Under the pieces are notes generated by a model, which was not told the origin of the DNA, did not search any database, and saw only the letters and a list, made by a program, of their open reading frames with translations. From the NCBI GenBank assembly GCA_030526995.1, contig JAUNBP010000001.1, positions 28,963 to 92,962 on the forward strand: a stretch of DNA of 64,000 bases, in the 5' to 3' direction. Shown piece by piece: positions 1 through 64,000 of this stretch. The translations under genes were made by a program, and so were the position numbers. Positions within the stretch are counted from its first letter, which is position 1, and each line of letters starts with the position of its first letter. The DNA is from Clostridia bacterium. GTDB taxonomy: Bacteria > Bacillota > Clostridia > Christensenellales > CAG-138.

Positions 1-51
1 CAGAATAAGCCCGAATATCGCCCGATGATTTACGATATAGTAAGGGAATAG

Positions 52-2595
52 ATGAAACAGCTCATTGCCATCGACGGATACAGCCTGATGTACAGGGCTC
101 ACTATGCGCTTGCGGATATGACCACAAGGAACGGTGAGCCTACGGGCGCATTGCACGGCTTTTGCGCCATGCTCTTAAAGCTCATAGAGCGCAAGCCGGA
201 TTATATCGTCGTGGCGTTCGACACCCATGGCGCAACCTTTCGGCACGAGAGGTATGCGGACTACAAGGCGGGAAGAAAGCCCATGCCCGAGGAGCTCAGA
301 ACGCAGATTCCAAAGATTAAGGAGCTGCTTTCAATCATGGGAATCAAGATTTGCGAGCTGGCGGGCTATGAGGCGGACGATATTCTCGGAACCATAGCGG
401 GCCTGTGCGAGGAGCAGGGCATTGAAACGCTGCTCGTGACCGGCGATAGAGACGTTTTGCAGCTGATTACCGACAGAACGCAGGTGCTCTTGACCAAGAG
501 GGGCATCACCGACACGGTTCTGTTCGATAAGGCAGCGTTAAACGAAAAGTACGGGCTGACCCCTGCACAGATGATAGACTTAAAGGCACTCATGGGCGAC
601 TCCTCCGACAACATCCCGGGCGTTGCTGGCGTGGGCGAAAAGACCGCACAAAAGCTCATCACTCAGTACGGTTCGCTCGAAGGCGTATATTCGCACATGG
701 ATGAGATTACGGGCAAGCTGCACGAGCGGCTAAAGGAGCATAAGGCGGAGGCGGAGCTTAGCTATTGGCTCGGCAAAATCGACAATAAAACCCCGCTTGC
801 TCTTAAAATCTCCGACTGCCTGTTCGACCCTCAAGCTATGTCAAAGGCGAGACCCCGCCTTCTCGAGCTCGAGCTTAGAAGCATAGCCTCCAAGCTCCCC
901 GAGTCCGAAAAAATCGAGGCGGAAAAGGCACAGACGGAACGAAAACTTATAGAGATAAACGAGCTTTCGGAGCTAAAGCTGCTCGTAGAGCAGAACGCAG
1001 CTGCAAAAGCCATTGCAATATTGATAAGCGACAGGGTGTTCTTTGCCTTTAACGACGAGGTTGGCTATCTTCTAACCTCGGGCGAAACGCTTTTCGACAC
1101 CCAATTCGATATCGAAACCGTATTACGAGAGCTTTTGCCCATACTGTCCAAGGCTCGAATTTTGACCTACGACGGCAAGAACATCCTTCATGCCTGTTCG
1201 GGCATAGAGCTAAAGATTGACTTCGATGCGATGATAGCCGACTACCTGCTCCATTCAAACCGTCCGAGCAGCAGCGTAAAAACGCTGTTCCAAGACGTAT
1301 TGGGTACTGAGCAGGTAAATGCAGCCTGCCTGTTCGATATGGAGCGGGAGCTTATCGGCGGGCTTGAAAAGGCGGGCCTGATATCGCTCTATAAGGACAT
1401 GGAGCTGCCCCTGATGTACATACTGTATCGGATGGAGAGGCAGGGGGTTCACATCGACGTTTCGGTGCTGTCCGAGCTTCACGAAGCCTTCACCAAGAAG
1501 CTGGAAGGCCTGTCCTCGCAAATATTTGAGCTTGCAGGGGAGAGGTTCAACATACTCTCCACAAAGCAGCTTGCGCACATCCTGTTCGACAAGCTCAAGC
1601 TCCCCCCGCAAAGAAAGACCAAGAGCGGGTACTCCACGGATTCCGACGTGTTGGAAGCCCTGCTCGGTATGCATGAGATAGTCCAACCCGTGCTGGATTA
1701 CCGCTTTTACAGCAAGCTCGACAGCACCTTTGTTGACGGCTTGGAAAAGTGCATCAAAAAGGACGGAAAGATTCACACGCATTACCAACAATGCGTTACG
1801 GCAACCGGAAGGCTGTCAAGCACCGACCCCAACCTGCAAAACATCCCCGTAAAGACCGGCGAGGGCAGGGAGATAAGAAAGGCGTTCGTCCCCAATAAGG
1901 GGAACGTGCTTATCGGTGCGGACTACTCCCAGATTGAGCTGCGGCTGCTTGCGCATATCAGTGGCGATGAGGGCCTCATCCGCTCCTTCCAAAACAACGA
2001 GGACATCCACAAAAGAACCGCCTCCGAGGTGTTCCACGTCCCGTTTGAGGAGGTTTCTTCGGAGCAGCGCAGTGCGGCAAAGGCGGTGAATTTCGGAATA
2101 ATCTACGGGATAAGCGACTTCGGACTTGCCAAAAACCTCGGCATCCCCGTAAAGCAGGCGGGGCAGTACATAGGCCGCTACCTCGATATGTACCCGCAGG
2201 TTAAACAATACATGGGCAGGGCGGTTGAAAAGGCAAAGGACTGCGGCTACGCCTCCACGATATTCGGGAGGATAAGACCCATCCCCGAACTCAGACACAG
2301 CAACTACAACATCCGCTCCTTCGGTGAGCGCATAGCCATGAACATGCCTATTCAGGGCAGCGCAGCGGATATAATGAAGCTGTCCATGATAAAGGTCAGC
2401 GAGCGCATGAGGGCGGAACGGCTCGAGGCGAGGCTGATTTTACAGGTGCACGACGAATTGATAGTGGATTGCCCGCTCAACGAGGCGCAGACGGTGGCAA
2501 AAATCCTCACCGAATGCATGGAAAACGCCTATACTTTGAGCGTGCCGCTTATCGCAGAGGCGAAGATTGGCTCAAACTGGTACGAGATGAAATGA
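52..2595 (+). CDS. polA: DNA polymerase I
   Basis: N-terminal 5'-3' exonuclease (IDGYSLMYRA, GDSSDNIPGV) and Pol A motifs (TATGRLSS, ADYSQIELR, QVHDEL). Confidence 0.98.
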   Translation: MKQLIAIDGYSLMYRAHYALADMTTRNGEPTGALHGFCAMLLKLIERKPDYIVVAFDTHGATFRHERYADYKAGRKPMPEELRTQIPKIKELLSIMGIKICELAGYEADDILGTIAGLCEEQGIETLLVTGDRDVLQLITDRTQVLLTKRGITDTVLFDKAALNEKYGLTPAQMIDLKALMGDSSDNIPGVAGVGEKTAQKLITQYGSLEGVYSHMDEITGKLHERLKEHKAEAELSYWLGKIDNKTPLALKISDCLFDPQAMSKARPRLLELELRSIASKLPESEKIEAEKAQTERKLIEINELSELKLLVEQNAAAKAIAILISDRVFFAFNDEVGYLLTSGETLFDTQFDIETVLRELLPILSKARILTYDGKNILHACSGIELKIDFDAMIADYLLHSNRPSSSVKTLFQDVLGTEQVNAACLFDMERELIGGLEKAGLISLYKDMELPLMYILYRMERQGVHIDVSVLSELHEAFTKKLEGLSSQIFELAGERFNILSTKQLAHILFDKLKLPPQRKTKSGYSTDSDVLEALLGMHEIVQPVLDYRFYSKLDSTFVDGLEKCIKKDGKIHTHYQQCVTATGRLSSTDPNLQNIPVKTGEGREIRKAFVPNKGNVLIGADYSQIELRLLAHISGDEGLIRSFQNNEDIHKRTASEVFHVPFEEVSSEQRSAAKAVNFGIIYGISDFGLAKNLGIPVKQAGQYIGRYLDMYPQVKQYMGRAVEKAKDCGYASTIFGRIRPIPELRHSNYNIRSFGERIAMNMPIQGSAADIMKLSMIKVSERMRAERLEARLILQVHDELIVDCPLNEAQTVAKILTECMENAYTLSVPLIAEAKIGSNWYEMK

Positions 2596-3188
2596 AACGG
2601 CAGGTAATAGGCATTACAGGGGGCATAGGCAGCGGCAAGAGTACCGCAGCGGAGAGGCTTCGGCTCTTAGGAGCAACGGTGCTCAATGCGGACGAGACCG
2701 TCACCGAGCTTTACGAGGGCTCCGAGCCGCTGAAAATTGAGCTTGTAAAGGCGTTTGGCAAGGAGGCGGTCATAGAGGGCGGCGTCAACAGGGGTTTTAT
2801 CTCAAGGCTCGTGTTCGAGGATGAACTCAACCTAAAGAGGCTTAACTCCATAGTGCATCCCCTCGTTCAAAAGCGCATGGAGGAAAGGACGGCGGAGGCG
2901 CAAGGCGTTATAGTTTGGGACGTTCCGCTGCTGTTCGAGCTTGGAATGGATGCTTCCGTTGACGTAACGGTTGTGGTAGTTGCCGACAGGCAGGAGCGCA
3001 TCGGGCGGGTTATGAAGCGGAGCGGGCTGAGCTTTTGCGAGGTTGAAAAGCGCATAAGGGCGCAGCTGAGCGACTTTCAGCGCATAAGACTTGCCGATTA
3101 CGTATGCATAAACAACGGCGATAGGGAGAGCCTGTATCGCCAAATCGAAAGGATATACAGGGACATTAGGGGCAAAAACCAACTATGA
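2592..3188 (+). CDS. coaE: dephospho-CoA kinase
   Basis: GITGGIGSGKST P-loop; ATG at 2592 overlaps the polA stop; usual polA-coaE order. Confidence 0.95.
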   Translation: MKRQVIGITGGIGSGKSTAAERLRLLGATVLNADETVTELYEGSEPLKIELVKAFGKEAVIEGGVNRGFISRLVFEDELNLKRLNSIVHPLVQKRMEERTAEAQGVIVWDVPLLFELGMDASVDVTVVVVADRQERIGRVMKRSGLSFCEVEKRIRAQLSDFQRIRLADYVCINNGDRESLYRQIERIYRDIRGKNQL

Positions 3189-3757
3189 AGAAGAGAACAA
3201 CGGTAATAATTGTGGTTTGCATAGCTGTGATAATTGGGATGCTTGCGATATTATTCATCGCAGCCCCCGCAGTTATGAAAATGAGATACAAACTCGACTA
3301 CGAGGAAACGATTGCAGCCTGCGCCGAGGAGTTCGGGCTTGAACCCGCCATGGTCTGTGCGGTCATCCACACCGAGAGCAAGTTCAAAAGCGATGCCGTA
3401 AGTCATGCGGGCGCAGTAGGTTTAATGCAGATAATGCCTGCAACCGGCGCAGAGATTGCAGACGGACTATCCTTTGAGAACTTCGATGAGAGCGTCCTTC
3501 AAGACCCCAAGACCAACATCCGCTTCGGCTGCTACTATTTGTCACGGCTCATAGAAAGGTTCGACGGCAACATCAGGGTGGCGCTTGCCGCCTACAATGC
3601 AGGGCCCGCAAGGGCGGAGGAATGGGAGCGGCAGTACGGCTTGGACGAGGAGGGCGGCATCAAATACATTCCGTATCCGGAAACCGACAACTATGTAGGA
3701 AGGGTCATGCGGGCATACGACGTCTACGATATGCTCTATTCCGACAGATGGGATTGA
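3185..3757 (+). CDS. lytic transglycosylase (SLT domain) with N-terminal membrane anchor
   Basis: IHTESKF, GAVGLMQI, ALAAYNAG, ETDNYV motifs. Confidence 0.92.
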   Translation: MKKRTTVIIVVCIAVIIGMLAILFIAAPAVMKMRYKLDYEETIAACAEEFGLEPAMVCAVIHTESKFKSDAVSHAGAVGLMQIMPATGAEIADGLSFENFDESVLQDPKTNIRFGCYYLSRLIERFDGNIRVALAAYNAGPARAEEWERQYGLDEEGGIKYIPYPETDNYVGRVMRAYDVYDMLYSDRWD

Positions 3758-3761
3758 CGGT

Positions 3762-4262
3762 ATGATTGAACTGATTATTGCCGTAGCAGTGCTTGCAGCG
3801 GACATGATAACCAAGTATTTGGCAGCTACCTACTGGCTAACGCCCGTAACGCTGATTTCGGGCGTCGTTCAGCTTACATACGTTGAAAACGTCGGGGCTG
3901 CATGGGGAATGCTCGGCGGCGCAAGGCTGTTTTTCATCGTTATAACCGTGATATTCTGCGGGCTCATAATAGCAGCCTACGTTCGCAACCGCAATTCGAT
4001 GCTGCGATATTCAAAGGTGGTGCTGGCGCTTGTCTTCAGCGGAGCCTTGGGCAACCTCATCGACAGGATAATCTTCGGCTACGTCAGGGATATGATTCAG
4101 CCCCTGTTCATAGATTTTCCGGTTTTCAACATCGCAGACAGTGCGATAGTGATAGGAACTATACTATTGATTATCGAGGTTCTGTTTATGAAAAACAACC
4201 TCTTCCATGTGATTGAAGAGGACCTTAAAACTCTAAAAAGGAAAAAGAAAAAGGATGAGTGA
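3762..4262 (+). CDS. lspA: lipoprotein signal peptidase II
   Basis: NVGAAW, GALGNLIDR, VRD, FNIAD motifs. Confidence 0.96.
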   Translation: MIELIIAVAVLAADMITKYLAATYWLTPVTLISGVVQLTYVENVGAAWGMLGGARLFFIVITVIFCGLIIAAYVRNRNSMLRYSKVVLALVFSGALGNLIDRIIFGYVRDMIQPLFIDFPVFNIADSAIVIGTILLIIEVLFMKNNLFHVIEEDLKTLKRKKKKDE

Positions 4263-5187
4263 AAAGATTTCTCTGACCGTGTCACAAGGCGGAGAAAGGC
4301 TTGACAAGTACATATCCAATCACACGGACTTTTCCAGAGCTCGGGCGCAGACCCTGATATCTTGCGGCAGCGTTTGGGTAAACGGAAAAGAAGCCAAAAA
4401 GAACACCGTATTAAACCTCGGGGACATAATTTCAATCGAATATGAAGAGGAGACAGGCCCCGTCTTTGCTGCCGAGCAGATACCGCTCGATATAGTTTAC
4501 GAGGACGAGGATATTTGCGTCGTCAACAAGCCGCAGGGCATGGTAGTGCATCCCGCTGCGGGCAACTTCAGCGGCACGCTGGTAAACGCCCTCATGGCAC
4601 ACTTTGACAAGCTCTCGGACTTGGGCGGAACGGACAGGCCCGGGATAGTCCATAGGTTAGACAAGATGACGAGCGGGCTGTTGGTCATTGCAAAGAACAA
4701 TGCGGCGCACGAAAACCTTGCAAAGCAGTTTGCCCTGCACACCGCCAACAGGCGTTACTTGGCACTCGTCCACGGCAATCTCAAGCAGGATTTCGGCACC
4801 GTATCCGCCAACATAGGCAGGCATCCCAACGACAGAACGAGGATGGCAGTAACCTTGGAAGGCAAGGAGGCAACAACGCATTGGAGGGTCTTGGAGCGGT
4901 TCGGCTCAATAACCCTGCTCGAACTCAGGCTCGAAACCGGAAGGACGCATCAAATCCGAGTGCACATGGCGCACATAAAGCATCCCGTTCTCGGGGATGA
5001 GGTCTATTCGGGCAGCGACAAGCGCTCCCGACTTAAGGGACAGATCCTGCATGGCTACCGCTTGGAGCTCGACCACCCCGTCACGGGTCAAAAATGCGTG
5101 TTCCTCTCCCCGATACCCGATTACTTCCAACAGGAGCTTATGAGGCTCAATTCAACCTTTTCGTGGAAGGAGGAGATAGGGCTGTGA
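4255..5187 (+). CDS. RluA/RluD-family pseudouridine synthase
   Basis: S4 domain, VNKPQGMVVHP, HRLDKMTSG, TGRTHQIRVH. Confidence 0.95.
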   Translation: MSEKISLTVSQGGERLDKYISNHTDFSRARAQTLISCGSVWVNGKEAKKNTVLNLGDIISIEYEEETGPVFAAEQIPLDIVYEDEDICVVNKPQGMVVHPAAGNFSGTLVNALMAHFDKLSDLGGTDRPGIVHRLDKMTSGLLVIAKNNAAHENLAKQFALHTANRRYLALVHGNLKQDFGTVSANIGRHPNDRTRMAVTLEGKEATTHWRVLERFGSITLLELRLETGRTHQIRVHMAHIKHPVLGDEVYSGSDKRSRLKGQILHGYRLELDHPVTGQKCVFLSPIPDYFQQELMRLNSTFSWKEEIGL

Positions 5188-6902
5188 AACGAATTATAGG
5201 GTTTATTTTGGCAGCGCTCATGCTGCTTACAACCTTTGCAGGCTGCAAGGAGGAGCAGGTGACGGAGGCCAACCCCACGGCTTCCCCCGCACCTGTGGCA
5301 ACGACCGCTGCAACACCTACGGCGGAGGTTGAAACGGATGCGGAGCAGGAGTTTTTAACGCTCGATAGGGAGGTGTTTGCGTGGCTTACAACGAGCAGCT
5401 ACCGATACTATGGCTATATCGACGCAGGCGAGGGTGAAATTTCTAAGCCCACAACGCTTGGCAGCTATTCAAACGCAAATGCCCTCGATAATCTCACCGC
5501 CTGTCGGGGCTTTTTGACACGGCTCGAGGGCATGGACAAGTTGCAGCTCAGTCTTGAGCTTCAATACGCCTATGATGTCATGCAAAGATACCTCTCCAAC
5601 GAGTGCGACAGCTTGCAGCATTTTGAGATGTACGAGCCGTTCTTCCCGTTCTTTGGGGAGCATCAGGGGCTTTGCCAATTTTTCATAACCTATCCATTGA
5701 CCGATGGGGAGGACGTTGAGGCCTATCTTGCCCTGCTTGCAGACCTTCCGAGGTATGCAAACCAGCTTATTTCGCACGAGGAGGAGCGCTGCAACAGCGG
5801 TACCTTTATGACCGAATACGCCCTAAATCAAGTGCTTGACGAGCTGTATATGCTTTTGGACGGGAGCTTTGTTTCCGCAGCCTTTATATCCAAGCTCAAC
5901 GACCTGCATTCCTTGGACGAGGACACCCGCGAAAGTTTCATCTCCCGCCACGACGAGCTGATTGAAAACAGCTATTGCACAGCCTACAACGCCATGTACG
6001 AGAGCCTTCTTCAAATGCAGCCCTACTGCAGAGAGCCTTTGGGACTTTCTGCAGCCTTTGGCAGGGAGGGGGTTTCGTATTATGAAAGCCTGATGAAGAA
6101 CAACGCCGCCTCGAACATAGCTGTCGATGAGGCAAGGGAGCTTGTTGAGCTTAGGATAGACGATACGATGCTGCTGATTGCGATACTCTACGAGCTGGAT
6201 TCGGAGATTTTTTCAATCTCGATTGACACCGAGGTTGCAACGACCTCTGAGGCGCTGGACTACATGCAGGGCTTGAGCCTGCCCTATCCCGTCCTTGAAG
6301 GCGTGGATTGCACCCCGCATTACGGTGCGCCAAACGGGATATCCATGCAGCTGTTTGGCAACCGTCTCATCGTTTTTGAGTCTCAACCTATCGACCTTTT
6401 CGACTTTGCTCGAACGGTCTATCCCAGGGAGCAGTATCTTTTTAAGTATCAGAATCAGGGCGAGGCCGGGAGCCTGTTTTTGAAGGTTGCGCCGATAAAC
6501 GGCTATTACGGCGGCTGGGCAATCGACGCCGAGGCTCATTTTGCCACCAATGCCGAGGGCTTTTATGAGGAGTATTGTCAGGCGCAGTTTGCAAATTCGC
6601 TCTTGGACCTGCTGCTTCTCGCCTCCTCCGATATGCTCGTCAACTACTACGGCTATGACGAGGAAAACCTTTACGGTTATTTACAGCAGTACTTCATGGA
6701 GGAGCTTGCGCACAGCTACTATGAAACCGTCGTTGCCATGCCCGGATATCACATCGGCTATGCAATAGGCTACTGTGAGCTTACAAACATGGCGCAAGCG
6801 AGCGGCATGGACGAGGCGGACTTCTACAAAAGCTACCTCGAGCTTGGCGCAGGCTATTACGACCTAATCCGAGACTATATTTTTCGGGATAACGATAAAT
6901 AA
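5184..6902 (+). CDS. DUF885-like lipoprotein (metal-binding motifs degenerate)
   Basis: GTG start after GGAGG; lipobox-like FAGC; DVEAYLALLADLPRY, GWA and PGYHIGYAIGY segments resemble DUF885. Confidence 0.65.
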   Translation: MKRIIGFILAALMLLTTFAGCKEEQVTEANPTASPAPVATTAATPTAEVETDAEQEFLTLDREVFAWLTTSSYRYYGYIDAGEGEISKPTTLGSYSNANALDNLTACRGFLTRLEGMDKLQLSLELQYAYDVMQRYLSNECDSLQHFEMYEPFFPFFGEHQGLCQFFITYPLTDGEDVEAYLALLADLPRYANQLISHEEERCNSGTFMTEYALNQVLDELYMLLDGSFVSAAFISKLNDLHSLDEDTRESFISRHDELIENSYCTAYNAMYESLLQMQPYCREPLGLSAAFGREGVSYYESLMKNNAASNIAVDEARELVELRIDDTMLLIAILYELDSEIFSISIDTEVATTSEALDYMQGLSLPYPVLEGVDCTPHYGAPNGISMQLFGNRLIVFESQPIDLFDFARTVYPREQYLFKYQNQGEAGSLFLKVAPINGYYGGWAIDAEAHFATNAEGFYEEYCQAQFANSLLDLLLLASSDMLVNYYGYDEENLYGYLQQYFMEELAHSYYETVVAMPGYHIGYAIGYCELTNMAQASGMDEADFYKSYLELGAGYYDLIRDYIFRDNDK

Positions 6903-6906
6903 CGTC

Positions 6907-7168
6907 TTGACAATTTTTGCGGTATGATATAACATATCGGAGACGTTGAAGAAGAGGAGTACGCATAAGTTCCTTAAAGAGAGAGGGCGAAAGGTGAGAG
7001 GCCCTCAGGAAAACGATGGCGGAAGGTCGCTTCGGAGTCGGCATTACGAAAGGAGTAGTTTTGCCCGCAGCAGCTGCGTTATAGCTTTGAGTGAGATGTT
7101 TTCATCTAACAAAGGTGGTACCGCGAACGCCCGTTTCGTCCTTTGACGGAACGGGCGCATTATATTTT
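6907..7168 (+). promoter_or_regulatory. sigmaA-type promoter and Val T-box riboswitch leader
   Basis: TTGACA at 6907; T-box AAGGTGGTACCGCG at 7112-7125; candidate specifier GTC (Val) at 7026-7028; terminator hairpin 7128-7158; lies upstream of valS. Confidence 0.9.
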
Positions 7169-7182
7169 TAGAGGTGAAAAAT

Positions 7183-9819
7183 ATGAAACAAGAGATGCCA
7201 AAGACCTATGACCACGCCATAGTGGAGAAGAAATGGTATAAGTGGTGGGAGGAATCGGGCTTTTTCAAGGCAAGGCCCAACCCCGACAAGCAGCGATACA
7301 GCATAGTGATGCCGCCCCCCAACATCACGGGAGTCTTGCACATGGGCCATGCGATTGACAACACCCTGCCGGATGCGATAATCCGCTACAAGCGCATGAA
7401 CGGCTTTGAAACCCTGTGGCTTCCGGGCACCGACCACGCTTCCATCGCCACCGAGGTTCGAATCGTCGAGCAGATGGCAAAGGAGGGCATTAAAAAGCAG
7501 GACATCGGGCGCGAGGCTTTTCTAAAGCGGGCTTGGGCTTGGCGCAACGAGTACGGGCGAACGATTACCAAGCAGCTAAGAATGTTGGGCTTTTCGTGCG
7601 ACTGGGAGCGGGAACGCTTCACTATGGACGAGGGCTGCAACCGTGCCGTGATAAAGGTGTTCAAGAGTCTGTATGACAAGGGCTTGATATACAGGGGCGA
7701 CAGGATAATAAACTGGTGCCCGAGGTGCAAGACCGCGCTGTCGGATGCCGAGGTAGAGTATCAGGAGCAGAACAGCCATCTTTGGCATATTCGCTACGAC
7801 GCCCCCGACAAGAGCTATTCGATAACCGTGGCAACGACGAGGCCCGAAACGATGCTGGGCGATACCGCCATAGCCGTGCATCCCGACGACCCGAGGTATA
7901 GGGACATCATAGGCAAGACCGTAATAATACCCGCCGTGGGCAGGGAGATTCCGATAGTTGCCGACGAGTATTGCGAAATGGAGTTCGGCACCGGTGCAGT
8001 CAAGATTACCCCGGGGCACGACCCAAACGACTTTGAGGTGGGAGCAAGGTGCAAGCTGCCTATCCTCTGCGTAATGACCGAGGACGGGCATATAAACGAG
8101 CTCGGCGGCAAGTATGCGGGCATGGACAGGTACGAGTGCAGAAAGCAGCTTTTAAGCGACCTTGAAAGCATAGGCAACCTCGTCAAGACCGAGGACTACA
8201 CCCACAACGTCGGAACCTGTTACCGCTGCCACACCACGATAGAGTCGATAGTCTCAAAGCAGTGGTTTGTGAGCATGAAGGAGCTTGCAAGGCCCGCCAT
8301 CGACGCCGTGAGAAACGGGGAAGTCAAGTTCGTGCCCGAAAGGTTTTCCAAGACCTACTTCAATTGGATGGAAAACATCCGAGACTGGTGCATCTCGCGT
8401 CAGCTCTGGTGGGGGCATAGGATTCCCGCCTATTACTGCGACGCCTGCGGGGAGATGACCGTATCCGAAACGCATTTGCAAACCTGCCCGCATTGCGGAA
8501 AGCCCGTGCGGCAGGACGAGGACGTTTTGGACACCTGGTTCAGTTCGGGAATGTGGCCGTTTTCAACCTTGGGCTATCCCGACAGCACCGAGGAGCTAAA
8601 ATACTTCTATCCCACCAACACCCTGGTAACGGGCTACGACATCATCTTCTTCTGGGTGGCAAGGATGATAGTGTTCGGCTACGAGGTCATGGGCGAAAGA
8701 CCCTTCGACCACGTGTACATCCACGGGCTTTTGCGGGATGCACAGGGCAGAAAGATGTCCAAGTCCTTAGGCAACGGTATAGACCCGATGGAGGAGATCT
8801 ACGAGTACGGAGCGGATGCGCTGAGGTTTTCGCTGGTCACGGGCAACTCCGCCGGCAACGATATGCGCTATTCGACCGACAAGATAGAGGCGGCGCGGAA
8901 CTTCTGCAACAAGATATATAACGCCGTGCGCTTTGTAATGATGAACATCGACGCCGACGCCTGCTGCAACATCGAAGCGGACAGGCTCACCCTTGCCGAC
9001 AGCTGGATACTCACAAGGCTTAACAGGATTATCGGTGAGGTGACCTCGAACATAGAGGCGTTTGAGCTCAACATAGCCGCACAGAAGGTCTACGACTTCT
9101 TCTGGTCGGAGCTTTGCGATTGGTACATCGAGCTTGCAAAGACCTCGCTGTACTCACAGAACGAACAAGCCAAGCGCAACACCTCGGCGGTGTTGGTGTA
9201 CGTCATCACAAACGCCCTAAAGCTCATGCACCCCTTCATGCCGTTCATCACCGAGGAGCTTTATCAGCAGCTTCCGAATGCGGAGCGAACGATAATGCTC
9301 TCCGCATGGCCCAAGCAGGATGAGAACCTGCTCTTTGAAAGCAGCGAGCAGGATATGGAGACCGTGATGGACATGATACGCTCTATAAGAAACCTTCGTG
9401 CCGAGCGCAGCGTGCCGCCGTCACAGAAGATAAGCGCAACCATAGTGTCGAAGAACACGGGGCTGTTTGAAAACACAAAGCCCTACTTCTCAAGGCTCTG
9501 CGGGCTTGACGGGCTGGAGGTAAGGGATGGTATGGGAGCTTCAAAACCGAGCGATATCCATTTGGTGTTCAACGGGGGCGAGGTGATAATCCCACTTGCG
9601 TCCCTTGTCGACCTTGCCGAGGAATGCGCAAGGCTGGATAAGGAGATAGCCGCAGCCGAGTTTGAGCGCAGCAGGGCTGAAAAGATGCTGAACAATGCGG
9701 GCTTTATGGCAAAGGCGCCGCAGGCGGTGGTCGAGGGCGAGCGCAAGAAGCTGCAAAACGCCCAAGAGCTGCTTGAAAAGCTCAAGCAGCGCAAGGTCGA
9801 ACTTCAAGCGGAAATGTAA
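7183..9819 (+). CDS. valS: valine--tRNA ligase
   Basis: PPPNITGVLHMGH, DWCISRQLWWGH, KMSKS, C-terminal coiled coil; ATG after GAGGTG. Confidence 0.98.
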   Translation: MKQEMPKTYDHAIVEKKWYKWWEESGFFKARPNPDKQRYSIVMPPPNITGVLHMGHAIDNTLPDAIIRYKRMNGFETLWLPGTDHASIATEVRIVEQMAKEGIKKQDIGREAFLKRAWAWRNEYGRTITKQLRMLGFSCDWERERFTMDEGCNRAVIKVFKSLYDKGLIYRGDRIINWCPRCKTALSDAEVEYQEQNSHLWHIRYDAPDKSYSITVATTRPETMLGDTAIAVHPDDPRYRDIIGKTVIIPAVGREIPIVADEYCEMEFGTGAVKITPGHDPNDFEVGARCKLPILCVMTEDGHINELGGKYAGMDRYECRKQLLSDLESIGNLVKTEDYTHNVGTCYRCHTTIESIVSKQWFVSMKELARPAIDAVRNGEVKFVPERFSKTYFNWMENIRDWCISRQLWWGHRIPAYYCDACGEMTVSETHLQTCPHCGKPVRQDEDVLDTWFSSGMWPFSTLGYPDSTEELKYFYPTNTLVTGYDIIFFWVARMIVFGYEVMGERPFDHVYIHGLLRDAQGRKMSKSLGNGIDPMEEIYEYGADALRFSLVTGNSAGNDMRYSTDKIEAARNFCNKIYNAVRFVMMNIDADACCNIEADRLTLADSWILTRLNRIIGEVTSNIEAFELNIAAQKVYDFFWSELCDWYIELAKTSLYSQNEQAKRNTSAVLVYVITNALKLMHPFMPFITEELYQQLPNAERTIMLSAWPKQDENLLFESSEQDMETVMDMIRSIRNLRAERSVPPSQKISATIVSKNTGLFENTKPYFSRLCGLDGLEVRDGMGASKPSDIHLVFNGGEVIIPLASLVDLAEECARLDKEIAAAEFERSRAEKMLNNAGFMAKAPQAVVEGERKKLQNAQELLEKLKQRKVELQAEM

Positions 9820-9825
9820 CCTGTT

Positions 9826-9856
9826 GCGGGGATGCGAGGACTGCTCACATCCCCGC
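9826..9856 (+). terminator. hairpin downstream of valS
   Basis: GCGGGGATG...CATCCCCGC inverted repeat; U-tract is weak. Confidence 0.5.
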
Positions 9857-9867
9857 CTTATATCGAG

Positions 9868-11070
9868 ATGGAGCGTGTAGAGCTACAAAAAAGCCCCCTG
9901 TTTCATAAGCGTCTGTCGCTGTTCATGGCGGTAGGAACGCTTATCGGCGTATGCGCCGCAGCGGTGGAAAGCGACGTCTTTTCGATAGTTGCAATGGCGC
10001 TGTGCGCCGCAGGCTTTGTGCTTTTTAGCAGCAGATACCTGCATCTTAGCCTAATGTGCCTCCTTGCCCTGCTCATGATAGGCCTGCAGTATGCGCTTGG
10101 GGGTAGGAGCTTCGATTTTGAAAATTCGTCGCTCTACGGCTGGACCTTGGGGCTTAGGGAGGGTATGGAAGCAAAAATCGACCTGCTCTTCGACGATTAT
10201 AACGGCTTAATCAAGGGGCTGCTGTTGGGCGACAAGTACGGAATATCGCAGGAGCTGTACTCCGTCTACGTCAACAACGGGGTTGCCCACCTCTTTGCCG
10301 TCTCGGGCCTGCATATTTCCATATTGAGCGGCTTCGTTTTAAGGCTGTTTAGGCCCGTTGCACAGTGGCTAAGGGCAACGGTTCTCGTTGCGTTTTTGGC
10401 AATCTACGTTTGCCTCACGGGGCTTTCACCCTCTGCGATGCGTGCTGCGGTCATGCTTCTCGTAATTCTTTCGGCAAAGCTCGTCAAGGGCAGACCCGAT
10501 TACCTGTCCGCCTTTAGTATAGCTATGACCGTCGTGCTGTTCGTCTCCCCAAGCGCAATACAAAGGTCGAGCTTTCTGCTCTCCTTCGGCTGCGTGTACG
10601 GCATTTTAATGCTCTCCGACCCGCTAAAAAAGTTTCTCAGAATGCCAAAAGGCATGGTTTCAAGCCTGCTCATAACGGGTGTGGTCGTAAACTTTGCGGT
10701 GCTGCCGTGGAGCGCCAAGTTCTTTGGCGGCATCTCCTTAACCGCCATCCCCATATCCATATTGGTGCTGCCGCTCTCGTCGATATTGATTATCTCCTCC
10801 TTCGTTGCGGTGGTTGTAAGCTACATCTTCCAACCGCTTGCGGCGGTCATAGCCTATCTGCCAAAGGGCTTGCTGTTCTGCATAAACCATCTTTTGAACT
10901 GGGCGAATGTCGGACTGTTCAGCCTAAAGGCGCCAAACGATATTTCAACCGCCCTTTGGTTCGTATCCATCTTCTTCTTGTCCAAGTATTACCTGCCCAA
11001 TCGCACCAAATTCCCGATAATAGGCGTTTTATTGCTCGCAGCCTCAATTCTCCTTTGGATTCTCATTTAA
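9868..11070 (+). CDS. ComEC/Rec2 competence-domain membrane protein (short form)
   Basis: GVAHLFAVSGLH, SPSAMRA, SFLLSF; no C-terminal beta-lactamase-like domain; start uncertain. Confidence 0.85.
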   Translation: MERVELQKSPLFHKRLSLFMAVGTLIGVCAAAVESDVFSIVAMALCAAGFVLFSSRYLHLSLMCLLALLMIGLQYALGGRSFDFENSSLYGWTLGLREGMEAKIDLLFDDYNGLIKGLLLGDKYGISQELYSVYVNNGVAHLFAVSGLHISILSGFVLRLFRPVAQWLRATVLVAFLAIYVCLTGLSPSAMRAAVMLLVILSAKLVKGRPDYLSAFSIAMTVVLFVSPSAIQRSSFLLSFGCVYGILMLSDPLKKFLRMPKGMVSSLLITGVVVNFAVLPWSAKFFGGISLTAIPISILVLPLSSILIISSFVAVVVSYIFQPLAAVIAYLPKGLLFCINHLLNWANVGLFSLKAPNDISTALWFVSIFFLSKYYLPNRTKFPIIGVLLLAASILLWILI

Positions 11071-11204
11071 TGTATCACTAAAGAGACAATATATTTACGA
11101 TTCATTTACGAAATTCGATTTTTATCGATTGCCTTACACCTTTTATTTCGGGCGAAAATCGGTATATAATGCATACAAGGAACCGGAAAATTTTAGGAGG
11201 TAAT

Positions 11205-11990
11205 ATGAGAACAATAAAACTCTTGAGTTGTGACCGTGCGCTGCTCGATTCGATGCGCACGGCTGTTAGTGACGCGGAGGAGTTGGTGTGGGCAGGGGAT
11301 GGAAGCGAGGCACACGGGGACGGGGCAGCAAAAGCGGAGCTGCTGCTTGTGGACTTATCGACGGAGGATAGGGTTTTAAGGGAGGACATCGATGCAGCCT
11401 CATTCATAGCAACGATTAGCGACCCCCTCTGCGACGCCGATACGATTGCCGAGCTGAACGGCAGGATAAGCTATCATTTTGTAAAGCCAATCTCCCCCGA
11501 AAACCTCATTCGCAAGGTATTGAGAATAGTTGAGGGCGAGGGCGAGATAACGGCACTCGAGTGGCAAACCCGACAAATAGAGGCGTGTCTGAGTGCGCTT
11601 TCGGTGCCCAGTCATCTCTTGGGCCATCGCTACGCCCTGCAAGCGGTACGCCTTATCGCAGAAAACGAAACCAACACGCACATAGGCATGATGCACACGG
11701 TATATCCTACGATAGCGGAAAACTGCGGCACATCCGCGGTCATGGTGGACAGGGCGATACGCCACGCAATAGATGTAAGCTGGAAGAAGGGGAACATCAG
11801 GGTTCAACGCATATACTTTGGCTACTGCGCCTACGACAAAAAGGGAATTCCGACCAATTCGGAGTTCCTCTTTGCTATAGCCGAACAGCTAAAGTTAATG
11901 TTTGCAAATTCCCAACCGGACAGGGCGTTCAAGCAGAGGATAGGCGAGCTTGAACAAGAGTTGGGCAGCGGGGAAAAGGTGCTCGGCTAA
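11205..11990 (+). CDS. Spo0A C-terminal-domain regulator with degenerate receiver domain
   Basis: HLLGHRY, YPTIA...VDRAIRHAI, PTNSEF; LLLVD and KP receiver remnants; GGAGG RBS. Confidence 0.85.
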   Translation: MRTIKLLSCDRALLDSMRTAVSDAEELVWAGDGSEAHGDGAAKAELLLVDLSTEDRVLREDIDAASFIATISDPLCDADTIAELNGRISYHFVKPISPENLIRKVLRIVEGEGEITALEWQTRQIEACLSALSVPSHLLGHRYALQAVRLIAENETNTHIGMMHTVYPTIAENCGTSAVMVDRAIRHAIDVSWKKGNIRVQRIYFGYCAYDKKGIPTNSEFLFAIAEQLKLMFANSQPDRAFKQRIGELEQELGSGEKVLG

Positions 11991-12014
11991 GGAGAAGGTT
12001 TTGAGTTCGTTGCG

Positions 12015-13250
12015 CTAACCGAAATACTCCGACAGGGCGAGCAGGATTCCGTTTGCAACGTTGGCAGGCGTTTTATCGGCAGTGATTATCGCAAGGTCGT
12101 CGGCATTGTCGTGATAGCCTATCTCCAGCAAGACCGCAGGCAGGTTGTTCTCCCTCGTCATGAAATAGTCGTTGATAATAACCTTTTCGCTTCGCTTATT
12201 CAGCCCCGTCTGCTCGGAGACGTGGGTGTTTAGAAGGTCACCCAAGCGAAGGCTGTTCTCGGCTTGATAGCCGTCGTAGTAGGTGGGATTGTAGGTGTTA
12301 TCGGTGCAGTAGACCAAGAGCCCTCGGTTCAGCCCCGACTGCGAGCCTGCTGAGGCGTTGGTGTGCAGGGATATGTAGACCATGTTCGCCAGCCTCGGAT
12401 CCTTCTCATACTCATATATGAGCTTGGTGTCGGGGTGTATCACCCTGAGCCTGCTGTTATCATAGGGCGTAAAGTAGTACAGCTTTGCAAGCTCCCCGTT
12501 GTCCTCGTCGGTGCCGGGGCGGTACTGCCCGATTATGGCGTCCATTATCCCGATAAGCCTGTCATATTCGGCAATTTTCAGCAGGATTGAGGGATCATAG
12601 GGCTCGGTGGCAAGCTCCGAATCGTAGAGCTTAAGTTGGTTTAAGGCATACTTGTGAACCATGGAAACCCGCACGTAGTTGCCGACCATATACCTGTCGG
12701 AGCGGGTCAGGATTACGGTTGCGCCGTGCTCCTCCAACAGAGCCTTGGTTTCAAGCGCAAAGGTTAGAACCCGATCGGCCTCGGCATAGGTTAAAAGCCC
12801 GTTTACAGCCATCCTGCCGCCGTACAGCGAGCCGGTAACGCTGTCATAGCCATGCCCGGGGTCTAAGAATATCACCTTTCCGCTCAAATCCGGTCTTTCC
12901 TCAACGGGAGGGGGCACGGGCGCAGTGGAGGGCGGAATCGTATCGATTTTCACGACATAGCGAAGTATGCAGGCGGCGTCGGTTGCGGAAACCGCCTCGT
13001 CTTGGTCGGCGTCGGCAAAGGGAAGCAGCTCATCGGGGATGGCCTCAATTAAAACCAAGTGCCGCAGGACGGCGGAAGCATCGGTAGCGTCAACGGAGCC
13101 GTCGCCGTTTGCATCGCCAAGCTCAATCTCCCCCTCCGCAAACGCAGTTGGGAGGCTGAAACACATAAAGATAAGTGCGCATACTATCGCCAAAAGTCGT
13201 CTCTTTCCATTCATAAGCCACATTATAAATGGAAAAAGGCTTTCTGCCAA
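12015..13250 (-). CDS. secreted N-acetylmuramoyl-L-alanine amidase (Amidase_3) with N-terminal dockerin
   Basis: Signal peptide; paired Ca-loop dockerin repeats GDANGDGSVDATDA and ADADQDEAVSATDA; IFLDPGHG, ISLHTN, LLEIGY; true start probably MNGKRR. Confidence 0.88.
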   Translation of the reverse strand: MAESLFPFIMWLMNGKRRLLAIVCALIFMCFSLPTAFAEGEIELGDANGDGSVDATDASAVLRHLVLIEAIPDELLPFADADQDEAVSATDAACILRYVVKIDTIPPSTAPVPPPVEERPDLSGKVIFLDPGHGYDSVTGSLYGGRMAVNGLLTYAEADRVLTFALETKALLEEHGATVILTRSDRYMVGNYVRVSMVHKYALNQLKLYDSELATEPYDPSILLKIAEYDRLIGIMDAIIGQYRPGTDEDNGELAKLYYFTPYDNSRLRVIHPDTKLIYEYEKDPRLANMVYISLHTNASAGSQSGLNRGLLVYCTDNTYNPTYYDGYQAENSLRLGDLLNTHVSEQTGLNKRSEKVIINDYFMTRENNLPAVLLEIGYHDNADDLAIITADKTPANVANGILLALSEYFG

Positions 13251-13408
13251 TCGGTAAATTTTGTTGTTTTTTATTTGTTTACACTAACAAAGCCAACAAA
13301 AGCCAAAGCCGAGCATTCCCCTCCTTTTTATCGCATATAAGTAAACAGAGGCTCAAAATGACAAAATATGCAATCTGTGGTACAATACACAAAAAAGGAG
13401 GGCTGCCC

Positions 13409-13963
13409 ATCAAACACATAGCCGAGCTGATTACATTTTCCCGCATTCCCATGGCTGCAGGCTTGGTCTTGACGGCCCCGTTTTCGACGGCGTTTTGGGT
13501 CTTGTATTGTCTCTGCGGCGCAAGCGATGCGATAGACGGGGCGGTTGCAAGAAAGCTCGGCATACAAAGCGAGCGGGGAGCGCTGCTTGACAGCATAGCG
13601 GATATGGTTTTCTTTGCAGCCGTAATTTTTGTGGCCGCAATAAATTTTGAAATCCCGACATGGCTCATAGTGGGAACAGCTATCGTTTCTGCAATTCGGC
13701 TTTCAAGCTGCGGGCTTGGCCTTTATAGGTTTCACACGCTGCCCCTGCTGCACACCTATGCGAATAAGGCGGCAGGACTCGTCCTTTTCGCCTTTTTGGG
13801 ACTGGGTCGGCTGCTCGGAGTTGCGGCAGCGGGTGCGATTGCACTCGCCTTTACGAGCCTGTCCTCGATTGAGGAACTGATTATCGTCTCAAGGACAAAA
13901 GAGCTGCACAGAAACGTTAGGGGGCTTTGGCTCAAAAAGGCAGACAAGGTCGAAATTCCCTGA
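13409..13963 (+). CDS. CDP-alcohol phosphatidyltransferase family protein
   Basis: DAIDGAVAR...GALLDSIAD motif; start uncertain (ATC after GGAGGG). Confidence 0.85.
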   Translation: MKHIAELITFSRIPMAAGLVLTAPFSTAFWVLYCLCGASDAIDGAVARKLGIQSERGALLDSIADMVFFAAVIFVAAINFEIPTWLIVGTAIVSAIRLSSCGLGLYRFHTLPLLHTYANKAAGLVLFAFLGLGRLLGVAAAGAIALAFTSLSSIEELIIVSRTKELHRNVRGLWLKKADKVEIP

Positions 13964-14050
13964 ACTTATCGATGATGTTGGGGATTGACTTTTATATATT
14001 ATTGTGCTATAGTCTGTGAGAAAACGAATTATGGAGTATAATGGAGTATA

Positions 14051-14773
14051 ATGATGAAAATTGTAGTTGGAACAAGAGAAGAAATTGCAAAGAAGGCAGC
14101 CGCAAGATATGAAAAGCTGCTGAACGAAAGGCCCAACGCCGTTTTGGGCTTTGCCACGGGTTCAACGCCCTTGGATTTGTACGGCGAATTGATAAACCTC
14201 AACAAGGCGGGAAGGCTCTCCTTTGCCGAGGTTACGAGCTTCAATCTCGACGAATATGTGGGCTTGGACGGAACGCACGATCAGTCCTACCGCTATTTTA
14301 TGAACGAAAACCTGTTCAATCACGTGGACATTCGCAAGGAATGCACCTTCGTGCCCTCGGGCTTGGACGTATCCGACGAGAAGGCAGCGCAATACGACGA
14401 GGCTATAAAGGCAGCCGGCGGAATCGATGTGCAGCTTTTGGGCATAGGCAACAACGGTCACATCGGCTTTAACGAGCCGAATACGCCCTTTGGCAGCATC
14501 ACCCACGTCGTTGAGCTTACGCAGAACACGAGGGAGGTCAACTCAAGGTTTTTTGCAAGCATCGACGAGGTGCCGACCCATGCGGTCACCATGGGCATCA
14601 AGACGGTTATGAACGCCAAGAGCATCATCTTGGTTGCGCTCGGCAAGGCAAAGGCACCCATCATACGCGAAACCGTTTTGGGCGAGGTCACGCCAAAAGT
14701 ACCCGCTTCAGTCCTTCAGCTTCATCCCGAAGTGGAGATTTACCTCGATTACGAAGCAGCATCACTGCTTTAA
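14051..14773 (+). CDS. nagB: glucosamine-6-phosphate deaminase
   Basis: GFATGSTP, FNLDEY, GIGNNGHIGFNEP. Confidence 0.97.
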   Translation: MMKIVVGTREEIAKKAAARYEKLLNERPNAVLGFATGSTPLDLYGELINLNKAGRLSFAEVTSFNLDEYVGLDGTHDQSYRYFMNENLFNHVDIRKECTFVPSGLDVSDEKAAQYDEAIKAAGGIDVQLLGIGNNGHIGFNEPNTPFGSITHVVELTQNTREVNSRFFASIDEVPTHAVTMGIKTVMNAKSIILVALGKAKAPIIRETVLGEVTPKVPASVLQLHPEVEIYLDYEAASLL

Positions 14774-14831
14774 TATATCCAAAAAGCACCGCTTACAAGG
14801 CGGTGTTTATCTGTGCATTTAAGGAGGAGTT

Positions 14832-16184
14832 ATGTCAAAATATTTTGGAACCGACGGATTCAGAGGAGATGCCAACACAGTGCTGACCGTCGAGCACGCC
14901 TTCAAAATTGGAAGGTTTTTAGGTTGGTATTACGGCAAGGAGCATAAGGCGAGGATAGTCATAGGCAAGGACACCCGCCGCTCGAGCTACATGTTTGAGT
15001 GCGCATTGGCAGCGGGGCTTACCGCCTCGGGCGCCGATGCCTACCTGCTTCACGTAACGACTACCCCGAGCGTATCTTACGTTGCAAGAACCGAGGATTT
15101 CGACTGCGGAATCATGATATCGGCAAGCCACAACCCGTTCCACGACAACGGCATAAAGCTGTTAAACGGCAACGGCGAGAAGATGGAGGACTCGGTTATC
15201 AACGAAGTTGAAACGTATTTGGACGGCGGCTACGGGGAGCTTCCGCTTGCAACCGGTGCAGATATCGGAATGGTCATAGACCATGCTGCGGGCAGAAACC
15301 GCTATGTAGGCTATCTCATCTCACTGGCAACGCAGTCCTACAAGGGCATAAAGATAGGGCTTGACTGCGCCAACGGCAGCACATGGATGATAGCCAAGAG
15401 CGTCTTTGATGCGCTCGGAGCTGAAACCTACGTGATAAACAATACCCCCAACGGGCTGAACATCAATACCGACTGCGGCTCAACGCATATCGAGTACCTC
15501 AAGGAGTTCGTTCGCGAGAACGGGCTGGACGTGGGCTTTGCCTTTGACGGCGATGCCGACCGCTGCCTTGCCGTCGATGAGTACGGCGAGGAGGTCAACG
15601 GCGATAAGATAATGTACATCTACGCCCTGTACATGAAGGAGAGGGAAAAGCTCGCCAACAACACGCTGGTGACCACCGTAATGTCCAACTTCGGGCTTTA
15701 TAAGGCCTTGGATAAGGCGGGCATCAACTACGAAAAGACCAAGGTGGGCGACAAGTATGTTTACGAGAACATGCGTCAAAACGGGCATCTTATCGGCGGC
15801 GAGCAGTCGGGACACATCATCTTTTCAAAGTATGCCAACACCGGCGACGGCGTTTTGACTGCTATAAAGGTCATGCAGGCAATGGTGGCGAAAAAGAGCA
15901 CGCTGTCCGAGCTTGCAAAGCCTGTAACTATGTATCCGCAGGTTCTAAAGAACGTCAAGGTCACGGATAAGGAGACGACTTTGAACGATGCCCACGTGCT
16001 TGCAGCGGTAAAAGCGGTAGAGGAGCGCTTGGGCAACAACGGCAGGATTCTGCTTCGTGCAAGCGGCACCGAGCCGGTTTTGAGGGTCATGGTGGAGGCG
16101 GACACGCACGAGCTGTGCGAACTCAACGTCGATTACGTGATTGATGCCATGGCGGAACAAGGTTATCTATTGGGAGTGAAATAA
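14832..16184 (+). CDS. glmM: phosphoglucosamine mutase
   Basis: YFGTDGFRG, ISASHNP, FDGDADR, GGEQSGH, RASGTEP. Confidence 0.97.
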   Translation: MSKYFGTDGFRGDANTVLTVEHAFKIGRFLGWYYGKEHKARIVIGKDTRRSSYMFECALAAGLTASGADAYLLHVTTTPSVSYVARTEDFDCGIMISASHNPFHDNGIKLLNGNGEKMEDSVINEVETYLDGGYGELPLATGADIGMVIDHAAGRNRYVGYLISLATQSYKGIKIGLDCANGSTWMIAKSVFDALGAETYVINNTPNGLNINTDCGSTHIEYLKEFVRENGLDVGFAFDGDADRCLAVDEYGEEVNGDKIMYIYALYMKEREKLANNTLVTTVMSNFGLYKALDKAGINYEKTKVGDKYVYENMRQNGHLIGGEQSGHIIFSKYANTGDGVLTAIKVMQAMVAKKSTLSELAKPVTMYPQVLKNVKVTDKETTLNDAHVLAAVKAVEERLGNNGRILLRASGTEPVLRVMVEADTHELCELNVDYVIDAMAEQGYLLGVK

Positions 16185-16846
16185 TGTACACGATAAAAGA
16201 TTTACTGGACACGGAAAAGACGATAGCAGCGGGGCTGTTCGAGGGCAAGACCTACCCTTGGGAGGTTTTGGACGAGATAAAGGACTTTATAATTGAGCTT
16301 GGCAAGACCCTGCCTGCGGAGGAATACGACAATCCAAGGGAGAACGTGTGGATTGCCAAGGACGCTACGGTGTTTGACAGCGCCTACATCAACGGCCCCT
16401 GCATAATCGACCACAAGGCGGAGGTGCGCCAGTGTGCGTTCATCCGCGGCAGCGCACTCGTGGGCAAGAACTGCGTGGTAGGAAACTCGACCGAGCTTAA
16501 AAACGTCGTGCTGTTCGACAACGTTCAGGTTCCTCATTACAACTACGTGGGCGATTCCATTTTGGGCTACAAGTCGCACATGGGCGCAGGCTCCATAACC
16601 TCGAACGTCAAGAGCGACAAGACCAAGGTCGTCGTCAAAAACGGCGATGAGCAGATTGCAACCGGCAGAAAGAAGTTCGGCGCAGTGTTGGGCGACTTTG
16701 TCGAGGTAGGCTGCAACAGCGTGTTAAATCCGGGCACGGTCGTAGGCAGAAACAGCAACATCTATCCGGTATCCTGCGTTAGAGGCGTGATTCCCGAAAA
16801 CTCAATCTGCAAGAGCGGCGGAAAGATAGTCAAAAAGCACGATTGA
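16184..16846 (+). CDS. hexapeptide-repeat acetyltransferase resembling the GlmU C-terminal domain
   Basis: Left-handed beta-helix repeats; PHYNYVGDS; lies between glmM and glmS. Confidence 0.8.
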   Translation: MYTIKDLLDTEKTIAAGLFEGKTYPWEVLDEIKDFIIELGKTLPAEEYDNPRENVWIAKDATVFDSAYINGPCIIDHKAEVRQCAFIRGSALVGKNCVVGNSTELKNVVLFDNVQVPHYNYVGDSILGYKSHMGAGSITSNVKSDKTKVVVKNGDEQIATGRKKFGAVLGDFVEVGCNSVLNPGTVVGRNSNIYPVSCVRGVIPENSICKSGGKIVKKHD

Positions 16847-16858
16847 TAGGAGCATAGC

Positions 16859-18679
16859 ATGTGTGGCATAGTAGGCTACGTCGGTGAGAGAAACGCTGCC
16901 CCCATACTTATGAAGGGCTTGCAAAAGCTCGAATATCGGGGCTATGACAGCGCAGGAATAGCGGTTCACGACGGCAAAAAGGTAAACATCTATAAGGCAA
17001 AGGGCAGGCTCAAGGTTTTGGAGGAGAGGCACCCCTCCGATAAAATTTCGGGCACCCTCGGCATTGGGCATACCCGCTGGGCAACGCACGGCGAGCCGAG
17101 CGAATTAAACTCCCATCCCCACGTGAGCGGCAAGATTGCGGTCGTGCATAACGGGATTATAGAGAACTACCAAAGGCTAAAGCTCTGGCTCGAGGAAAAG
17201 GGCTATCACTTCGTTTCCGAGACCGACACCGAGGTTGCGGCACACCTTGTCAACCACTTTTACGAGGGCAATCTTTTGCAGGCGCTGCAAAGGGCAATAG
17301 CGCTTTTGGAGGGAAGCTTTGCGCTCGGAGTTCTAAGCTCCGACGTCCCCGACACCCTCGTTGCAGTTAGAAAGTCCAGCCCGCTGATAGTCGGAATCGG
17401 TCAAAACGAGAACTTCATAGCCTCGGACATCCCCGCCATCTTGGAACACACGAGGAACGTGTATCTCTTGGACGACGGTGACATGGTGGTTCTCAAAAAG
17501 AACAGGATTCGCATGTACAACTCCCTGGGCGAGAGGATAGAAAAGCCCGTGTTCAACGTCACGTGGGATGCGGACATGGCGGAAAAGGGCGGCTATGCGC
17601 ACTTTATGGTCAAGGAGATAAACGAAACGCCGAAGGTGCTGCACGACACCTTGAACCCGAGAATAGACAAGGACGGCAGATTTTCACTGTCTGAGATATC
17701 CAAGTTCTCCGCCATGGCAAACACGCTCAAAAGACTGTTCATTGTGGGCTGCGGCACGGCGTATAACGCCGCAATGCTCGGCAAGTATTATATAGAAAAG
17801 ATGGCGCGCATCCCCGTTGAGGTGGAGTATGCAAGCGAGTTCCGTTACAGAAAGCCCCTCATAGGTAAGGGCGACGCCTGTATAGTCATATCCCAGTCGG
17901 GCGAGACGGCAGACACGCTTGCAGCCATGCGCGAGGCGCAGAGATGCGGGGCCATGGTGGTTGCGATAACAAACGTTGTCGGCAGCTCCGTTTCGAGGGA
18001 GGCCGATGAGGTTTTCTACACTTGGGCAGGGCCGGAGATAGCGGTAGCGTCCACAAAGGCGTACAGTGCCCAGCTCATGGCGCTCTATATCATAGGCACC
18101 GAGCTTGCGTTTCGCGTCGGCGGCATAGACGAGGACTATTATCGCGAGCTTTTGACCGCATTGACCGCAATTCCAAAGCAGGCACAGACCGTTTTGGACA
18201 ACGTTGCAAGGATTCAGCAGCTTGCTGCGGAGCGGTTCAACGCCAAGAACGTGTTTTACATCGGCAGGGGCATGGACTGCCCGCTTTCTATGGAGAGTGC
18301 GCTAAAGCTAAAGGAGATATGCTACACCCACGCCGAGGCGTTCGCAGCGGGAGAACTCAAGCACGGCCCGCTTGCGCTCTTGGAAAACGGCTCGCTCGTA
18401 GTTGCCCTTATGACGCAGGAAAGCCTGCTCGACAAGACGATAAGCAACATGATTGAGTGCAGAACGAGGAATGCCTACCTTGTAGGAATAGCCATGGAGG
18501 GCAACATCCGCGCCGTCGAGACGGCGGACGACTGCATACTGATTCCCCGCACCGTTGAATGCTTTGCTCCCATGCTTGCAGCGATTGCAGCCCAGCTGTT
18601 CGCCTACTATATTTCAACGCACAAGGGCGTAGACGTTGACAAACCCCGCAACCTTGCAAAATCCGTAACGGTGGAATAG
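16859..18679 (+). CDS. glmS: glutamine--fructose-6-phosphate transaminase
   Basis: MCGIVG, GHTRWATHG, SQSGETADT, PRNLAKSVTVE. Confidence 0.98.
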   Translation: MCGIVGYVGERNAAPILMKGLQKLEYRGYDSAGIAVHDGKKVNIYKAKGRLKVLEERHPSDKISGTLGIGHTRWATHGEPSELNSHPHVSGKIAVVHNGIIENYQRLKLWLEEKGYHFVSETDTEVAAHLVNHFYEGNLLQALQRAIALLEGSFALGVLSSDVPDTLVAVRKSSPLIVGIGQNENFIASDIPAILEHTRNVYLLDDGDMVVLKKNRIRMYNSLGERIEKPVFNVTWDADMAEKGGYAHFMVKEINETPKVLHDTLNPRIDKDGRFSLSEISKFSAMANTLKRLFIVGCGTAYNAAMLGKYYIEKMARIPVEVEYASEFRYRKPLIGKGDACIVISQSGETADTLAAMREAQRCGAMVVAITNVVGSSVSREADEVFYTWAGPEIAVASTKAYSAQLMALYIIGTELAFRVGGIDEDYYRELLTALTAIPKQAQTVLDNVARIQQLAAERFNAKNVFYIGRGMDCPLSMESALKLKEICYTHAEAFAAGELKHGPLALLENGSLVVALMTQESLLDKTISNMIECRTRNAYLVGIAMEGNIRAVETADDCILIPRTVECFAPMLAAIAAQLFAYYISTHKGVDVDKPRNLAKSVTVE

Positions 18680-18755
18680 CGCTTGCGGGAAAAATTTGAC
18701 CAAACCGCACCTTTGTGTTATCATAGGGATACAGTGGGGTAGTTTGGAGGAACGA

Positions 18756-20531
18756 TTGGACGAGCTTTTGTTAAGTAAGCTGCTTTGCAAGGTTGAAAAG
18801 CCGGCACGATATATAGGCGGAGAGTGGAACTCCGTAGATAAAAAGGACGCACAGGTTCATTTTGCGCTGTGCTTTCCCGACGTATATGAAATAGGGATGT
18901 CCCACTTGGGCTCGCGGATTCTTTACAACGTCCTAAATGAAATGGACGGCGTGTTCTGCGAGCGTGTTTTTGCGCCGTGGACGGATATGGAGCAGGAGCT
19001 TCGCAGTGAGGGTGCGCCCCTGTTTTCGTTGGAGAGCAAGCGTGCCTTGGGCGACTTCGATATCATAGGCTTTTCGCTGCTGTATGAGATGTGCTACACG
19101 AACATCTTGACGATGCTTGACCTTTCAAACATCCCGTTCTACGCCTGTCAGCGTACGGAGGACATGCCGCTTGTAATCTGCGGAGGGCCCTGCACCGTAA
19201 ACCCCGAACCGATAGCCCCGTTTATGGATGCCGTGATAATCGGGGACGGCGAGGAGGCCGACGCCGAGATAGTTAAAGAGTACATGAGGGCAAAGCGGGA
19301 AGGCCTATCCAAGGGCGAGCTTTTGGAGCGCCTTGCCAAAATAGAGGGCGTGTACGTCCCGAGCCTTAAAAACAGGGTCTCGCGCAGGATACTCAAAAAC
19401 TTGGATGCCGCTCCCTACATCGGCAAGCAGCTCGTTCCCCATATCGGGATAGTCCACGACAGGGTTGCGATAGAGGTCATGCGGGGCTGCACACGGGGCT
19501 GCAGGTTCTGTCAGGCGGGCTACATATACCGACCGGTTCGCGAGCGCAAAAAGGAAACGCTTTTAAGGCAGGCGGAGGAGCTTGTAAGCTGTACCGGCTA
19601 CGATGAGGTTTCGCTTTTGAGCCTGTCAACCGGCGATTATTCCGAGCTTCATGAGCTTTTGCCCGAGGTTATGGACAGGATGCAGGAGCAGCGGGTTTCA
19701 ATTGCGCTTCCTTCACTCAGGATAGACTCCGTCTTGAAGGACGATCTTGAGAGGATGCAGCAGGTCAGAAAGGCGGGGCTCACCTTTGCACCGGAGGCGG
19801 GCACGCAGCGGCTTCGGGACGTGATAAACAAGAACGTGACCGAGGAAGATTTGTTAAGGGCGGTAGGCGACGCCTTTGAAGCGGGCTGGACGGGCGTCAA
19901 GCTCTACTTCATGATAGGCCTGCCCACCGAAACCGATGAGGACGTGTTGGGAATTGCCGAGCTTGCCAAAAAGGTCAGCGGGGTCTATTATTCGCTTCCG
20001 AAAGAGAGGCGGCAAAAGGGACTTAGGATAACCGTGTCGGTCTCAACCTTCGTGCCAAAGCCCTTCACCCCGTTCCAGTGGGCGCCGCAGAACACCTTGG
20101 AGGAGATAGTGCGAAAGCAGCAGCTCCTAAAGGGAGCGATAAAGGGAGTCCGTGCAGCGGAATTGCACTGCCATCCCTCAAAGCTGTCAGAGCTTGAGGC
20201 CTGCTTTTCAAGAGGGGATCAGAGGCTTTCAGGGGTTTTGGTGTCGGCATATCAAAAGGGCTGCAGGTTCGATTCGTGGGCGGAGCATTTCAAGCCGGAC
20301 AAGTGGCTTGAGGCTTTTGAACAAAACGGGGTAACGATTGAGGAATATGCGCATAGGGAGCGACCTTTGGACGAAGAATTACCATGGGCGCATATCGATG
20401 CGGTGGTCACGCCCGAGTATCTAAAATGCGAGTGGCAGCGTGCATTGAAAGGAGTAACAACGCCCGATTGCAGGGAGGGCTGCAACGGCTGTTTCGGTAA
20501 AAGATATGAAGATTATTGCCGCACTTCATAA
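18756..20531 (+). CDS. TIGR03960-type B12-binding radical SAM protein
   Basis: KPARYIGGE, FPDVYEIGMSHLG, CTRGCRFC; TTG start after GGAGG. Confidence 0.9.
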   Translation: MDELLLSKLLCKVEKPARYIGGEWNSVDKKDAQVHFALCFPDVYEIGMSHLGSRILYNVLNEMDGVFCERVFAPWTDMEQELRSEGAPLFSLESKRALGDFDIIGFSLLYEMCYTNILTMLDLSNIPFYACQRTEDMPLVICGGPCTVNPEPIAPFMDAVIIGDGEEADAEIVKEYMRAKREGLSKGELLERLAKIEGVYVPSLKNRVSRRILKNLDAAPYIGKQLVPHIGIVHDRVAIEVMRGCTRGCRFCQAGYIYRPVRERKKETLLRQAEELVSCTGYDEVSLLSLSTGDYSELHELLPEVMDRMQEQRVSIALPSLRIDSVLKDDLERMQQVRKAGLTFAPEAGTQRLRDVINKNVTEEDLLRAVGDAFEAGWTGVKLYFMIGLPTETDEDVLGIAELAKKVSGVYYSLPKERRQKGLRITVSVSTFVPKPFTPFQWAPQNTLEEIVRKQQLLKGAIKGVRAAELHCHPSKLSELEACFSRGDQRLSGVLVSAYQKGCRFDSWAEHFKPDKWLEAFEQNGVTIEEYAHRERPLDEELPWAHIDAVVTPEYLKCEWQRALKGVTTPDCREGCNGCFGKRYEDYCRTS

Positions 20532-21186
20532 ATCGGGCTTGGTGGCGCACACCTCACATTTGGATGTGCAGCGGAGCTTGCAGAGGGCATTTAGAAGGGC
20601 AAAGGTGCCGCTTGCCTATTCGCAGGGCTTCAACCCGCACCCGCTGTTGTCGTTTGCAACGGCGCTGGCAACGGGCTATACGAGCGATTGCGAGTGGTTC
20701 GAGCTTTCGCTTGAAAGGGATATGGCTGTAAGCGAGTTCGAGCAGAGGGTGAACGGGTGTATGCCGCAGGGCATGTGGGTGTCGGCTGCCTTCGATTCCA
20801 CCTTTGAGGCGGTCTCGCTCACCAAGATGCTGCGGGCTGCAAGATACGAGGCCACCGTGCACTTGGATTGCGGCATAGACTTTGATATGGTGGAGAGGGC
20901 GTTGAAGGAAACGCTCGAACAGAAAGAAATAGAAATCTTAAAAAAGACGAAGGGCGGAATAAAACCCGTCAACATTCGTCCTCAAATAATTACGGCTGCT
21001 GTGGAGAAGGTCGAAAAAACCGTTGTACGATTTGATATTCTAAGCGAGCTTAATGCGGCAGGAGGATTGCGGGTAGAACCGTTTATCCATGTCGTGTTCA
21101 AGGGGTTCGGGACGGAACCGCTCGTTTCAGTGCATCGTGCGGCAATGTATTTCGACGGCTGTGAAAGGCTTCCCCGCTTGCCGTAG
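20506..21186 (+). CDS. TIGR03936-type radical SAM-associated protein (DUF2344)
   Basis: SHLD...RAFRRA..P.AYSQGFNPHP; adjacent to its usual partner gene. Confidence 0.88.
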   Translation: MKIIAALHKSGLVAHTSHLDVQRSLQRAFRRAKVPLAYSQGFNPHPLLSFATALATGYTSDCEWFELSLERDMAVSEFEQRVNGCMPQGMWVSAAFDSTFEAVSLTKMLRAARYEATVHLDCGIDFDMVERALKETLEQKEIEILKKTKGGIKPVNIRPQIITAAVEKVEKTVVRFDILSELNAAGGLRVEPFIHVVFKGFGTEPLVSVHRAAMYFDGCERLPRLP

Positions 21187-21198
21187 GGAAGGAATAAA

Positions 21199-22710
21199 AT
21201 GAATAAGGAAATTTTGGTAGATGCAATCGGGTTTACAACTCGGGTTGCAGTGGTGGAGGACGGCACTCCGGTGGAGCTGTACGTCGATCAGGAGGGAAGC
21301 GAAAGGCTCGTAGGCAACATATATCTCGGCAAGGTTCAAAACGTATTGCCGGGGATGCAGGCGGCGTTCGTGGACATCGGCTTGGAGAAAAACGCCTTTT
21401 TGTATGCGGGAGACGTGTTCTTCCCGGGCGATCAGTTTGACAAGTTGGAGCAGATACCGCAGAGCAGAAAGATAAACGATTTGCTAAAGGCGGGGCAGAC
21501 CATTATGGTTCAGGTCGCAAAGGACCCGATAGGCACCAAGGGCGCAAGGGTCACGACCCATATCACGCTTGCGGGCAGGTCGCTGGTACTAATGCCCACC
21601 GTGGACTACGTCGGCGTTTCGCACCGAATCGAAAGGGAGGAGGAGCGCAACCGCCTAAAGAAGATTCTGCACGAGATAAAGCCCAAGGACAGGGGCGTTA
21701 TAGTCAGAACGGCGTCGGCAGGCAAGTCCAAGGAGGCTTTTTCGGAGGACTTGGACGGGCTTATGAAGCTCTATGCCGACATCGAAAAGAAGGCGGGCAG
21801 GAGCAAGGCGCCAAAGCTGCTTCACGCCGAGCAGTCCCTGTTGTTTAGGACGGTTCGGGACATCCTCATGAAGGACGTGGACAGGCTGTTCGTCAACGAG
21901 AAGAAGGCTTATAACGAGCTTAGGGACATTGCGGAGGTGATTGCCCCCAAGCTAAAGCCTCGGATACTGTTCAAGGACAGCGAAAACCTGTTCGACAGGT
22001 ACGAGACCGAGTCCAAGATTGAGAGGGCGTTGGAGCGCAAGGTCTGGCTTAAAAACGGCGGGTATCTCATCATCGACCGCACCGAAGCGCTCACGATTAT
22101 CGACGTCAACACGGGCAAGTTCGTGGGCAAGGACAATTTGGAAAAGACGCTCACCGCAACGAATTGCGAGGCTGCACAGGAGATAGCCGTGCAATTGAGG
22201 CTCAGGGACATCGGCGGGATTATCGTGGTGGACTTTATCGACATGGAAAAGGAGAGCAACCGTCAGTTGGTGCTTCAGACGCTGAAAAATGCGATGAAGG
22301 ACGACCACACCCGTTCGCATGTGTATGGCTTTACGCACTTGGGCTTGGTTGAGCTTGCGAGGAAAAAGACGGGGAGGAGCATAGGCGACACGCTGCAGAC
22401 GACCTGCCCGTATTGCGCAGGCGATTCCAAGGTGCTCTCGCCTCAGTCGGTCTTTGCAAAGGTTAGAAAGCAGGTTTTGCAGGTGCAGCGGGGCAGCAAG
22501 ATAAAGCGCATGTACATCGAGGTAAACCCCGAGGTGATGAGGACTATGGAGATGCTGCAAAAAAAGCACGGCGAGATTTTCCCCGAGCTGCCGGAAGCGG
22601 GCTATTATGTCAGAGCAAACGAAGCCCTGCACATAGAGAAGTTTACGGTAAGACCGCTACCCGACAAAAAAGTTGCAGAATTTAGAAAAGTTTGCAAAAT
22701 CATGCGTTGA
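21199..22710 (+). CDS. Rne/Rng family ribonuclease
   Basis: S1 domain (GNIYLGKV, AAFVDIG), DVNTG, GGIIVVDFID, CPYC. Confidence 0.95.
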   Translation: MNKEILVDAIGFTTRVAVVEDGTPVELYVDQEGSERLVGNIYLGKVQNVLPGMQAAFVDIGLEKNAFLYAGDVFFPGDQFDKLEQIPQSRKINDLLKAGQTIMVQVAKDPIGTKGARVTTHITLAGRSLVLMPTVDYVGVSHRIEREEERNRLKKILHEIKPKDRGVIVRTASAGKSKEAFSEDLDGLMKLYADIEKKAGRSKAPKLLHAEQSLLFRTVRDILMKDVDRLFVNEKKAYNELRDIAEVIAPKLKPRILFKDSENLFDRYETESKIERALERKVWLKNGGYLIIDRTEALTIIDVNTGKFVGKDNLEKTLTATNCEAAQEIAVQLRLRDIGGIIVVDFIDMEKESNRQLVLQTLKNAMKDDHTRSHVYGFTHLGLVELARKKTGRSIGDTLQTTCPYCAGDSKVLSPQSVFAKVRKQVLQVQRGSKIKRMYIEVNPEVMRTMEMLQKKHGEIFPELPEAGYYVRANEALHIEKFTVRPLPDKKVAEFRKVCKIMR

Positions 22711-22812
22711 CAGGGCAAAAACCCTGTGTTATAATGCTTCGGTGAGCCGCTTCGGAGCGGGATTTAAGTATGCATTTGCATCTCCGCATTTGAGCGAGTC
22801 TGGTAGAAGGAG
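22708..22812 (+). promoter_or_regulatory. sigmaA promoter and probable L21 ribosomal-protein leader
   Basis: TTGACA at 22708 and TGnTATAAT; structured leader ending GAGCGAGTC before rplU. Confidence 0.7.
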
Positions 22813-22820
22813 GAAGTAGT

Positions 22821-23126
22821 ATGTACGCAATCATTCAAACCGGTGGTAAACAGTACAAGGTAGCGGTAGGCGACGAAGTTTTGGTTGAAAAGCTCGACGT
22901 CGAGGTAGATACCGAGGTTACGTTTGATGTATTGTTAGTAGCCGATGGAGAGAACATCACGGTAGGCACGCCCGTTGTAGACGGAGTCAAGGCAACCGGC
23001 AAGGTGTTGGAACAGGGCAAGGGCAAGAAGGTCATCGTATTCAGGTACAAGCCCAAGAAGAACATCCGCAAAAAGCGCGGTCATCGCCAGCCGTACACAA
23101 GGGTTGAGATAACCGCAATCGGCTGA
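22821..23126 (+). CDS. rplU: 50S ribosomal protein L21
   Basis: [14 protein letters not shown]...GHRQPYT. Confidence 0.98.
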
Positions 23127-23130
23127 TAAA

Positions 23131-23460
23131 ATGGTCAGGCTGACAGTTTTGAAGGAAAAGGGCATACCGATAGGCTTTGAGCTTTCGGGACATGCCGAAC
23201 AGGGTGAATACGGGAGCGACTTGGTCTGCGCAGCCATATCGGGCATAGTGCAGACAACGATACTCGGAATCACCGAAGTAGTGAAAGCAAGCGCAGCGTT
23301 TTCAATTGAGGAGAACGACACACATTGCGCTATATCCAAGGATGCGTCCGACGAACAGATAAAGGGCACGGCATTGCTGATAGAAACAATGCAAAAGGGC
23401 TTGGAATCGATAGAACTGACGTATTCGGGTACCCTCAAAATAAAGATTAGGGAGGTGTAA
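23131..23460 (+). CDS. prp: ribosomal-processing cysteine protease Prp
   Basis: SGHA...DLVCAAIS; located between rplU and rpmA. Confidence 0.93.
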   Translation: MVRLTVLKEKGIPIGFELSGHAEQGEYGSDLVCAAISGIVQTTILGITEVVKASAAFSIEENDTHCAISKDASDEQIKGTALLIETMQKGLESIELTYSGTLKIKIREV

Positions 23461-23463
23461 ATT

Positions 23464-23745
23464 ATGTTCATGATGAATCTGCAATTATTCGCTCACAAGA
23501 AGGGCGGCGGCTCGACCCGTAACGGCAGGGACAGCGAAAGCAAGCGCTTAGGGCCCAAGCGTGCGGACGGGCAGTATGTGCTGGCGGGAAACATTCTCGT
23601 TAGGCAGCGCGGAACCCATTTCCATCCGGGCAACAACGTCGGCATCGGCAAGGACGATACCTTGTTTGCAAAAATCGACGGCGTGGTTCGCTTTGAAACC
23701 CGTCATCTCGGAAAGAAGACCGTCAGCGTCTACGCAGCGGAATAA
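23464..23745 (+). CDS. rpmA: 50S ribosomal protein L27 with Prp-cleaved N-terminal extension
   Basis: [20 protein letters not shown]. Confidence 0.98.
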
Positions 23746-23758
23746 CAAAACAAAACCC

Positions 23759-23785
23759 AAGAGCCGCACCCACATGCGGCTCTTA
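23759..23785 (+). terminator. intrinsic terminator after rpmA
   Basis: AAGAGCCGCA...TGCGGCTCTT hairpin. Confidence 0.7.
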
Positions 23786-23809
23786 ATCTTTGCCCAAATT
23801 TTCAACAAT

Positions 23810-24031
23810 TCACAGCGGCTGATCCGAATCGTTCGGAGTATAGCGCATAATATCCGAAACCCCGCAATTCAATATTCTGCACAGGTCGTTGACGGTAGTC
23901 GTGCTCAACGGCTTGTTCTTTCTCAGTCTGTCAAGTAAGGAGCTTGAAAGGTGATGCTTGTGAATCAAGGTATAGGTAGATTCGGCTTTCGATGCCTTCA
24001 AAGTAGCCCAAAACGGCCCATAGTCTATCAC
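23810..24031 (-). CDS. small Cro/C1-type HTH regulator
   Basis: IDYGPFW..L...TVNDLCRILNC.VSDI pattern; GTG after GGAGG. Confidence 0.8.
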   Translation of the reverse strand: MIDYGPFWATLKASKAESTYTLIHKHHLSSSLLDRLRKNKPLSTTTVNDLCRILNCGVSDIMRYTPNDSDQPL

Positions 24032-24096
24032 GTTTCTCACCTCCTCCTTTAATATTAGTTAAAGTCTACATATTGACATTGTAACCCCTAAACATA

Positions 24097-24211
24097 CCCA
24101 TTTTGCCATCCGTCCATGGCAAAATGGGGCGCTCAAAACCGTATTTACTCTTAACTACAACCCCTTATACATTTTCCTTTGGTACTTTCCTTTTTTGCAA
24201 AAGGAAAGTAC
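24097..24211. repeat. two intergenic palindromes (REP-like or terminator)
   Basis: CCCATTTTGCCAT/ATGGCAAAATGGG at 24097-24128 and GTACTTTCCTTTT/AAAAGGAAAGTAC at 24182-24211. Confidence 0.6.
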
Positions 24212-24236
24212 GGTACCTTTCCGTCCCCACATCCCC

Positions 24237-25973
24237 CTACTCCCGCATAGTAGCCTGATAGAACGTAGCGTAGATGCCGCCCGTTTCTACGAGTTCGTCG
24301 TGGGTGCCACGCTCGCGGATGCCGCCGTTGTCGATGACTATGATTTCATCGGCGTTACGAACCGTTGAGAGCCTGTGCGCGATGACGAGGGTGGTTCTGC
24401 CCTCGGAAAGCTCGTCGAACGAGTGCTGAATATCGGTTTCGGTCAGCGAGTCGAGGGCGCTGGTCGCCTCGTCGAGAATAAGGATGGGCGGATTTTTCAA
24501 AAAGAGGCGGGCGATGGATATGCGCTGCTTCTGCCCACCGGAGAGCATCATGCCCCGCTCGCCTACTTCGGTGTTGTAGCCGTCGTGGAACTGCATGATC
24601 TCGTCGTGGATGTGCGCCCGCTTGGCGGCCTCGATGACCTCCTCGTCGGTGGCGTTCAGCCGTCCGTAGCGAATGTTTTCCATAACGCTGCCCGCGAAGA
24701 GGAAAACGTCCTGCTGCACGATGCCGATGTTGCGGCGAAGCGACTTTTGCGTGACGTCGGTGATGCACTTGCCGTCCACGGTAATCTTGCCGCCCTTGAC
24801 CTCGTAGAAGCGCATCAGAAGGTGGCACAGCGTGGTCTTGCCTCCGCCGGAGGGCCCGACGAGGGCTATGGTGGAGCCTGCGGGAATCTTCAGATTGAGG
24901 TGGGAAAGCACGGTTATATCGTCCTCGTAGGAGAACGAAACGTCCGAAAACTCAATGTTGCCCTTGACATTCGAGAGGGTTTCGGCGTCGGGCTTGTCGG
25001 TGATGTCGGGGTTGGTGTCGAGGATCTCGGCAAAGCGGGTAAAGCCTGCCATGCCCATGATGTACTGCTCGGCAAAGTTTGCAAGCCTTTTCACGGGGGA
25101 GGAGAACGCCGAAACATAGAGGGTAAAGGTTATCATCACGATGGGGTCGAGCTGATCCTTGTAGATTAAGAGCCCGCCCACGCAGAGGACGAGGATGTTG
25201 AAAAGCGCGATGAAAAACTCGGTTCCGCTTCCGAACAGGGCCATGTAGCGGTAAAAGTCGTCCTTGGCGTGGAGAAAGTCGGAGTTGCCGCGCTCAAACT
25301 TTTCAATCTCGTAGTCCTCGTTGGTAAAGGCCTTGGCAACGCGCGCGCCCGAAATCGAGGACTCAACGCCCGCATTTATGCCCGCAACGGTCTCCTTGAC
25401 ACGGCGTGAAGCCATGCGCATCCTAAACCGCGTCAGCATGACGAAAACCAGCATACAGGGCAAAAGCACGAGCATGGCGAGTGCAAGCCGCCATTCGATG
25501 ACGAACATTGCGATGAAGGCGCCGACTATCGTAAGCGTTGAGATTAGAACATCCTCGGGGCCGTGGTGCGCAAGCTCGGTAATGTCGAACAGGTCGGTCG
25601 TGACGCGGGAGAGCAGCTTGCCGGTACGAATCTTGTCGTAAAAGCTGAACGGCAGCGTCTGTATGTGCGCAAAGATATCCCGCCGCATATGCGCCTCCAT
25701 CTTGACGCCCAAAAGATGCCCCCAGTAGTTGACAACGTACTGCATGGCGGTCCTTAGAAAGTAGGCAAACAAGGCACCTATGAGCAGCCAGATAAAGGTG
25801 GAGAGCAGCGAGGGGTCGAGCTTCATCTGCGGCATCAGCGTTCGCAGGATGTACTGCGTTAAAAGCGGGTAGCCCAAATCTACGAGCGAGATAGCCGAGG
25901 CACAGCCGAGATCCAAGCACAACAAGCCCTTGTGTGGCTTGTAATATTGTATAAAACGTTTCAATTTATCCAT
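24237..25973 (-). CDS. ABC exporter, fused permease and ATPase
   Basis: TM domain, GPSGGGKT, LSGGQKQR, ILDEATS, IAHRLS. Confidence 0.95.
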   Translation of the reverse strand: MDKLKRFIQYYKPHKGLLCLDLGCASAISLVDLGYPLLTQYILRTLMPQMKLDPSLLSTFIWLLIGALFAYFLRTAMQYVVNYWGHLLGVKMEAHMRRDIFAHIQTLPFSFYDKIRTGKLLSRVTTDLFDITELAHHGPEDVLISTLTIVGAFIAMFVIEWRLALAMLVLLPCMLVFVMLTRFRMRMASRRVKETVAGINAGVESSISGARVAKAFTNEDYEIEKFERGNSDFLHAKDDFYRYMALFGSGTEFFIALFNILVLCVGGLLIYKDQLDPIVMITFTLYVSAFSSPVKRLANFAEQYIMGMAGFTRFAEILDTNPDITDKPDAETLSNVKGNIEFSDVSFSYEDDITVLSHLNLKIPAGSTIALVGPSGGGKTTLCHLLMRFYEVKGGKITVDGKCITDVTQKSLRRNIGIVQQDVFLFAGSVMENIRYGRLNATDEEVIEAAKRAHIHDEIMQFHDGYNTEVGERGMMLSGGQKQRISIARLFLKNPPILILDEATSALDSLTETDIQHSFDELSEGRTTLVIAHRLSTVRNADEIIVIDNGGIRERGTHDELVETGGIYATFYQATMRE

Positions 25974-26019
25974 ATGTAAAGTATAGCAGACCTTGCGAAA
26001 AATGTCCACATGAAAAAGA

Positions 26020-26048
26020 GCATACTTGCCCTTTGAAACTCATACATT
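26020..26048 (+). promoter_or_regulatory. sigmaE-type sporulation promoter of spoIVA
   Basis: GCATACT-N14-CATACATT fits the sigmaE consensus. Confidence 0.7.
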
Positions 26049-26082
26049 GTGATGAAATAGATGCCATTTAGGGAGGAAGAAA

Positions 26083-27561
26083 ATGGACAGAGCAAGTTTA
26101 TACCGAGATATAGCCGCACGGACGCAGGGAGATATATACATAGGGGTTGTGGGGCCGGTTCGCACGGGCAAGTCCACCTTTATAAAACGGATATCCGAGC
26201 TCATGCTGCTGCCGAAGATAGACAACCCGCACGTCAAGCAGAGGGTCACCGACGAGCTGCCGCAGAGCGGGGCAGGCAAGAGCATAATGACTACCCAGCC
26301 CAAGTTCGTGCCCTCCGACTCGGTCAGGGTGGAGCTTGACGAAAACGTCTTTGCAAACCTTCGCTTTGTAGACTGCGTGGGCTATATGATACCCGAGGCG
26401 TTGGGGCAGTTCGAGGATGAGGTTCCCCGCATGGTCACAACCCCGTGGTTCGACTACGACATCCCATTTTCCGAGGCTGCAACCGTGGGCACGCAAAAGG
26501 TAATATCCGAGCACGCTACGATAGGCATCGTTATGACGACCGACGGGAGCATAACCGACCTCCCGAGGGAGGCGTACATCGAGGCGGAGCGCACCGCAAT
26601 AGACGAGGTTAAGCAGACCAAAAAGCCCTACATAGTCATAGTCAACAGCACGAACCCCGAGGGCGAGGCGGCAAGGCGAACGGTGGAGGATATTGAGCAG
26701 CGATACGGCGTCCATGCGATAGCCATGGATGTGCTGCACATCGAAGAAAGGGGCATTACCGACCTTCTGACCGAGATGCTCTACGCCTTCCCGCTAAAGC
26801 TCGTGCAGATTCAGGTTCCCTCCTTCATGCGGGCACTCCAATTCAACCACCCGCTGATACAGAGGATACTGCTTCCTATACTCAGCACCGCCTCACAGAT
26901 AAAGACCGTGCGCGACTATCAATACCTGCAGGAGGAGCTTGGCAACATCGAGCAGTTCACAAAGGCAACGCTTGAAAGCCTGTCGCTTGGCGATGGCACG
27001 GCGTGTTTTGAGCTAAGGCCGGAGGAGGGCCTGTTCTACGAGGTGTTGAGCGGCGCCTGCGACTGCGATATCCACGACGACTTTCAGCTGATGTCCGCCA
27101 TAACCGAGTTTGTCAGGGCAAAGAAGGAGTACGACCGCCTCTCGGGAGCCTTGGAGCAGGCAAAGCAGACCGGCTACGGCATAGTGTCGCCCATGTTGGA
27201 TGAGATGGAGCTTTTGGACCCCGAGATTATAAGGCAGGGCAACAAGTTCGGCGTAAAGCTGCACGCAAAGGCGAGCGGGCTGCACCTGATAAGGGTCGAT
27301 ATCGACAGCGAGGTAAATCCGCTCGTGGGCTCGGAGCAGCAGTCCGAGGCGCTGATAGAGTACCTCACAAAGACCTTCGAGGACGATCCCACTGCGATAT
27401 GGGAGACCAACATCTTCGGAAAATCCCTCTACGACTTGGTCTGCGAGGGGATGCAGGGCAAGATTGTCGGCATGAGCGAGCAGGTGCAGCAGCGGCTTCA
27501 GGGAACGCTGCAGAGGATAGTAAATCACGGCTGCAACGGATTGATTTGCATAATGCTGTAA
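26083..27561 (+). CDS. spoIVA: stage IV sporulation protein A
   Basis: IYIGVVGPVRTGKSTFIKR, DELPQS, C-terminal GLICIML. Confidence 0.97.
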   Translation: MDRASLYRDIAARTQGDIYIGVVGPVRTGKSTFIKRISELMLLPKIDNPHVKQRVTDELPQSGAGKSIMTTQPKFVPSDSVRVELDENVFANLRFVDCVGYMIPEALGQFEDEVPRMVTTPWFDYDIPFSEAATVGTQKVISEHATIGIVMTTDGSITDLPREAYIEAERTAIDEVKQTKKPYIVIVNSTNPEGEAARRTVEDIEQRYGVHAIAMDVLHIEERGITDLLTEMLYAFPLKLVQIQVPSFMRALQFNHPLIQRILLPILSTASQIKTVRDYQYLQEELGNIEQFTKATLESLSLGDGTACFELRPEEGLFYEVLSGACDCDIHDDFQLMSAITEFVRAKKEYDRLSGALEQAKQTGYGIVSPMLDEMELLDPEIIRQGNKFGVKLHAKASGLHLIRVDIDSEVNPLVGSEQQSEALIEYLTKTFEDDPTAIWETNIFGKSLYDLVCEGMQGKIVGMSEQVQQRLQGTLQRIVNHGCNGLICIML

Positions 27562-27573
27562 ATAATAGGGTTC

Positions 27574-28470
27574 ATGAGAACCGATTTAGCAAAGGAAGCG
27601 CGAGGCAAGCTGCCCGACTGCGTGGGAGTTACCGAGGAGGTAGCCTACGAGGAGGGGATAGACGTCTCGCGCATCCTCGTTCATACCGACGAGGCGCAAA
27701 GGCTCTTGGACAAGCCCAAGGGCAGGTATGTCACGATAACCTTTTCAACTCCGGCACTTTCGGACAGGGACGCACGGGGCAGGATTGCGAGAAGGACGGC
27801 ACGGGAGCTTATCGCCATGCAGCGCATAGACGCCGACACCTCGGTGCTCGTCATAGGCCTCGGCAACCGCCACGTCACCCCCGATTCGTTGGGCCCCCTC
27901 GTTGCCGAACACATCTTCGTCACCCGCCACATCCAGCTCTACTGCGACGATATCCTGTCCGAAAAGACAAGGACGGTCACGGCGTTTTCAACCGGAGTTT
28001 TAGGCGTTACCGGCATGGAAACCGCCGAAGTAGTCAGGGGGCTCGTTTCGACTGTAAGGCCCGATTTGGTGCTTATCGTCGATGCGCTCGCCTCCATGGA
28101 AGCGGGGCATATCGGCAACGTGATTCAAATGAACGACAGCGGCATAAGCCCGGGCGCAGGCATAGGAAATTTCAGACGCAGCCTGAACAGAGAATCGCTC
28201 GGCGTTCCGGTTGTCACGCTCGGAATGCCGCTCGTGGTCTCCTCGGGCACGATAGTTGTGGACGCCCTTTCAAAGATTTCGCCAAAGCGGGATTGGAACG
28301 GGGTTGTAAAGCTCGTGGAAAGGACGCTGCCAAAAGAATTTATCAGCATGATAGTTTCGCCCAAGGACATAGACGCCATGGTCAGCGACGCCGCAAAGCT
28401 AATCTCCGATGCGATAAATCTCACCTTGCACGGGGAGCAGTATTCAAAGCTCGAAAAATTATTGAGATAA
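27574..28470 (+). CDS. gpr: germination protease GPR
   Basis: MRTDLA, GLGN..VTPDSLGP, GVTGMET, VDALA, GISPGAGIGN. Confidence 0.95.
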   Translation: MRTDLAKEARGKLPDCVGVTEEVAYEEGIDVSRILVHTDEAQRLLDKPKGRYVTITFSTPALSDRDARGRIARRTARELIAMQRIDADTSVLVIGLGNRHVTPDSLGPLVAEHIFVTRHIQLYCDDILSEKTRTVTAFSTGVLGVTGMETAEVVRGLVSTVRPDLVLIVDALASMEAGHIGNVIQMNDSGISPGAGIGNFRRSLNRESLGVPVVTLGMPLVVSSGTIVVDALSKISPKRDWNGVVKLVERTLPKEFISMIVSPKDIDAMVSDAAKLISDAINLTLHGEQYSKLEKLLR

Positions 28471-28502
28471 TGCCTGTCCACCCCGCATAAGTTTTAGCGG
28501 AG

Positions 28503-29474
28503 GTGCAATCAATGAGATACAAACATAAAAGATACGATGACGGGCCCACCTTCTTCGACTGGCTGCTTTTAATCCTTCTGTGGGGCGCAACGCTCTTTAT
28601 CATCGCAGTGATGGCAAGGGATATAATCTTGGCGCAGAGCTCTTTTGCAAGCACCGAGCAGAGCATAGAGCCAAGCGCATCCGAGCTTGAGCCCTCCCAA
28701 AGTCCAACGCCCTCGCCCACCTTAGAGCCGCTGACGGTTGCGCTTGATAGGAGGGAGGGGCCCTTGCTCGATTTACGGGGCGACAGTCCCAAGATACTGA
28801 TATACCACACGCACACGACGGAGGCGTACACTCAGACGGAGCAGTACACTTACGTTGAAGCCTCATCGTGGCGGACGCTCGATGAGAGCCGAAGCGTCGT
28901 AGCGGTGGGCGAGGCATTGAAGGAGGCGCTGGAGCAAACCTATGGCTTTAACGTGATTCACGACAGAACAAACCACGAGCCGCCGAGCCTCTCCACCTCC
29001 TACGAGCGTTCGCAGCTTACGATAGAGCAGTACCTAAAGCTCTACCCCTCGATAGTTTTGGTGATAGATTTACACCGTGACGCCTATACGGTTACCGATG
29101 AGCCCACAACCGACTATGCAACCGTCTATGACGATGAGACCGCAAGGATAATGTTCGTCGTGGGCAAGGGCACCAACTATGAGGACAAACCCGACTTCGA
29201 TACGAATTATGCGCTTGCAAAGAGCATAACCGACAGGCTTAACGAACTCAATCCAAGGCTGACAAGGGAGGTTAGGGTAAAGGACGGCAGGTACAATCAG
29301 CATCTCTGCCCTTACAGCCTCTTGGTTGAGGTGGGGCACAATGCCAATACCTTGGAGCAGGCCCTCGCCGTCGTGCCCTATTTAGCGGACGGAATAGCCC
29401 TCGCCTGCGCCGAATTGGAGGCGGAGGGGGAGAGGGGCAGCGAGGTTTTGAACTGCTTTGTGCCTATCGATTGA
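28503..29474 (+). CDS. spoIIP: stage II sporulation protein P
   Basis: ILIYHTHTTEAY, DLHRDA, YNQH, LVEVG. Confidence 0.93.
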   Translation: MQSMRYKHKRYDDGPTFFDWLLLILLWGATLFIIAVMARDIILAQSSFASTEQSIEPSASELEPSQSPTPSPTLEPLTVALDRREGPLLDLRGDSPKILIYHTHTTEAYTQTEQYTYVEASSWRTLDESRSVVAVGEALKEALEQTYGFNVIHDRTNHEPPSLSTSYERSQLTIEQYLKLYPSIVLVIDLHRDAYTVTDEPTTDYATVYDDETARIMFVVGKGTNYEDKPDFDTNYALAKSITDRLNELNPRLTREVRVKDGRYNQHLCPYSLLVEVGHNANTLEQALAVVPYLADGIALACAELEAEGERGSEVLNCFVPID

Positions 29475-29534
29475 CAAACGGGCGGGGTTTGAGTATAATT
29501 ATACTGTTGACATATAGGCATTTGAGGTGATGTT

Positions 29535-30545
29535 ATGGATAGAAAGCGCATTGCAATCGTAGGAAGCACCGGCATGGTCGGCAGAATGTTCCTAAAAGTT
29601 TTGGAGGAACGTTCGATCGATGCGGATTACACGCTGTTTTCTTCAAAGAAGAGCGCAGGCACGGTGATAGACTTTTTGGGTTGTAAACACGTTGTAAGGG
29701 AGCTTACAAAGGACAGCTTCAACGAGGACAAATACGATATCGCCCTGTTTTCGGCAGGCGGCGCAACCTCCTTGGAGTATGCCCCGATAGCCGCAAAGAG
29801 TGGAGCGATAGTGATAGACAATTCGAGCGCATGGCGCATGGACACAGAGGTGCCCTTGGTAGTTCCCGAGGTCAACCCCGATTCGATAGCCGACTGCCAT
29901 AAAAAGGGCATAATCGCCAACCCGAACTGCTCCACAATTCAGGCGGTTCTTCCGCTCAAGGCATTAAGTGATGCCATAGGGCTGAAGCGGGTCATATATT
30001 CCACCTATCAAGCCGTCTCGGGCGCAGGCTTGCAGGGCTATATGGACCTTAAAAACGGGCTTGAGGGCGAAAAACCCCAAAAGTTCCCGTATCCGATAGC
30101 GGGCAACTGCATCCCCCACATAGACGTCTTTTTGGAGAACGGCTATACAAGGGAGGAGCAGAAGATGGTGGATGAGACCCGAAAGATTCTAAACCTGCCC
30201 ACGCTGCCCGTGACTGCCACTGCGGTTCGGGTTCCCGTATATCACGGGCACAGCGAGAGCTTGAACATCGAGCTTAGCAGGGCATTTGAGATGAGCGAGG
30301 TTTTCGAGGCGCTTAAAAACATGGACGGAGTGAAGATAGTGGACGATCCGTCTAAAAACCTGTATCCCATGCCGATTACGGCGGAGGATACGGACTTGGT
30401 ATATGTCGGAAGAATCCGCCGCGATTTCTCGATAGAAAACGGGATAAACCTCTGGTGCGTCTCCGACAACATTAGAAAGGGCGCTGCTACCAATGCGGTA
30501 CAGATAGCCGAGCTTTTATTGAAAAAATGGGAGGAAGAAAGATGA
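29535..30545 (+). CDS. asd: aspartate-semialdehyde dehydrogenase
   Basis: IDNSSAWRM, IIANPNCSTIQ, DNIRKGAATN; TTGACA-N17-TATAAT promoter at 29471-29499. Confidence 0.97.
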   Translation: MDRKRIAIVGSTGMVGRMFLKVLEERSIDADYTLFSSKKSAGTVIDFLGCKHVVRELTKDSFNEDKYDIALFSAGGATSLEYAPIAAKSGAIVIDNSSAWRMDTEVPLVVPEVNPDSIADCHKKGIIANPNCSTIQAVLPLKALSDAIGLKRVIYSTYQAVSGAGLQGYMDLKNGLEGEKPQKFPYPIAGNCIPHIDVFLENGYTREEQKMVDETRKILNLPTLPVTATAVRVPVYHGHSESLNIELSRAFEMSEVFEALKNMDGVKIVDDPSKNLYPMPITAEDTDLVYVGRIRRDFSIENGINLWCVSDNIRKGAATNAVQIAELLLKKWEEER

Positions 30546-31417
30546 GTATATTCAAAGGAAGCGCAGTAGCTTTGGTAACCCCCTTTGCAAACGGAGCGAT
30601 AGATTACGTGGCGCTGACAAGGCTTATTGAGCTTCAGATAGTCAGCGGAACCGATGCGATAGTGGTCTGCGGCACGACGGGCGAGGCGTCAACGCTCAGC
30701 CACGATGAAAAGCTCGAGGTGATTCGTCACGTCGTCGAGCGGGTCGAGGGCAGGGTTCCCGTAATAGCAGGCTCGGGCGGCAACTGCACCGAGGCGGTGA
30801 TTGAGATGAGCAGGGGCGCCGAGGCGGTGGGCGTGGACGGACTTTTGATAGTCACCCCGTATTATAACAAGACCTCCCAAGACGGGCTTGTCGCGCATTA
30901 TCACGCCGTGGCGGAGCAGGTGCGCCTCCCGATAATCGTCTATAACGTACCCTCCCGCACGGGCGTGAATGTGCTGCCCGCCACGATGAAGAGGATTTTG
31001 GAGCATGAGAACATCTCCGGCATCAAGGAGGCGAGCGGGAACATCGAGCAGATAGTAAACCTTGCGGCTCTCTGTCCCGACTGTGACATCTATGCGGGCA
31101 ACGACGACCACGTCGTCCCCGTTTTGAGCGTCGGTGGCAAGGGCGTAATTTCAACGATAGCCAACATCGTCCCCGAGGCCATGCATAAGATGTGCAAATT
31201 CTTCTTTGCAGGCAAGATTGCCGAAGCGAGGGAATTGCAGTTTGAGATGCTCCCGCTTTGGAAGGCGGCGTTTTGCGATGTCAACCCGATACCGATAAAG
31301 ACGATGATGGGAATGCTGCACCTTTGCAATGCGGAGCTTAGGCTTCCGCTCGTTCCCCCCTCCAAGGAGAACGTGGAGTTTATGAAAAAGGTCCTCGGTG
31401 AATACGGCATGATGTGA
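30542..31417 (+). CDS. dapA: 4-hydroxy-tetrahydrodipicolinate synthase
   Basis: ALVTPF, GTTGE, YNVPSRTG, GIKEASG. Confidence 0.97.
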   Translation: MSIFKGSAVALVTPFANGAIDYVALTRLIELQIVSGTDAIVVCGTTGEASTLSHDEKLEVIRHVVERVEGRVPVIAGSGGNCTEAVIEMSRGAEAVGVDGLLIVTPYYNKTSQDGLVAHYHAVAEQVRLPIIVYNVPSRTGVNVLPATMKRILEHENISGIKEASGNIEQIVNLAALCPDCDIYAGNDDHVVPVLSVGGKGVISTIANIVPEAMHKMCKFFFAGKIAEARELQFEMLPLWKAAFCDVNPIPIKTMMGMLHLCNAELRLPLVPPSKENVEFMKKVLGEYGMM

Positions 31418-31427
31418 GGTAAGCACG

Positions 31428-32174
31428 ATGAAAGTTTTGATTAACGGAATATCGGGACAAATGGGGCAGGCTGTTCTTCGCCTGCCTCAAACCGATTTTG
31501 AGGTCGTAGGCGGCGTGGACGTTGTAGAATCCAAGTCCGCAGTTCCGACCTTTACAAGCGTCGAAGCCATCGATGTGGATTTCGACGTTGCAATCGACGT
31601 CTCCGTTGCCAAGGCAGCGCTGACCATGCTGGATTACTGCATAAAGCACGAAAAGCCCATAGTCATATGCACAACGGGCTTCGATGAGGACGGGCTTGCC
31701 CGCATTCAAAGGGCGGCGGAAACGATACCGATATTCCGCTCGAGCAATATGTCGTTAGGCGTCAACCTCCAAGCGGCGATTTGCAGGACGATAGCCGAGT
31801 TTTTGGGAGGCAGTGCGGATATAGAGATTGTGGAAAAGCATCACAATAAAAAGGCCGACGCCCCGAGCGGCACCGCCCTTATGCTCTTTGAAAGCATAGA
31901 CGGGGCTATGGACTGCCCGCATGAAAAGAAGTTCGGAAGAGGGCCCAAAGACGGCAGAAGGCAGAAAAACGAGATAGGATTGCACTCGGTTCGGGGAGGC
32001 ACCGTAGTAGGGGAGCATGAGGTAATGTTTCTAATGGATGATGAGGCTATAACCGTAACGCATCAGGCGTTTTCGCGTCGGGTGTTTGCGATAGGCGCAG
32101 TGCGAGCAGCGGCCTTTTTAACGGAGCAGGCTGCGGGGCTGTATTCGATGGACGATCTTATAGGACGGAGATAG
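31428..32174 (+). CDS. dapB: 4-hydroxy-tetrahydrodipicolinate reductase
   Basis: CTTGF, NMSLG, EKHHNKKADAPSGTA. Confidence 0.97.
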   Translation: MKVLINGISGQMGQAVLRLPQTDFEVVGGVDVVESKSAVPTFTSVEAIDVDFDVAIDVSVAKAALTMLDYCIKHEKPIVICTTGFDEDGLARIQRAAETIPIFRSSNMSLGVNLQAAICRTIAEFLGGSADIEIVEKHHNKKADAPSGTALMLFESIDGAMDCPHEKKFGRGPKDGRRQKNEIGLHSVRGGTVVGEHEVMFLMDDEAITVTHQAFSRRVFAIGAVRAAAFLTEQAAGLYSMDDLIGRR

Positions 32175-32187
32175 AGCGGGGCAAACG

Positions 32188-35100
32188 ATGCAAAAACCCT
32201 TTGTACACCTTCATGTACACACGCAGTACAGCCTTTTGGACGGGGCTGCAAGAATCGACGAGCTGGTAAACAGGGCCAAGGAGCTCGGGCAGACGGCGCT
32301 TGCAATAACCGACCATGGGGTCATGTACGGCGTCATAGACTTTTTCAGAGCCTGCAAAAATGCGGGCATAAAGCCGATTATCGGCATGGAGGCGTACGTT
32401 GCGCCGAGGGCTTATAATATCAAGGAGGGCAAGGCGGACAGGGAGTATGCCCACTTAATCCTGCTTGCCAAGAACGATATAGGCTATCGCAACCTTATAT
32501 ACCTCTCCTCCGAGGCGTTCATCCACGGATTTTACTACAAGCCCCGAATCGACTACGACCTTTTAAGACAGCACAGCGATGGACTTGTCTGTACCTCGGC
32601 GTGCCTTGCGGGCGACATCCCGCAAAACTTCCTCTTGGGCAGGGACGAAAAGGCATATGAATATGCGAAGCTATTAAAGGACATATTCGGGGACGATTTT
32701 TATATTGAGCTGCAAAACCACGGGTTAAGGGAGCAGGCGGACGTTTTGCCAAAGCTTAGAAAGCTCGCAAGGGAACTTGGCATAAAGACCGTAGCCACAA
32801 ACGATATCCACTATGTTAATCGGGAGGACGCCGAGGCGCAGGACGTGCTTTTGTGCATCCAAACCCAGCGCTTTGTCGATGAGCAAAACCGCATGAGGAT
32901 GGAGACCGATCAGTTCTATCTAAAGAGCTACGACGAGATGGCAGCAGCCCTCCCCAACGACTTGGACGCCTTGGACAACACCAATGAGGTTGCAAAAAAG
33001 TGCAATCTGGAGATAGAGTTCGGAGTAAGAAGGCTGCCCGAATTTACCGCCCCCGAGGGCAAGGACAACGCAGCCTACCTTAGAGAGCTTTGCGAGCAGG
33101 GCATGAAACTCAAGATGCCCGAGGCGGGGCAGGAGGCGCAAAAGCGGCTCGATTACGAGCTGAACGTTATAGAGAGCATGGGCTTTGTGGACTATTATCT
33201 GATAGTCTGGGACTTCATTCGCTTTGCCAAGTCCCAAGATATCATGGTAGGCCCCGGCAGGGGCAGCGGCGCAGGCTCGCTTGCGGCTTATTGCTTGGAC
33301 ATAACCGACGTCGATCCTATAAAGTACAACCTCCTGTTCGAGAGGTTTCTAAATCCCGAGCGGGTGTCCATGCCCGACTTCGACGTCGATTTTTGCTACG
33401 AGCGAAGGCAGGAGGTAATAGACTATGTGGGCAGAAAGTACGGCGAGGGGCACGTATCTCAGATAATCACGTTCGGAACCATGGCTGCACGAGGGGTCAT
33501 ACGGGACGTGGGCAGGGTGCTGCGGCTGCCCTACGTCGAGGCGGACAGGCTCTCCAAGCTGGTTCCAAATGAGCTAAAGATGACCCTAAAACATGCGCTC
33601 GAGCTCTCAAGCGAGCTTCGGGGGCTGTACGAGACCGATGAAAAGGTGAGAAAGGTCATCGACCTTTCTATGAAGATAGAGGGCTTGCCGAGGCATAGCT
33701 CAACCCATGCGGCGGGCGTTGTGGTTTCGGGGGTTCCTTTGAATACCGTGGTTCCGCTGCAATGCAACGACGACCTTTTGACCACCCAGTTTCCGATGAC
33801 GACGATAGAGGAATTGGGGCTTTTGAAGATAGACTTTTTGGGGCTTAGGACGCTCACGATAATTCGAGACACCCTCGATTTTATCCGTCAGCAGGGCAAG
33901 GAAGTGCCCGATTTTTCCAAGAATGATTTTTCCGACCCCGAGGTCTACAAGATGATAGCCGAGGGCAAGACCGACGGGGTTTTCCAGTTGGAATCTGCGG
34001 GGATGCGCCAGTTCCTGCTGCAGCTTCAGCCCGACTGCTTTGAAGATTTGATAGCGGGAATATCGCTCTACCGCCCCGGGCCCATGGAGTCGATTCCAAA
34101 GTACGTGCGGGGCAAGCATGAGCCAAGCTCGGTAGCCTATGCCGACGAAAAGCTAAAGCCCATACTTGCCACTACCTACGGCTGCATGGTCTACCAAGAG
34201 CAGGTAATGGAGATAGTGCGCTCGCTTGCGGGCTATTCGTACGGCAGGAGCGACATAGTAAGACGCGCCATGAGCAAGAAGAAGCATGACGTAATGGCAA
34301 GGGAGCGCAAGTATTTTGTGTACGGCACCGAGGGCGTGGAGGGTGCTGTAAAGCGGGGCGTAAAGCCTGCGGTTGCAAACAGGATATTCGACGAGATGAT
34401 GGACTTTGCCTCCTATGCCTTCAACAAATCCCATGCGGCAGGCTATGCGGTACTGTCCTATCGAACCGCCTACCTTGCAAAGTATTATCCCGTGGAGTTT
34501 TTGACTTCTACGATAAACGGCTATATGACCAACTCCGACACCGTGGCGCAATACGTGTATGCGGCGAGGCGGCAGGGGATAGCGGTACTGCCCCCCGATG
34601 TAAATAACAGCGGCGCAAAGTTCACGGTGGAAAACGGGGCTATACGCTTCGGGCTCGGAGCGGTCAAAAACGTCAGTCCCAACGTCATGGATGCGATGGT
34701 AAGGGAGCGTGAGCTTGGCGGAAAGTTCAAGAACTTTTTTGACTTTGTGGAGCGTGCCGACGGCTTGAACAAGCGTATGCTCGAAAGCCTGATTAACGCC
34801 GGCTGCTTCGACGGCATGGGCGTATTCCGCTCTCAGCTGCTAATGGCCTACGACAGGGCGTTGGAAGGAGCCGCCAAGAACCGCAAGACGAAGGAGAGCG
34901 GGCAGCTGTCGCTGTTCGACGTCGATGGTGGGGAGGCGGTCAAGAGCGACTTTGAGTTAAAGCTCCCCAAGCTCCCCGAACTCAGTGCCCAGATCAAGCT
35001 CCAAAGGGAGCGTGAGGCTACGGGCCTGTATCTGAGCGGGCACCCGCTCGACGATTATGCGGACATCCTTAGCAAGCACAAGTATTCGGTTACGGACCTC

Positions 35101-35616
35101 ATGGAAGCAGACGGCATCAATGGTGAGCTGCGAGACAATGCCGTGGTGGAGATTGGAGGCATGCTCAACCAATGCAAGCAGAGACCAACAAAATCGGGCA
35201 ACGGCATGATAGGCTACGGCGTGTTGGAAGGCGTCACGGGCAGCATAGAGGCGATCGTCTTTCCCAAGCATTTGCTGGAGTGCTCAAGGTATTTCCACGA
35301 CGAATGCGCCGTCTTGGTTCGAGGGAGGTTCAGCATTCGGGAGGACAGGGCAAATTCGATACTGATAGAATCGCTCCTACCCTTGGACGCAGGACTGAAA
35401 AAGCTGTACATTCGGGTGCCTTCGCTGAACGAGGAGCAGTGCAACCGAGTAAGGAGCTTAACCAAGAATTATTCGGGGACGACGCCCATCATCCTCGTGG
35501 ACGCAGAAAAGCGGATAGCCAAGAATGCCCCGTCGAGCTGGGATGTGGAGATGAACGACCCGATGATGATAGTTTTATACAATGAATTTGGCGAAGGGAA
35601 TATAATTTTCAAATGA
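32188..35616 (+). CDS. dnaE: DNA polymerase III alpha subunit
   Basis: PHP domain FVHLHVHTQYS, GRGSGAGS, PDFDVDF, YAFNKSH. Confidence 0.98.
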   Translation: MQKPFVHLHVHTQYSLLDGAARIDELVNRAKELGQTALAITDHGVMYGVIDFFRACKNAGIKPIIGMEAYVAPRAYNIKEGKADREYAHLILLAKNDIGYRNLIYLSSEAFIHGFYYKPRIDYDLLRQHSDGLVCTSACLAGDIPQNFLLGRDEKAYEYAKLLKDIFGDDFYIELQNHGLREQADVLPKLRKLARELGIKTVATNDIHYVNREDAEAQDVLLCIQTQRFVDEQNRMRMETDQFYLKSYDEMAAALPNDLDALDNTNEVAKKCNLEIEFGVRRLPEFTAPEGKDNAAYLRELCEQGMKLKMPEAGQEAQKRLDYELNVIESMGFVDYYLIVWDFIRFAKSQDIMVGPGRGSGAGSLAAYCLDITDVDPIKYNLLFERFLNPERVSMPDFDVDFCYERRQEVIDYVGRKYGEGHVSQIITFGTMAARGVIRDVGRVLRLPYVEADRLSKLVPNELKMTLKHALELSSELRGLYETDEKVRKVIDLSMKIEGLPRHSSTHAAGVVVSGVPLNTVVPLQCNDDLLTTQFPMTTIEELGLLKIDFLGLRTLTIIRDTLDFIRQQGKEVPDFSKNDFSDPEVYKMIAEGKTDGVFQLESAGMRQFLLQLQPDCFEDLIAGISLYRPGPMESIPKYVRGKHEPSSVAYADEKLKPILATTYGCMVYQEQVMEIVRSLAGYSYGRSDIVRRAMSKKKHDVMARERKYFVYGTEGVEGAVKRGVKPAVANRIFDEMMDFASYAFNKSHAAGYAVLSYRTAYLAKYYPVEFLTSTINGYMTNSDTVAQYVYAARRQGIAVLPPDVNNSGAKFTVENGAIRFGLGAVKNVSPNVMDAMVRERELGGKFKNFFDFVERADGLNKRMLESLINAGCFDGMGVFRSQLLMAYDRALEGAAKNRKTKESGQLSLFDVDGGEAVKSDFELKLPKLPELSAQIKLQREREATGLYLSGHPLDDYADILSKHKYSVTDLMEADGINGELRDNAVVEIGGMLNQCKQRPTKSGNGMIGYGVLEGVTGSIEAIVFPKHLLECSRYFHDECAVLVRGRFSIREDRANSILIESLLPLDAGLKKLYIRVPSLNEEQCNRVRSLTKNYSGTTPIILVDAEKRIAKNAPSSWDVEMNDPMMIVLYNEFGEGNIIFK

Positions 35617-37262
35617 GGAACACCGCACCGGTACACAAGAATCAGGACTTGATTCTGCATATAGACGCACTTACAAGCGAGGGACAGGGAGTAGGCAGGG
35701 TGGAGGGCTTTGCGGTGTTCGTTCCGTTTGCGCTGGCGGGCGAAACCGTGTCTGCGCACGTTATCAAGGTTACGAGCAGCTATGCCGTAGCCAAGCTCAT
35801 CGAGGTGATGGAGCCGAGCCCCGAAAGGGTAGAGCCGCTCTGTCCCGTGTTTTATGCCTGCGGCGGCTGCACCGTGCAGCACCTCAATTATCGTTCGCAG
35901 CTCGAGTATAAGAGGCAGGCGGTGGCGGATGCGCTTGAACGCATAGGCGGGTTTAAGGGCATAGAGGTTCTGCCCGCGATAGGCATGGACGAGCCGTGGC
36001 AGTACAGAAACAAGGGCAGCTTCCCCATAGGCAACGTCGGCGGGGAGATATCGATAGGCTTCTTCTCCCCGAGGAGCCACAGGCTCGTGCCGACCTATAC
36101 CTGCCCGATATCCGACCGTCGGGTCATAGATACAGCAAACAAGGTGGCGGAGTGGGCAAACGAGAACCGCATCTCGGCTTACGACGAGCAGACCAAGCGG
36201 GGCGTCTTGCGTCACGTAGTCGTTCGTGCCACGCAGGCGGGCGGGATAATGGCGGTTGTGGTCACCACGACCTCCAAGCTGCCGCACTCGGAGCAGTTAA
36301 AGGAAAAGTTGGATGCGGTTGACAGCTTGTATCACAACGTCAACCCCAACGATACAAACGTGATATTCGGAGCCGAGTTCAAGCTGATATTCGGCGCAAG
36401 CGTGCTGACCGAAACGGTGTGCGGGAACAAGATTATCGTAAGCCCCCGCTCGTTTTTGCAGGTAAACCCGCTTCAATGCGAAAAGCTCTATGAAAAGGCG
36501 ATAGAGTACCTAAACCCGCAGCCCCACGAGACAATTGCCGACCTCTACTGTGGCGTGGGCACAATTTCGCTGCTCTTGGCAAGAAGGGCAAAGAGGGTCA
36601 TAGGCATAGAGAGCGTCCCCGATGCGATAGCCGACGCCCGCCGCAACGCCGAACTCAACGGGCTTGCAAATGTGGACTTCATCTGCGGCGAGGCGGAAAA
36701 GGTGCTGCCCAAGCGCATCGCAGACGGGCTGAGACCCAACGCCATAATCTTAGACCCGCCCCGCAAAGGCTGCGAGGAGCAGGTGCTAAAGGCAATAGCC
36801 GACAGCAAAGCCGACCGCATCGTGTACATCTCCTGCAACCCCGCCACCCTCGCCCGCGACCTAAAACTCCTAAAAACCCACAACCTAACCCCCCACCTAA
36901 CCCACCCCCTCGACATGTTCCCCCACACCTCCCACGTCGAGACGATAGTTCTGTTGTCCAAACTCAATGCAAAACAGCACATCGCGGTCGATATCAACAT
37001 GGACGAGCTCGACCTGACAGCCCCCGAGAAAAAGGCTACCTATGAGCAAATCAAGGCATATGTGCAGGAACACTCAGGCCTGAAAGTCAGCAACCTAAAC
37101 ATCGCCCAAGTCAAGCAAAAATGCGGCATCACGGAACGAAAGAATTACAACACCCCAAAATCCCCCACCGCCAAACAACCCCACTGCCCACCGGAAAAAG
37201 AATCAGCGATCATGGCAGCACTGAAACACTTCGGGATGATAAAATCATTGAGGCGTGATTAA
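35613..37262 (+). CDS. rlmD: 23S rRNA (uracil-5)-methyltransferase RlmD with island-derived C-terminal extension
   Basis: TRAM domain, CGGC, DLYCGVG, DPPRKG, SCNPATLARD, DMFPHTSHVET, then an ATYEQIK...LKHFGMI tail. Confidence 0.93.
   Translation: MRNTAPVHKNQDLILHIDALTSEGQGVGRVEGFAVFVPFALAGETVSAHVIKVTSSYAVAKLIEVMEPSPERVEPLCPVFYACGGCTVQHLNYRSQLEYKRQAVADALERIGGFKGIEVLPAIGMDEPWQYRNKGSFPIGNVGGEISIGFFSPRSHRLVPTYTCPISDRRVIDTANKVAEWANENRISAYDEQTKRGVLRHVVVRATQAGGIMAVVVTTTSKLPHSEQLKEKLDAVDSLYHNVNPNDTNVIFGAEFKLIFGASVLTETVCGNKIIVSPRSFLQVNPLQCEKLYEKAIEYLNPQPHETIADLYCGVGTISLLLARRAKRVIGIESVPDAIADARRNAELNGLANVDFICGEAEKVLPKRIADGLRPNAIILDPPRKGCEEQVLKAIADSKADRIVYISCNPATLARDLKLLKTHNLTPHLTHPLDMFPHTSHVETIVLLSKLNAKQHIAVDINMDELDLTAPEKKATYEQIKAYVQEHSGLKVSNLNIAQVKQKCGITERKNYNTPKSPTAKQPHCPPEKESAIMAALKHFGMIKSLRRD
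36933..36943 (+). other. probable island attachment site in the rlmD 3' end
   Basis: CACGTCGAGAC (HVET codons); rlmD/rumA 3' ends are known Firmicutes ICE/IME targets; accessory DNA follows. Confidence 0.55.
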
Positions 37263-37416
37263 TAGCCACATCCAACGACAGCACGAAGTTGAAATGTTCA
37301 TCCGTTGGCATTTGTGCTATCGACTGCATCGCTAAAAAAGTGTCTTACGACAATAGGTATCAGCGGTCGAAATTGGATTGAATCATCTACAATAAATCAT
37401 TGGAGCGTGCTCAGTT

Positions 37417-40400
37417 TCAAACGGTATCAAGAATCTTTTGAACAGCATATGGCTTAGCATACTTGAGATAAGCATCACTTACAAAAATGGTGTTAGCAGC
37501 ATGTGGTTCAACCCACATTGCGGGGTAGATAACAACCTTCTTTGTGCCTCTTCTCCCAGTTACGCTGATTTCATCATCAGCAGTTACTTCACAACCGGAT
37601 TGTCCAAGAATATTTGCCAAAGGCATGATCATGTTAATTTGTTCTTCTGTTCTGATTGGGGGAGTTTTTTGTCCATCAAGACCCCATTCAAGTAGCTGCA
37701 ACGCTGCGAAGCGGTCAAGCCTGCCATGCACATACTGGTTCCTATAATGCTTCAGACATTTAGAACACGCAGATCCACAATCACAGGAACTCAGTAGCTT
37801 CCTCATATCGGTTAGAAGTTCAACAATTGCATCGGCTACGCTGACAGCATAACCAGCTCCGCTCGATAGGCTATCGTAAAGATATATATCGACGTAAGAG
37901 GCATCGACACCGGTTCTGAGACGATAACCGGTTACAAGTTCGGTAAATTCAACATCGAGCTTTTTGCTTGCTACCAGTCGCAATGCCTCAGCTAAAGATT
38001 GAGCTGCACGGTCAAGCCATGGATTATTGTTTCGGTTGGCATCAATAATCTTGCTGTCAATTGTGAATTCAAGAACTATCATATCAGTTATGAAATCATA
38101 GCCAAGATTCACATTAAAGGAATTGCTGTGACGGCACTTGCCTCGAGCATATTTTGATTTATAGGGTCTATTAATGTCGTTCAGGACCGAAATATCATTG
38201 CCCGGCATGGCAGCACCACAGTCTTTGCAGACCATGAAGCCTTTGTCGTTTGAACCTTTGTTCAGCATAATAATTCGCTGGTTTGTTCGTGAAGCAAGTC
38301 GTATGTTCCTACAACCTGGGATAAGTTTCATTTCTCTTGCATCTGGTAGAGTCGAATACAGGGGCTGCTGTACAGCAGTGTATTCTTCTGATAGCTGAAC
38401 ATCCGGTATTGATTCAGCATTCCTTGGTGCAAAGCCCCAAGGTCGCATCATTTCACGGGTGATTTCCAGATTACTGTTTCCACAAAACGGGCAGTATTTT
38501 GTGTTCTCTTCCATCAGGTCGAACCAGCCACATTCAGCACACGTAACAACCTGCTTTACGTAATTTGGATCTTCAGTGTAGGCACGTGCCGGGGTTAGCG
38601 ATTGACCATAGCGATACTCACTTCCGGGATAGTGGAATCCACCAATCTGATAGGTTTGCTTATCAACGACAATTGCTCTGCCAGGAGCATATTCGCCAAT
38701 GGCGACATCAAGCCCACGATCAACTTTGTAAAGGATTTTTCCATTCATATCCGGTATATAGATACTTACTACATTTTTTGGAAAAGAGTATGTTGGAATA
38801 ATACCTTCTTCATACAGAGCATCCAGGAGAACCTTTGCGTTGCCTCCGATGGACAGTTCGTCTGCACCAAAAAGCTCAGGGTGGTCTTGAAATTTTTCCT
38901 TGAGTGCATCAAAAGATTCTCTGAGGTCACTCTCAAACGCTGAATAATGAAATACTGCTTCGATAGGCAAAAGGAGATGGTCTTTTTCGACGATGTAGGA
39001 AGCAATATATTTTTTGAAGTCGTCAAGGAAGTACTTGAGAAAATCAGCGGCGGAAATTGTATCAAGACTCATGTGCTTTTCTGAGAGGAACTCTTGCAAG
39101 ATAACCATAGCCAGATGGCGCTGAAGGAGCTTCTCGCTTCGCACATCAATCCAAGGTTTGCGAGGATCGCCTCGAAACATGGGAATAGGATCATTGAAGT
39201 ATAATGCATCATGAGGACCGTCTTCACAAAAGGTAATGATAGTAGACAAACTTGAACCGCGTCGACCTGCACGACCTGCACGTTGCTGATAGTTTTCGCG
39301 CATTGGAGGAATGTTTCGCATACCAACGGCAACTAAGGAACCGATGTCAATGCCAACCTCCATGGTGGTCGTGCTACTGAGGATATCGACAGGAGTTTCA
39401 CCGTCTTGAACCAGATCTTGGAAGCGCAACTCATATTGTTCGGTCTTGCTCCAAAGATCATCGCGCTGATCTTTGTGCGAGAGCTGTGCAGTATGCTCCT
39501 CTGTATCAATCACATGGATCGGCTCCCCTCGGAGCGCATCAGAAACAGGGTTTCTCCAGAAGCTAAGTGCTTCATAATCGTCAGAGTTCATTTCGTGGAT
39601 GCGGTTGGACCCACAACTGGGACAGTTTCCTTTTAAGAGAAAGGGGGTAAGCTCAGAGCACTTCTCGCACTTGTACCATATATGTGAAGCATCAAAACGT
39701 GCTTTGACTCTGGAAAGGTCAACATACAACCTACCATTATCAGGTTGGGCTAAGTCAAGAAACGCTTCCTTCAACACACGTTTCCATGCCATTTCAGTTT
39801 CACTTTCATTGTCCCATCCCATGATTTTCCGAATGACTTTTGAAAACCTCCAATTATTATCAAGTCCGTAACCGCCATAACTTGGGCGAACTTTCAATCG
39901 AACTGTATCACTGATGGTATGACCAATGGCTGTAGATGTATCGCAGATTGAAAGCATCCAAGCATTGAAGAAATTAACAAACTCTTCATTGGTGACAGTT
40001 ACATTGTTTTCGTTAAGAGCATCGATAGCATCAAAAAGTGCCTGATCAGTAGGTTCAATCCAACTTGTAGCCGAGTCGTACAAGGTGTTATAACCACCGG
40101 AATACAATCGAAGGAGGTATTCTTGCATTTGCACAGGCGCATTTGCAATAGTAAACCTTGGAGAATAGCTTCCACCTCGCCTTACGCATCGACTATAGTT
40201 TTTCAATGCGGAAGCACAGTCTTCAGCAAATTTTGTGCGTTCAGAAGAGTGAAACATCTGCACATGACGCTGACCGGCTGCAAGGCAGAAGTAGTCGTAC
40301 AGTGAATTCATGGAGTGTTCGACTGGCTGTTCTTCCATTGTTTTTAGCGCTATTGCGAACAACTGCCTTGCAACAGAAATGTCAGAAGCATCGGACATAT

Positions 40401-42663
40401 CTCTGGCGAGTTTTGCAGCACGTTGACGACTATCAGAGAATAGCAATACCTTGCGCCCTTCATTAGGAAGCCGATCAGGGTTGCCATCCTTTCCCGGTAC
40501 AGAGGGTTGCATTTGAAACTGTGACTTAATTAAGTTAAAGAAAGACTGGTTACCCCGAGTGCTAAACGAGGTAAGCTGCGATGTGGAAAGCTGATGCCTA
40601 CAATGCGGGCAGATCTGAAAGGTAATGATCTGTGGTCTTCCCTTTGCATAATAATTGCAGTAGTATAGCGTTCTAATCCACGGTTTACCCGCAACAGAGT
40701 CATCCGTAAAGTTGATAAAGCCACTCTTGACATCGAGATAACATGGCTTGATGGCGTTTTTTCTTTGCTTTTCAGGCAACTCAAAATCGTCAGTCGGGAT
40801 AAACAAATGTACTTCTTTCATCCTACGATCCATTAATTGACCGGGGTAGCGCCATAGATATACATTTCCATGTAGATCTGAGTTATCATCAAGAACATAG
40901 CCCTTGAAGAACAGTGCTCCGCAACGCCTGTCATTGTAAAGTTCATATACAACACTGCCGCAATGTGGACAAGTTAAGTTACCATCATGCAGATATATCT
41001 CACCTAAAGTGAGACCTCCTCCTGAATGAGAATGACTACAATCCGCATTGGCACAGGCATAGACTCCGAAAATGCCCTTGAAAAGCATATGCATGCGTGC
41101 AGGGAAAAGGACGGAACCCTTGGTGTTTTTTGCTAATGGTGCAATTGCCAGAAGAACACAAACTGCTTTTAGAGCATTTTCCGAACTTAGTCCCGGAAAA
41201 ATATCGGAAGACAGTTCGTCCAAAGATACTGCGTTTCCACGACAATACTTGATCAGTTCATGAAACGGACGATAATAGATAATATTTTTGTACATCCAGT
41301 TGTATATCTGTTCCAATGAATTGATACTTCGGTCAAAGTTTTCCACTTGGTGCCAGAACGACAAGAGAGCAGAAAGCTTTGATTCATCCTTGCCTTCAAA
41401 TTCAATAGGGTCCAAGCTTAATAGCAGTTCGACAGGTATATCATACTTCAACTGACCATCAAGAGACTCTCTTTCACCAGTGAGATAGCAAAACTGGGTT
41501 GCTGTGTCGGAAGCAGTAAGCTCATTTGCAAACTTCATTACAGAATCGACATCTTGTTGATTCTTGCTGGGCATACTTGCGGTAGTGAGTATAAATTGCA
41601 CTCGGTCACGAGCAATACTGAGTTTATGAAAAAGTCTGCGAATCAACAGTGCGACTTCACCACCTGAAGAGCCGCGGTACATATGTGCTTCATCAATAAC
41701 AAACAACAATTTGTTCTCGGTGTTTGAAGCAAGCCACTTGCGAGTATCGTTCCATATTTTTTGCTCTATGGGGCGCAAGAGCATGTATTCTAACATAGAA
41801 TAATTTGTGATGAGAATATCAGGGCAGAATTGTTGCATCTCAAAGCGAGTTATTAGCTCTGCATCATCCTCGTTTGGAACATGCCTGCTCGCGCGAAGCC
41901 CTTGCAAGAACTGGGTCATATCTTCTTTTGCAGGGAGCTTTCCTTCCTTGAGAAGGTGGCTAAAGAATTCTTTTTCGGAATTACTTTGTGGAAAAGACAT
42001 CCTTGCCAAGGTTTTTTCGAGTTTTCGGTCCTGCTCTGTGGAAGGTTGAGCTCCGGGATACGGAGTTCGTCCAGTATACATACCAAACTGGGGGCGACGA
42101 ACTTCATCACCGCAGGTGTTTCGAAAAACTTTTATAAACTTCTTATCTGAATCTCCCAACATCCTTCTAAGCCGGCTAACTTGATCTGAAACAAGAGCGT
42201 TCATTGGGTACATGATAATAGTGCGCACACCTCGTTTAGCCCATGATCCTTTCGAATTCCTTGCTTCAGCGGCCATCTTTGCAAGAAGTGGCCACATAAA
42301 GCACTCCGTTTTACCAGAACCAGTGCCGGTTGAGACAAATAGATTTTCTCCCCTGGTAGCAGCTTCAAGGGCAGATATCTGGTGTGCAAATGGAGATGCA
42401 AAAACTCCAATTCCGGCATCTGTCAACTTCAAAAAGTACTCTTTCATCCATGATTCCAAGGATGCTGTTTCTATGCCATTTTGTACTGCAACATATGCTG
42501 GTGATGATTCGATAAAGGGTTTCTGATAAAGCAGCCCCGCATCGTCAAGATGACTGCTTATTGCTGAAAGCAGTAGGGGAGATTTCCCGAAATATTGCGA
42601 TTTAATATAGTTCTCTAGCTCCGTCCGAAGCTGCTTATGAACAAAGTTTGCTCCATTTTGCAT
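37417..42663 (-). CDS. large DEAD/DEAH helicase with C-terminal DUF1998 (Druantia DruE-like)
   Basis: TGTGSGKTE, YPMNALVSDQ, ITNYSMLEYMLLRP, DEAH, FSDSRQ, EHTAQL, TTTMEVGIDIG, YQQRAGRAGRR, LYD..SGAGY...CDC..AC.KC; several CxxC pairs. Confidence 0.9.
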   Translation of the reverse strand: MQNGANFVHKQLRTELENYIKSQYFGKSPLLLSAISSHLDDAGLLYQKPFIESSPAYVAVQNGIETASLESWMKEYFLKLTDAGIGVFASPFAHQISALEAATRGENLFVSTGTGSGKTECFMWPLLAKMAAEARNSKGSWAKRGVRTIIMYPMNALVSDQVSRLRRMLGDSDKKFIKVFRNTCGDEVRRPQFGMYTGRTPYPGAQPSTEQDRKLEKTLARMSFPQSNSEKEFFSHLLKEGKLPAKEDMTQFLQGLRASRHVPNEDDAELITRFEMQQFCPDILITNYSMLEYMLLRPIEQKIWNDTRKWLASNTENKLLFVIDEAHMYRGSSGGEVALLIRRLFHKLSIARDRVQFILTTASMPSKNQQDVDSVMKFANELTASDTATQFCYLTGERESLDGQLKYDIPVELLLSLDPIEFEGKDESKLSALLSFWHQVENFDRSINSLEQIYNWMYKNIIYYRPFHELIKYCRGNAVSLDELSSDIFPGLSSENALKAVCVLLAIAPLAKNTKGSVLFPARMHMLFKGIFGVYACANADCSHSHSGGGLTLGEIYLHDGNLTCPHCGSVVYELYNDRRCGALFFKGYVLDDNSDLHGNVYLWRYPGQLMDRRMKEVHLFIPTDDFELPEKQRKNAIKPCYLDVKSGFINFTDDSVAGKPWIRTLYYCNYYAKGRPQIITFQICPHCRHQLSTSQLTSFSTRGNQSFFNLIKSQFQMQPSVPGKDGNPDRLPNEGRKVLLFSDSRQRAAKLARDMSDASDISVARQLFAIALKTMEEQPVEHSMNSLYDYFCLAAGQRHVQMFHSSERTKFAEDCASALKNYSRCVRRGGSYSPRFTIANAPVQMQEYLLRLYSGGYNTLYDSATSWIEPTDQALFDAIDALNENNVTVTNEEFVNFFNAWMLSICDTSTAIGHTISDTVRLKVRPSYGGYGLDNNWRFSKVIRKIMGWDNESETEMAWKRVLKEAFLDLAQPDNGRLYVDLSRVKARFDASHIWYKCEKCSELTPFLLKGNCPSCGSNRIHEMNSDDYEALSFWRNPVSDALRGEPIHVIDTEEHTAQLSHKDQRDDLWSKTEQYELRFQDLVQDGETPVDILSSTTTMEVGIDIGSLVAVGMRNIPPMRENYQQRAGRAGRRGSSLSTIITFCEDGPHDALYFNDPIPMFRGDPRKPWIDVRSEKLLQRHLAMVILQEFLSEKHMSLDTISAADFLKYFLDDFKKYIASYIVEKDHLLLPIEAVFHYSAFESDLRESFDALKEKFQDHPELFGADELSIGGNAKVLLDALYEEGIIPTYSFPKNVVSIYIPDMNGKILYKVDRGLDVAIGEYAPGRAIVVDKQTYQIGGFHYPGSEYRYGQSLTPARAYTEDPNYVKQVVTCAECGWFDLMEENTKYCPFCGNSNLEITREMMRPWGFAPRNAESIPDVQLSEEYTAVQQPLYSTLPDAREMKLIPGCRNIRLASRTNQRIIMLNKGSNDKGFMVCKDCGAAMPGNDISVLNDINRPYKSKYARGKCRHSNSFNVNLGYDFITDMIVLEFTIDSKIIDANRNNNPWLDRAAQSLAEALRLVASKKLDVEFTELVTGYRLRTGVDASYVDIYLYDSLSSGAGYAVSVADAIVELLTDMRKLLSSCDCGSACSKCLKHYRNQYVHGRLDRFAALQLLEWGLDGQKTPPIRTEEQINMIMPLANILGQSGCEVTADDEISVTGRRGTKKVVIYPAMWVEPHAANTIFVSDAYLKYAKPYAVQKILDTV

Positions 42664-43682
42664 CAGAACTGTCCTCCTTCAAATTGATAGCCCTCATCAG
42701 AGAGAATCTTTTTTATGGATGTGAAGACTTCGGTTGAGAGTTTTCGCCTAAAGTCATGCGGGAGTGAAGTGCATTTCTCGGGCCAGCTGTAAAGTTTCAA
42801 AAACTCAAGTTCTCGTGGTGGAAGCAAATAATTTATGCGTATATGGACTAATGACTCATCCTCAGAGTATCTTATCGGTGGCAATGTTCCATAGGCGGAG
42901 AGGCAGGCACATGAAAGTGTTCTATAATTACGAGATTCAACCTGCCACTGTGGAAGAGGACTAACTTCTATCATAGCGTCAATATAACGATAAAGATAGT
43001 AAAGTTGCAAACCTGTCATACCGGTCCGAAGAATCGAAACGGTGCCGGTCATATCTGGTTTGTTTATCCAGTACCCTTCAGAGTAAGGCGGTTTTAAACG
43101 CAGGTACTCTGTGCCATATTCAAATGATGGCCTGGACTCCCAAGAAGCAGAGGATAGTATTGTATGCCATATCGCTTGTAGATTCTCTTGTTCAAGACCG
43201 AACATCGTTTTTATCCTACTTAGGTTCACTCTCGGACTCGTTGCTTCATCATATTTGGAATAAAAACCAATACCAGATACGCAGGAGATACTATCTAAAG
43301 GAATTCCTCTTTGAAACAGAATGCCATCAAACGGTTCTTCATGTTTTACTGAAGGGGCTATCCTATTGGGCCGATGGTAAACCACTCCCATGCTTAAAAA
43401 TTGGTTTGCAATCTCATCTTCAAGTTCATTGGAGGCATATGGCAAGCTCTCGGATAGTTCTGGGTACATTGATTTATAATTTGCAAGCATGCTGTGGATT
43501 CTTCTTTTTAAGTGCACAATGGAAACAGGCTCCTCCGAGTCATCCCAAAGTGAAGCATAGGCCATCATTCCGCAGATGCTATAAATCAAACGTGTTTTCC
43601 ATTCATTCTCAGTTTCTTGTTTGCCTTTAAGAATGTTATATCGATGCGATACTGTTGAAAGCAACCCGCTATATTTGTTCAT
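42663..43682 (-). CDS. hypothetical protein, DruD-like position
   Basis: 339 aa; start and stop overlap both neighbours; directly upstream of the helicase. Confidence 0.7.
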   Translation of the reverse strand: MNKYSGLLSTVSHRYNILKGKQETENEWKTRLIYSICGMMAYASLWDDSEEPVSIVHLKRRIHSMLANYKSMYPELSESLPYASNELEDEIANQFLSMGVVYHRPNRIAPSVKHEEPFDGILFQRGIPLDSISCVSGIGFYSKYDEATSPRVNLSRIKTMFGLEQENLQAIWHTILSSASWESRPSFEYGTEYLRLKPPYSEGYWINKPDMTGTVSILRTGMTGLQLYYLYRYIDAMIEVSPLPQWQVESRNYRTLSCACLSAYGTLPPIRYSEDESLVHIRINYLLPPRELEFLKLYSWPEKCTSLPHDFRRKLSTEVFTSIKKILSDEGYQFEGGQF

Positions 43683-46433
43683 TATACATCTCCTAATATC
43701 TGTTGAATGTTGCGCTTTAGGCTTGCAGAAATTGCTTTCTGTGAGTCAGCGATTGCTTCTTTGAGCTCGTCAATTGCCAGGGATGCACAAGCAATAGGGA
43801 GAATTGCAAATAAGAATTCTTCATCCGTTGTTGTGACAGAATAAATACCATGCATCGTACCAACAAGGCGGTTGATTCGGTTTTTAACCAAAGAACTCAA
43901 TGCAAATTTTGAAAGGATTTTTAATTCTTTACGCGCATCCTTTGGGGGGGGAGTATGGACTGAAGTCATCGGCAAAGTAACCTCCGTAGTATTTGCCGAC
44001 AGCTTTTTTATCCACAAAAAACTCTGTAAACAATGGCAAAATAAATCCATACAGGCTTTTGGGCTCAACTTGAATATCTTCTGCAAACGGATGGGTGGCA
44101 AGATAGAAAATGTCTTCATGAGAAAGGATGTCCGGGAGTCTATTCATCCAACTACTTGAAAAAAGATTTTTGATTATCACGATATCTTCGCCATTCGCAC
44201 CGATTTCCGTGATTATGTGATTGGCGAAACTACCCTCACAGCAGAGCAACCCGTATTTACGAGCAGAGATGGCTGCGCTAAACGCTTGAACTATATCGGT
44301 TGCGTTAGGACCAATAAGTAAGATTGGCTGTTTTTCAATGTATGCGGCACAGAGGAAAGCGGCTAACCCACCTTTGTATTGTTCTGCAACGCCGGCTTCT
44401 CCCAGTTCAAATGCAGCAGTATTAATTGCGTCCGCCCAGCAGTGATGAGCATCAAGGTCATTGAGGTCCTCAAATGCAGAATATGTGTGATATGTAGTAA
44501 TTGCGTTTTCGTATGGAGCGGCAACAGGAACCTTTGCGACTGCAGCGTTCCCCTGTTGTCCACTAACAAATGCCATATTCGCAATGAAATCCGCCGCATT
44601 TTCTTGTGCCTTTCGGATTCTCTCGGCAACTGCTTTTTCAACATTCTCAGCCAGTTTTTCTTTTTCGGCAATAATATCGGCAAGGCGCTCTTCCTCCGAT
44701 TTTGTTCTATTAAGAGTTTCTCGCACTTCAGTTAAGCTGGCAGTAGTAGATTTTAGTTCCGCATTAAGTGTGTTTAGTTCTTCTTGGGCTTTGGCTAGTA
44801 GACTCTTGTTCTTTGATTCCCAATCTGTGCGAACAAGGGTCTTTGTTTTTTCTTGGAGTTCAGTGCTTGCAGAAATGGCAGAGAGCAGTACTTTGTCTTC
44901 TAAGCTATCTCCATCAATGTATCTCCAGACCTCATTTAAGAATTTATCAAGTAATTCTTTAGCAGCAGGGGCGGAGCAGTGTACTTCTGTCTGAATCCGG
45001 CATATTATGTCGTTAATCGGAATTGCTCCGAGAAAATCCTTGAAGGTTTTGTACATGGTGCGAGTCAGTCCCCTTGTTTTGTATGTGGACCAGGAAATTG
45101 AAGAGAGAACAATATCCTTTACAAGATCAAGAGGGCTTTTTATACAATAAATCATGCTCGGAATGCCGGCAAATGCGTTCTTATAAAAAGAGGGTCAGTT
45201 GTCTAAACGCAAAATATCGTTATCAACGAATTCATATATCGGGGCTACATTACAATCCTCAGCAAAGGTTGTCTTTCCGTTAATAGTGTTGATCCCCTTG
45301 GCATTGAGCAGGACTCCCATATACTGTCCATTGGAAACATAAAGTGAGAACATGATTTTACGACTATGAGGTTTAAATTCAACCCCAAACTTTAACATCT
45401 TAATCAGTTCATCAAGATTTGACGTCTCAGTTATGATGACAACCTCAATGGCATCAATAGCCGAATTGAATTGGGATGAAATGTAATCCTTGGAAGAATC
45501 ATTAATGTTCGGAACTGCGGACCAATTCCAGATGCCATAGAAACCATTCTCGCAAGGTCCATCCTTGTAAAAAAGATTCTCTCGATTTACAAAGTATGGC
45601 GGAACATCTTTGCTTTTGCGAAAAATTTGATAGTGTCCATTGTGGTTCAAATCAGCATAGCGTACAAGGCGTTTCTGACCATTGATCAATTTAAAGCCAC
45701 ATAAAGAAATGATCTCATCGCCGTCAACAGAGGGCAGAACAGAAGAATCTGTATCGTCAAATAGTGCGATATATTCAGGATTGTCACTTCTTACAGCAGA
45801 AGGAATTGCCTGCAATTCAGCAATTCTCTCTTGAGCTTCGATCAATGATGCTTCTAAGTTAATTTTATCCTGCTCAATTTTCAAGATTTTTTGTTCATAT
45901 TCCTCCTTTATAGCATAGATACTCTGCTGCATAGCTTCGATTTGAGTTAACAATAGGAGTTTTTCATCTTCAATAGACCTAATGTCGTCAGCCGCTTTGG
46001 GACTCCTTGTGCGCTCAGATTTGATGCACTCCATTTCACTGCATAGCTTAGAGTACGCATCTGCATCCATAGACTGTCCCACAAGCTTAAGATACAAGTC
46101 AACATTATTGACGAAGAAAGAGTCAAGCAAGGTCGTTGCAAGAGCGATGTCATGAAGTGCGCCTTCGCTTTCAAGCTTATTTATATTTTCCTTAATTTCC
46201 TTGATCCAGGCATCCACACTTTTGTTGATATATGTTGAGATAAAGGGGCTGTCAACATTGGATATAGCAGTTGACAGGGCAAGCTCCTCAGACATTGCTT
46301 TGACGCTGAATCCTTTATTAATTTTCAATAACTCTAGTTCCTCTTTCATAAACAGTTCTTTGAAAGCCCTACCGGTAATAATCCCGCAGATAATTGATTT
46401 TTCTTCCAAGGTAAGAGACTCAACGTAATTCAT
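43682..46433 (-). pseudogene. ~916-aa coiled-coil protein broken by an in-frame TGA and a +1 frameshift (DruC-like position)
   Basis: The 412-aa and 408-aa ORFs are in frame across one TGA at 45195-45197; removing one base from the G8 run at 43944-43951 joins the frame ending at 43682. Confidence 0.75.
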
Positions 46434-48004
46434 GATATATCTCCTTGTCTATTTATTTTAATGCTGAGATAGGCATCCTGCAATCTGCGATAAGATTGCT
46501 CATTGATGGAGCCAAACCTGATGCATTTTCGTATCCATTTGCATATTCGAGGATAGTGATTTAGGCCTGTCAATATATTTCGAAGAGAGTGGGGAGCTGG
46601 AATTAGTGCCCCGGATACATTTGTGATTCTTTTTAAAAGATTGATTTCATCATTTATAATGGCGGCACGTTGCCTTTTGAAATAGACTTGCCAAATGATA
46701 TCAAGACCAATGGCAACTTGAACACTTAAGCCATAGGTTATTCCATCTAATTCAATAAATTTATCTGCAGGAATTTTCCGCTTATCCAGAATGTGGTTAT
46801 TATAGGAGATAATGAGCTGGCCATCAAATGATGATCTAAAACGAAGAGTTCTGTTTTGTGGTAAGATTTCGGCCTCTCCCGAAATGACCTCGAAACCAGC
46901 ACGGTCGGTCACTGAAACTTCTGGATCTGGAGCCTCTCGGTTAAGAGGCTCTTTCCAGAAATAAGCATATTGTAATGCTTGAGTACGCCCCACGGATATT
47001 AGCTGCTGCCTGCCGTAACAGAGCACCTCATATAATTTCGATCGTGATGAATTGCAACTCAGTTCACGAACTGTCACAGAGGGGAATGTTTTAACCGCCG
47101 CTATATTGCCTTCAACAAGCATATATACTTTGTCATGATTGTGCTTTATTATGTAACTGCCTTCGACAAATAAAGGCCATATCGGTTGTAATGTGACAGG
47201 GTGATCCGTCAAGCGACAATGGAAGTTAAGATAGAATCGGGCTGCATCTTCATTAAATGCCGATGCAGAAACTACATAAAGGATCCAAGATTCCCAACCA
47301 AATTGCTTTCGAGTGACTTCTTGAATCTGGATGCACCCATATGATCTCATGGGAAAATAGTCACGTTTTAGTAAATAATATTCTTTTCCAATCTCGACAT
47401 CGGCATCGTATGTGAGTTTATTACCGGAAATCTTCTCGAACAATGTACCTTTCGGATCAATGCCTTTAATTTCTTCTGGCCAGAATTCGTGTAATTTATT
47501 GTTTCCGTTTTGGAAGCTGAGAGTATATTTGTCAAATGGCTTTTCGCCGATAGGAAGATATGTGATGCTGTCATAATTTAGCCGCTCTTTAGCGAATATA
47601 TAGGATGTATCCGACGCTCCCTTTGGCTTGATTTCTATGCGAAGATTCTTGCTGAGCAGACTTATTGGAACTCGAATTAGACCGATTTCTAATCTGAAAG
47701 AAGATGAAGATACGCCTGTAATACGGATTGGTAAATCGTGTTCTTGAGAACCGTAAGAGACAGAGTAACCGGCTCCGAATGTACGCTCAGGACAATCCTT
47801 GCTTTTTTCATGGGCGCTGTGTTTGAAGTAACGCATCCTAATATCACCATTGGTGAGGATGACATACTGACCACAAAGTTCACACATAAACAGACCGCTA
47901 TGCGCAGAGACTGTTCCACCTGGATGCAATTTGGCAGCTTGCTCGGCTGTAATACGCTTCCAGCCATTTTCCGACCACATACAGACATGCGTTAGTGACG
48001 CCAT
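46430..48004 (-). CDS. hypothetical protein with N-terminal CxxC...H...C zinc motif, DruB-like position
   Basis: 524 aa; FMCELCG...YFKH...CPE; AGGAGG RBS; ATGA overlap with the next gene. Confidence 0.75.
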   Translation of the reverse strand: MASLTHVCMWSENGWKRITAEQAAKLHPGGTVSAHSGLFMCELCGQYVILTNGDIRMRYFKHSAHEKSKDCPERTFGAGYSVSYGSQEHDLPIRITGVSSSSFRLEIGLIRVPISLLSKNLRIEIKPKGASDTSYIFAKERLNYDSITYLPIGEKPFDKYTLSFQNGNNKLHEFWPEEIKGIDPKGTLFEKISGNKLTYDADVEIGKEYYLLKRDYFPMRSYGCIQIQEVTRKQFGWESWILYVVSASAFNEDAARFYLNFHCRLTDHPVTLQPIWPLFVEGSYIIKHNHDKVYMLVEGNIAAVKTFPSVTVRELSCNSSRSKLYEVLCYGRQQLISVGRTQALQYAYFWKEPLNREAPDPEVSVTDRAGFEVISGEAEILPQNRTLRFRSSFDGQLIISYNNHILDKRKIPADKFIELDGITYGLSVQVAIGLDIIWQVYFKRQRAAIINDEINLLKRITNVSGALIPAPHSLRNILTGLNHYPRICKWIRKCIRFGSINEQSYRRLQDAYLSIKINRQGDIS

Positions 48005-48109
48005 ATCTACTCCTCCTTATGAGGCTTCTTTTTTTCGAGCTCCACAAATTTTTCTCGTTTGAGCCTTTTCAATTTCAAGTTCTGCAGGCGAAGCACTTAA
48101 GGGGAAGGC

Positions 48110-48217
48110 CTACTGAAGTAAATGGTTTAGTGAACAATAATTCATCGTTGCTAATATCGTATTTTTAATTATCATACAGATAAGCATCTTTCGGAGTCGA
48201 TTGTATTGACCCGCCAT
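48110..48217 (-). pseudogene. remnant of a Cro/C1 HTH regulator
   Basis: GGGAGG RBS then MAGQYNRLRKMLI, like MAxxYxKLWKLLID regulators; stops after 35 aa. Confidence 0.45.
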
Positions 48218-48286
48218 GGTATAGCCTCCCAAGTGATTCTGCTCACATATCAATATCATTGTATCACGAGTTTCGGATTAAATCTA

Positions 48287-48390
48287 CTCTTTTCGACAAA
48301 ATTATGGATAATGTTATTTCCAACCCACTCCGAAGCCGTAAATTTGCTTAAAAAACCTCATTTTAGACCGCAAAAAAGTGTCCCAAACAA
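48287..48390 (+). repeat. 104-bp direct repeat, copy 1
   Basis: CTCTTTTCGACAAAA...AACCCACTCCGAAGCCGTAAATTTGCTTAAAAAA...CCTCATTTTAGACCGCAAAAAAGTGTCCCAAACAA; near-identical to 57035-57138. Confidence 0.93.
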
Positions 48391-48708
48391 TCCCTCAGCT
48401 TCGCAAAAAAGATGCACTTTGGGTTATACAAACAAACCTTGTATGATTTGAGATACAAGGTCTGTTCTGATTCAAAGCTATCTGTGAAGACTGCGCACCT
48501 TTATCTGATCAAATATGTGATATCTTAAAGTATTACCGAGAAGACGGCGGTCATGTATAATGATTACAATAGATTGAGGATTATTCCTAAAGCTCAGCTC
48601 AGGGAGATAGTTGAGCTGAAAAGAAAACCCAACAATATAATTCTAAAAAGAAGCAAGTATCCTTCGGAATTAAAGCAGTTGGCACATATTATATAAACGA
48701 AGATACTT

Positions 48709-49806
48709 TTATCCTTCAACCGGAAAGGCTGTTATTATCTTAACAACAAACCTCAAGATGCATGCAGCATCAGATGAACTAATGTCTCCTCCATCGACAT
48801 TCCCTCTATAAACCTGTTCCTCCGAGAGCGTTTTTAAGTGAACAATATGCCTCAAAACCTCAGCAGCATCGGCGGAAGTGACTTCTTTATCCATGTTTAC
48901 ATCTCCGAAGAGAATCAAACTTTCAAGTATAAACGACTTCTCATCGGTATAATCATTGTCAAGGAAAGACACTGTTGCAGTATAGCGAATCTCACCGTTT
49001 TGCGTATATGTCGGAGGCACTGATGTGCAGGACACTTCAGCTTCAACCCTATGAATGTGTGTTGAATCGTTTTCGCATATAAATATGGCTTCTACATCAT
49101 AGCCGATATCCGTTTCCTCCCATAGCCATTCCGGCCCTAAAAAGCTGTGCCCCAAAGCTTCTATAATTTGCTGCTCGACAATGAAAACATTACAAATTGG
49201 GCAAAAAAGTCCTTCGGTTAGACCCGAGCAAGTGCATGTTGCATCAACTGCATCCACAACGGTAAGACTGTCTATTTGCAGTCCTCCATCTTCGAAAGTA
49301 ATATTTAGTGGCGAGTATTCTTCATTGGTAAACACCATAGATTCCGTTGTATCGATTGCTATCGACGCAAAGCCCTCCGACGACTCTTTTGTTCTAAACG
49401 ACATGGTGAGTATACTTCCGGCATCTCTAATAGGTTCTACTATTGTCTCCCAACTAACATAAACATAGCCTGCTATATTCGTGTTGATTGTTAGTCCCCC
49501 TAATCCATTCATAGCACTTCCAGATGTCGCAGACTCAAGTTCAAGCCGTGTAGAATCATAAGCGATGGCAAACTGCATAACATAAATATTGGCATTCGCT
49601 CCAATGGTTGCATCAATTACATAACTTGTGTCAGGATGAGCGTGACTCACCGTTGTTACAGCCAAGCACATAGTTTCTGTCGCCGTCGCAGATTTTATCG
49701 GAAATGCCGCAGACACCAGGAGCACAAGGACAAACGCCCATGCCTTGCACTTAATTGTCAGCATTCTGCAGCATTTCCGTTGTGCTTTATTTCCCTTGTA
49801 CTTCAT
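48709..49806 (-). CDS. secreted cohesin plus dockerin adaptor protein
   Basis: Signal peptide; cohesin-like MQFAIAYDSTRLEL...GSILTMSF; Cys/His repeat (ATCT..G.TEG..C..C...ALGH); dockerin GDVNMDKEVTSADA / DISSSDAACILR. Confidence 0.82.
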   Translation of the reverse strand: MKYKGNKAQRKCCRMLTIKCKAWAFVLVLLVSAAFPIKSATATETMCLAVTTVSHAHPDTSYVIDATIGANANIYVMQFAIAYDSTRLELESATSGSAMNGLGGLTINTNIAGYVYVSWETIVEPIRDAGSILTMSFRTKESSEGFASIAIDTTESMVFTNEEYSPLNITFEDGGLQIDSLTVVDAVDATCTCSGLTEGLFCPICNVFIVEQQIIEALGHSFLGPEWLWEETDIGYDVEAIFICENDSTHIHRVEAEVSCTSVPPTYTQNGEIRYTATVSFLDNDYTDEKSFILESLILFGDVNMDKEVTSADAAEVLRHIVHLKTLSEEQVYRGNVDGGDISSSDAACILRFVVKIITAFPVEG

Positions 49807-52800
49807 TAGGATACCTCTATCGGGAAGACATCAATTAATTTAGCGGAATACCTGCGAATTAGATTCGCATCTATGACATTAACCTGCCCATCGCCGTTGA
49901 CATCGGAAAGAATCAATGCTGTGTCGGAAAGAGTAAGCAGCTTTGCCGAATACCTTCTAATAATATTGGCATCAATTACATTAACACTTCCGCTCATATC
50001 CACGTCTCCATAATTAAACTCAAGAACTTGAAGTATATCCGAAAATATGTCAACGCCAATATGCTCGACTTCACCATCGGGGTTCCATCTGCATAAGATG
50101 AATGGATATGCGTCATCGCTTCCATCTTCAACATACACTAATGTTTCCTGTGTAATTGCAGTATCGACAACGGAGAAGTACAAGTCTAAAACCACCCCTC
50201 CATCGTTTATTCCTCCGACTCCATCCCACGCAAAGGAGATTTCGCCATCGATGGCTGTGTTTATTGTCGGAGCAAGGTTTTCTAACAATTCTCCGCCCCT
50301 GCAATCCTCAACTTTTAATACGCTTGGATCATACCGCACAACAAACTGCATCATTGATGCTCCGGTTCCTTCTGACAAATTGACAGTAACGTGAGAAGTT
50401 GCTCCCTTAACGACGGCCCTTGCCTCAACCCACAAGGAAGAATTTTGTTCACTTGGAGGTACTATAATAATGTTTCGACTTCCTACCGTTCCGCTGCCGT
50501 CATTTGCGGTTGCAACAATAGTTACAGTTCCCTCCTTTGTCGCAGTTAAAATGCCGTCAGTGGAAATCACCGCCTCTCCCGTGCCGGCAACGACGTCCCA
50601 CTCAACCGTATTGTCATAAGCATTATCGGGTGCGATTATCGCAGCAACTTGGACAGAGTCGCCAAGAAGTACCGTATCGTTGACATCAACTACAATTTCT
50701 GATACCGGAGCATATTCACCAAAGAATACTTGCATTACCTCTTGACTGAGTTCTGCACTCTCAATCCAAATGCTGCCGGCATATTCATACTGTTTAATTG
50801 CGCGAACCGCATACCAGTACGGAGCTACTGAGGAAACATTATCATCCAGATACACATTGCTAGCGCTGAACATTGAAGACTCTTGTCCGTATTGATCCGT
50901 CCTGTAAACCATGTACCCATCTGCGCCCTCAACAGCATCCCATGTCACTGTTATCATCTCGCTATTCGCTGTCGCCGAAATGTTTCGCGGAGTTGCGGGA
51001 ATGGTGCCTTCGGGAACAATGACAAACTCGTGGGTGGTTGTCATGGGATTCTTGTTTTCGCTATTACAGGTGACTTCGAGGATTGCCGTTTCTGAAATCA
51101 CGAACGGTTCAGTATAAACAAACTCGGCATCCACTTCGTCCTGCTCCTCTCCATCACTATTAATGATATCTCCTGTCCCTTCACTCCCTACGACTTCACT
51201 CTCGGGGAAGTAATATATTTTGCAAACGATTTCAGCATCGCTATCCTCGCAGGATAGGGCAATGGTCTGTGAACCCTCGTAGATTCCGTCGCTGATATTT
51301 ATTTCCGCAGTTTCCGTATCCTCGTCGTAGAGAATTATAGGAGTAAGTACCAGTGGGCCCGTAACAGATAAATAACTGTCGTCGCTCCACGATTCCAAAT
51401 ATGTGCCTTCGGCCAAATTCAGCTCAGGAGCCGTCGCTGCATCACCATGTGATACCTGTTGCTCACTGACGATATTTCCCTCCTCATCAAGGAATTGTAC
51501 AGTGTAGACTTTCTTCTCATATTGAGCATATAGAATCAAGCTCTTAGTAACACTTCCGACTGTATTTCCATCTGCATCCTTCCATCCTATAAAGTTGAAA
51601 CCTTCCCTATCCTCAGGGGTAGGCGTATCTATTGCGCTGCCATAAGTTAAATCCGTTTGCATCGCAACAGAGGCATTTTCCCAATCGACATATACAACCG
51701 TAAATGATTTGGGGGCAAAACGCGCCTTAATCGTCATGTTATCCCTTATATTTGTGAGACCATATTCCCATCCTATGAAAGTATAACCTTCTTTCAATGC
51801 AACCTCAGGAGCGACAATGCTGCCGCCCTCATTGACATATTGGGTTTCTCCGATTTGCGCACCGGTCAGTTCGTCAACAAAGGTTACTGAATATATCGGG
51901 GTCGGTGCCTTATAGAGGTCTCCGGTGTCGATGAATAGCGGAGATGTGGCACCTTCGATAGTCAAGCTTACGGTAAAATCACCGGTTTTTGCTGACGGCA
52001 TCTCTAAGGTTCTCACATTGCTGAACGAATAAGATCCATCCGCCCCCAAAGTCGTTTGTGCAATGTATTCATTGGAGTAATCCGAAGCTTCATCCACTTT
52101 GTAGATAGTCAGTATGGCTTGTCTTCCCTCGACATTTTCCAATCCGGTAACCACTCCGCTGATTGTAACTGCTTCGTCTTCGGGTTGCTCCAATTTCACA
52201 CGGATAAGCTCTCGAGTTTCGACTTGCAAGGTGTCACTTGCAATCGTCTCCATATCGTCCCACTCAGACCAATCTGTCCATGCGGCATATTGGTAAATCG
52301 GAATATCTTCACGGGTACGATAACGGTACTGCGTCTTGTAGGTAGCCGGAATTTGTCGACTTTCTTCCCAGTAGTATGTGGAGTTTGAAACCGTATATTT
52401 ATGCCACCAATATCTCCAATTTCCGCTTCTGTTGCTGTATATTCCATTGCCTATCGTGTTATTTTTCGTAGTGTAGACAGCCCAAGTTGAAGATGTGCCG
52501 TGTCTTGTGGTAGACCAGTTCGTATAGTTTAGATACCAGGTTCCGCCGTATCTGCTCTTGGCTGAAATATCGTTTGAATGATACCATGTGCCCTTGCTGC
52601 AATTTGTGCTCTTGTATCTACCATATCGATACTGTGTATAGGCTGCAGTTGCCTCTGCCTGTCGGGTTTCGACATCGACATTCTCCGATGCAACGATTTC
52701 TGCATCCTGCCAAGCACTCCAAGCGCTCCACTCACTCTTTTGGGTGGAGGTCTGATACAGCTCCCAATCAAGATAACTCGTGCTGGTTGTCCACTCGCTG

Positions 52801-55583
52801 AATTGCAGCGTCTTTGTCCGATATTGAGTTTTTGTCTGAACAATCGAGTCTCCTTGGATCAAGTGAGCCATTTCTTCAGGAGTTCCCCAGTCCGTCCAGT
52901 CCAGCTCGCCCGTTCCCATTGTTTTAACCGCTATTTGTGATAAGGGTATCATGGACGAGTACGCATCTACTATATACACCTCGGTTGATGCGAAGTTCTC
53001 GCCTCGAATATCCGTTGAGATGGGAACATATAATCGGAAATTCAAGGAGCTTTCGCCGTCAATGTAAAATGCATTGGATTCAGTCTTAGTTAAAAATTTC
53101 CCAAATGCCGATTTTAATGCAATGACCGCACGACCGTTGCGTCCCGTTTCCGTATGGTTTGTCATAGAGTAAGTGACCCAATATCCATATATTACTCCAT
53201 TGCGCTGTACAACGGTCACCTCATCGACAGTCGCAGTAATAGGAATATCCTTATTTGCCCAAACAGCACACGGAGTGCAAACAACATCCTGCGTTACGGC
53301 AAGATAAGCATCCGTGTCCCAGCCGGCAAGAGTATAACCTGTCGGCAATTTCAACAGTGATTCGTCAGGAGGGATTGCACAGCCCGGCGTGTCCCCATCA
53401 TAGCATACAATGCTTTCCTGTGCAATTTCGCCATTGTAATCCAAAAACGTAACCGTGTATTCTATTGGTTCATACAGGGCTGAAACCGTACGATCCGACA
53501 CAACATTTGTTAAAGAGCCACTCCATCCTTCAAAAGTGTAGCCCTCTCTGTCAGGCGTTCCCGGGGACACGGCGTCATCTCCATAGGCTACGGTTTGAGT
53601 TGTATAGGTTGAACCGTCATAATTCAAAAACGTTACAACGGAAGGTGCGTGAACGATGATCGTTGCCGCACTTGAATATTCGCTGTCACCGCTGACATTC
53701 GACGCTTTTACGCGAACCGTATAATTTCCCGCCTCGTTCAAAATGGTAGTTAAGGTTGTGGCGGGCGTCTTTGCCTCGTAGCAGACGTTTCCCGCTTCGT
53801 CATAGAATGTGACGGTATAGCTTCTTGCCCGAGAGCTTGCCCACCATGAGACCGTCAGCTCCTTGCCTGCGCCGACATGGTTTGTTATAGCCGTTAAGTT
53901 CGTTGCAGCAGGAGGCTCGATGGGCTCCCAAACCGCATACAACACCGTTGACGAGGAAGGAGTAAAACTTCCGTAGGGCAGAAAATCCGGGGCTTCCGCA
54001 TCATAATTTAACGCCCATCCGATAAAGTTGTATTGATCCCTCTGCGGCTTTGAAAGGGCATTAAAATATATGGTTGTCCCATGAGATACCGTTTGGCTGC
54101 TTGGTGCATTCATTCCTTCGTTGGCATCAAAATCAATGGTATACTTTGGCACGACCTTCTTCTGGACATAAAAATCCCATTCCTGCCATGAGCAAGTACC
54201 CTCCACATCCCACATTTCTATATAGAAGGTATACTGACCCGCCTTAAGTTTGGAAAACTTCATCTTATTACATTCTGCTGCGGTAATGGTATAGCTTTTT
54301 CCACTAAGTCCATCATTTGGAACTACAAACAGAATGTCATCTTCTTCCCAACTGTATATGTACATGGTATACTTGCTCAGATTGGTTACGGAAGACTTTA
54401 ATACCGTTCCTCGGACATACACATTTGAATTTCCCTCGGTAAGGTTTTTGCTCAGATTAGCGACATCGGAGGTCGGGTTTATCGTAATTACGGTTTTTAC
54501 ACCGCTTGTATCAACAGAACCCTCGTAGACCCATCCGTATAGCGCATTACCCTTATCGTCGAACCCGTATCGAACCTTATACCATGTATTTCCGTAGTGG
54601 TTTTTTATGCGACCCGTAACGGGAAGGGAACGGGAAGTAGTGCACACTCCCCCACTTGTATATGCCGCATACGGTTGCTGGTTAACTTCGAGCCATTTTG
54701 ACCCGGAAGGGGAAGTTTGCACATAACCTGAAACGGCTTCAATGGTGTAGGAATATACATCGCTGTAGTATTTTTCGCATCCATCGCAATACCCTATCGA
54801 ATTCCACTCATGCTGATGATAGTTAATCCCCTTTGTTATTACCGCATATAATGTGCAAAATCCCGATTCCAGGATACCTTTTGATGTTGTCCCATACCGT
54901 TTTCCCATTACGCTGTTCTCGAGTTTTATCATACCTTTGTCCCAATAATCTCCGGCGGGGTCTAAACAATAGAATGTATCACCCACATAGTGTGTTAAAA
55001 GAACTCCATGCGAGTTAATTATATTACCGTTTTTATCTTTTTTTCTACACCACACCAAAACACCTTCGGGATGACTGTCAAGAAGTGTCTTCCACTTATT
55101 CAATGGCTGTTGCGTAACTTGTATTTGCTTTATTCTATATTCGTAATCAGATGGTTTCACCTTTTCAACCTTACGCCATTGTACACTCACGTTCTTACCG
55201 TTTTTTTTGTATATCCAATCTAATGTAACTGCTTTGGACCATGTATTATAGTCAACACCGTTAATAATTTCAGCTCGTCTCAGCAGCATAGCCAAGCTAC
55301 ACAAGACACATGACTCCGGAATGTCTACTTGTGATATCGCCACTTTCTTTTGCAACTCCTCGTCCATCAACTGATCGTACAAAAAGGCTCCTGCAGCTCT
55401 CGTATTGGACATCGTTTCAGCGTCAGTTATAGCGTCCGCAGTTGAACCGTCATTTACCTCGTCCGGCGCATCAACCGTCGTGGTATCCACCGGGTCAGCA
55501 GCCGTTGTGTCAGCCATAGGAAATAGTGCCATTGCCATTATCAAAACCAACAATCCACTTAAAATCCTTTTTACTACCTTCAT
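49806..55583 (-). CDS. ~1925-aa secreted multidomain protein: C39-like peptidase, SH3b-like, InlB B-repeats, Fn3, Ig-like, cohesin, dockerin
   Basis: SQVDIPESC..., HGVLL...FYCLDP; WYKV...GWV; repeated VTF.D...P.REGYTF.GW; MQFVVRYDPSVL cohesin; duplicated VNVIDAN.IRRYSAKL dockerin. Confidence 0.82.
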   Translation of the reverse strand: MKVVKRILSGLLVLIMAMALFPMADTTAADPVDTTTVDAPDEVNDGSTADAITDAETMSNTRAAGAFLYDQLMDEELQKKVAISQVDIPESCVLCSLAMLLRRAEIINGVDYNTWSKAVTLDWIYKKNGKNVSVQWRKVEKVKPSDYEYRIKQIQVTQQPLNKWKTLLDSHPEGVLVWCRKKDKNGNIINSHGVLLTHYVGDTFYCLDPAGDYWDKGMIKLENSVMGKRYGTTSKGILESGFCTLYAVITKGINYHQHEWNSIGYCDGCEKYYSDVYSYTIEAVSGYVQTSPSGSKWLEVNQQPYAAYTSGGVCTTSRSLPVTGRIKNHYGNTWYKVRYGFDDKGNALYGWVYEGSVDTSGVKTVITINPTSDVANLSKNLTEGNSNVYVRGTVLKSSVTNLSKYTMYIYSWEEDDILFVVPNDGLSGKSYTITAAECNKMKFSKLKAGQYTFYIEMWDVEGTCSWQEWDFYVQKKVVPKYTIDFDANEGMNAPSSQTVSHGTTIYFNALSKPQRDQYNFIGWALNYDAEAPDFLPYGSFTPSSSTVLYAVWEPIEPPAATNLTAITNHVGAGKELTVSWWASSRARSYTVTFYDEAGNVCYEAKTPATTLTTILNEAGNYTVRVKASNVSGDSEYSSAATIIVHAPSVVTFLNYDGSTYTTQTVAYGDDAVSPGTPDREGYTFEGWSGSLTNVVSDRTVSALYEPIEYTVTFLDYNGEIAQESIVCYDGDTPGCAIPPDESLLKLPTGYTLAGWDTDAYLAVTQDVVCTPCAVWANKDIPITATVDEVTVVQRNGVIYGYWVTYSMTNHTETGRNGRAVIALKSAFGKFLTKTESNAFYIDGESSLNFRLYVPISTDIRGENFASTEVYIVDAYSSMIPLSQIAVKTMGTGELDWTDWGTPEEMAHLIQGDSIVQTKTQYRTKTLQFSEWTTSTSYLDWELYQTSTQKSEWSAWSAWQDAEIVASENVDVETRQAEATAAYTQYRYGRYKSTNCSKGTWYHSNDISAKSRYGGTWYLNYTNWSTTRHGTSSTWAVYTTKNNTIGNGIYSNRSGNWRYWWHKYTVSNSTYYWEESRQIPATYKTQYRYRTREDIPIYQYAAWTDWSEWDDMETIASDTLQVETRELIRVKLEQPEDEAVTISGVVTGLENVEGRQAILTIYKVDEASDYSNEYIAQTTLGADGSYSFSNVRTLEMPSAKTGDFTVSLTIEGATSPLFIDTGDLYKAPTPIYSVTFVDELTGAQIGETQYVNEGGSIVAPEVALKEGYTFIGWEYGLTNIRDNMTIKARFAPKSFTVVYVDWENASVAMQTDLTYGSAIDTPTPEDREGFNFIGWKDADGNTVGSVTKSLILYAQYEKKVYTVQFLDEEGNIVSEQQVSHGDAATAPELNLAEGTYLESWSDDSYLSVTGPLVLTPIILYDEDTETAEINISDGIYEGSQTIALSCEDSDAEIVCKIYYFPESEVVGSEGTGDIINSDGEEQDEVDAEFVYTEPFVISETAILEVTCNSENKNPMTTTHEFVIVPEGTIPATPRNISATANSEMITVTWDAVEGADGYMVYRTDQYGQESSMFSASNVYLDDNVSSVAPYWYAVRAIKQYEYAGSIWIESAELSQEVMQVFFGEYAPVSEIVVDVNDTVLLGDSVQVAAIIAPDNAYDNTVEWDVVAGTGEAVISTDGILTATKEGTVTIVATANDGSGTVGSRNIIIVPPSEQNSSLWVEARAVVKGATSHVTVNLSEGTGASMMQFVVRYDPSVLKVEDCRGGELLENLAPTINTAIDGEISFAWDGVGGINDGGVVLDLYFSVVDTAITQETLVYVEDGSDDAYPFILCRWNPDGEVEHIGVDIFSDILQVLEFNYGDVDMSGSVNVIDANIIRRYSAKLLTLSDTALILSDVNGDGQVNVIDANLIRRYSAKLIDVFPIEVS

Positions 55584-55626
55584 CCTATACTCCCTCCATA
55601 CTTGAAAATGTATTCGTTTCGTGCTT

Positions 55627-56634
55627 TTACCTGCGCTGTTTAGCCAAAAGCCAAACGGCAACAGCCGCCATTAAAACTGCTGCACAAAGAACAAACGGCC
55701 ACCACGGAATTGGCTTCGCCGTCCCCTTGTCGCTTTCTTCCTCATCCTCGCTTGCAGTATTCTCCGTCTCTGTAACTATATCTAAATCCTCGACATCGGT
55801 ATTGTCAATATTTTCAACATCGGAAACCTTAACCGATATTCCGCAGGTTGCATAAGTGGTTCCATCCAACGTCTCCGCAGTAATAATAGCTTCCCCCTCC
55901 GATACAGCGGTTACGGTTCCGTCCTCTGAGACAATTGCAACCTGCTCGTTGCTGCTCGTCCATACCACCTGCTCGCTCGTGTCGATGACATAAAGCTCCT
56001 GCGTCTCTCCTGCCGTTATTATCGATGCGTTTTCGTTCAAGGTGATTCCACTGTTTATTCCTTCAACAACGGTCGGTGAAGTTGTTGCGGCAGGATGTGG
56101 GCTGTATGATAAATCGCTGCCATCCGTAGCTTGATTGGGAGTCGGTGACCACTGTTCACTCGAGAGGTTAAGAATCACATCCTCGATTTCCAACTCGATT
56201 TGATCATAGTTGCTATCCACAACAATGAACTCTTGTGACATATCGAAGCTAACAATCGTTTCTCCTGTAGCAGACGGACGCTTCATAAAGGTCAGATTCA
56301 TCAGTTCCCCTCCCGATTCCAACGGGGAAAGGGAATCCCACACAAAGAAGATAACACCCTCATTCGGATGTGACATTAACGGCACCGTACTGCTTTCAAA
56401 ACAATCACCGACGTTCATCGAAACAAATTCCAGTTTTTCGGGTTCATATACAACGGCGAACTGTATGGCGACTGCTCCACCTGCATCTGACAGCATGACC
56501 GAAATAAGATAATTTTCCTCGTCGATTCCATTTGAAATAAGCTTAAGCGAGCCAATATTGTTTGCATTAGAAATACAAGGTAAAAAAGAACTAATGAGTG
56601 CAATAGCCATAAGAATAATAAATTTTCGTCTCAT
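55627..56634 (-). CDS. membrane-anchored cohesin protein (cohesin, Ig-like Big_2, C-terminal TM helix)
   Basis: Signal peptide; IQFAVVYEPEKLEF...GELMNLTF; VWTSSNEQVAIVSEDGTVTAVSEG; PWWPFVLCAAVLMAAVAVWLL followed by KQRR. Confidence 0.82.
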   Translation of the reverse strand: MRRKFIILMAIALISSFLPCISNANNIGSLKLISNGIDEENYLISVMLSDAGGAVAIQFAVVYEPEKLEFVSMNVGDCFESSTVPLMSHPNEGVIFFVWDSLSPLESGGELMNLTFMKRPSATGETIVSFDMSQEFIVVDSNYDQIELEIEDVILNLSSEQWSPTPNQATDGSDLSYSPHPAATTSPTVVEGINSGITLNENASIITAGETQELYVIDTSEQVVWTSSNEQVAIVSEDGTVTAVSEGEAIITAETLDGTTYATCGISVKVSDVENIDNTDVEDLDIVTETENTASEDEEESDKGTAKPIPWWPFVLCAAVLMAAVAVWLLAKQRR

Positions 56635-57034
56635 TGACTTCCCTCCAAGTAACCCCAACAATACAAATCGTCGAACAGAGCCTCTGCTCTTTTCTCACAT
56701 TCTCACACGGAGCATTCGTTCCTATGACACTTCAGTCCAATTTCGTTTATCTATCAAATCAATTTTATCAAAGGTTTTCAATAAATGCAAGCCCTAAAAG
56801 CAAAGATTTTTAATTTTTCCTTAAAAAAATTTTAACAGGCGACTTTGGTAGTTTAAGCCATAAAGTTTAGGAGTATAAAAAGGAGGAGGGCAGGACCTAT
56901 CACGCTATCGATAAGAGCTCTTAATCGCAGGCTAAAACGAGATAGCTCCGCAGAATATTCAATGGATGAAATTCACTCGCGCCTTACATCTCTTTACTAA
57001 CGTTATTTTAAGTGTTGGATACCAAAGTCAGGAT

Positions 57035-57138
57035 CTCTTTTCGACAAAAATATGAATGATGTTATTTTAACCCACTCCGAAGCCGTAAATTTGCTTAAAA
57101 AAACCTCATTTTAGACCGCAAAAAAGTGTCCCAAACAA
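57035..57138 (+). repeat. 104-bp direct repeat, copy 2
   Basis: Matches 48287-48390; its 3' end is the left arm of a perfect 15-bp inverted repeat (57122-57136 / 57158-57172). Confidence 0.93.
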
Positions 57139-57309
57139 GCCCATTTTTCGGTGTTTCGTTTGGGACACTTTTCCGAGCCGTTTTTTGCCCTGTTTTACTG
57201 GCTTTTTTGGGCTTTTTTTCAAGGGTCAGCGTGCGAGGAAACGAAGTTAATGGTACGCTGACAGCCAAAATGCCGACTTAAAAACAATCAAAATGGAAGG
57301 TGAACTTAA

Positions 57310-58416
57310 TTGAAAGGAATTGAAGAAATCAAGGTGGTAAGAACCATTGCAAAAGCACTTCTCAACACCGTTGAGGAATATCCTGCACGGCTTTTAAGGC
57401 TTGTAGCTCGAACGAAAAACACAAGTTATGAAGCTGCACGGAAAGCGGTATTCAGATACACAAGGGAGCGAGATTTTGTCTTTATGGGTCAAGAGTTCTT
57501 TCAGACGAGGCTGTTTGAAACATCGGGTGCAAGGAATGATAAGTGTCGTGCGATAAGGTTGAATCACGAGGTTTTGGAAAAGTTGGGATATGAGATGCGT
57601 GACTATCCGAGGACGGACGAAAAGCGGGAACGGCAAATGCGAATATGGGAAGCTGCTATATTTGCCGATATGCTCATGTATGAAACGGACGAACGCAAGA
57701 AGCCGAAGCTGCAATTAGAGCGATATGAAAACAACGAACAGCGATACTGCTACTACACATCACTGGAACTGAAAAGAGCGTTTCGAGAGGAAAGCGACCA
57801 ACCGACCGTACACCTGTACGACATGGATTACAGTTCGGCTGTTGGGCTGCTGTTTGCCGACGGTAGAGGGTACACCTGTTACAACCTGTTCGATACGGTA
57901 CGGCGGTGGCGGTCGAACGGAGAGCGCAACATGAATGGCTGGTGCAGCGAGCTTGCAGCACGGAATTTCGGTGGGGACGACTTTCAACGCTGCTTTCTCA
58001 TTTGGGGCAAGGATATGGAACTGCTCGTTAAAGCGATAAAGCAGAAGAAAGGAATATACTCCAACTTCTCCCACACCGAGGACAGCGAGGACATTCCCCG
58101 CCTTTACTTTCCACAGACGATTGACGGGCTTGCTGCGGCTGTCCTGCTGCGAAGCAATAAGTTTGAATCGGGCTGGCTGAACTATCACTTCCTGCCACGG
58201 CTCGTCAGTACAACCCCGTATGTGCATCAAGTGTTTTCGTGCGACATTCGAGATATGCGCCTGCTGCTTAAAGATGCAGAAACGCTCCCCGACACAACGG
58301 TTTGGTGCTTCCCCTTTCAAAAAGCAGCGGTGGAAGAACTAACCAACGGAAAAGCCGCCGCGATAAAAACAATAAGCCCACGGGAGCTTTGGAACGGTAT
58401 TCAATCACCTTCGTAA
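57310..58416 (+). CDS. hypothetical protein upstream of virD4
   Basis: 368-aa ORF; TTG start after AAGGTG; no motif recognised. Confidence 0.7.
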   Translation: MKGIEEIKVVRTIAKALLNTVEEYPARLLRLVARTKNTSYEAARKAVFRYTRERDFVFMGQEFFQTRLFETSGARNDKCRAIRLNHEVLEKLGYEMRDYPRTDEKRERQMRIWEAAIFADMLMYETDERKKPKLQLERYENNEQRYCYYTSLELKRAFREESDQPTVHLYDMDYSSAVGLLFADGRGYTCYNLFDTVRRWRSNGERNMNGWCSELAARNFGGDDFQRCFLIWGKDMELLVKAIKQKKGIYSNFSHTEDSEDIPRLYFPQTIDGLAAAVLLRSNKFESGWLNYHFLPRLVSTTPYVHQVFSCDIRDMRLLLKDAETLPDTTVWCFPFQKAAVEELTNGKAAAIKTISPRELWNGIQSPS

Positions 58417-58635
58417 GACAGAGTTATGGCTTAATTGCCATTGAAAATAAACGAATCAATGCAAGAACCTGTTTGCAGTTCCCCGCTAAACCACCACCCC
58501 AATGAAAACCAAACCCGACCTTGCACCAGTCCCCAAGCTCCGTGCTGCGATTGGCTCGGCAAGGAAAACTCACCCACACACCCCCGTGCCAATGGTGCGG
58601 GTATTTTTTATCACAATTAAGGAGGAATAACCCCA

Positions 58636-60603
58636 ATGGAAAAACTTAAAAAAAGGATTCGGAAACGAATCAAAGAACTCTCAAAACTGAAAAAAGCAAT
58701 TATCTGTATTGCAGTGGCAGCTTTCGTACTGTACTGGATAGGCATAGGAGCGCAAGCGATACACTTGCAGTTTAAGCGATTCACAGACGGGAATCTGTTT
58801 AATCCCGCTGCAACCCAACCCGTTAATTGGCTTCCGATAAGCGGAGCGTATAACTATCTGTTCACAACGGTAATCGGACTGGTGTTCTTTGCGGCACTGG
58901 TTATCTTCATCATTTGGTTTGTCGGCTATCTGAGAGCAAGGAGCAAATGGGCTGAAGGCACAGAGGACGAGGAACGGAACTTCACACAGGGTGCAAAAGG
59001 CACATACGGAACGGCTAAATGGCTGACAAAGGAAAAAGCAGAGGAAGTTCTGGAATTTGGCAAGATAGAGGACATAATGGGAACAGTGCTTGGCAAATAT
59101 GAGAACGGTGTCGTAAGCCTGCCAAGTGATACAAGACTGAACCAGCATATCGCAATCATGGGTGCAAGCGGTACAGGTAAGTCAAGGGGCTTCTCCCGAA
59201 CGCATATCATCCAAAGCGTAAGGAGAGCCGAATCAATCATAGTCACCGACCCTAAGGGTGAACTGTACAATTCAACTGCCGCATATTGCAAGGAACATGG
59301 GTATGAGGTAAAGGTCTTGAACCTTGTTTCCCCCGAACACAGCGACTATTGGAATGTCATGGACGAGATGTGCGGGAATACCCTGCGAGTACAAACGCTT
59401 GCGGAAGTCATTATTCAGAATACCAATGTGAGCAGTAAAGGCGGTGACAGGTTTTGGGACGATTCAGAAACAAACCTTGTTAAAGCAGTCGCCCTAATGG
59501 TCGAGTTGGACAAGCCGTCAGACGGGAATGGCACACTGCGTAAGACCCTGCCGATTATCTATAAGCTGATAGCAGGGAACAGCGAAAAGGACTTGATAAG
59601 TATGTTTGCAAGAAAGGGCATAGTGTCGGATGCACACCCCGCATATATCCCGCTGCAAATGTTCTTGCAGGCAGACCCAAAGGTACGAGCAAGCGTTGTA
59701 ACGGGCTTTGGCACACGACTTCATATCTTGCAGGATAAGACGATACAAAAGATGCTGTCACACTCAAATATAGACCTGTCGCTTCCTGCGAAAAAACCGT
59801 GTGCGTATTACATCATACTAAGGGATAACGATAGAAGCCTTGACTTTATTGCAAGCCTTTTCTTCACATTCCTGTTTGTGCGAATCTGCGAATATGCCGA
59901 CAGCCAACCCGACTTGCGCTGTACAATCCCCGTCAATCTGATTCTGGACGAGTTCAGCAATATCGGCTCAATCCCGAACTTTGAACAGGTGTTGAGTACC
60001 ATACGAAGCCGTGAAGTCCATGTGAGTATCATCTTGCAGAACATAGCACAGTTGAAGAATAGATACCCGAACGATGTATGGAGCGAAATCTTGGGCAACT
60101 GCGACACTCAAATTCTTTTGGGCTGTACCGATGAATACACTGCCCAATACTTTTCGGACAGAAGCGGTGAAATGACGGTCATAGTGGACAGCAATCGGTA
60201 CGGACGGAAAACCTTTGCCCCCGGTCAAATCATAGACGACCACCAAGTAATGACAGGTGTGGGTAAACGCCCCCTGCTTACCATGCACGAGGTTCTAACC
60301 CTGCCGTCCGATGAACTGCTGATATGTCTGCGCGGCAACGATGTGCTTAAAGCCAAGAAGTTTGACTATACCGAACACCCCGAAAGCAAGTACCTCAAAG
60401 AACTAAATTGCAGGAACTATAACCCCAACACAATCTTTGAGCAGCCAGAGCAGCCAGCACCTCCCCGTCAGACTGGAAATGAGGATACGATTCCTACATC
60501 AAATTCCCCGTCTGACACGAGCGTGAAACCCAAGCCCAAACCCAAACCCAAGACCGACCAAGAGCAGCCGAATCTGTTTTGGTTTGAATCTAAATCAGAT
60601 TAA
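58636..60603 (+). CDS. VirD4/TraG-family type IV coupling protein
   Basis: Two N-terminal TM segments, YGTAKW, GASGTGKS, VTDPKGE, LDEFSNIG, IRSR...IILQNIAQL..RY. Confidence 0.95.
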   Translation: MEKLKKRIRKRIKELSKLKKAIICIAVAAFVLYWIGIGAQAIHLQFKRFTDGNLFNPAATQPVNWLPISGAYNYLFTTVIGLVFFAALVIFIIWFVGYLRARSKWAEGTEDEERNFTQGAKGTYGTAKWLTKEKAEEVLEFGKIEDIMGTVLGKYENGVVSLPSDTRLNQHIAIMGASGTGKSRGFSRTHIIQSVRRAESIIVTDPKGELYNSTAAYCKEHGYEVKVLNLVSPEHSDYWNVMDEMCGNTLRVQTLAEVIIQNTNVSSKGGDRFWDDSETNLVKAVALMVELDKPSDGNGTLRKTLPIIYKLIAGNSEKDLISMFARKGIVSDAHPAYIPLQMFLQADPKVRASVVTGFGTRLHILQDKTIQKMLSHSNIDLSLPAKKPCAYYIILRDNDRSLDFIASLFFTFLFVRICEYADSQPDLRCTIPVNLILDEFSNIGSIPNFEQVLSTIRSREVHVSIILQNIAQLKNRYPNDVWSEILGNCDTQILLGCTDEYTAQYFSDRSGEMTVIVDSNRYGRKTFAPGQIIDDHQVMTGVGKRPLLTMHEVLTLPSDELLICLRGNDVLKAKKFDYTEHPESKYLKELNCRNYNPNTIFEQPEQPAPPRQTGNEDTIPTSNSPSDTSVKPKPKPKPKTDQEQPNLFWFESKSD

Positions 60604-60686
60604 GCTGGCTCGTCTCGTCAGACTGGAAATGAGCTTAATTTTTTACAATCCAATTTCCCGTCTGATGGAGCGTTACGGGAGGAAAG

Positions 60687-60918
60687 CATCCCCGCTGACC
60701 TCAAAAAACCCACAACAAGCTCATTCTAAAAAACCAACCACCCCTTAAATCGCAAATAAATGCGTTTGGTGGCATTTTAGGAAAACATAGGCAATCACCC
60801 TCGAAGAACACAAAAAGCCAAAATATCGCAAATGGTGAAGCGTGGTGGCATTTTAACAAGGGTGGTGTGGAGGGGTGTGCGTGAGGGTGAGGAAAGAGCA
60901 GCCAGACCCCCGTAGCTC
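60687..60918 (+). repeat. long structured repeat A, copy 1
   Basis: CATCCCCGCTGACCTC...CCTTAAATCGCAAATAAATGCG...CATAGGCAATCACCCTCG...CGCAAATGGTGAAGCGT...CCAGACCCC; second copy at 61786-62004. Confidence 0.9.
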
Positions 60919-61138
60919 AGAAGACCCTCCCTGTCAGACTGGAAATCAGTTTGCTTTTTTAGAACCAAAATTCCAGTCTGATAGAGCGTCACGGGCGGAG
61001 AGCATTCCCAATTAAGTCGTCAGGTATCCGGGAGAAATTTTCCTGTCATACTGGAAATTACACTGATTTTTTGTGAGCAAAATTCCCGTCTGATAGAGGG
61101 CAGTGTGCGGGCAGCCACAATAAGTACTCAATTAAAAC

Positions 61139-61260
61139 ATAGGGTGGTGTACACCCAAATCTACGCCTGTGGAGAGAAAGTAAGACGGCGCATTGTTGCC
61201 GCAAACTCATTAAAGCAGGAAGCAATAATTTATTGCATACAACAAATCATTACTCATAGA
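61139..61260 (+). ncRNA. stand-alone TnpB omegaRNA-like scaffold plus putative guide, copy 1
   Basis: ATAGGGTGGTGTACACCC AAATCTACGCCTGTGGAGAG..GTAAGAC...CTC..AAAGCAGGAAGC, then a GCAATAA-T-TTATTGC hairpin; translates as IYACGE, like tnpB 3' tails. Confidence 0.7.
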
Positions 61261-61275
61261 AAGGAGAAAAGAAGC

Positions 61276-61698
61276 ATGAATTACATAAGCCCCAAGGCAA
61301 TCGACATTAAAAAGATTTGTTCCGACTTGCATATAAAGCTCAAAAAAACTAATCTGCCCAACGGACTGGTTGCAAAGACCGAAATATCCGAGGGAATAAC
61401 CCAAATCAGCGTGTCCGACAGGCTCTGCGAAGCCGACCGCCGCTACGCAATAGCAATAGAACTAAGCTATCTTGCGCGATATGGGTTCGCTCCCCCGTAC
61501 ATACATCTGCAATTCTCGTTTGCGCCGATAGAACCCAGCATACTCATAGCCGCCGATACGCTCATATGCCCCCCGGAGATAGCCAACTACTACAAAGCAG
61601 ACAAAAGTGAACCACTCGCCGCATATGCCCTGCGTGTGAGCGAAGCGTGTGGAATCCCCTACGCCCGTGCGAAGTGCTATATCGAACGCAATAGTTAA
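61276..61698 (+). CDS. ImmA/IrrE-like fold protein lacking HExxH
   Basis: IDIKKIC..L.I, RRYAIAIELSY in place of RRFTIAHELGH, AADTLICP; AAGGAG RBS. Confidence 0.55.
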   Translation: MNYISPKAIDIKKICSDLHIKLKKTNLPNGLVAKTEISEGITQISVSDRLCEADRRYAIAIELSYLARYGFAPPYIHLQFSFAPIEPSILIAADTLICPPEIANYYKADKSEPLAAYALRVSEACGIPYARAKCYIERNS

Positions 61699-61785
61699 AA
61701 GCTCAGCAGCCATCCCTGTCAGACTGGAAATCAGAATAAATATTTTTAACGAAATTTCCCGTCTGATGCGCTCGCCTCAACGCAC

Positions 61786-62004
61786 CATCCCCGCTGACCT
61801 CTAAGAACCCCCATAGAAATCATAATCAAAACCCAACCATGCCTTAAATCGCAAATAAATGCGTCTGGTGGCATTTTAGAAAACCATAGGCAATCACCCT
61901 CGGAGAATGCCCGAAGCCAAAATAGCGCAAATGGTGAAGCGTAGCGGCGTTTTGGAGAGGGGGGCGTGCGGGAGCTGGAAAAGAGAAACCAGACCCCGCA
62001 GCTC
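61786..62004 (+). repeat. long structured repeat A, copy 2
   Basis: Diverged direct repeat of 60687-60918; also flanked on both sides by palindromic sites. Confidence 0.9.
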
Positions 62005-62143
62005 GGTTCGTCAGACTGGAAATTGCATTGATTTTTTGTTTTATTCCCGTATGATAAAGCCCTCTGACGGAAAAGTTAATTTTACAAAAGCTATTGACAA
62101 TACTTCGGTTGTCCGACATAATAATAGCAGAGAGGTGATTTGG

Positions 62144-62719
62144 ATGAACTTGAACGATATGTTGAGAGAAAGGAATATGTCACGGTATCGGCTTTCAAAG
62201 CAAAGCGGGATTCCGCAGGCTACTCTAAGCGACATTTTCAGCGGCAAGGCGAAGATGTATCGATGCTCTGCCGAAACCGTTTACAGGCTCGCACAGGCAC
62301 TCGATGTTTCTATGGAGAGTTTGCTCGAACCCGAATTATCGGCAGAAAAGCGTAGCTCATTCGATGTGTACAGGAGTGGAGTATGTCACCTTGTCAAAGA
62401 CATGGGCGAAGTTGAGTTTGCCGTAGATATGCTTGAAAGGGACGAGGTTTCAAGGCTGTATGATAAAAAGTGGTACCCCGAAGCCTTTTATATGCTTGCA
62501 ATGATAGACTATCTGTGTAACAAGCACGAGGTTCCTTTGTGCAGCAAATACGATGAACTCCGTTGTCAGCGTTTGAAAAAGACCGTCTATCCGTCAAGCG
62601 CAGTTATCTTAGATGCAGCTACGAACACGGACGAGTACAAGGAGCAAGCGTTGAAAAATGCCACTCCGGAATTTATGCGTTTCAATATCGTTGAAAGCGA
62701 GGTAGAAAATGTCTGCTGA
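62144..62719 (+). CDS. XRE-HTH protein, probable antitoxin/regulator
   Basis: MSRYRLSKQSGIPQATLSDI HTH; WYPEAFYMLAMIDYL...PEFMRFNIVE; promoter TTGACA-N17-CATAAT with palindrome TCGG-N4-CCGA at 62105-62116. Confidence 0.82.
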   Translation: MNLNDMLRERNMSRYRLSKQSGIPQATLSDIFSGKAKMYRCSAETVYRLAQALDVSMESLLEPELSAEKRSSFDVYRSGVCHLVKDMGEVEFAVDMLERDEVSRLYDKKWYPEAFYMLAMIDYLCNKHEVPLCSKYDELRCQRLKKTVYPSSAVILDAATNTDEYKEQALKNATPEFMRFNIVESEVENVC

Positions 62720-62795
62720 ACTGTATTTTTCCAAGGAAAGGCTTGACGAGTGCCTTTTTATGCTTGCAAAGGAATATCGTAGGGACATTCAATAA
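62709..62795 (+). pseudogene. 28-aa stub of the partner gene (DUF6036-type nucleotidyltransferase N-terminus)
   Basis: MSAELYFSKERLDECLFMLAKEYRR, overlapping the HTH stop; resembles the F(T/S)KExLDxYLxxLAKEFR start of this family (from recall). Confidence 0.55.
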
Positions 62796-62922
62796 CCAAA
62801 AGCGGATTGTATGAACAAAGCGTAAACAAACACGAATTTTTTGAGTAATTGCCTAAAATTTAACGCTTTAGTTTATAGAGGGGCATCTGCCCTTTTTGCC
62901 CTTCAAAAAATTACACAAAAAG

Positions 62923-63028
62923 ATAGGGTGGTGTACACCCAAATTTAAGCCCGTGGAGATTGCTTTTACAATCGTTGAAGCGGGAAACAATAATTTATTG
63001 TATACAAAAACGGTACGCAAGGATAATT
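62923..63028 (+). ncRNA. stand-alone TnpB omegaRNA-like scaffold plus putative guide, copy 2
   Basis: ATAGGGTGGTGTACACCC AAATTTAAGCCCGTGGAGATTG..CAATCGTTGAAGCGGGAA ACAATAA-T-TTATTGT ATAC. Confidence 0.7.
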
Positions 63029-63093
63029 TGCAGGAAGTTCTCAACGCTCTTAAATCTAAAATTAAACAATAAAAATAAATCAGAAATCAAAAT

Positions 63094-63200
63094 ATAGGGC
63101 GGAGTACGCCCGAATTTACGCCCACGGAGATTGTGCTTGCAATCGTCGAAGTGGGAAGCAATAATTTATTGCATACTCACAAGATGCACTCTCTGGTATC
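63094..63200 (+). ncRNA. stand-alone TnpB omegaRNA-like scaffold plus putative guide, copy 3
   Basis: ATAGGGCGGAGTACGCCC GAATTTACGCCCACGGAGATTG..CAATCGTCGAAGTGGGAA GCAATAA-T-TTATTGC ATACTCAC. Confidence 0.72.
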
Positions 63201-63559
63201 CTCAGCCGCACCCCCCGTCAGACGGGGAATGACATTGTTTTTTTGTAAGCAAATTTCCAGTCTGATGCTCTCGCCTCTCCTCGACGGGGAATTGCATAGC
63301 GTTTTTTCAATCAGATTTCCAGTCTGATGCAAAACCCGCGTGCGAGCCTCCCATCGAGTAGCCCATCGCGACCCCCGCCCCGCACTCTACCTTGACGGCG
63401 AAAAAGAGAAAAAAATCTCAAAATTACCCTCAAAAATGAACAAAGTGTAAACAATCGTCCAAAAGTGATAGTAAATGCGTAAAAAAACACGCTTAAAGTA
63501 ATGAGGGACAAAAAATATCTCTTTCACAAAAAATCAAAAAAAGCAAGGAGGAAATATCA

Positions 63560-64000
63560 ATGCAGCACAATAAGGCCTACAAGTTTCGGCTTTACCCAAC
63601 CCGGCAACAACAAGAGCAAATCTTTCGCACTTTTGGCTGCTGCCGATTTGTTTATAACCATTACCTCGACAAGCGAAAGACATTGTATGAAGAACAAGGC
63701 AAAAAAATGAGCTTCTTCGATTGCACGAAAGACTTAACAATACTCAAAAAGGAACTCACATGGCTGGGCGAGGTAGAGCTTGTAGCCCTCCGTTACTCAA
63801 TCAAAGACCTTGATTTTGCTTTTCAGAATTTTTTTCGCGGTGCAGGCTACCCCAAATTCAAATCAAAGAAGGGCAGCCACCGCCACAGCTATCGCTCGGA
63901 CGGGAGTAATATCTCGTTTTCGGGAAACAAGGTCAAGCTGCCTAAACTTGGCTGGGTCAAATGCAAAGTAAGCCAGCCTATTAAGGGACGGATTCTAAAC
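63560..64000 (+). CDS. tnpB: RNA-guided endonuclease TnpB family protein (IS200/IS605), N-terminal 147 aa, cut by the window edge
   Basis: Absent from the ORF track; manual translation gives MQHNKAYKFRLYPT...FGCCRFVYN...DLDFAFQNFF.G.GYPKFKSKK...KLPKLGWVK; AAGGAGG RBS. Confidence 0.93.
   Translation, partial: MQHNKAYKFRLYPTRQQQEQIFRTFGCCRFVYNHYLDKRKTLYEEQGKKMSFFDCTKDLTILKKELTWLGEVELVALRYSIKDLDFAFQNFFRGAGYPKFKSKKGSHRHSYRSDGSNISFSGNKVKLPKLGWVKCKVSQPIKGRILN

What the first reader, a model, noticed from the sequence alone, without database searches (positions are those of the whole stretch)
61139..64000. Three stand-alone TnpB omegaRNA-like scaffolds with different guides upstream of a tnpA-less tnpB: candidate domesticated multi-guide RNA-guided system
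Seen: three diverged copies of an ~85-105-nt non-coding unit start at 61139, 62923 and 63094, all on the tnpB strand, and none is preceded by a tnpB ORF. Three helices covary. The 5' hairpin is GGGTG/CACCC in copies 1 and 2 and GGGCG/CGCCC in copy 3. A long-range pair is CCTGT/GCAGG, CCCGT/GCGGG and CCCAC/GTGGG. The terminal hairpin is GCAATAA/TTATTGC or ACAATAA/TTATTGT. Similarity ends abruptly after ATAC and each copy continues differently (AACAAATCATTACTC, AAAAACGGTACGCAAG, TCACAAGATGCACTCTC). Established: the hairpin-ACGCCTGTGGAGA...GAAGCAGGAAGC layout is typical of IS605/IS1341 right ends that encode the TnpB omegaRNA, whose guide is the 3' flank. Inference: these RNAs load the nearby TnpB in trans as a small guide repertoire, used either as a nuclease against competing elements or as a TldR-like repressor. 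The short AT-rich terminal hairpin does not look like a typical TnpA-bound end, which suggests loss of mobility.
Basis: partly seen in the sequence, partly recalled or inferred. Interest (0 to 1): 0.9.

Follow-up and report, generated by a model that had tools for sequence, protein, structure and literature searches.

The report
Spare guide-RNA scaffolds beside a TnpB
Three gene-less copies of the guide-RNA scaffold of a transposon nuclease (TnpB) sit just upstream of the one intact nuclease gene; this kind of arrangement has been described before, and their use as extra guides is plausible but unproven.

Summary
Units at 61140-61242, 62923-63007 and 63095-63178 (+ strand) are real paralogues. 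A fourth copy lies 12 nt after the stop codon of the tnpB gene that runs off the window. A covariance model built from the four copies hits nothing else in the genome. It does hit the right end of 11 of 14 TnpB relatives, each 9-16 nt after the stop codon.

The units have the architecture published for the ISDra2 omegaRNA core: stems 1-4 plus a pseudoknot next to the guide, with compensatory changes. The TnpB is ISDra2-like and keeps D-E-D. No tnpA was found in the genome. The GC-rich TnpA hairpin of the relatives is replaced here by a short AT stem.

The claim of a curated multi-guide system is not shown:
- The guides are simply the flanking DNA.
- Copy 2 is a tnpB-deleted cassette inside a wrecked DUF6036 gene.
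- No second target turned up.
- A TldR-like role is contradicted by the intact catalytic residues.

Stand-alone omegaRNAs acting in trans, and irregular omegaRNA-like arrays, are already in print (PMC10691335). I rate this a new variant of a known kind, of moderate interest.

The parts
61140..61242 (+). Stand-alone omegaRNA-like scaffold, copy 1 (103 nt). It has the long stem 3 with the GTAAGAC motif also seen in relatives.
   Evidence: CM R1 85.8 bits. The MFE fold gives 4 helices, z -2.0. Pseudoknot TGTA/TACA.
61243..61262 (+). Guide position of copy 1. This is the flank that runs into the ribosome-binding site of the 140 aa ORF at 61276-61698.
   Evidence: Position inferred by analogy with ISDra2. 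No second match in the own genome. Phage matches at chance level only.
62709..62783 (+). N-terminal stub (25 codons) of a DUF6036 nucleotidyltransferase gene that is about 240 aa long in relatives.
   Evidence: A profile of 7 homologues matches positions 1-25 of 242 at 20.6 bits. See also tblastn and Pfam on the homologues.
62811..62922 (+). Leader / left-part region of the copy 2 cassette, homologous to 63436-63543 upstream of tnpB. It ends where the tnpB ribosome-binding site would begin.
   Evidence: 78 of 101 ungapped aligned columns are identical. Score 68 against shuffles of 28.9 +/- 5.3; 0 of 1000 shuffles reach it (first seen).
62923..63007 (+). Stand-alone omegaRNA-like scaffold, copy 2 (85 nt, short stem 3).
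   Evidence: CM R1 107.3 bits. Fold z -3.0. Pseudoknot of 4-5 pairs.
63008..63072 (+). Guide position of copy 2 and the 89 nt spacer to copy 3. It probably holds the last ~21 codons of the disrupted DUF6036 gene.
   Evidence: The profile matches positions 215-235 of 242 at only 5.0 bits. This is the second best of 12 peptides and lies in the right order. tblastn gives E 1.3-3.6, so this is suggestive, not firm.
63095..63178 (+). Stand-alone omegaRNA-like scaffold, copy 3 (84 nt). It starts 22 nt after the stop codon of the DUF6036 stub.
   Evidence: CM R1 106.3 bits. Fold z -3.8. Perfect 5 bp pseudoknot GAGTA/TACTC.
63179..63198 (+). Guide position of copy 3. This flank leads into two copies of the local hairpin repeat.
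   Evidence: No second match in the own genome. Phage matches at chance level only.
63436..63559 (+). Region upstream of tnpB (leader and ribosome-binding site). It contains no tnpA and no hairpin like the right-end one.
63560..64000 (+). tnpB, first 147 codons. The gene runs on to window-equivalent 64651 (363 aa). The cis scaffold follows at 64663-64742 (L001 5626-5705), outside the window.
   Evidence: Pfam OrfB_IS605, Cas12f1-like_TNB and HTH_OrfB_IS605. ISDra2 TnpB at E 1.7e-84 with D-E-D aligned. Cis copy: CM 84 bits; its fold lacks stem 4.

Best explanation
The units are complete, ORF-less copies of the omegaRNA scaffold (the right-end module) of an ISDra2-like IS605-family TnpB element. 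The locus lies next to a type IV coupling-protein gene of a conjugative-type element. It holds one intact nuclease gene, one cis scaffold and three stand-alone scaffolds, and it shows no TnpA-type mobility apparatus.

Most likely mechanism. The stand-alone units are transcribed. Copy 2 would be read from a retained tnpB-type leader and copy 3 by read-through or from copy 2. The RNAs are bound in trans by the TnpB encoded 0.4-2.4 kb downstream. Each RNA directs TnpB to DNA identical to the sequence just right of its own unit, that is, to alleles of the same sites that lack the unit. Cleavage followed by recombinational repair would keep or spread the units and linked DNA. This is selfish retention or homing, not a curated defence repertoire and not gene repression.

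Shown: homology to the right-end module, a conserved fold including the pseudoknot, intact catalytic motifs, and no tnpA found. Inferred: transcription, loading in trans, the TAM, cleavage and homing.

The confidence given (0.42) is for the whole statement including the mechanism. For the identity of the units as omegaRNA scaffolds alone I would say about 0.9.
For: Identity of the units:
- A fourth copy lies 12 nt after the tnpB stop codon.
- CM R1 gives 4 matches in the own genome, all on one strand within 3.6 kb.
- It matches 11 of 14 loci with TnpB relatives (33-53% identity), each 9-16 nt after the stop codon or overlapping it by 1 nt in the truncated L007 (the arithmetic is mine).
- In 150 genomes of the same family, 5 matches in 4 genomes all sit behind tnpB homologues.

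Fold:
- Across 15 family members, 97.7% of 260 cells pair, against 29-46% when partners are slid. 17 of 20 pairs change on both sides (that alignment was fitted to the model).
- Among the 4 paralogues, 96.8% of 93 cells pair, against 32-57% slid, and 8 of 24 pairs change on both sides.
- The published ISDra2 core is 116 nt: stems 1-4 plus a pseudoknot at -5..-3, with stem 3b dispensable (PMC10097598, passages). The units map onto it.
- Pairing between the stem-1 loop and the element's tail reaches at least 4 contiguous pairs in 14 of 16 members scored, in four different sequence classes. 0 of 2000 tail shuffles reach the observed mean.
- Copies 1 and 2 versus copy 3 show a compensatory U:A to A:U swap in this pseudoknot.
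- All three stand-alone copies fold into the four helices (z -2.0 to -3.8). The cis copy has lost stem 4 and keeps only a 3 bp pseudoknot.

Nuclease: aligns to ISDra2 TnpB residues 3-373 with D, E and D in place.

Copy 2 is a precise tnpB-less cassette: the leader is joined to the scaffold.

Precedent: stand-alone omegaRNAs work in trans with compatible effectors (PMC10691335, passages). PATEs often encode omegaRNAs that need TnpB in trans (PMC10055086, passages).
Against: - There is no expression or binding data. No sequencing run was listed, so nothing could be laid on the locus.
- Only one locus in one 80%-complete metagenome-type assembly carries this arrangement. The TnpB is a singleton at 90% identity, seen on 1 contig, so conservation of the arrangement cannot be tested.
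- The promoter scan found no sigma-70-like site upstream of any unit on the + strand at its threshold. A weak terminator-like hairpin lies 25 nt before copy 2 (my reading).
- The TAM is unknown, and no naive allele of any of the sites was found.
- Without a TnpA no vacant donor site arises in the same cell, so homing needs encounters with related elements that have not been observed.
- The cis scaffold looks degraded, which also fits general decay.
- How the unit-only copies 1 and 3 reached their sites is unexplained.
Confidence: 0.42

Rival explanations
1. Inert relics. Several diverged IS605-family elements inserted into this single-strand-prone stretch of a conjugative element in the same orientation. 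Deletions then removed tnpB from three of them. The units do nothing today.
For: - Copy 2 sits between the first 25 and probably the last ~21 codons of a DUF6036 gene that is about 240 aa in 7 of 9 related HTH cassettes examined, so insertion plus deletion damage happened here.
- The guide positions are plain flanks with no other target.
- The cis scaffold has lost stem 4.
- The 68-84% identity between copies means they are not recent duplicates. Compensatory changes could have been inherited from active ancestors elsewhere.
- No tnpA or resolvase was found in the genome.
Against: - In all three stand-alone copies, homology starts within a few bases of the same point (about where a tnpB stop codon would lie) and ends at the same point. 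The flanks show no similarity: scores of 19 and 29 against a shuffle mean of 28.9. Three random deletions should not share end points.
- None of the 72 helix and pseudoknot cells of the three stand-alone copies is unpaired, despite 16-23% divergence.
- tnpB itself is intact, with its ribosome-binding site and catalytic residues.
Confidence: 0.33
2. One reading: a domesticated multi-guide system whose guides were selected against competing mobile elements, or which acts as a TldR-like transcriptional repressor.
For: - No tnpA was found, and the TnpA-type hairpin is lost at the right end and missing upstream of tnpB.
- Four scaffolds with four different 3' flanks sit within 3.6 kb.
- The stand-alone scaffolds are better formed than the cis one.
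- Irregular omegaRNA-like arrays with repeats over 60 bp have been noted near some TnpB/Cas12f relatives (PMC10691335).
Against: - The catalytic D-E-D is present, unlike the nuclease-dead TldRs (TldR definition from PMC13565253, passages).
- At 16 nt with up to 2 mismatches, no guide has a convincing second site in the own genome. The best is one 15/16 match on another contig, about what chance gives.
- Against 50,697 phage records the best E-values are 0.6-8, in unrelated hosts.
- Plasmids were searched only with the 3.4 kb stretch 60600-64000, which contains all three stand-alone guide flanks, at E <= 1e-5. That limit is too strict to show a guide-length match, so plasmids were in effect not tested for targets.
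- The copy 2 flank appears to be the leftover tail of the gene it interrupts. That is what an insertion leaves, not what selection for a target would give.
Confidence: 0.1
3. The 3' half of the unit is an outward-facing promoter/operator module that drives the downstream gene. The palindrome CAATAA-T-TTATTG would be a repressor site.
For: - The promoter scan places sigma-70-like sites inside copy 2 (TTTACA, 18 nt, AATAAT; 10 of 12) and copy 3 (TTGCAA, 17 nt, AATAAT; 9 of 12), pointing out of the unit.
- By eye the cis copy has TAGACA, 17 nt, TAATTA.
- Copy 1 lies 33 nt upstream of an ORF with a good ribosome-binding site, and the cis copy 105 nt upstream of a lipoprotein gene.
Against: - The scan as a whole is not enriched: 7 sites against 4.4 +/- 2.1 in shuffles.
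- Copy 1 has no -35-like hexamer.
- This idea does not explain the conserved stems 1-3, the pseudoknot, or the homology to the module behind tnpB in 11 of 14 relatives.
Confidence: 0.05

Closest known systems
ISDra2 TnpB with its omegaRNA (Deinococcus radiodurans; PDB 8exa, 8h1j; PMC10097598)
   Same: The protein aligns over residues 3-359 to ISDra2 3-373 at E 1.7e-84, with D-E-D in place. The RNA module has the same parts: stem 1, a pseudoknot next to the guide, long-range stem 2, a variable stem 3 and a guide-proximal stem 4.
   Different: - The protein lacks the dispensable C-terminal domain, so the scaffold lies wholly behind the ORF.
- The scaffold is 78-103 nt instead of 116 nt.
- Stem 4 is a 5-6 bp AT stem instead of a TnpA-type hairpin.
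- There is no tnpA.
- There are three extra scaffolds without an ORF.
Stand-alone omegaRNAs acting in trans (Altae-Tran et al. 2021, as summarised in PMC10691335)
   Same: Scaffold copies without an effector or transposase, in the same genome as an effector locus, each with its own flank as guide.
   Different: Those are described as evidently mobilised and dispersed. Here all copies lie within 2.4 kb upstream of the only tnpB. They show no TnpA-type ends, and no transposase was found in the genome. I did not read the 2021 paper itself.
PATEs: gene-less IS200/IS605 mini-elements (Meers et al. 2023 preprint, PMC10055086)
   Same: Gene-less derivatives that keep the omegaRNA-encoding right end and would need TnpB in trans. 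Copy 2 keeps a left part homologous to the tnpB leader.
   Different: PATEs have matching left-end and right-end hairpins and occur in many copies that TnpA can move. Here no left-end hairpin matches the right end, copies 1 and 3 have no left part at all, and the copy number is 3, all in one place.
Irregular omegaRNA-like arrays and the proposed origin of CRISPR arrays by serial duplication of omegaRNA segments; TranC intermediates (PMC10691335; Jin et al. 2025 as cited in PMC13565253)
   Same: Long scaffold-like repeats (over 60 bp) with sharp scaffold/guide boundaries next to a TnpB-type gene. Copies 2 and 3 are in tandem with an 89 nt spacer.
   Different: The start-to-start spacing is irregular (1784, 171 and 1568 nt). 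The repeats are whole scaffolds, not split crRNA and tracrRNA. They lie upstream rather than downstream of the gene. The protein is a typical small TnpB.
TldR (nuclease-dead TnpB-like repressors)
   Same: A tnpA-less tnpB relative with an adjacent guide RNA gene.
   Different: The catalytic residues are kept, and no guide matches a promoter elsewhere in the genome.

Membership tests
IS200/IS605-family TnpB omegaRNA scaffold (ISDra2 type) | Sequence and structure homology to the module directly 3' of tnpB genes | tested here: met
   CM R1 hits the cis copy (84 bits) and 11 of 14 relatives' right ends, 9-16 nt after the stop codon. All 5 hits in 150 family genomes lie behind tnpB homologues. No curated Rfam family matched at E <= 10.
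IS200/IS605-family TnpB omegaRNA scaffold (ISDra2 type) | Stems 1-4 supported by covariation | tested here: met
   97.7% of cells paired against 29-46% slid, and 17 of 20 pairs with changes on both sides, in 15 sequences (alignment fitted to the model). 96.8% against 32-57% in the 4 paralogues.
IS200/IS605-family TnpB omegaRNA scaffold (ISDra2 type) | Pseudoknot between the stem-1 region and the last bases before the guide | tested here: met
   14 of 16 members scored have at least 4 contiguous pairs, in four sequence classes. Copies 1-3 have 4-5, the cis copy only 3 and L022 only 2. Two further loci were dropped because the script found no end motif. The architecture is taken from PMC10097598.
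IS200/IS605-family TnpB omegaRNA scaffold (ISDra2 type) | Lies at the 3' end of a tnpB gene on the same strand | tested here: not met
   Met only by the cis copy. The three units in the finding have no tnpB ORF in front of them. This is what makes them stand-alone.
IS200/IS605-family TnpB omegaRNA scaffold (ISDra2 type) | Transcribed, processed and bound by TnpB; guides TAM-dependent cleavage | not testable with these tools
   No sequencing run was listed for the locus, and there is no biochemical tool here.
PATE / non-autonomous IS200/IS605 element | Left and right ends with similar subterminal hairpins recognised by a Y1 TnpA | tested here: not met
   Relatives carry the same GC-rich TTTA-loop hairpin at the left end and the right end. 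Here the right end has a short AT stem, and no second copy of it lies upstream of tnpB or of any unit.
PATE / non-autonomous IS200/IS605 element | A transposase available in the genome, and several dispersed copies | tested here: not met
   No Y1_Tnp, no tblastn hit with a relative's TnpA and no Resolvase in an 80%-complete genome. All 4 copies lie in one 3.6 kb stretch.
PATE / non-autonomous IS200/IS605 element | Empty-site allele in relatives | tested here: inconclusive
   Copy 2 interrupts a DUF6036 gene that is whole in 7 of 9 related cassettes examined, but 189 of 242 profile positions are also deleted, so this is not a clean empty site. Nothing comparable was found for copy 1 (0 of 398 other genomes hold the neighbouring ORF) or for copy 3.
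TldR (nuclease-dead TnpB-like repressor) | Loss of RuvC catalytic residues | tested here: not met
   D, E and D align with the ISDra2 catalytic positions. The residue numbers D191/E278/D361 are recalled; the alignment positions agree with them.
CRISPR-like or omegaRNA-like array | Regularly spaced repeats with short spacers next to the effector gene | tested here: not met
   Start-to-start spacings are 1784, 171 and 1568 nt. Only copies 2 and 3 are in tandem (89 nt apart), and genes lie between the other copies.

The most novel reading that the evidence does not exclude
An immobilised, still catalytic ISDra2-like TnpB has shifted from its own decaying cis guide to a small set of full-length omegaRNA genes just upstream. 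One of these is a precise tnpB-less expression cassette, and two stand in tandem like a repeat-spacer-repeat. If so, this is a living intermediate between a one-guide transposon nuclease and a multi-guide array, formed before any split into crRNA and tracrRNA.
Probability: 0.18. Interest if true: 0.75.

Novelty: new variant of a known kind. Interest (0 to 1): 0.5.

Why it matters
It is proposed in print that CRISPR arrays of type V systems arose by serial duplication of omegaRNA segments next to immobilised tnpB genes (PMC10691335). Natural loci caught at the stage of whole-scaffold duplication are rarely described. If the stand-alone scaffolds are loaded by this TnpB, the locus would show that multi-guide use can arise before the RNA is split and before regular arrays form.

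There is also a practical point. The units are naturally trimmed scaffolds of 78-103 nt for a 363 aa ISDra2-like nuclease. That is the kind of shortening that improved the engineered ISDra2 guide (Trim2, PMC10097598).

If they are only relics, the locus is still a clear example of how IS605-type insertions and deletions erode the cargo region of a conjugative-type element.

Tried and rejected
- Rfam: a gathering scan of the whole window found only a T-box. An E <= 10 scan of 60400-64000 gave four chance-level hits and no TnpB-, IS605- or HEARO-type family.
- blastn-short with the three units found only themselves and missed the cis copy. The cis copy was found by reading past the window end and by the covariance model.
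- DNA of the locus against 60 relatives gave no homologous locus. The stretch 60600-64000 against plasmids (blastn, E <= 1e-5) gave no match.
- A unit pattern against viral contigs gave 0 matches.
- TnpB against genome contigs and metagenome contigs gave a best of 49-51% identity, 8 loci each. TnpB against 400 genomes of the order found matches in 4 other genomes. No closer relative exists, so conservation of the arrangement could not be tested.
- Sequencing runs: none was listed and no RNA holder was listed.
- Guides against the own genome and against phages gave nothing above chance.
- Left-end search: the regions upstream of copies 1 and 3 show no similarity to the tnpB leader.
- The 140 aa ORF after copy 1 has no Pfam family and no homologue in the other 398 sampled genomes of the class, so no empty site could be sought there.
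- The local hairpin repeat was not found in any other fetched locus.
- I considered the unit being a mini-transposon with stem 1 as its left hairpin and rejected it: stem 1 and the terminal stem are unrelated in sequence, and in relatives stem 1 is internal to the element.
- I considered an IS607-type origin and rejected it: there is no resolvase, and the closest relatives carry Y1 tnpA.
- Supplementary files of papers were not opened. The supplements of PMC10691335 (the omegaRNA-like array figures) may hold closer precedents that I could not see.

Full report
**What is there.** The window is G000:C59:28963-92962, and the contig runs 2,295 nt further. The three units are real. TAGGG starts at 61140, 62924 and 63095, and all three lie on the + strand. 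Reading past the window end shows that the ORF starting at 63560 is a complete 363 aa tnpB (L001 4523-5614). A fourth copy of the unit begins 12 nt after its stop codon (L001 5626-5705). Pfam finds OrfB_IS605, Cas12f1-like_TNB and HTH_OrfB_IS605 in the protein.

I built a covariance model (R1) from the four copies with my own structure line. It finds exactly these four sites in the 1.79 Mb, 80%-complete genome, with E-values from 4e-22 to 2e-16. Rfam has no family for them.

**The unit is the right-end / omegaRNA module of this TnpB family.** I collected 14 loci with TnpB relatives at 33-53% identity.
- R1 hits 11 of the 14, each 9-16 nt after the stop codon, or overlapping it by 1 nt in L007, whose tnpB is internally truncated (the arithmetic is mine).
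- The three loci it misses (L039, L040, L041) are the more distant ones. By eye and by script, L039 and L040 show the same layout.
- In 150 genomes of the same family, the 5 hits in 4 genomes all lie behind tnpB homologues, and none is stand-alone.
- Relatives end in a GC-rich hairpin with a TTTA loop followed by TGTCAA or GTTCAA/GTTCAC.
- Eight of 11 relatives with usable upstream sequence show Y1 tnpA sequence just upstream of tnpB. In six the match is long; in two (L038, L039) it is partial.
- In the three relatives whose left ends I aligned, the left end carries the same hairpin.

These relatives are classical IS605 elements.

**Fit to the known RNA.** The protein aligns with ISDra2 TnpB (8bf8/8exa/8h1j) over residues 3-359 against 3-373, at E 1.7e-84. 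The aspartate, glutamate and aspartate that align with the ISDra2 catalytic positions are all present. The numbers D191, E278 and D361 are recalled, and the alignment agrees with them.

The protein stops where the dispensable ISDra2 C-terminal domain begins. In ISDra2 that domain overlaps the functional 116 nt scaffold (PMC10097598, passages read). This explains why the scaffold here lies entirely behind the ORF.

That paper describes stem 1, a pseudoknot between positions -105..-103 and -5..-3, long-range stem 2, stem 3a/3b (3b dispensable) and stem 4 next to the guide. The units map onto this one-to-one:
- The first hairpin is stem 1.
- The long-range pair is stem 2.
- The inner hairpin is stem 3. 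It is long, with a GTAAGAC motif, in copy 1 and in the relatives. It is short in copies 2 and 3 and in the cis copy.
- The AT-rich hairpin is stem 4.

Covariation is strong across 15 family members: 97.7% of 260 cells pair, against 29-46% when the partners are slid, and 17 of 20 pairs change on both sides. That alignment was fitted to the model, which favours the structure.

I also tested the pseudoknot. The 5-nt loop of stem 1 pairs with the last bases of the element in 14 of 16 members scored (at least 4 contiguous pairs). Four different complementary sequence classes occur:
- GACA/TGTC
- GAAC or GGAC/GTTC
- TGTA/TACA in copies 1 and 2
- GAGTA/TACTC in copy 3

0 of 2000 tail shuffles reach the observed mean. 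Two loci were dropped because the script found no end motif. The cis copy reaches only 3 pairs and L022 only 2. This shows that the element ends two bases after ATAC: ATACAA in three copies and ATACTC in copy 3. The odd TC of copy 3 compensates for a change in its loop.

**State of the four copies.**
- Among the four paralogues, 96.8% of 93 cells pair, against 32-57% slid, and 8 of 24 pairs change on both sides. The only unpaired cells are the pseudoknot cells of the cis copy.
- Minimum-free-energy folds of copies 1-3 give all four helices (z -2.0, -3.0 and -3.8). The cis copy lacks stem 4 (z -2.2).
- The stand-alone copies are 77-84% identical to one another and 68-72% identical to the cis copy. 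They are therefore not recent copies of the present cis module.
- Feature sharing is mosaic. Stem 1 groups copies 1 and 2 against copy 3 and the cis copy. The short stem 3 groups copies 2 and 3 with the cis copy.

**Surroundings.**
- The stretch lies just downstream of a type IV coupling-protein gene at 58636-60603.
- Copy 1 sits 33 nt upstream of a 140 aa ORF. That ORF has no Pfam family and no homologue in the other 398 sampled genomes of the class.
- The 112 nt before copy 2 (62811-62922) are homologous to 63436-63543, upstream of tnpB. 78 of 101 ungapped columns are identical, with a score of 68 against shuffles of 28.9 +/- 5.3, and 0 of 1000 shuffles reach it. The similarity stops just where the tnpB ribosome-binding site begins, and the scaffold follows directly. 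Copy 2 is therefore a precise tnpB-less cassette.
- That cassette lies inside a ruined gene. The HTH gene at 62144-62719 has full-length homologues (44-49% identity). In 7 of 9 loci examined, these are followed by an overlapping 236-259 aa DUF6036 nucleotidyltransferase gene.
- Here only the first 25 codons of that gene remain (20.6 bits against profile positions 1-25 of 242). After copy 2 there is a probable 21-codon tail (5.0 bits against positions 215-235). The tail match is the second best of 12 peptides and by itself only suggestive.
- Copy 3 starts 22 nt after that tail's stop codon, 89 nt after copy 2.
- The regions upstream of copies 1 and 3 show no similarity to the tnpB leader.

**Mobility apparatus.**
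- The assembled genome has no Y1 transposase by Pfam or by tblastn with a relative's TnpA. It has no resolvase-type recombinase either.
- It holds only one tnpB.
- The TnpB is a singleton at 90% identity, seen on one contig among about 15 billion proteins.
- The AT stem 4 has no counterpart upstream of tnpB.

The limits are an 80%-complete genome and a single locus.

**Targets.**
- The 16 nt after each unit, at three offsets and with up to 2 mismatches, have no convincing second site in the genome. The best is one 15/16 match, about what chance gives.
- 30 nt flanks searched against 50,697 phage records give best E-values of 0.6-8, in unrelated hosts.
- Plasmids were searched only with the 3.4 kb stretch 60600-64000 at E <= 1e-5, with no match. 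That limit is too strict to reveal a guide-length match.

So nothing points to guides chosen against other elements.

**Interpretation.** The identity of the units as complete omegaRNA scaffolds is well supported. Their role is not.

I favour trans use by the neighbouring TnpB for selfish retention or homing at their own sites (confidence about 0.4), for these reasons:
- The scaffolds are complete.
- They end at the same functional boundaries in all three copies, while the flanks are unrelated.
- They keep every helix and the pseudoknot despite 16-23% divergence.
- They sit beside an intact nuclease gene.
- Trans use of stand-alone omegaRNAs has been shown for other OMEGA systems (PMC10691335, passages; PMC10055086, passages).

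The main rival is that they are inert leftovers of insertions and deletions (about 0.33). The wrecked DUF6036 gene, the decayed cis scaffold and the absence of any comparative or expression data support it. A curated defence set or a TldR-like repressor is unlikely, and the TldR reading is contradicted by the catalytic residues. An outward-promoter role is a minor possibility. How the unit-only copies 1 and 3 reached their sites without a left end remains unexplained.

**Novelty.** The following are already in print:
- stand-alone omegaRNAs
- PATE-borne omegaRNAs
- irregular omegaRNA-like arrays with repeats over 60 bp
- the idea that CRISPR arrays arose by duplication of omegaRNA segments

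For these I read passages of PMC10691335, PMC10055086 and PMC13565253. Altae-Tran 2021 and Jin 2025 are known to me only through those texts.

What is particular to this locus:
- A typical small catalytic TnpB without TnpA-type ends.
- Whole scaffolds clustered upstream of it.
- One scaffold carried on a precise tnpB-less cassette.
- Two scaffolds in tandem.

I rate it a new variant of a known kind, with interest 0.5.

**Limits.** The evidence comes from one metagenome-type assembly near a contig end. No close relatives were found, and there are no RNA data.

Noticed in passing
window 60467-63330 (8 copies: 60467, 60617, 60933, 61045, 61718, 62010, 63217, and a degenerate one near 63279): A family of about 50 nt hairpins: GTCAGACTGGAAAT, a loop of about 22 nt with a T-run, then ATTTCCCGTCTGAT. 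The arm start-to-start spacing is a constant 36 nt and there is a conserved mismatch in mid-stem. All copies have the same orientation. They occur only in this stretch of the genome, mostly right after gene ends, like cassette boundaries. The 62010 copy has only its 5' arm at the search threshold, and the one near 63279 only its 3' arm. The hairpin was not found in any other fetched locus.
   Followed up: partly
window 60687-60869 and 61786-61968 (L001 1650-1832 and 2749-2931): Two copies (82% identical) of a 183 nt non-coding block, each followed by a hairpin repeat. No Rfam match. Function unknown.
   Followed up: no
window 62144-63072: An HTH_XRE gene whose usual partner, a DUF6036 nucleotidyltransferase gene of about 240 aa, is reduced to a 25-codon head and a probable 21-codon tail around the copy 2 cassette. 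The pair looks like a two-gene (possibly toxin-antitoxin-like) cassette that is intact in 7 of 9 related loci examined.
   Followed up: yes
window 62965-62994 and 63137-63165: Sigma-70-like hexamer pairs inside copies 2 and 3 (TTTACA, 18 nt, AATAAT; TTGCAA, 17 nt, AATAAT), facing out of the unit towards the next unit or towards tnpB. The -35 part lies in the stem 3 loop and the -10 part in the AT stem 4.
   Followed up: partly
window 6937-7146: A T-box leader (Rfam RF00230, 126 bits, E 1e-27) on the + strand. It is unrelated to the finding.
   Followed up: no
window 37417-56661, minus strand: Very large ORFs (1748 and 1951 aa) and cohesin/dockerin/Big_2 proteins (48709-49806, 55627-56661). These are cellulosome-like surface proteins just upstream of the conjugative-type segment.
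   Followed up: no
L007 (307-1134) and L024: A related element in which tnpB is internally deleted (residues 14-233 only, then the C-terminal few codons) and tnpA is truncated, yet the full right-end scaffold is kept. This is an example of ORF decay with the RNA module retained.
   Followed up: no
L001 5704-5810 (window-equivalent 64741-64847): The cis scaffold's flank leads after 105 nt into a 416 aa gene with a lipoprotein-like N-terminus and a PT-rich linker. By eye the cis unit carries TAGACA, 17 nt, TAATTA facing this gene.
   Followed up: no
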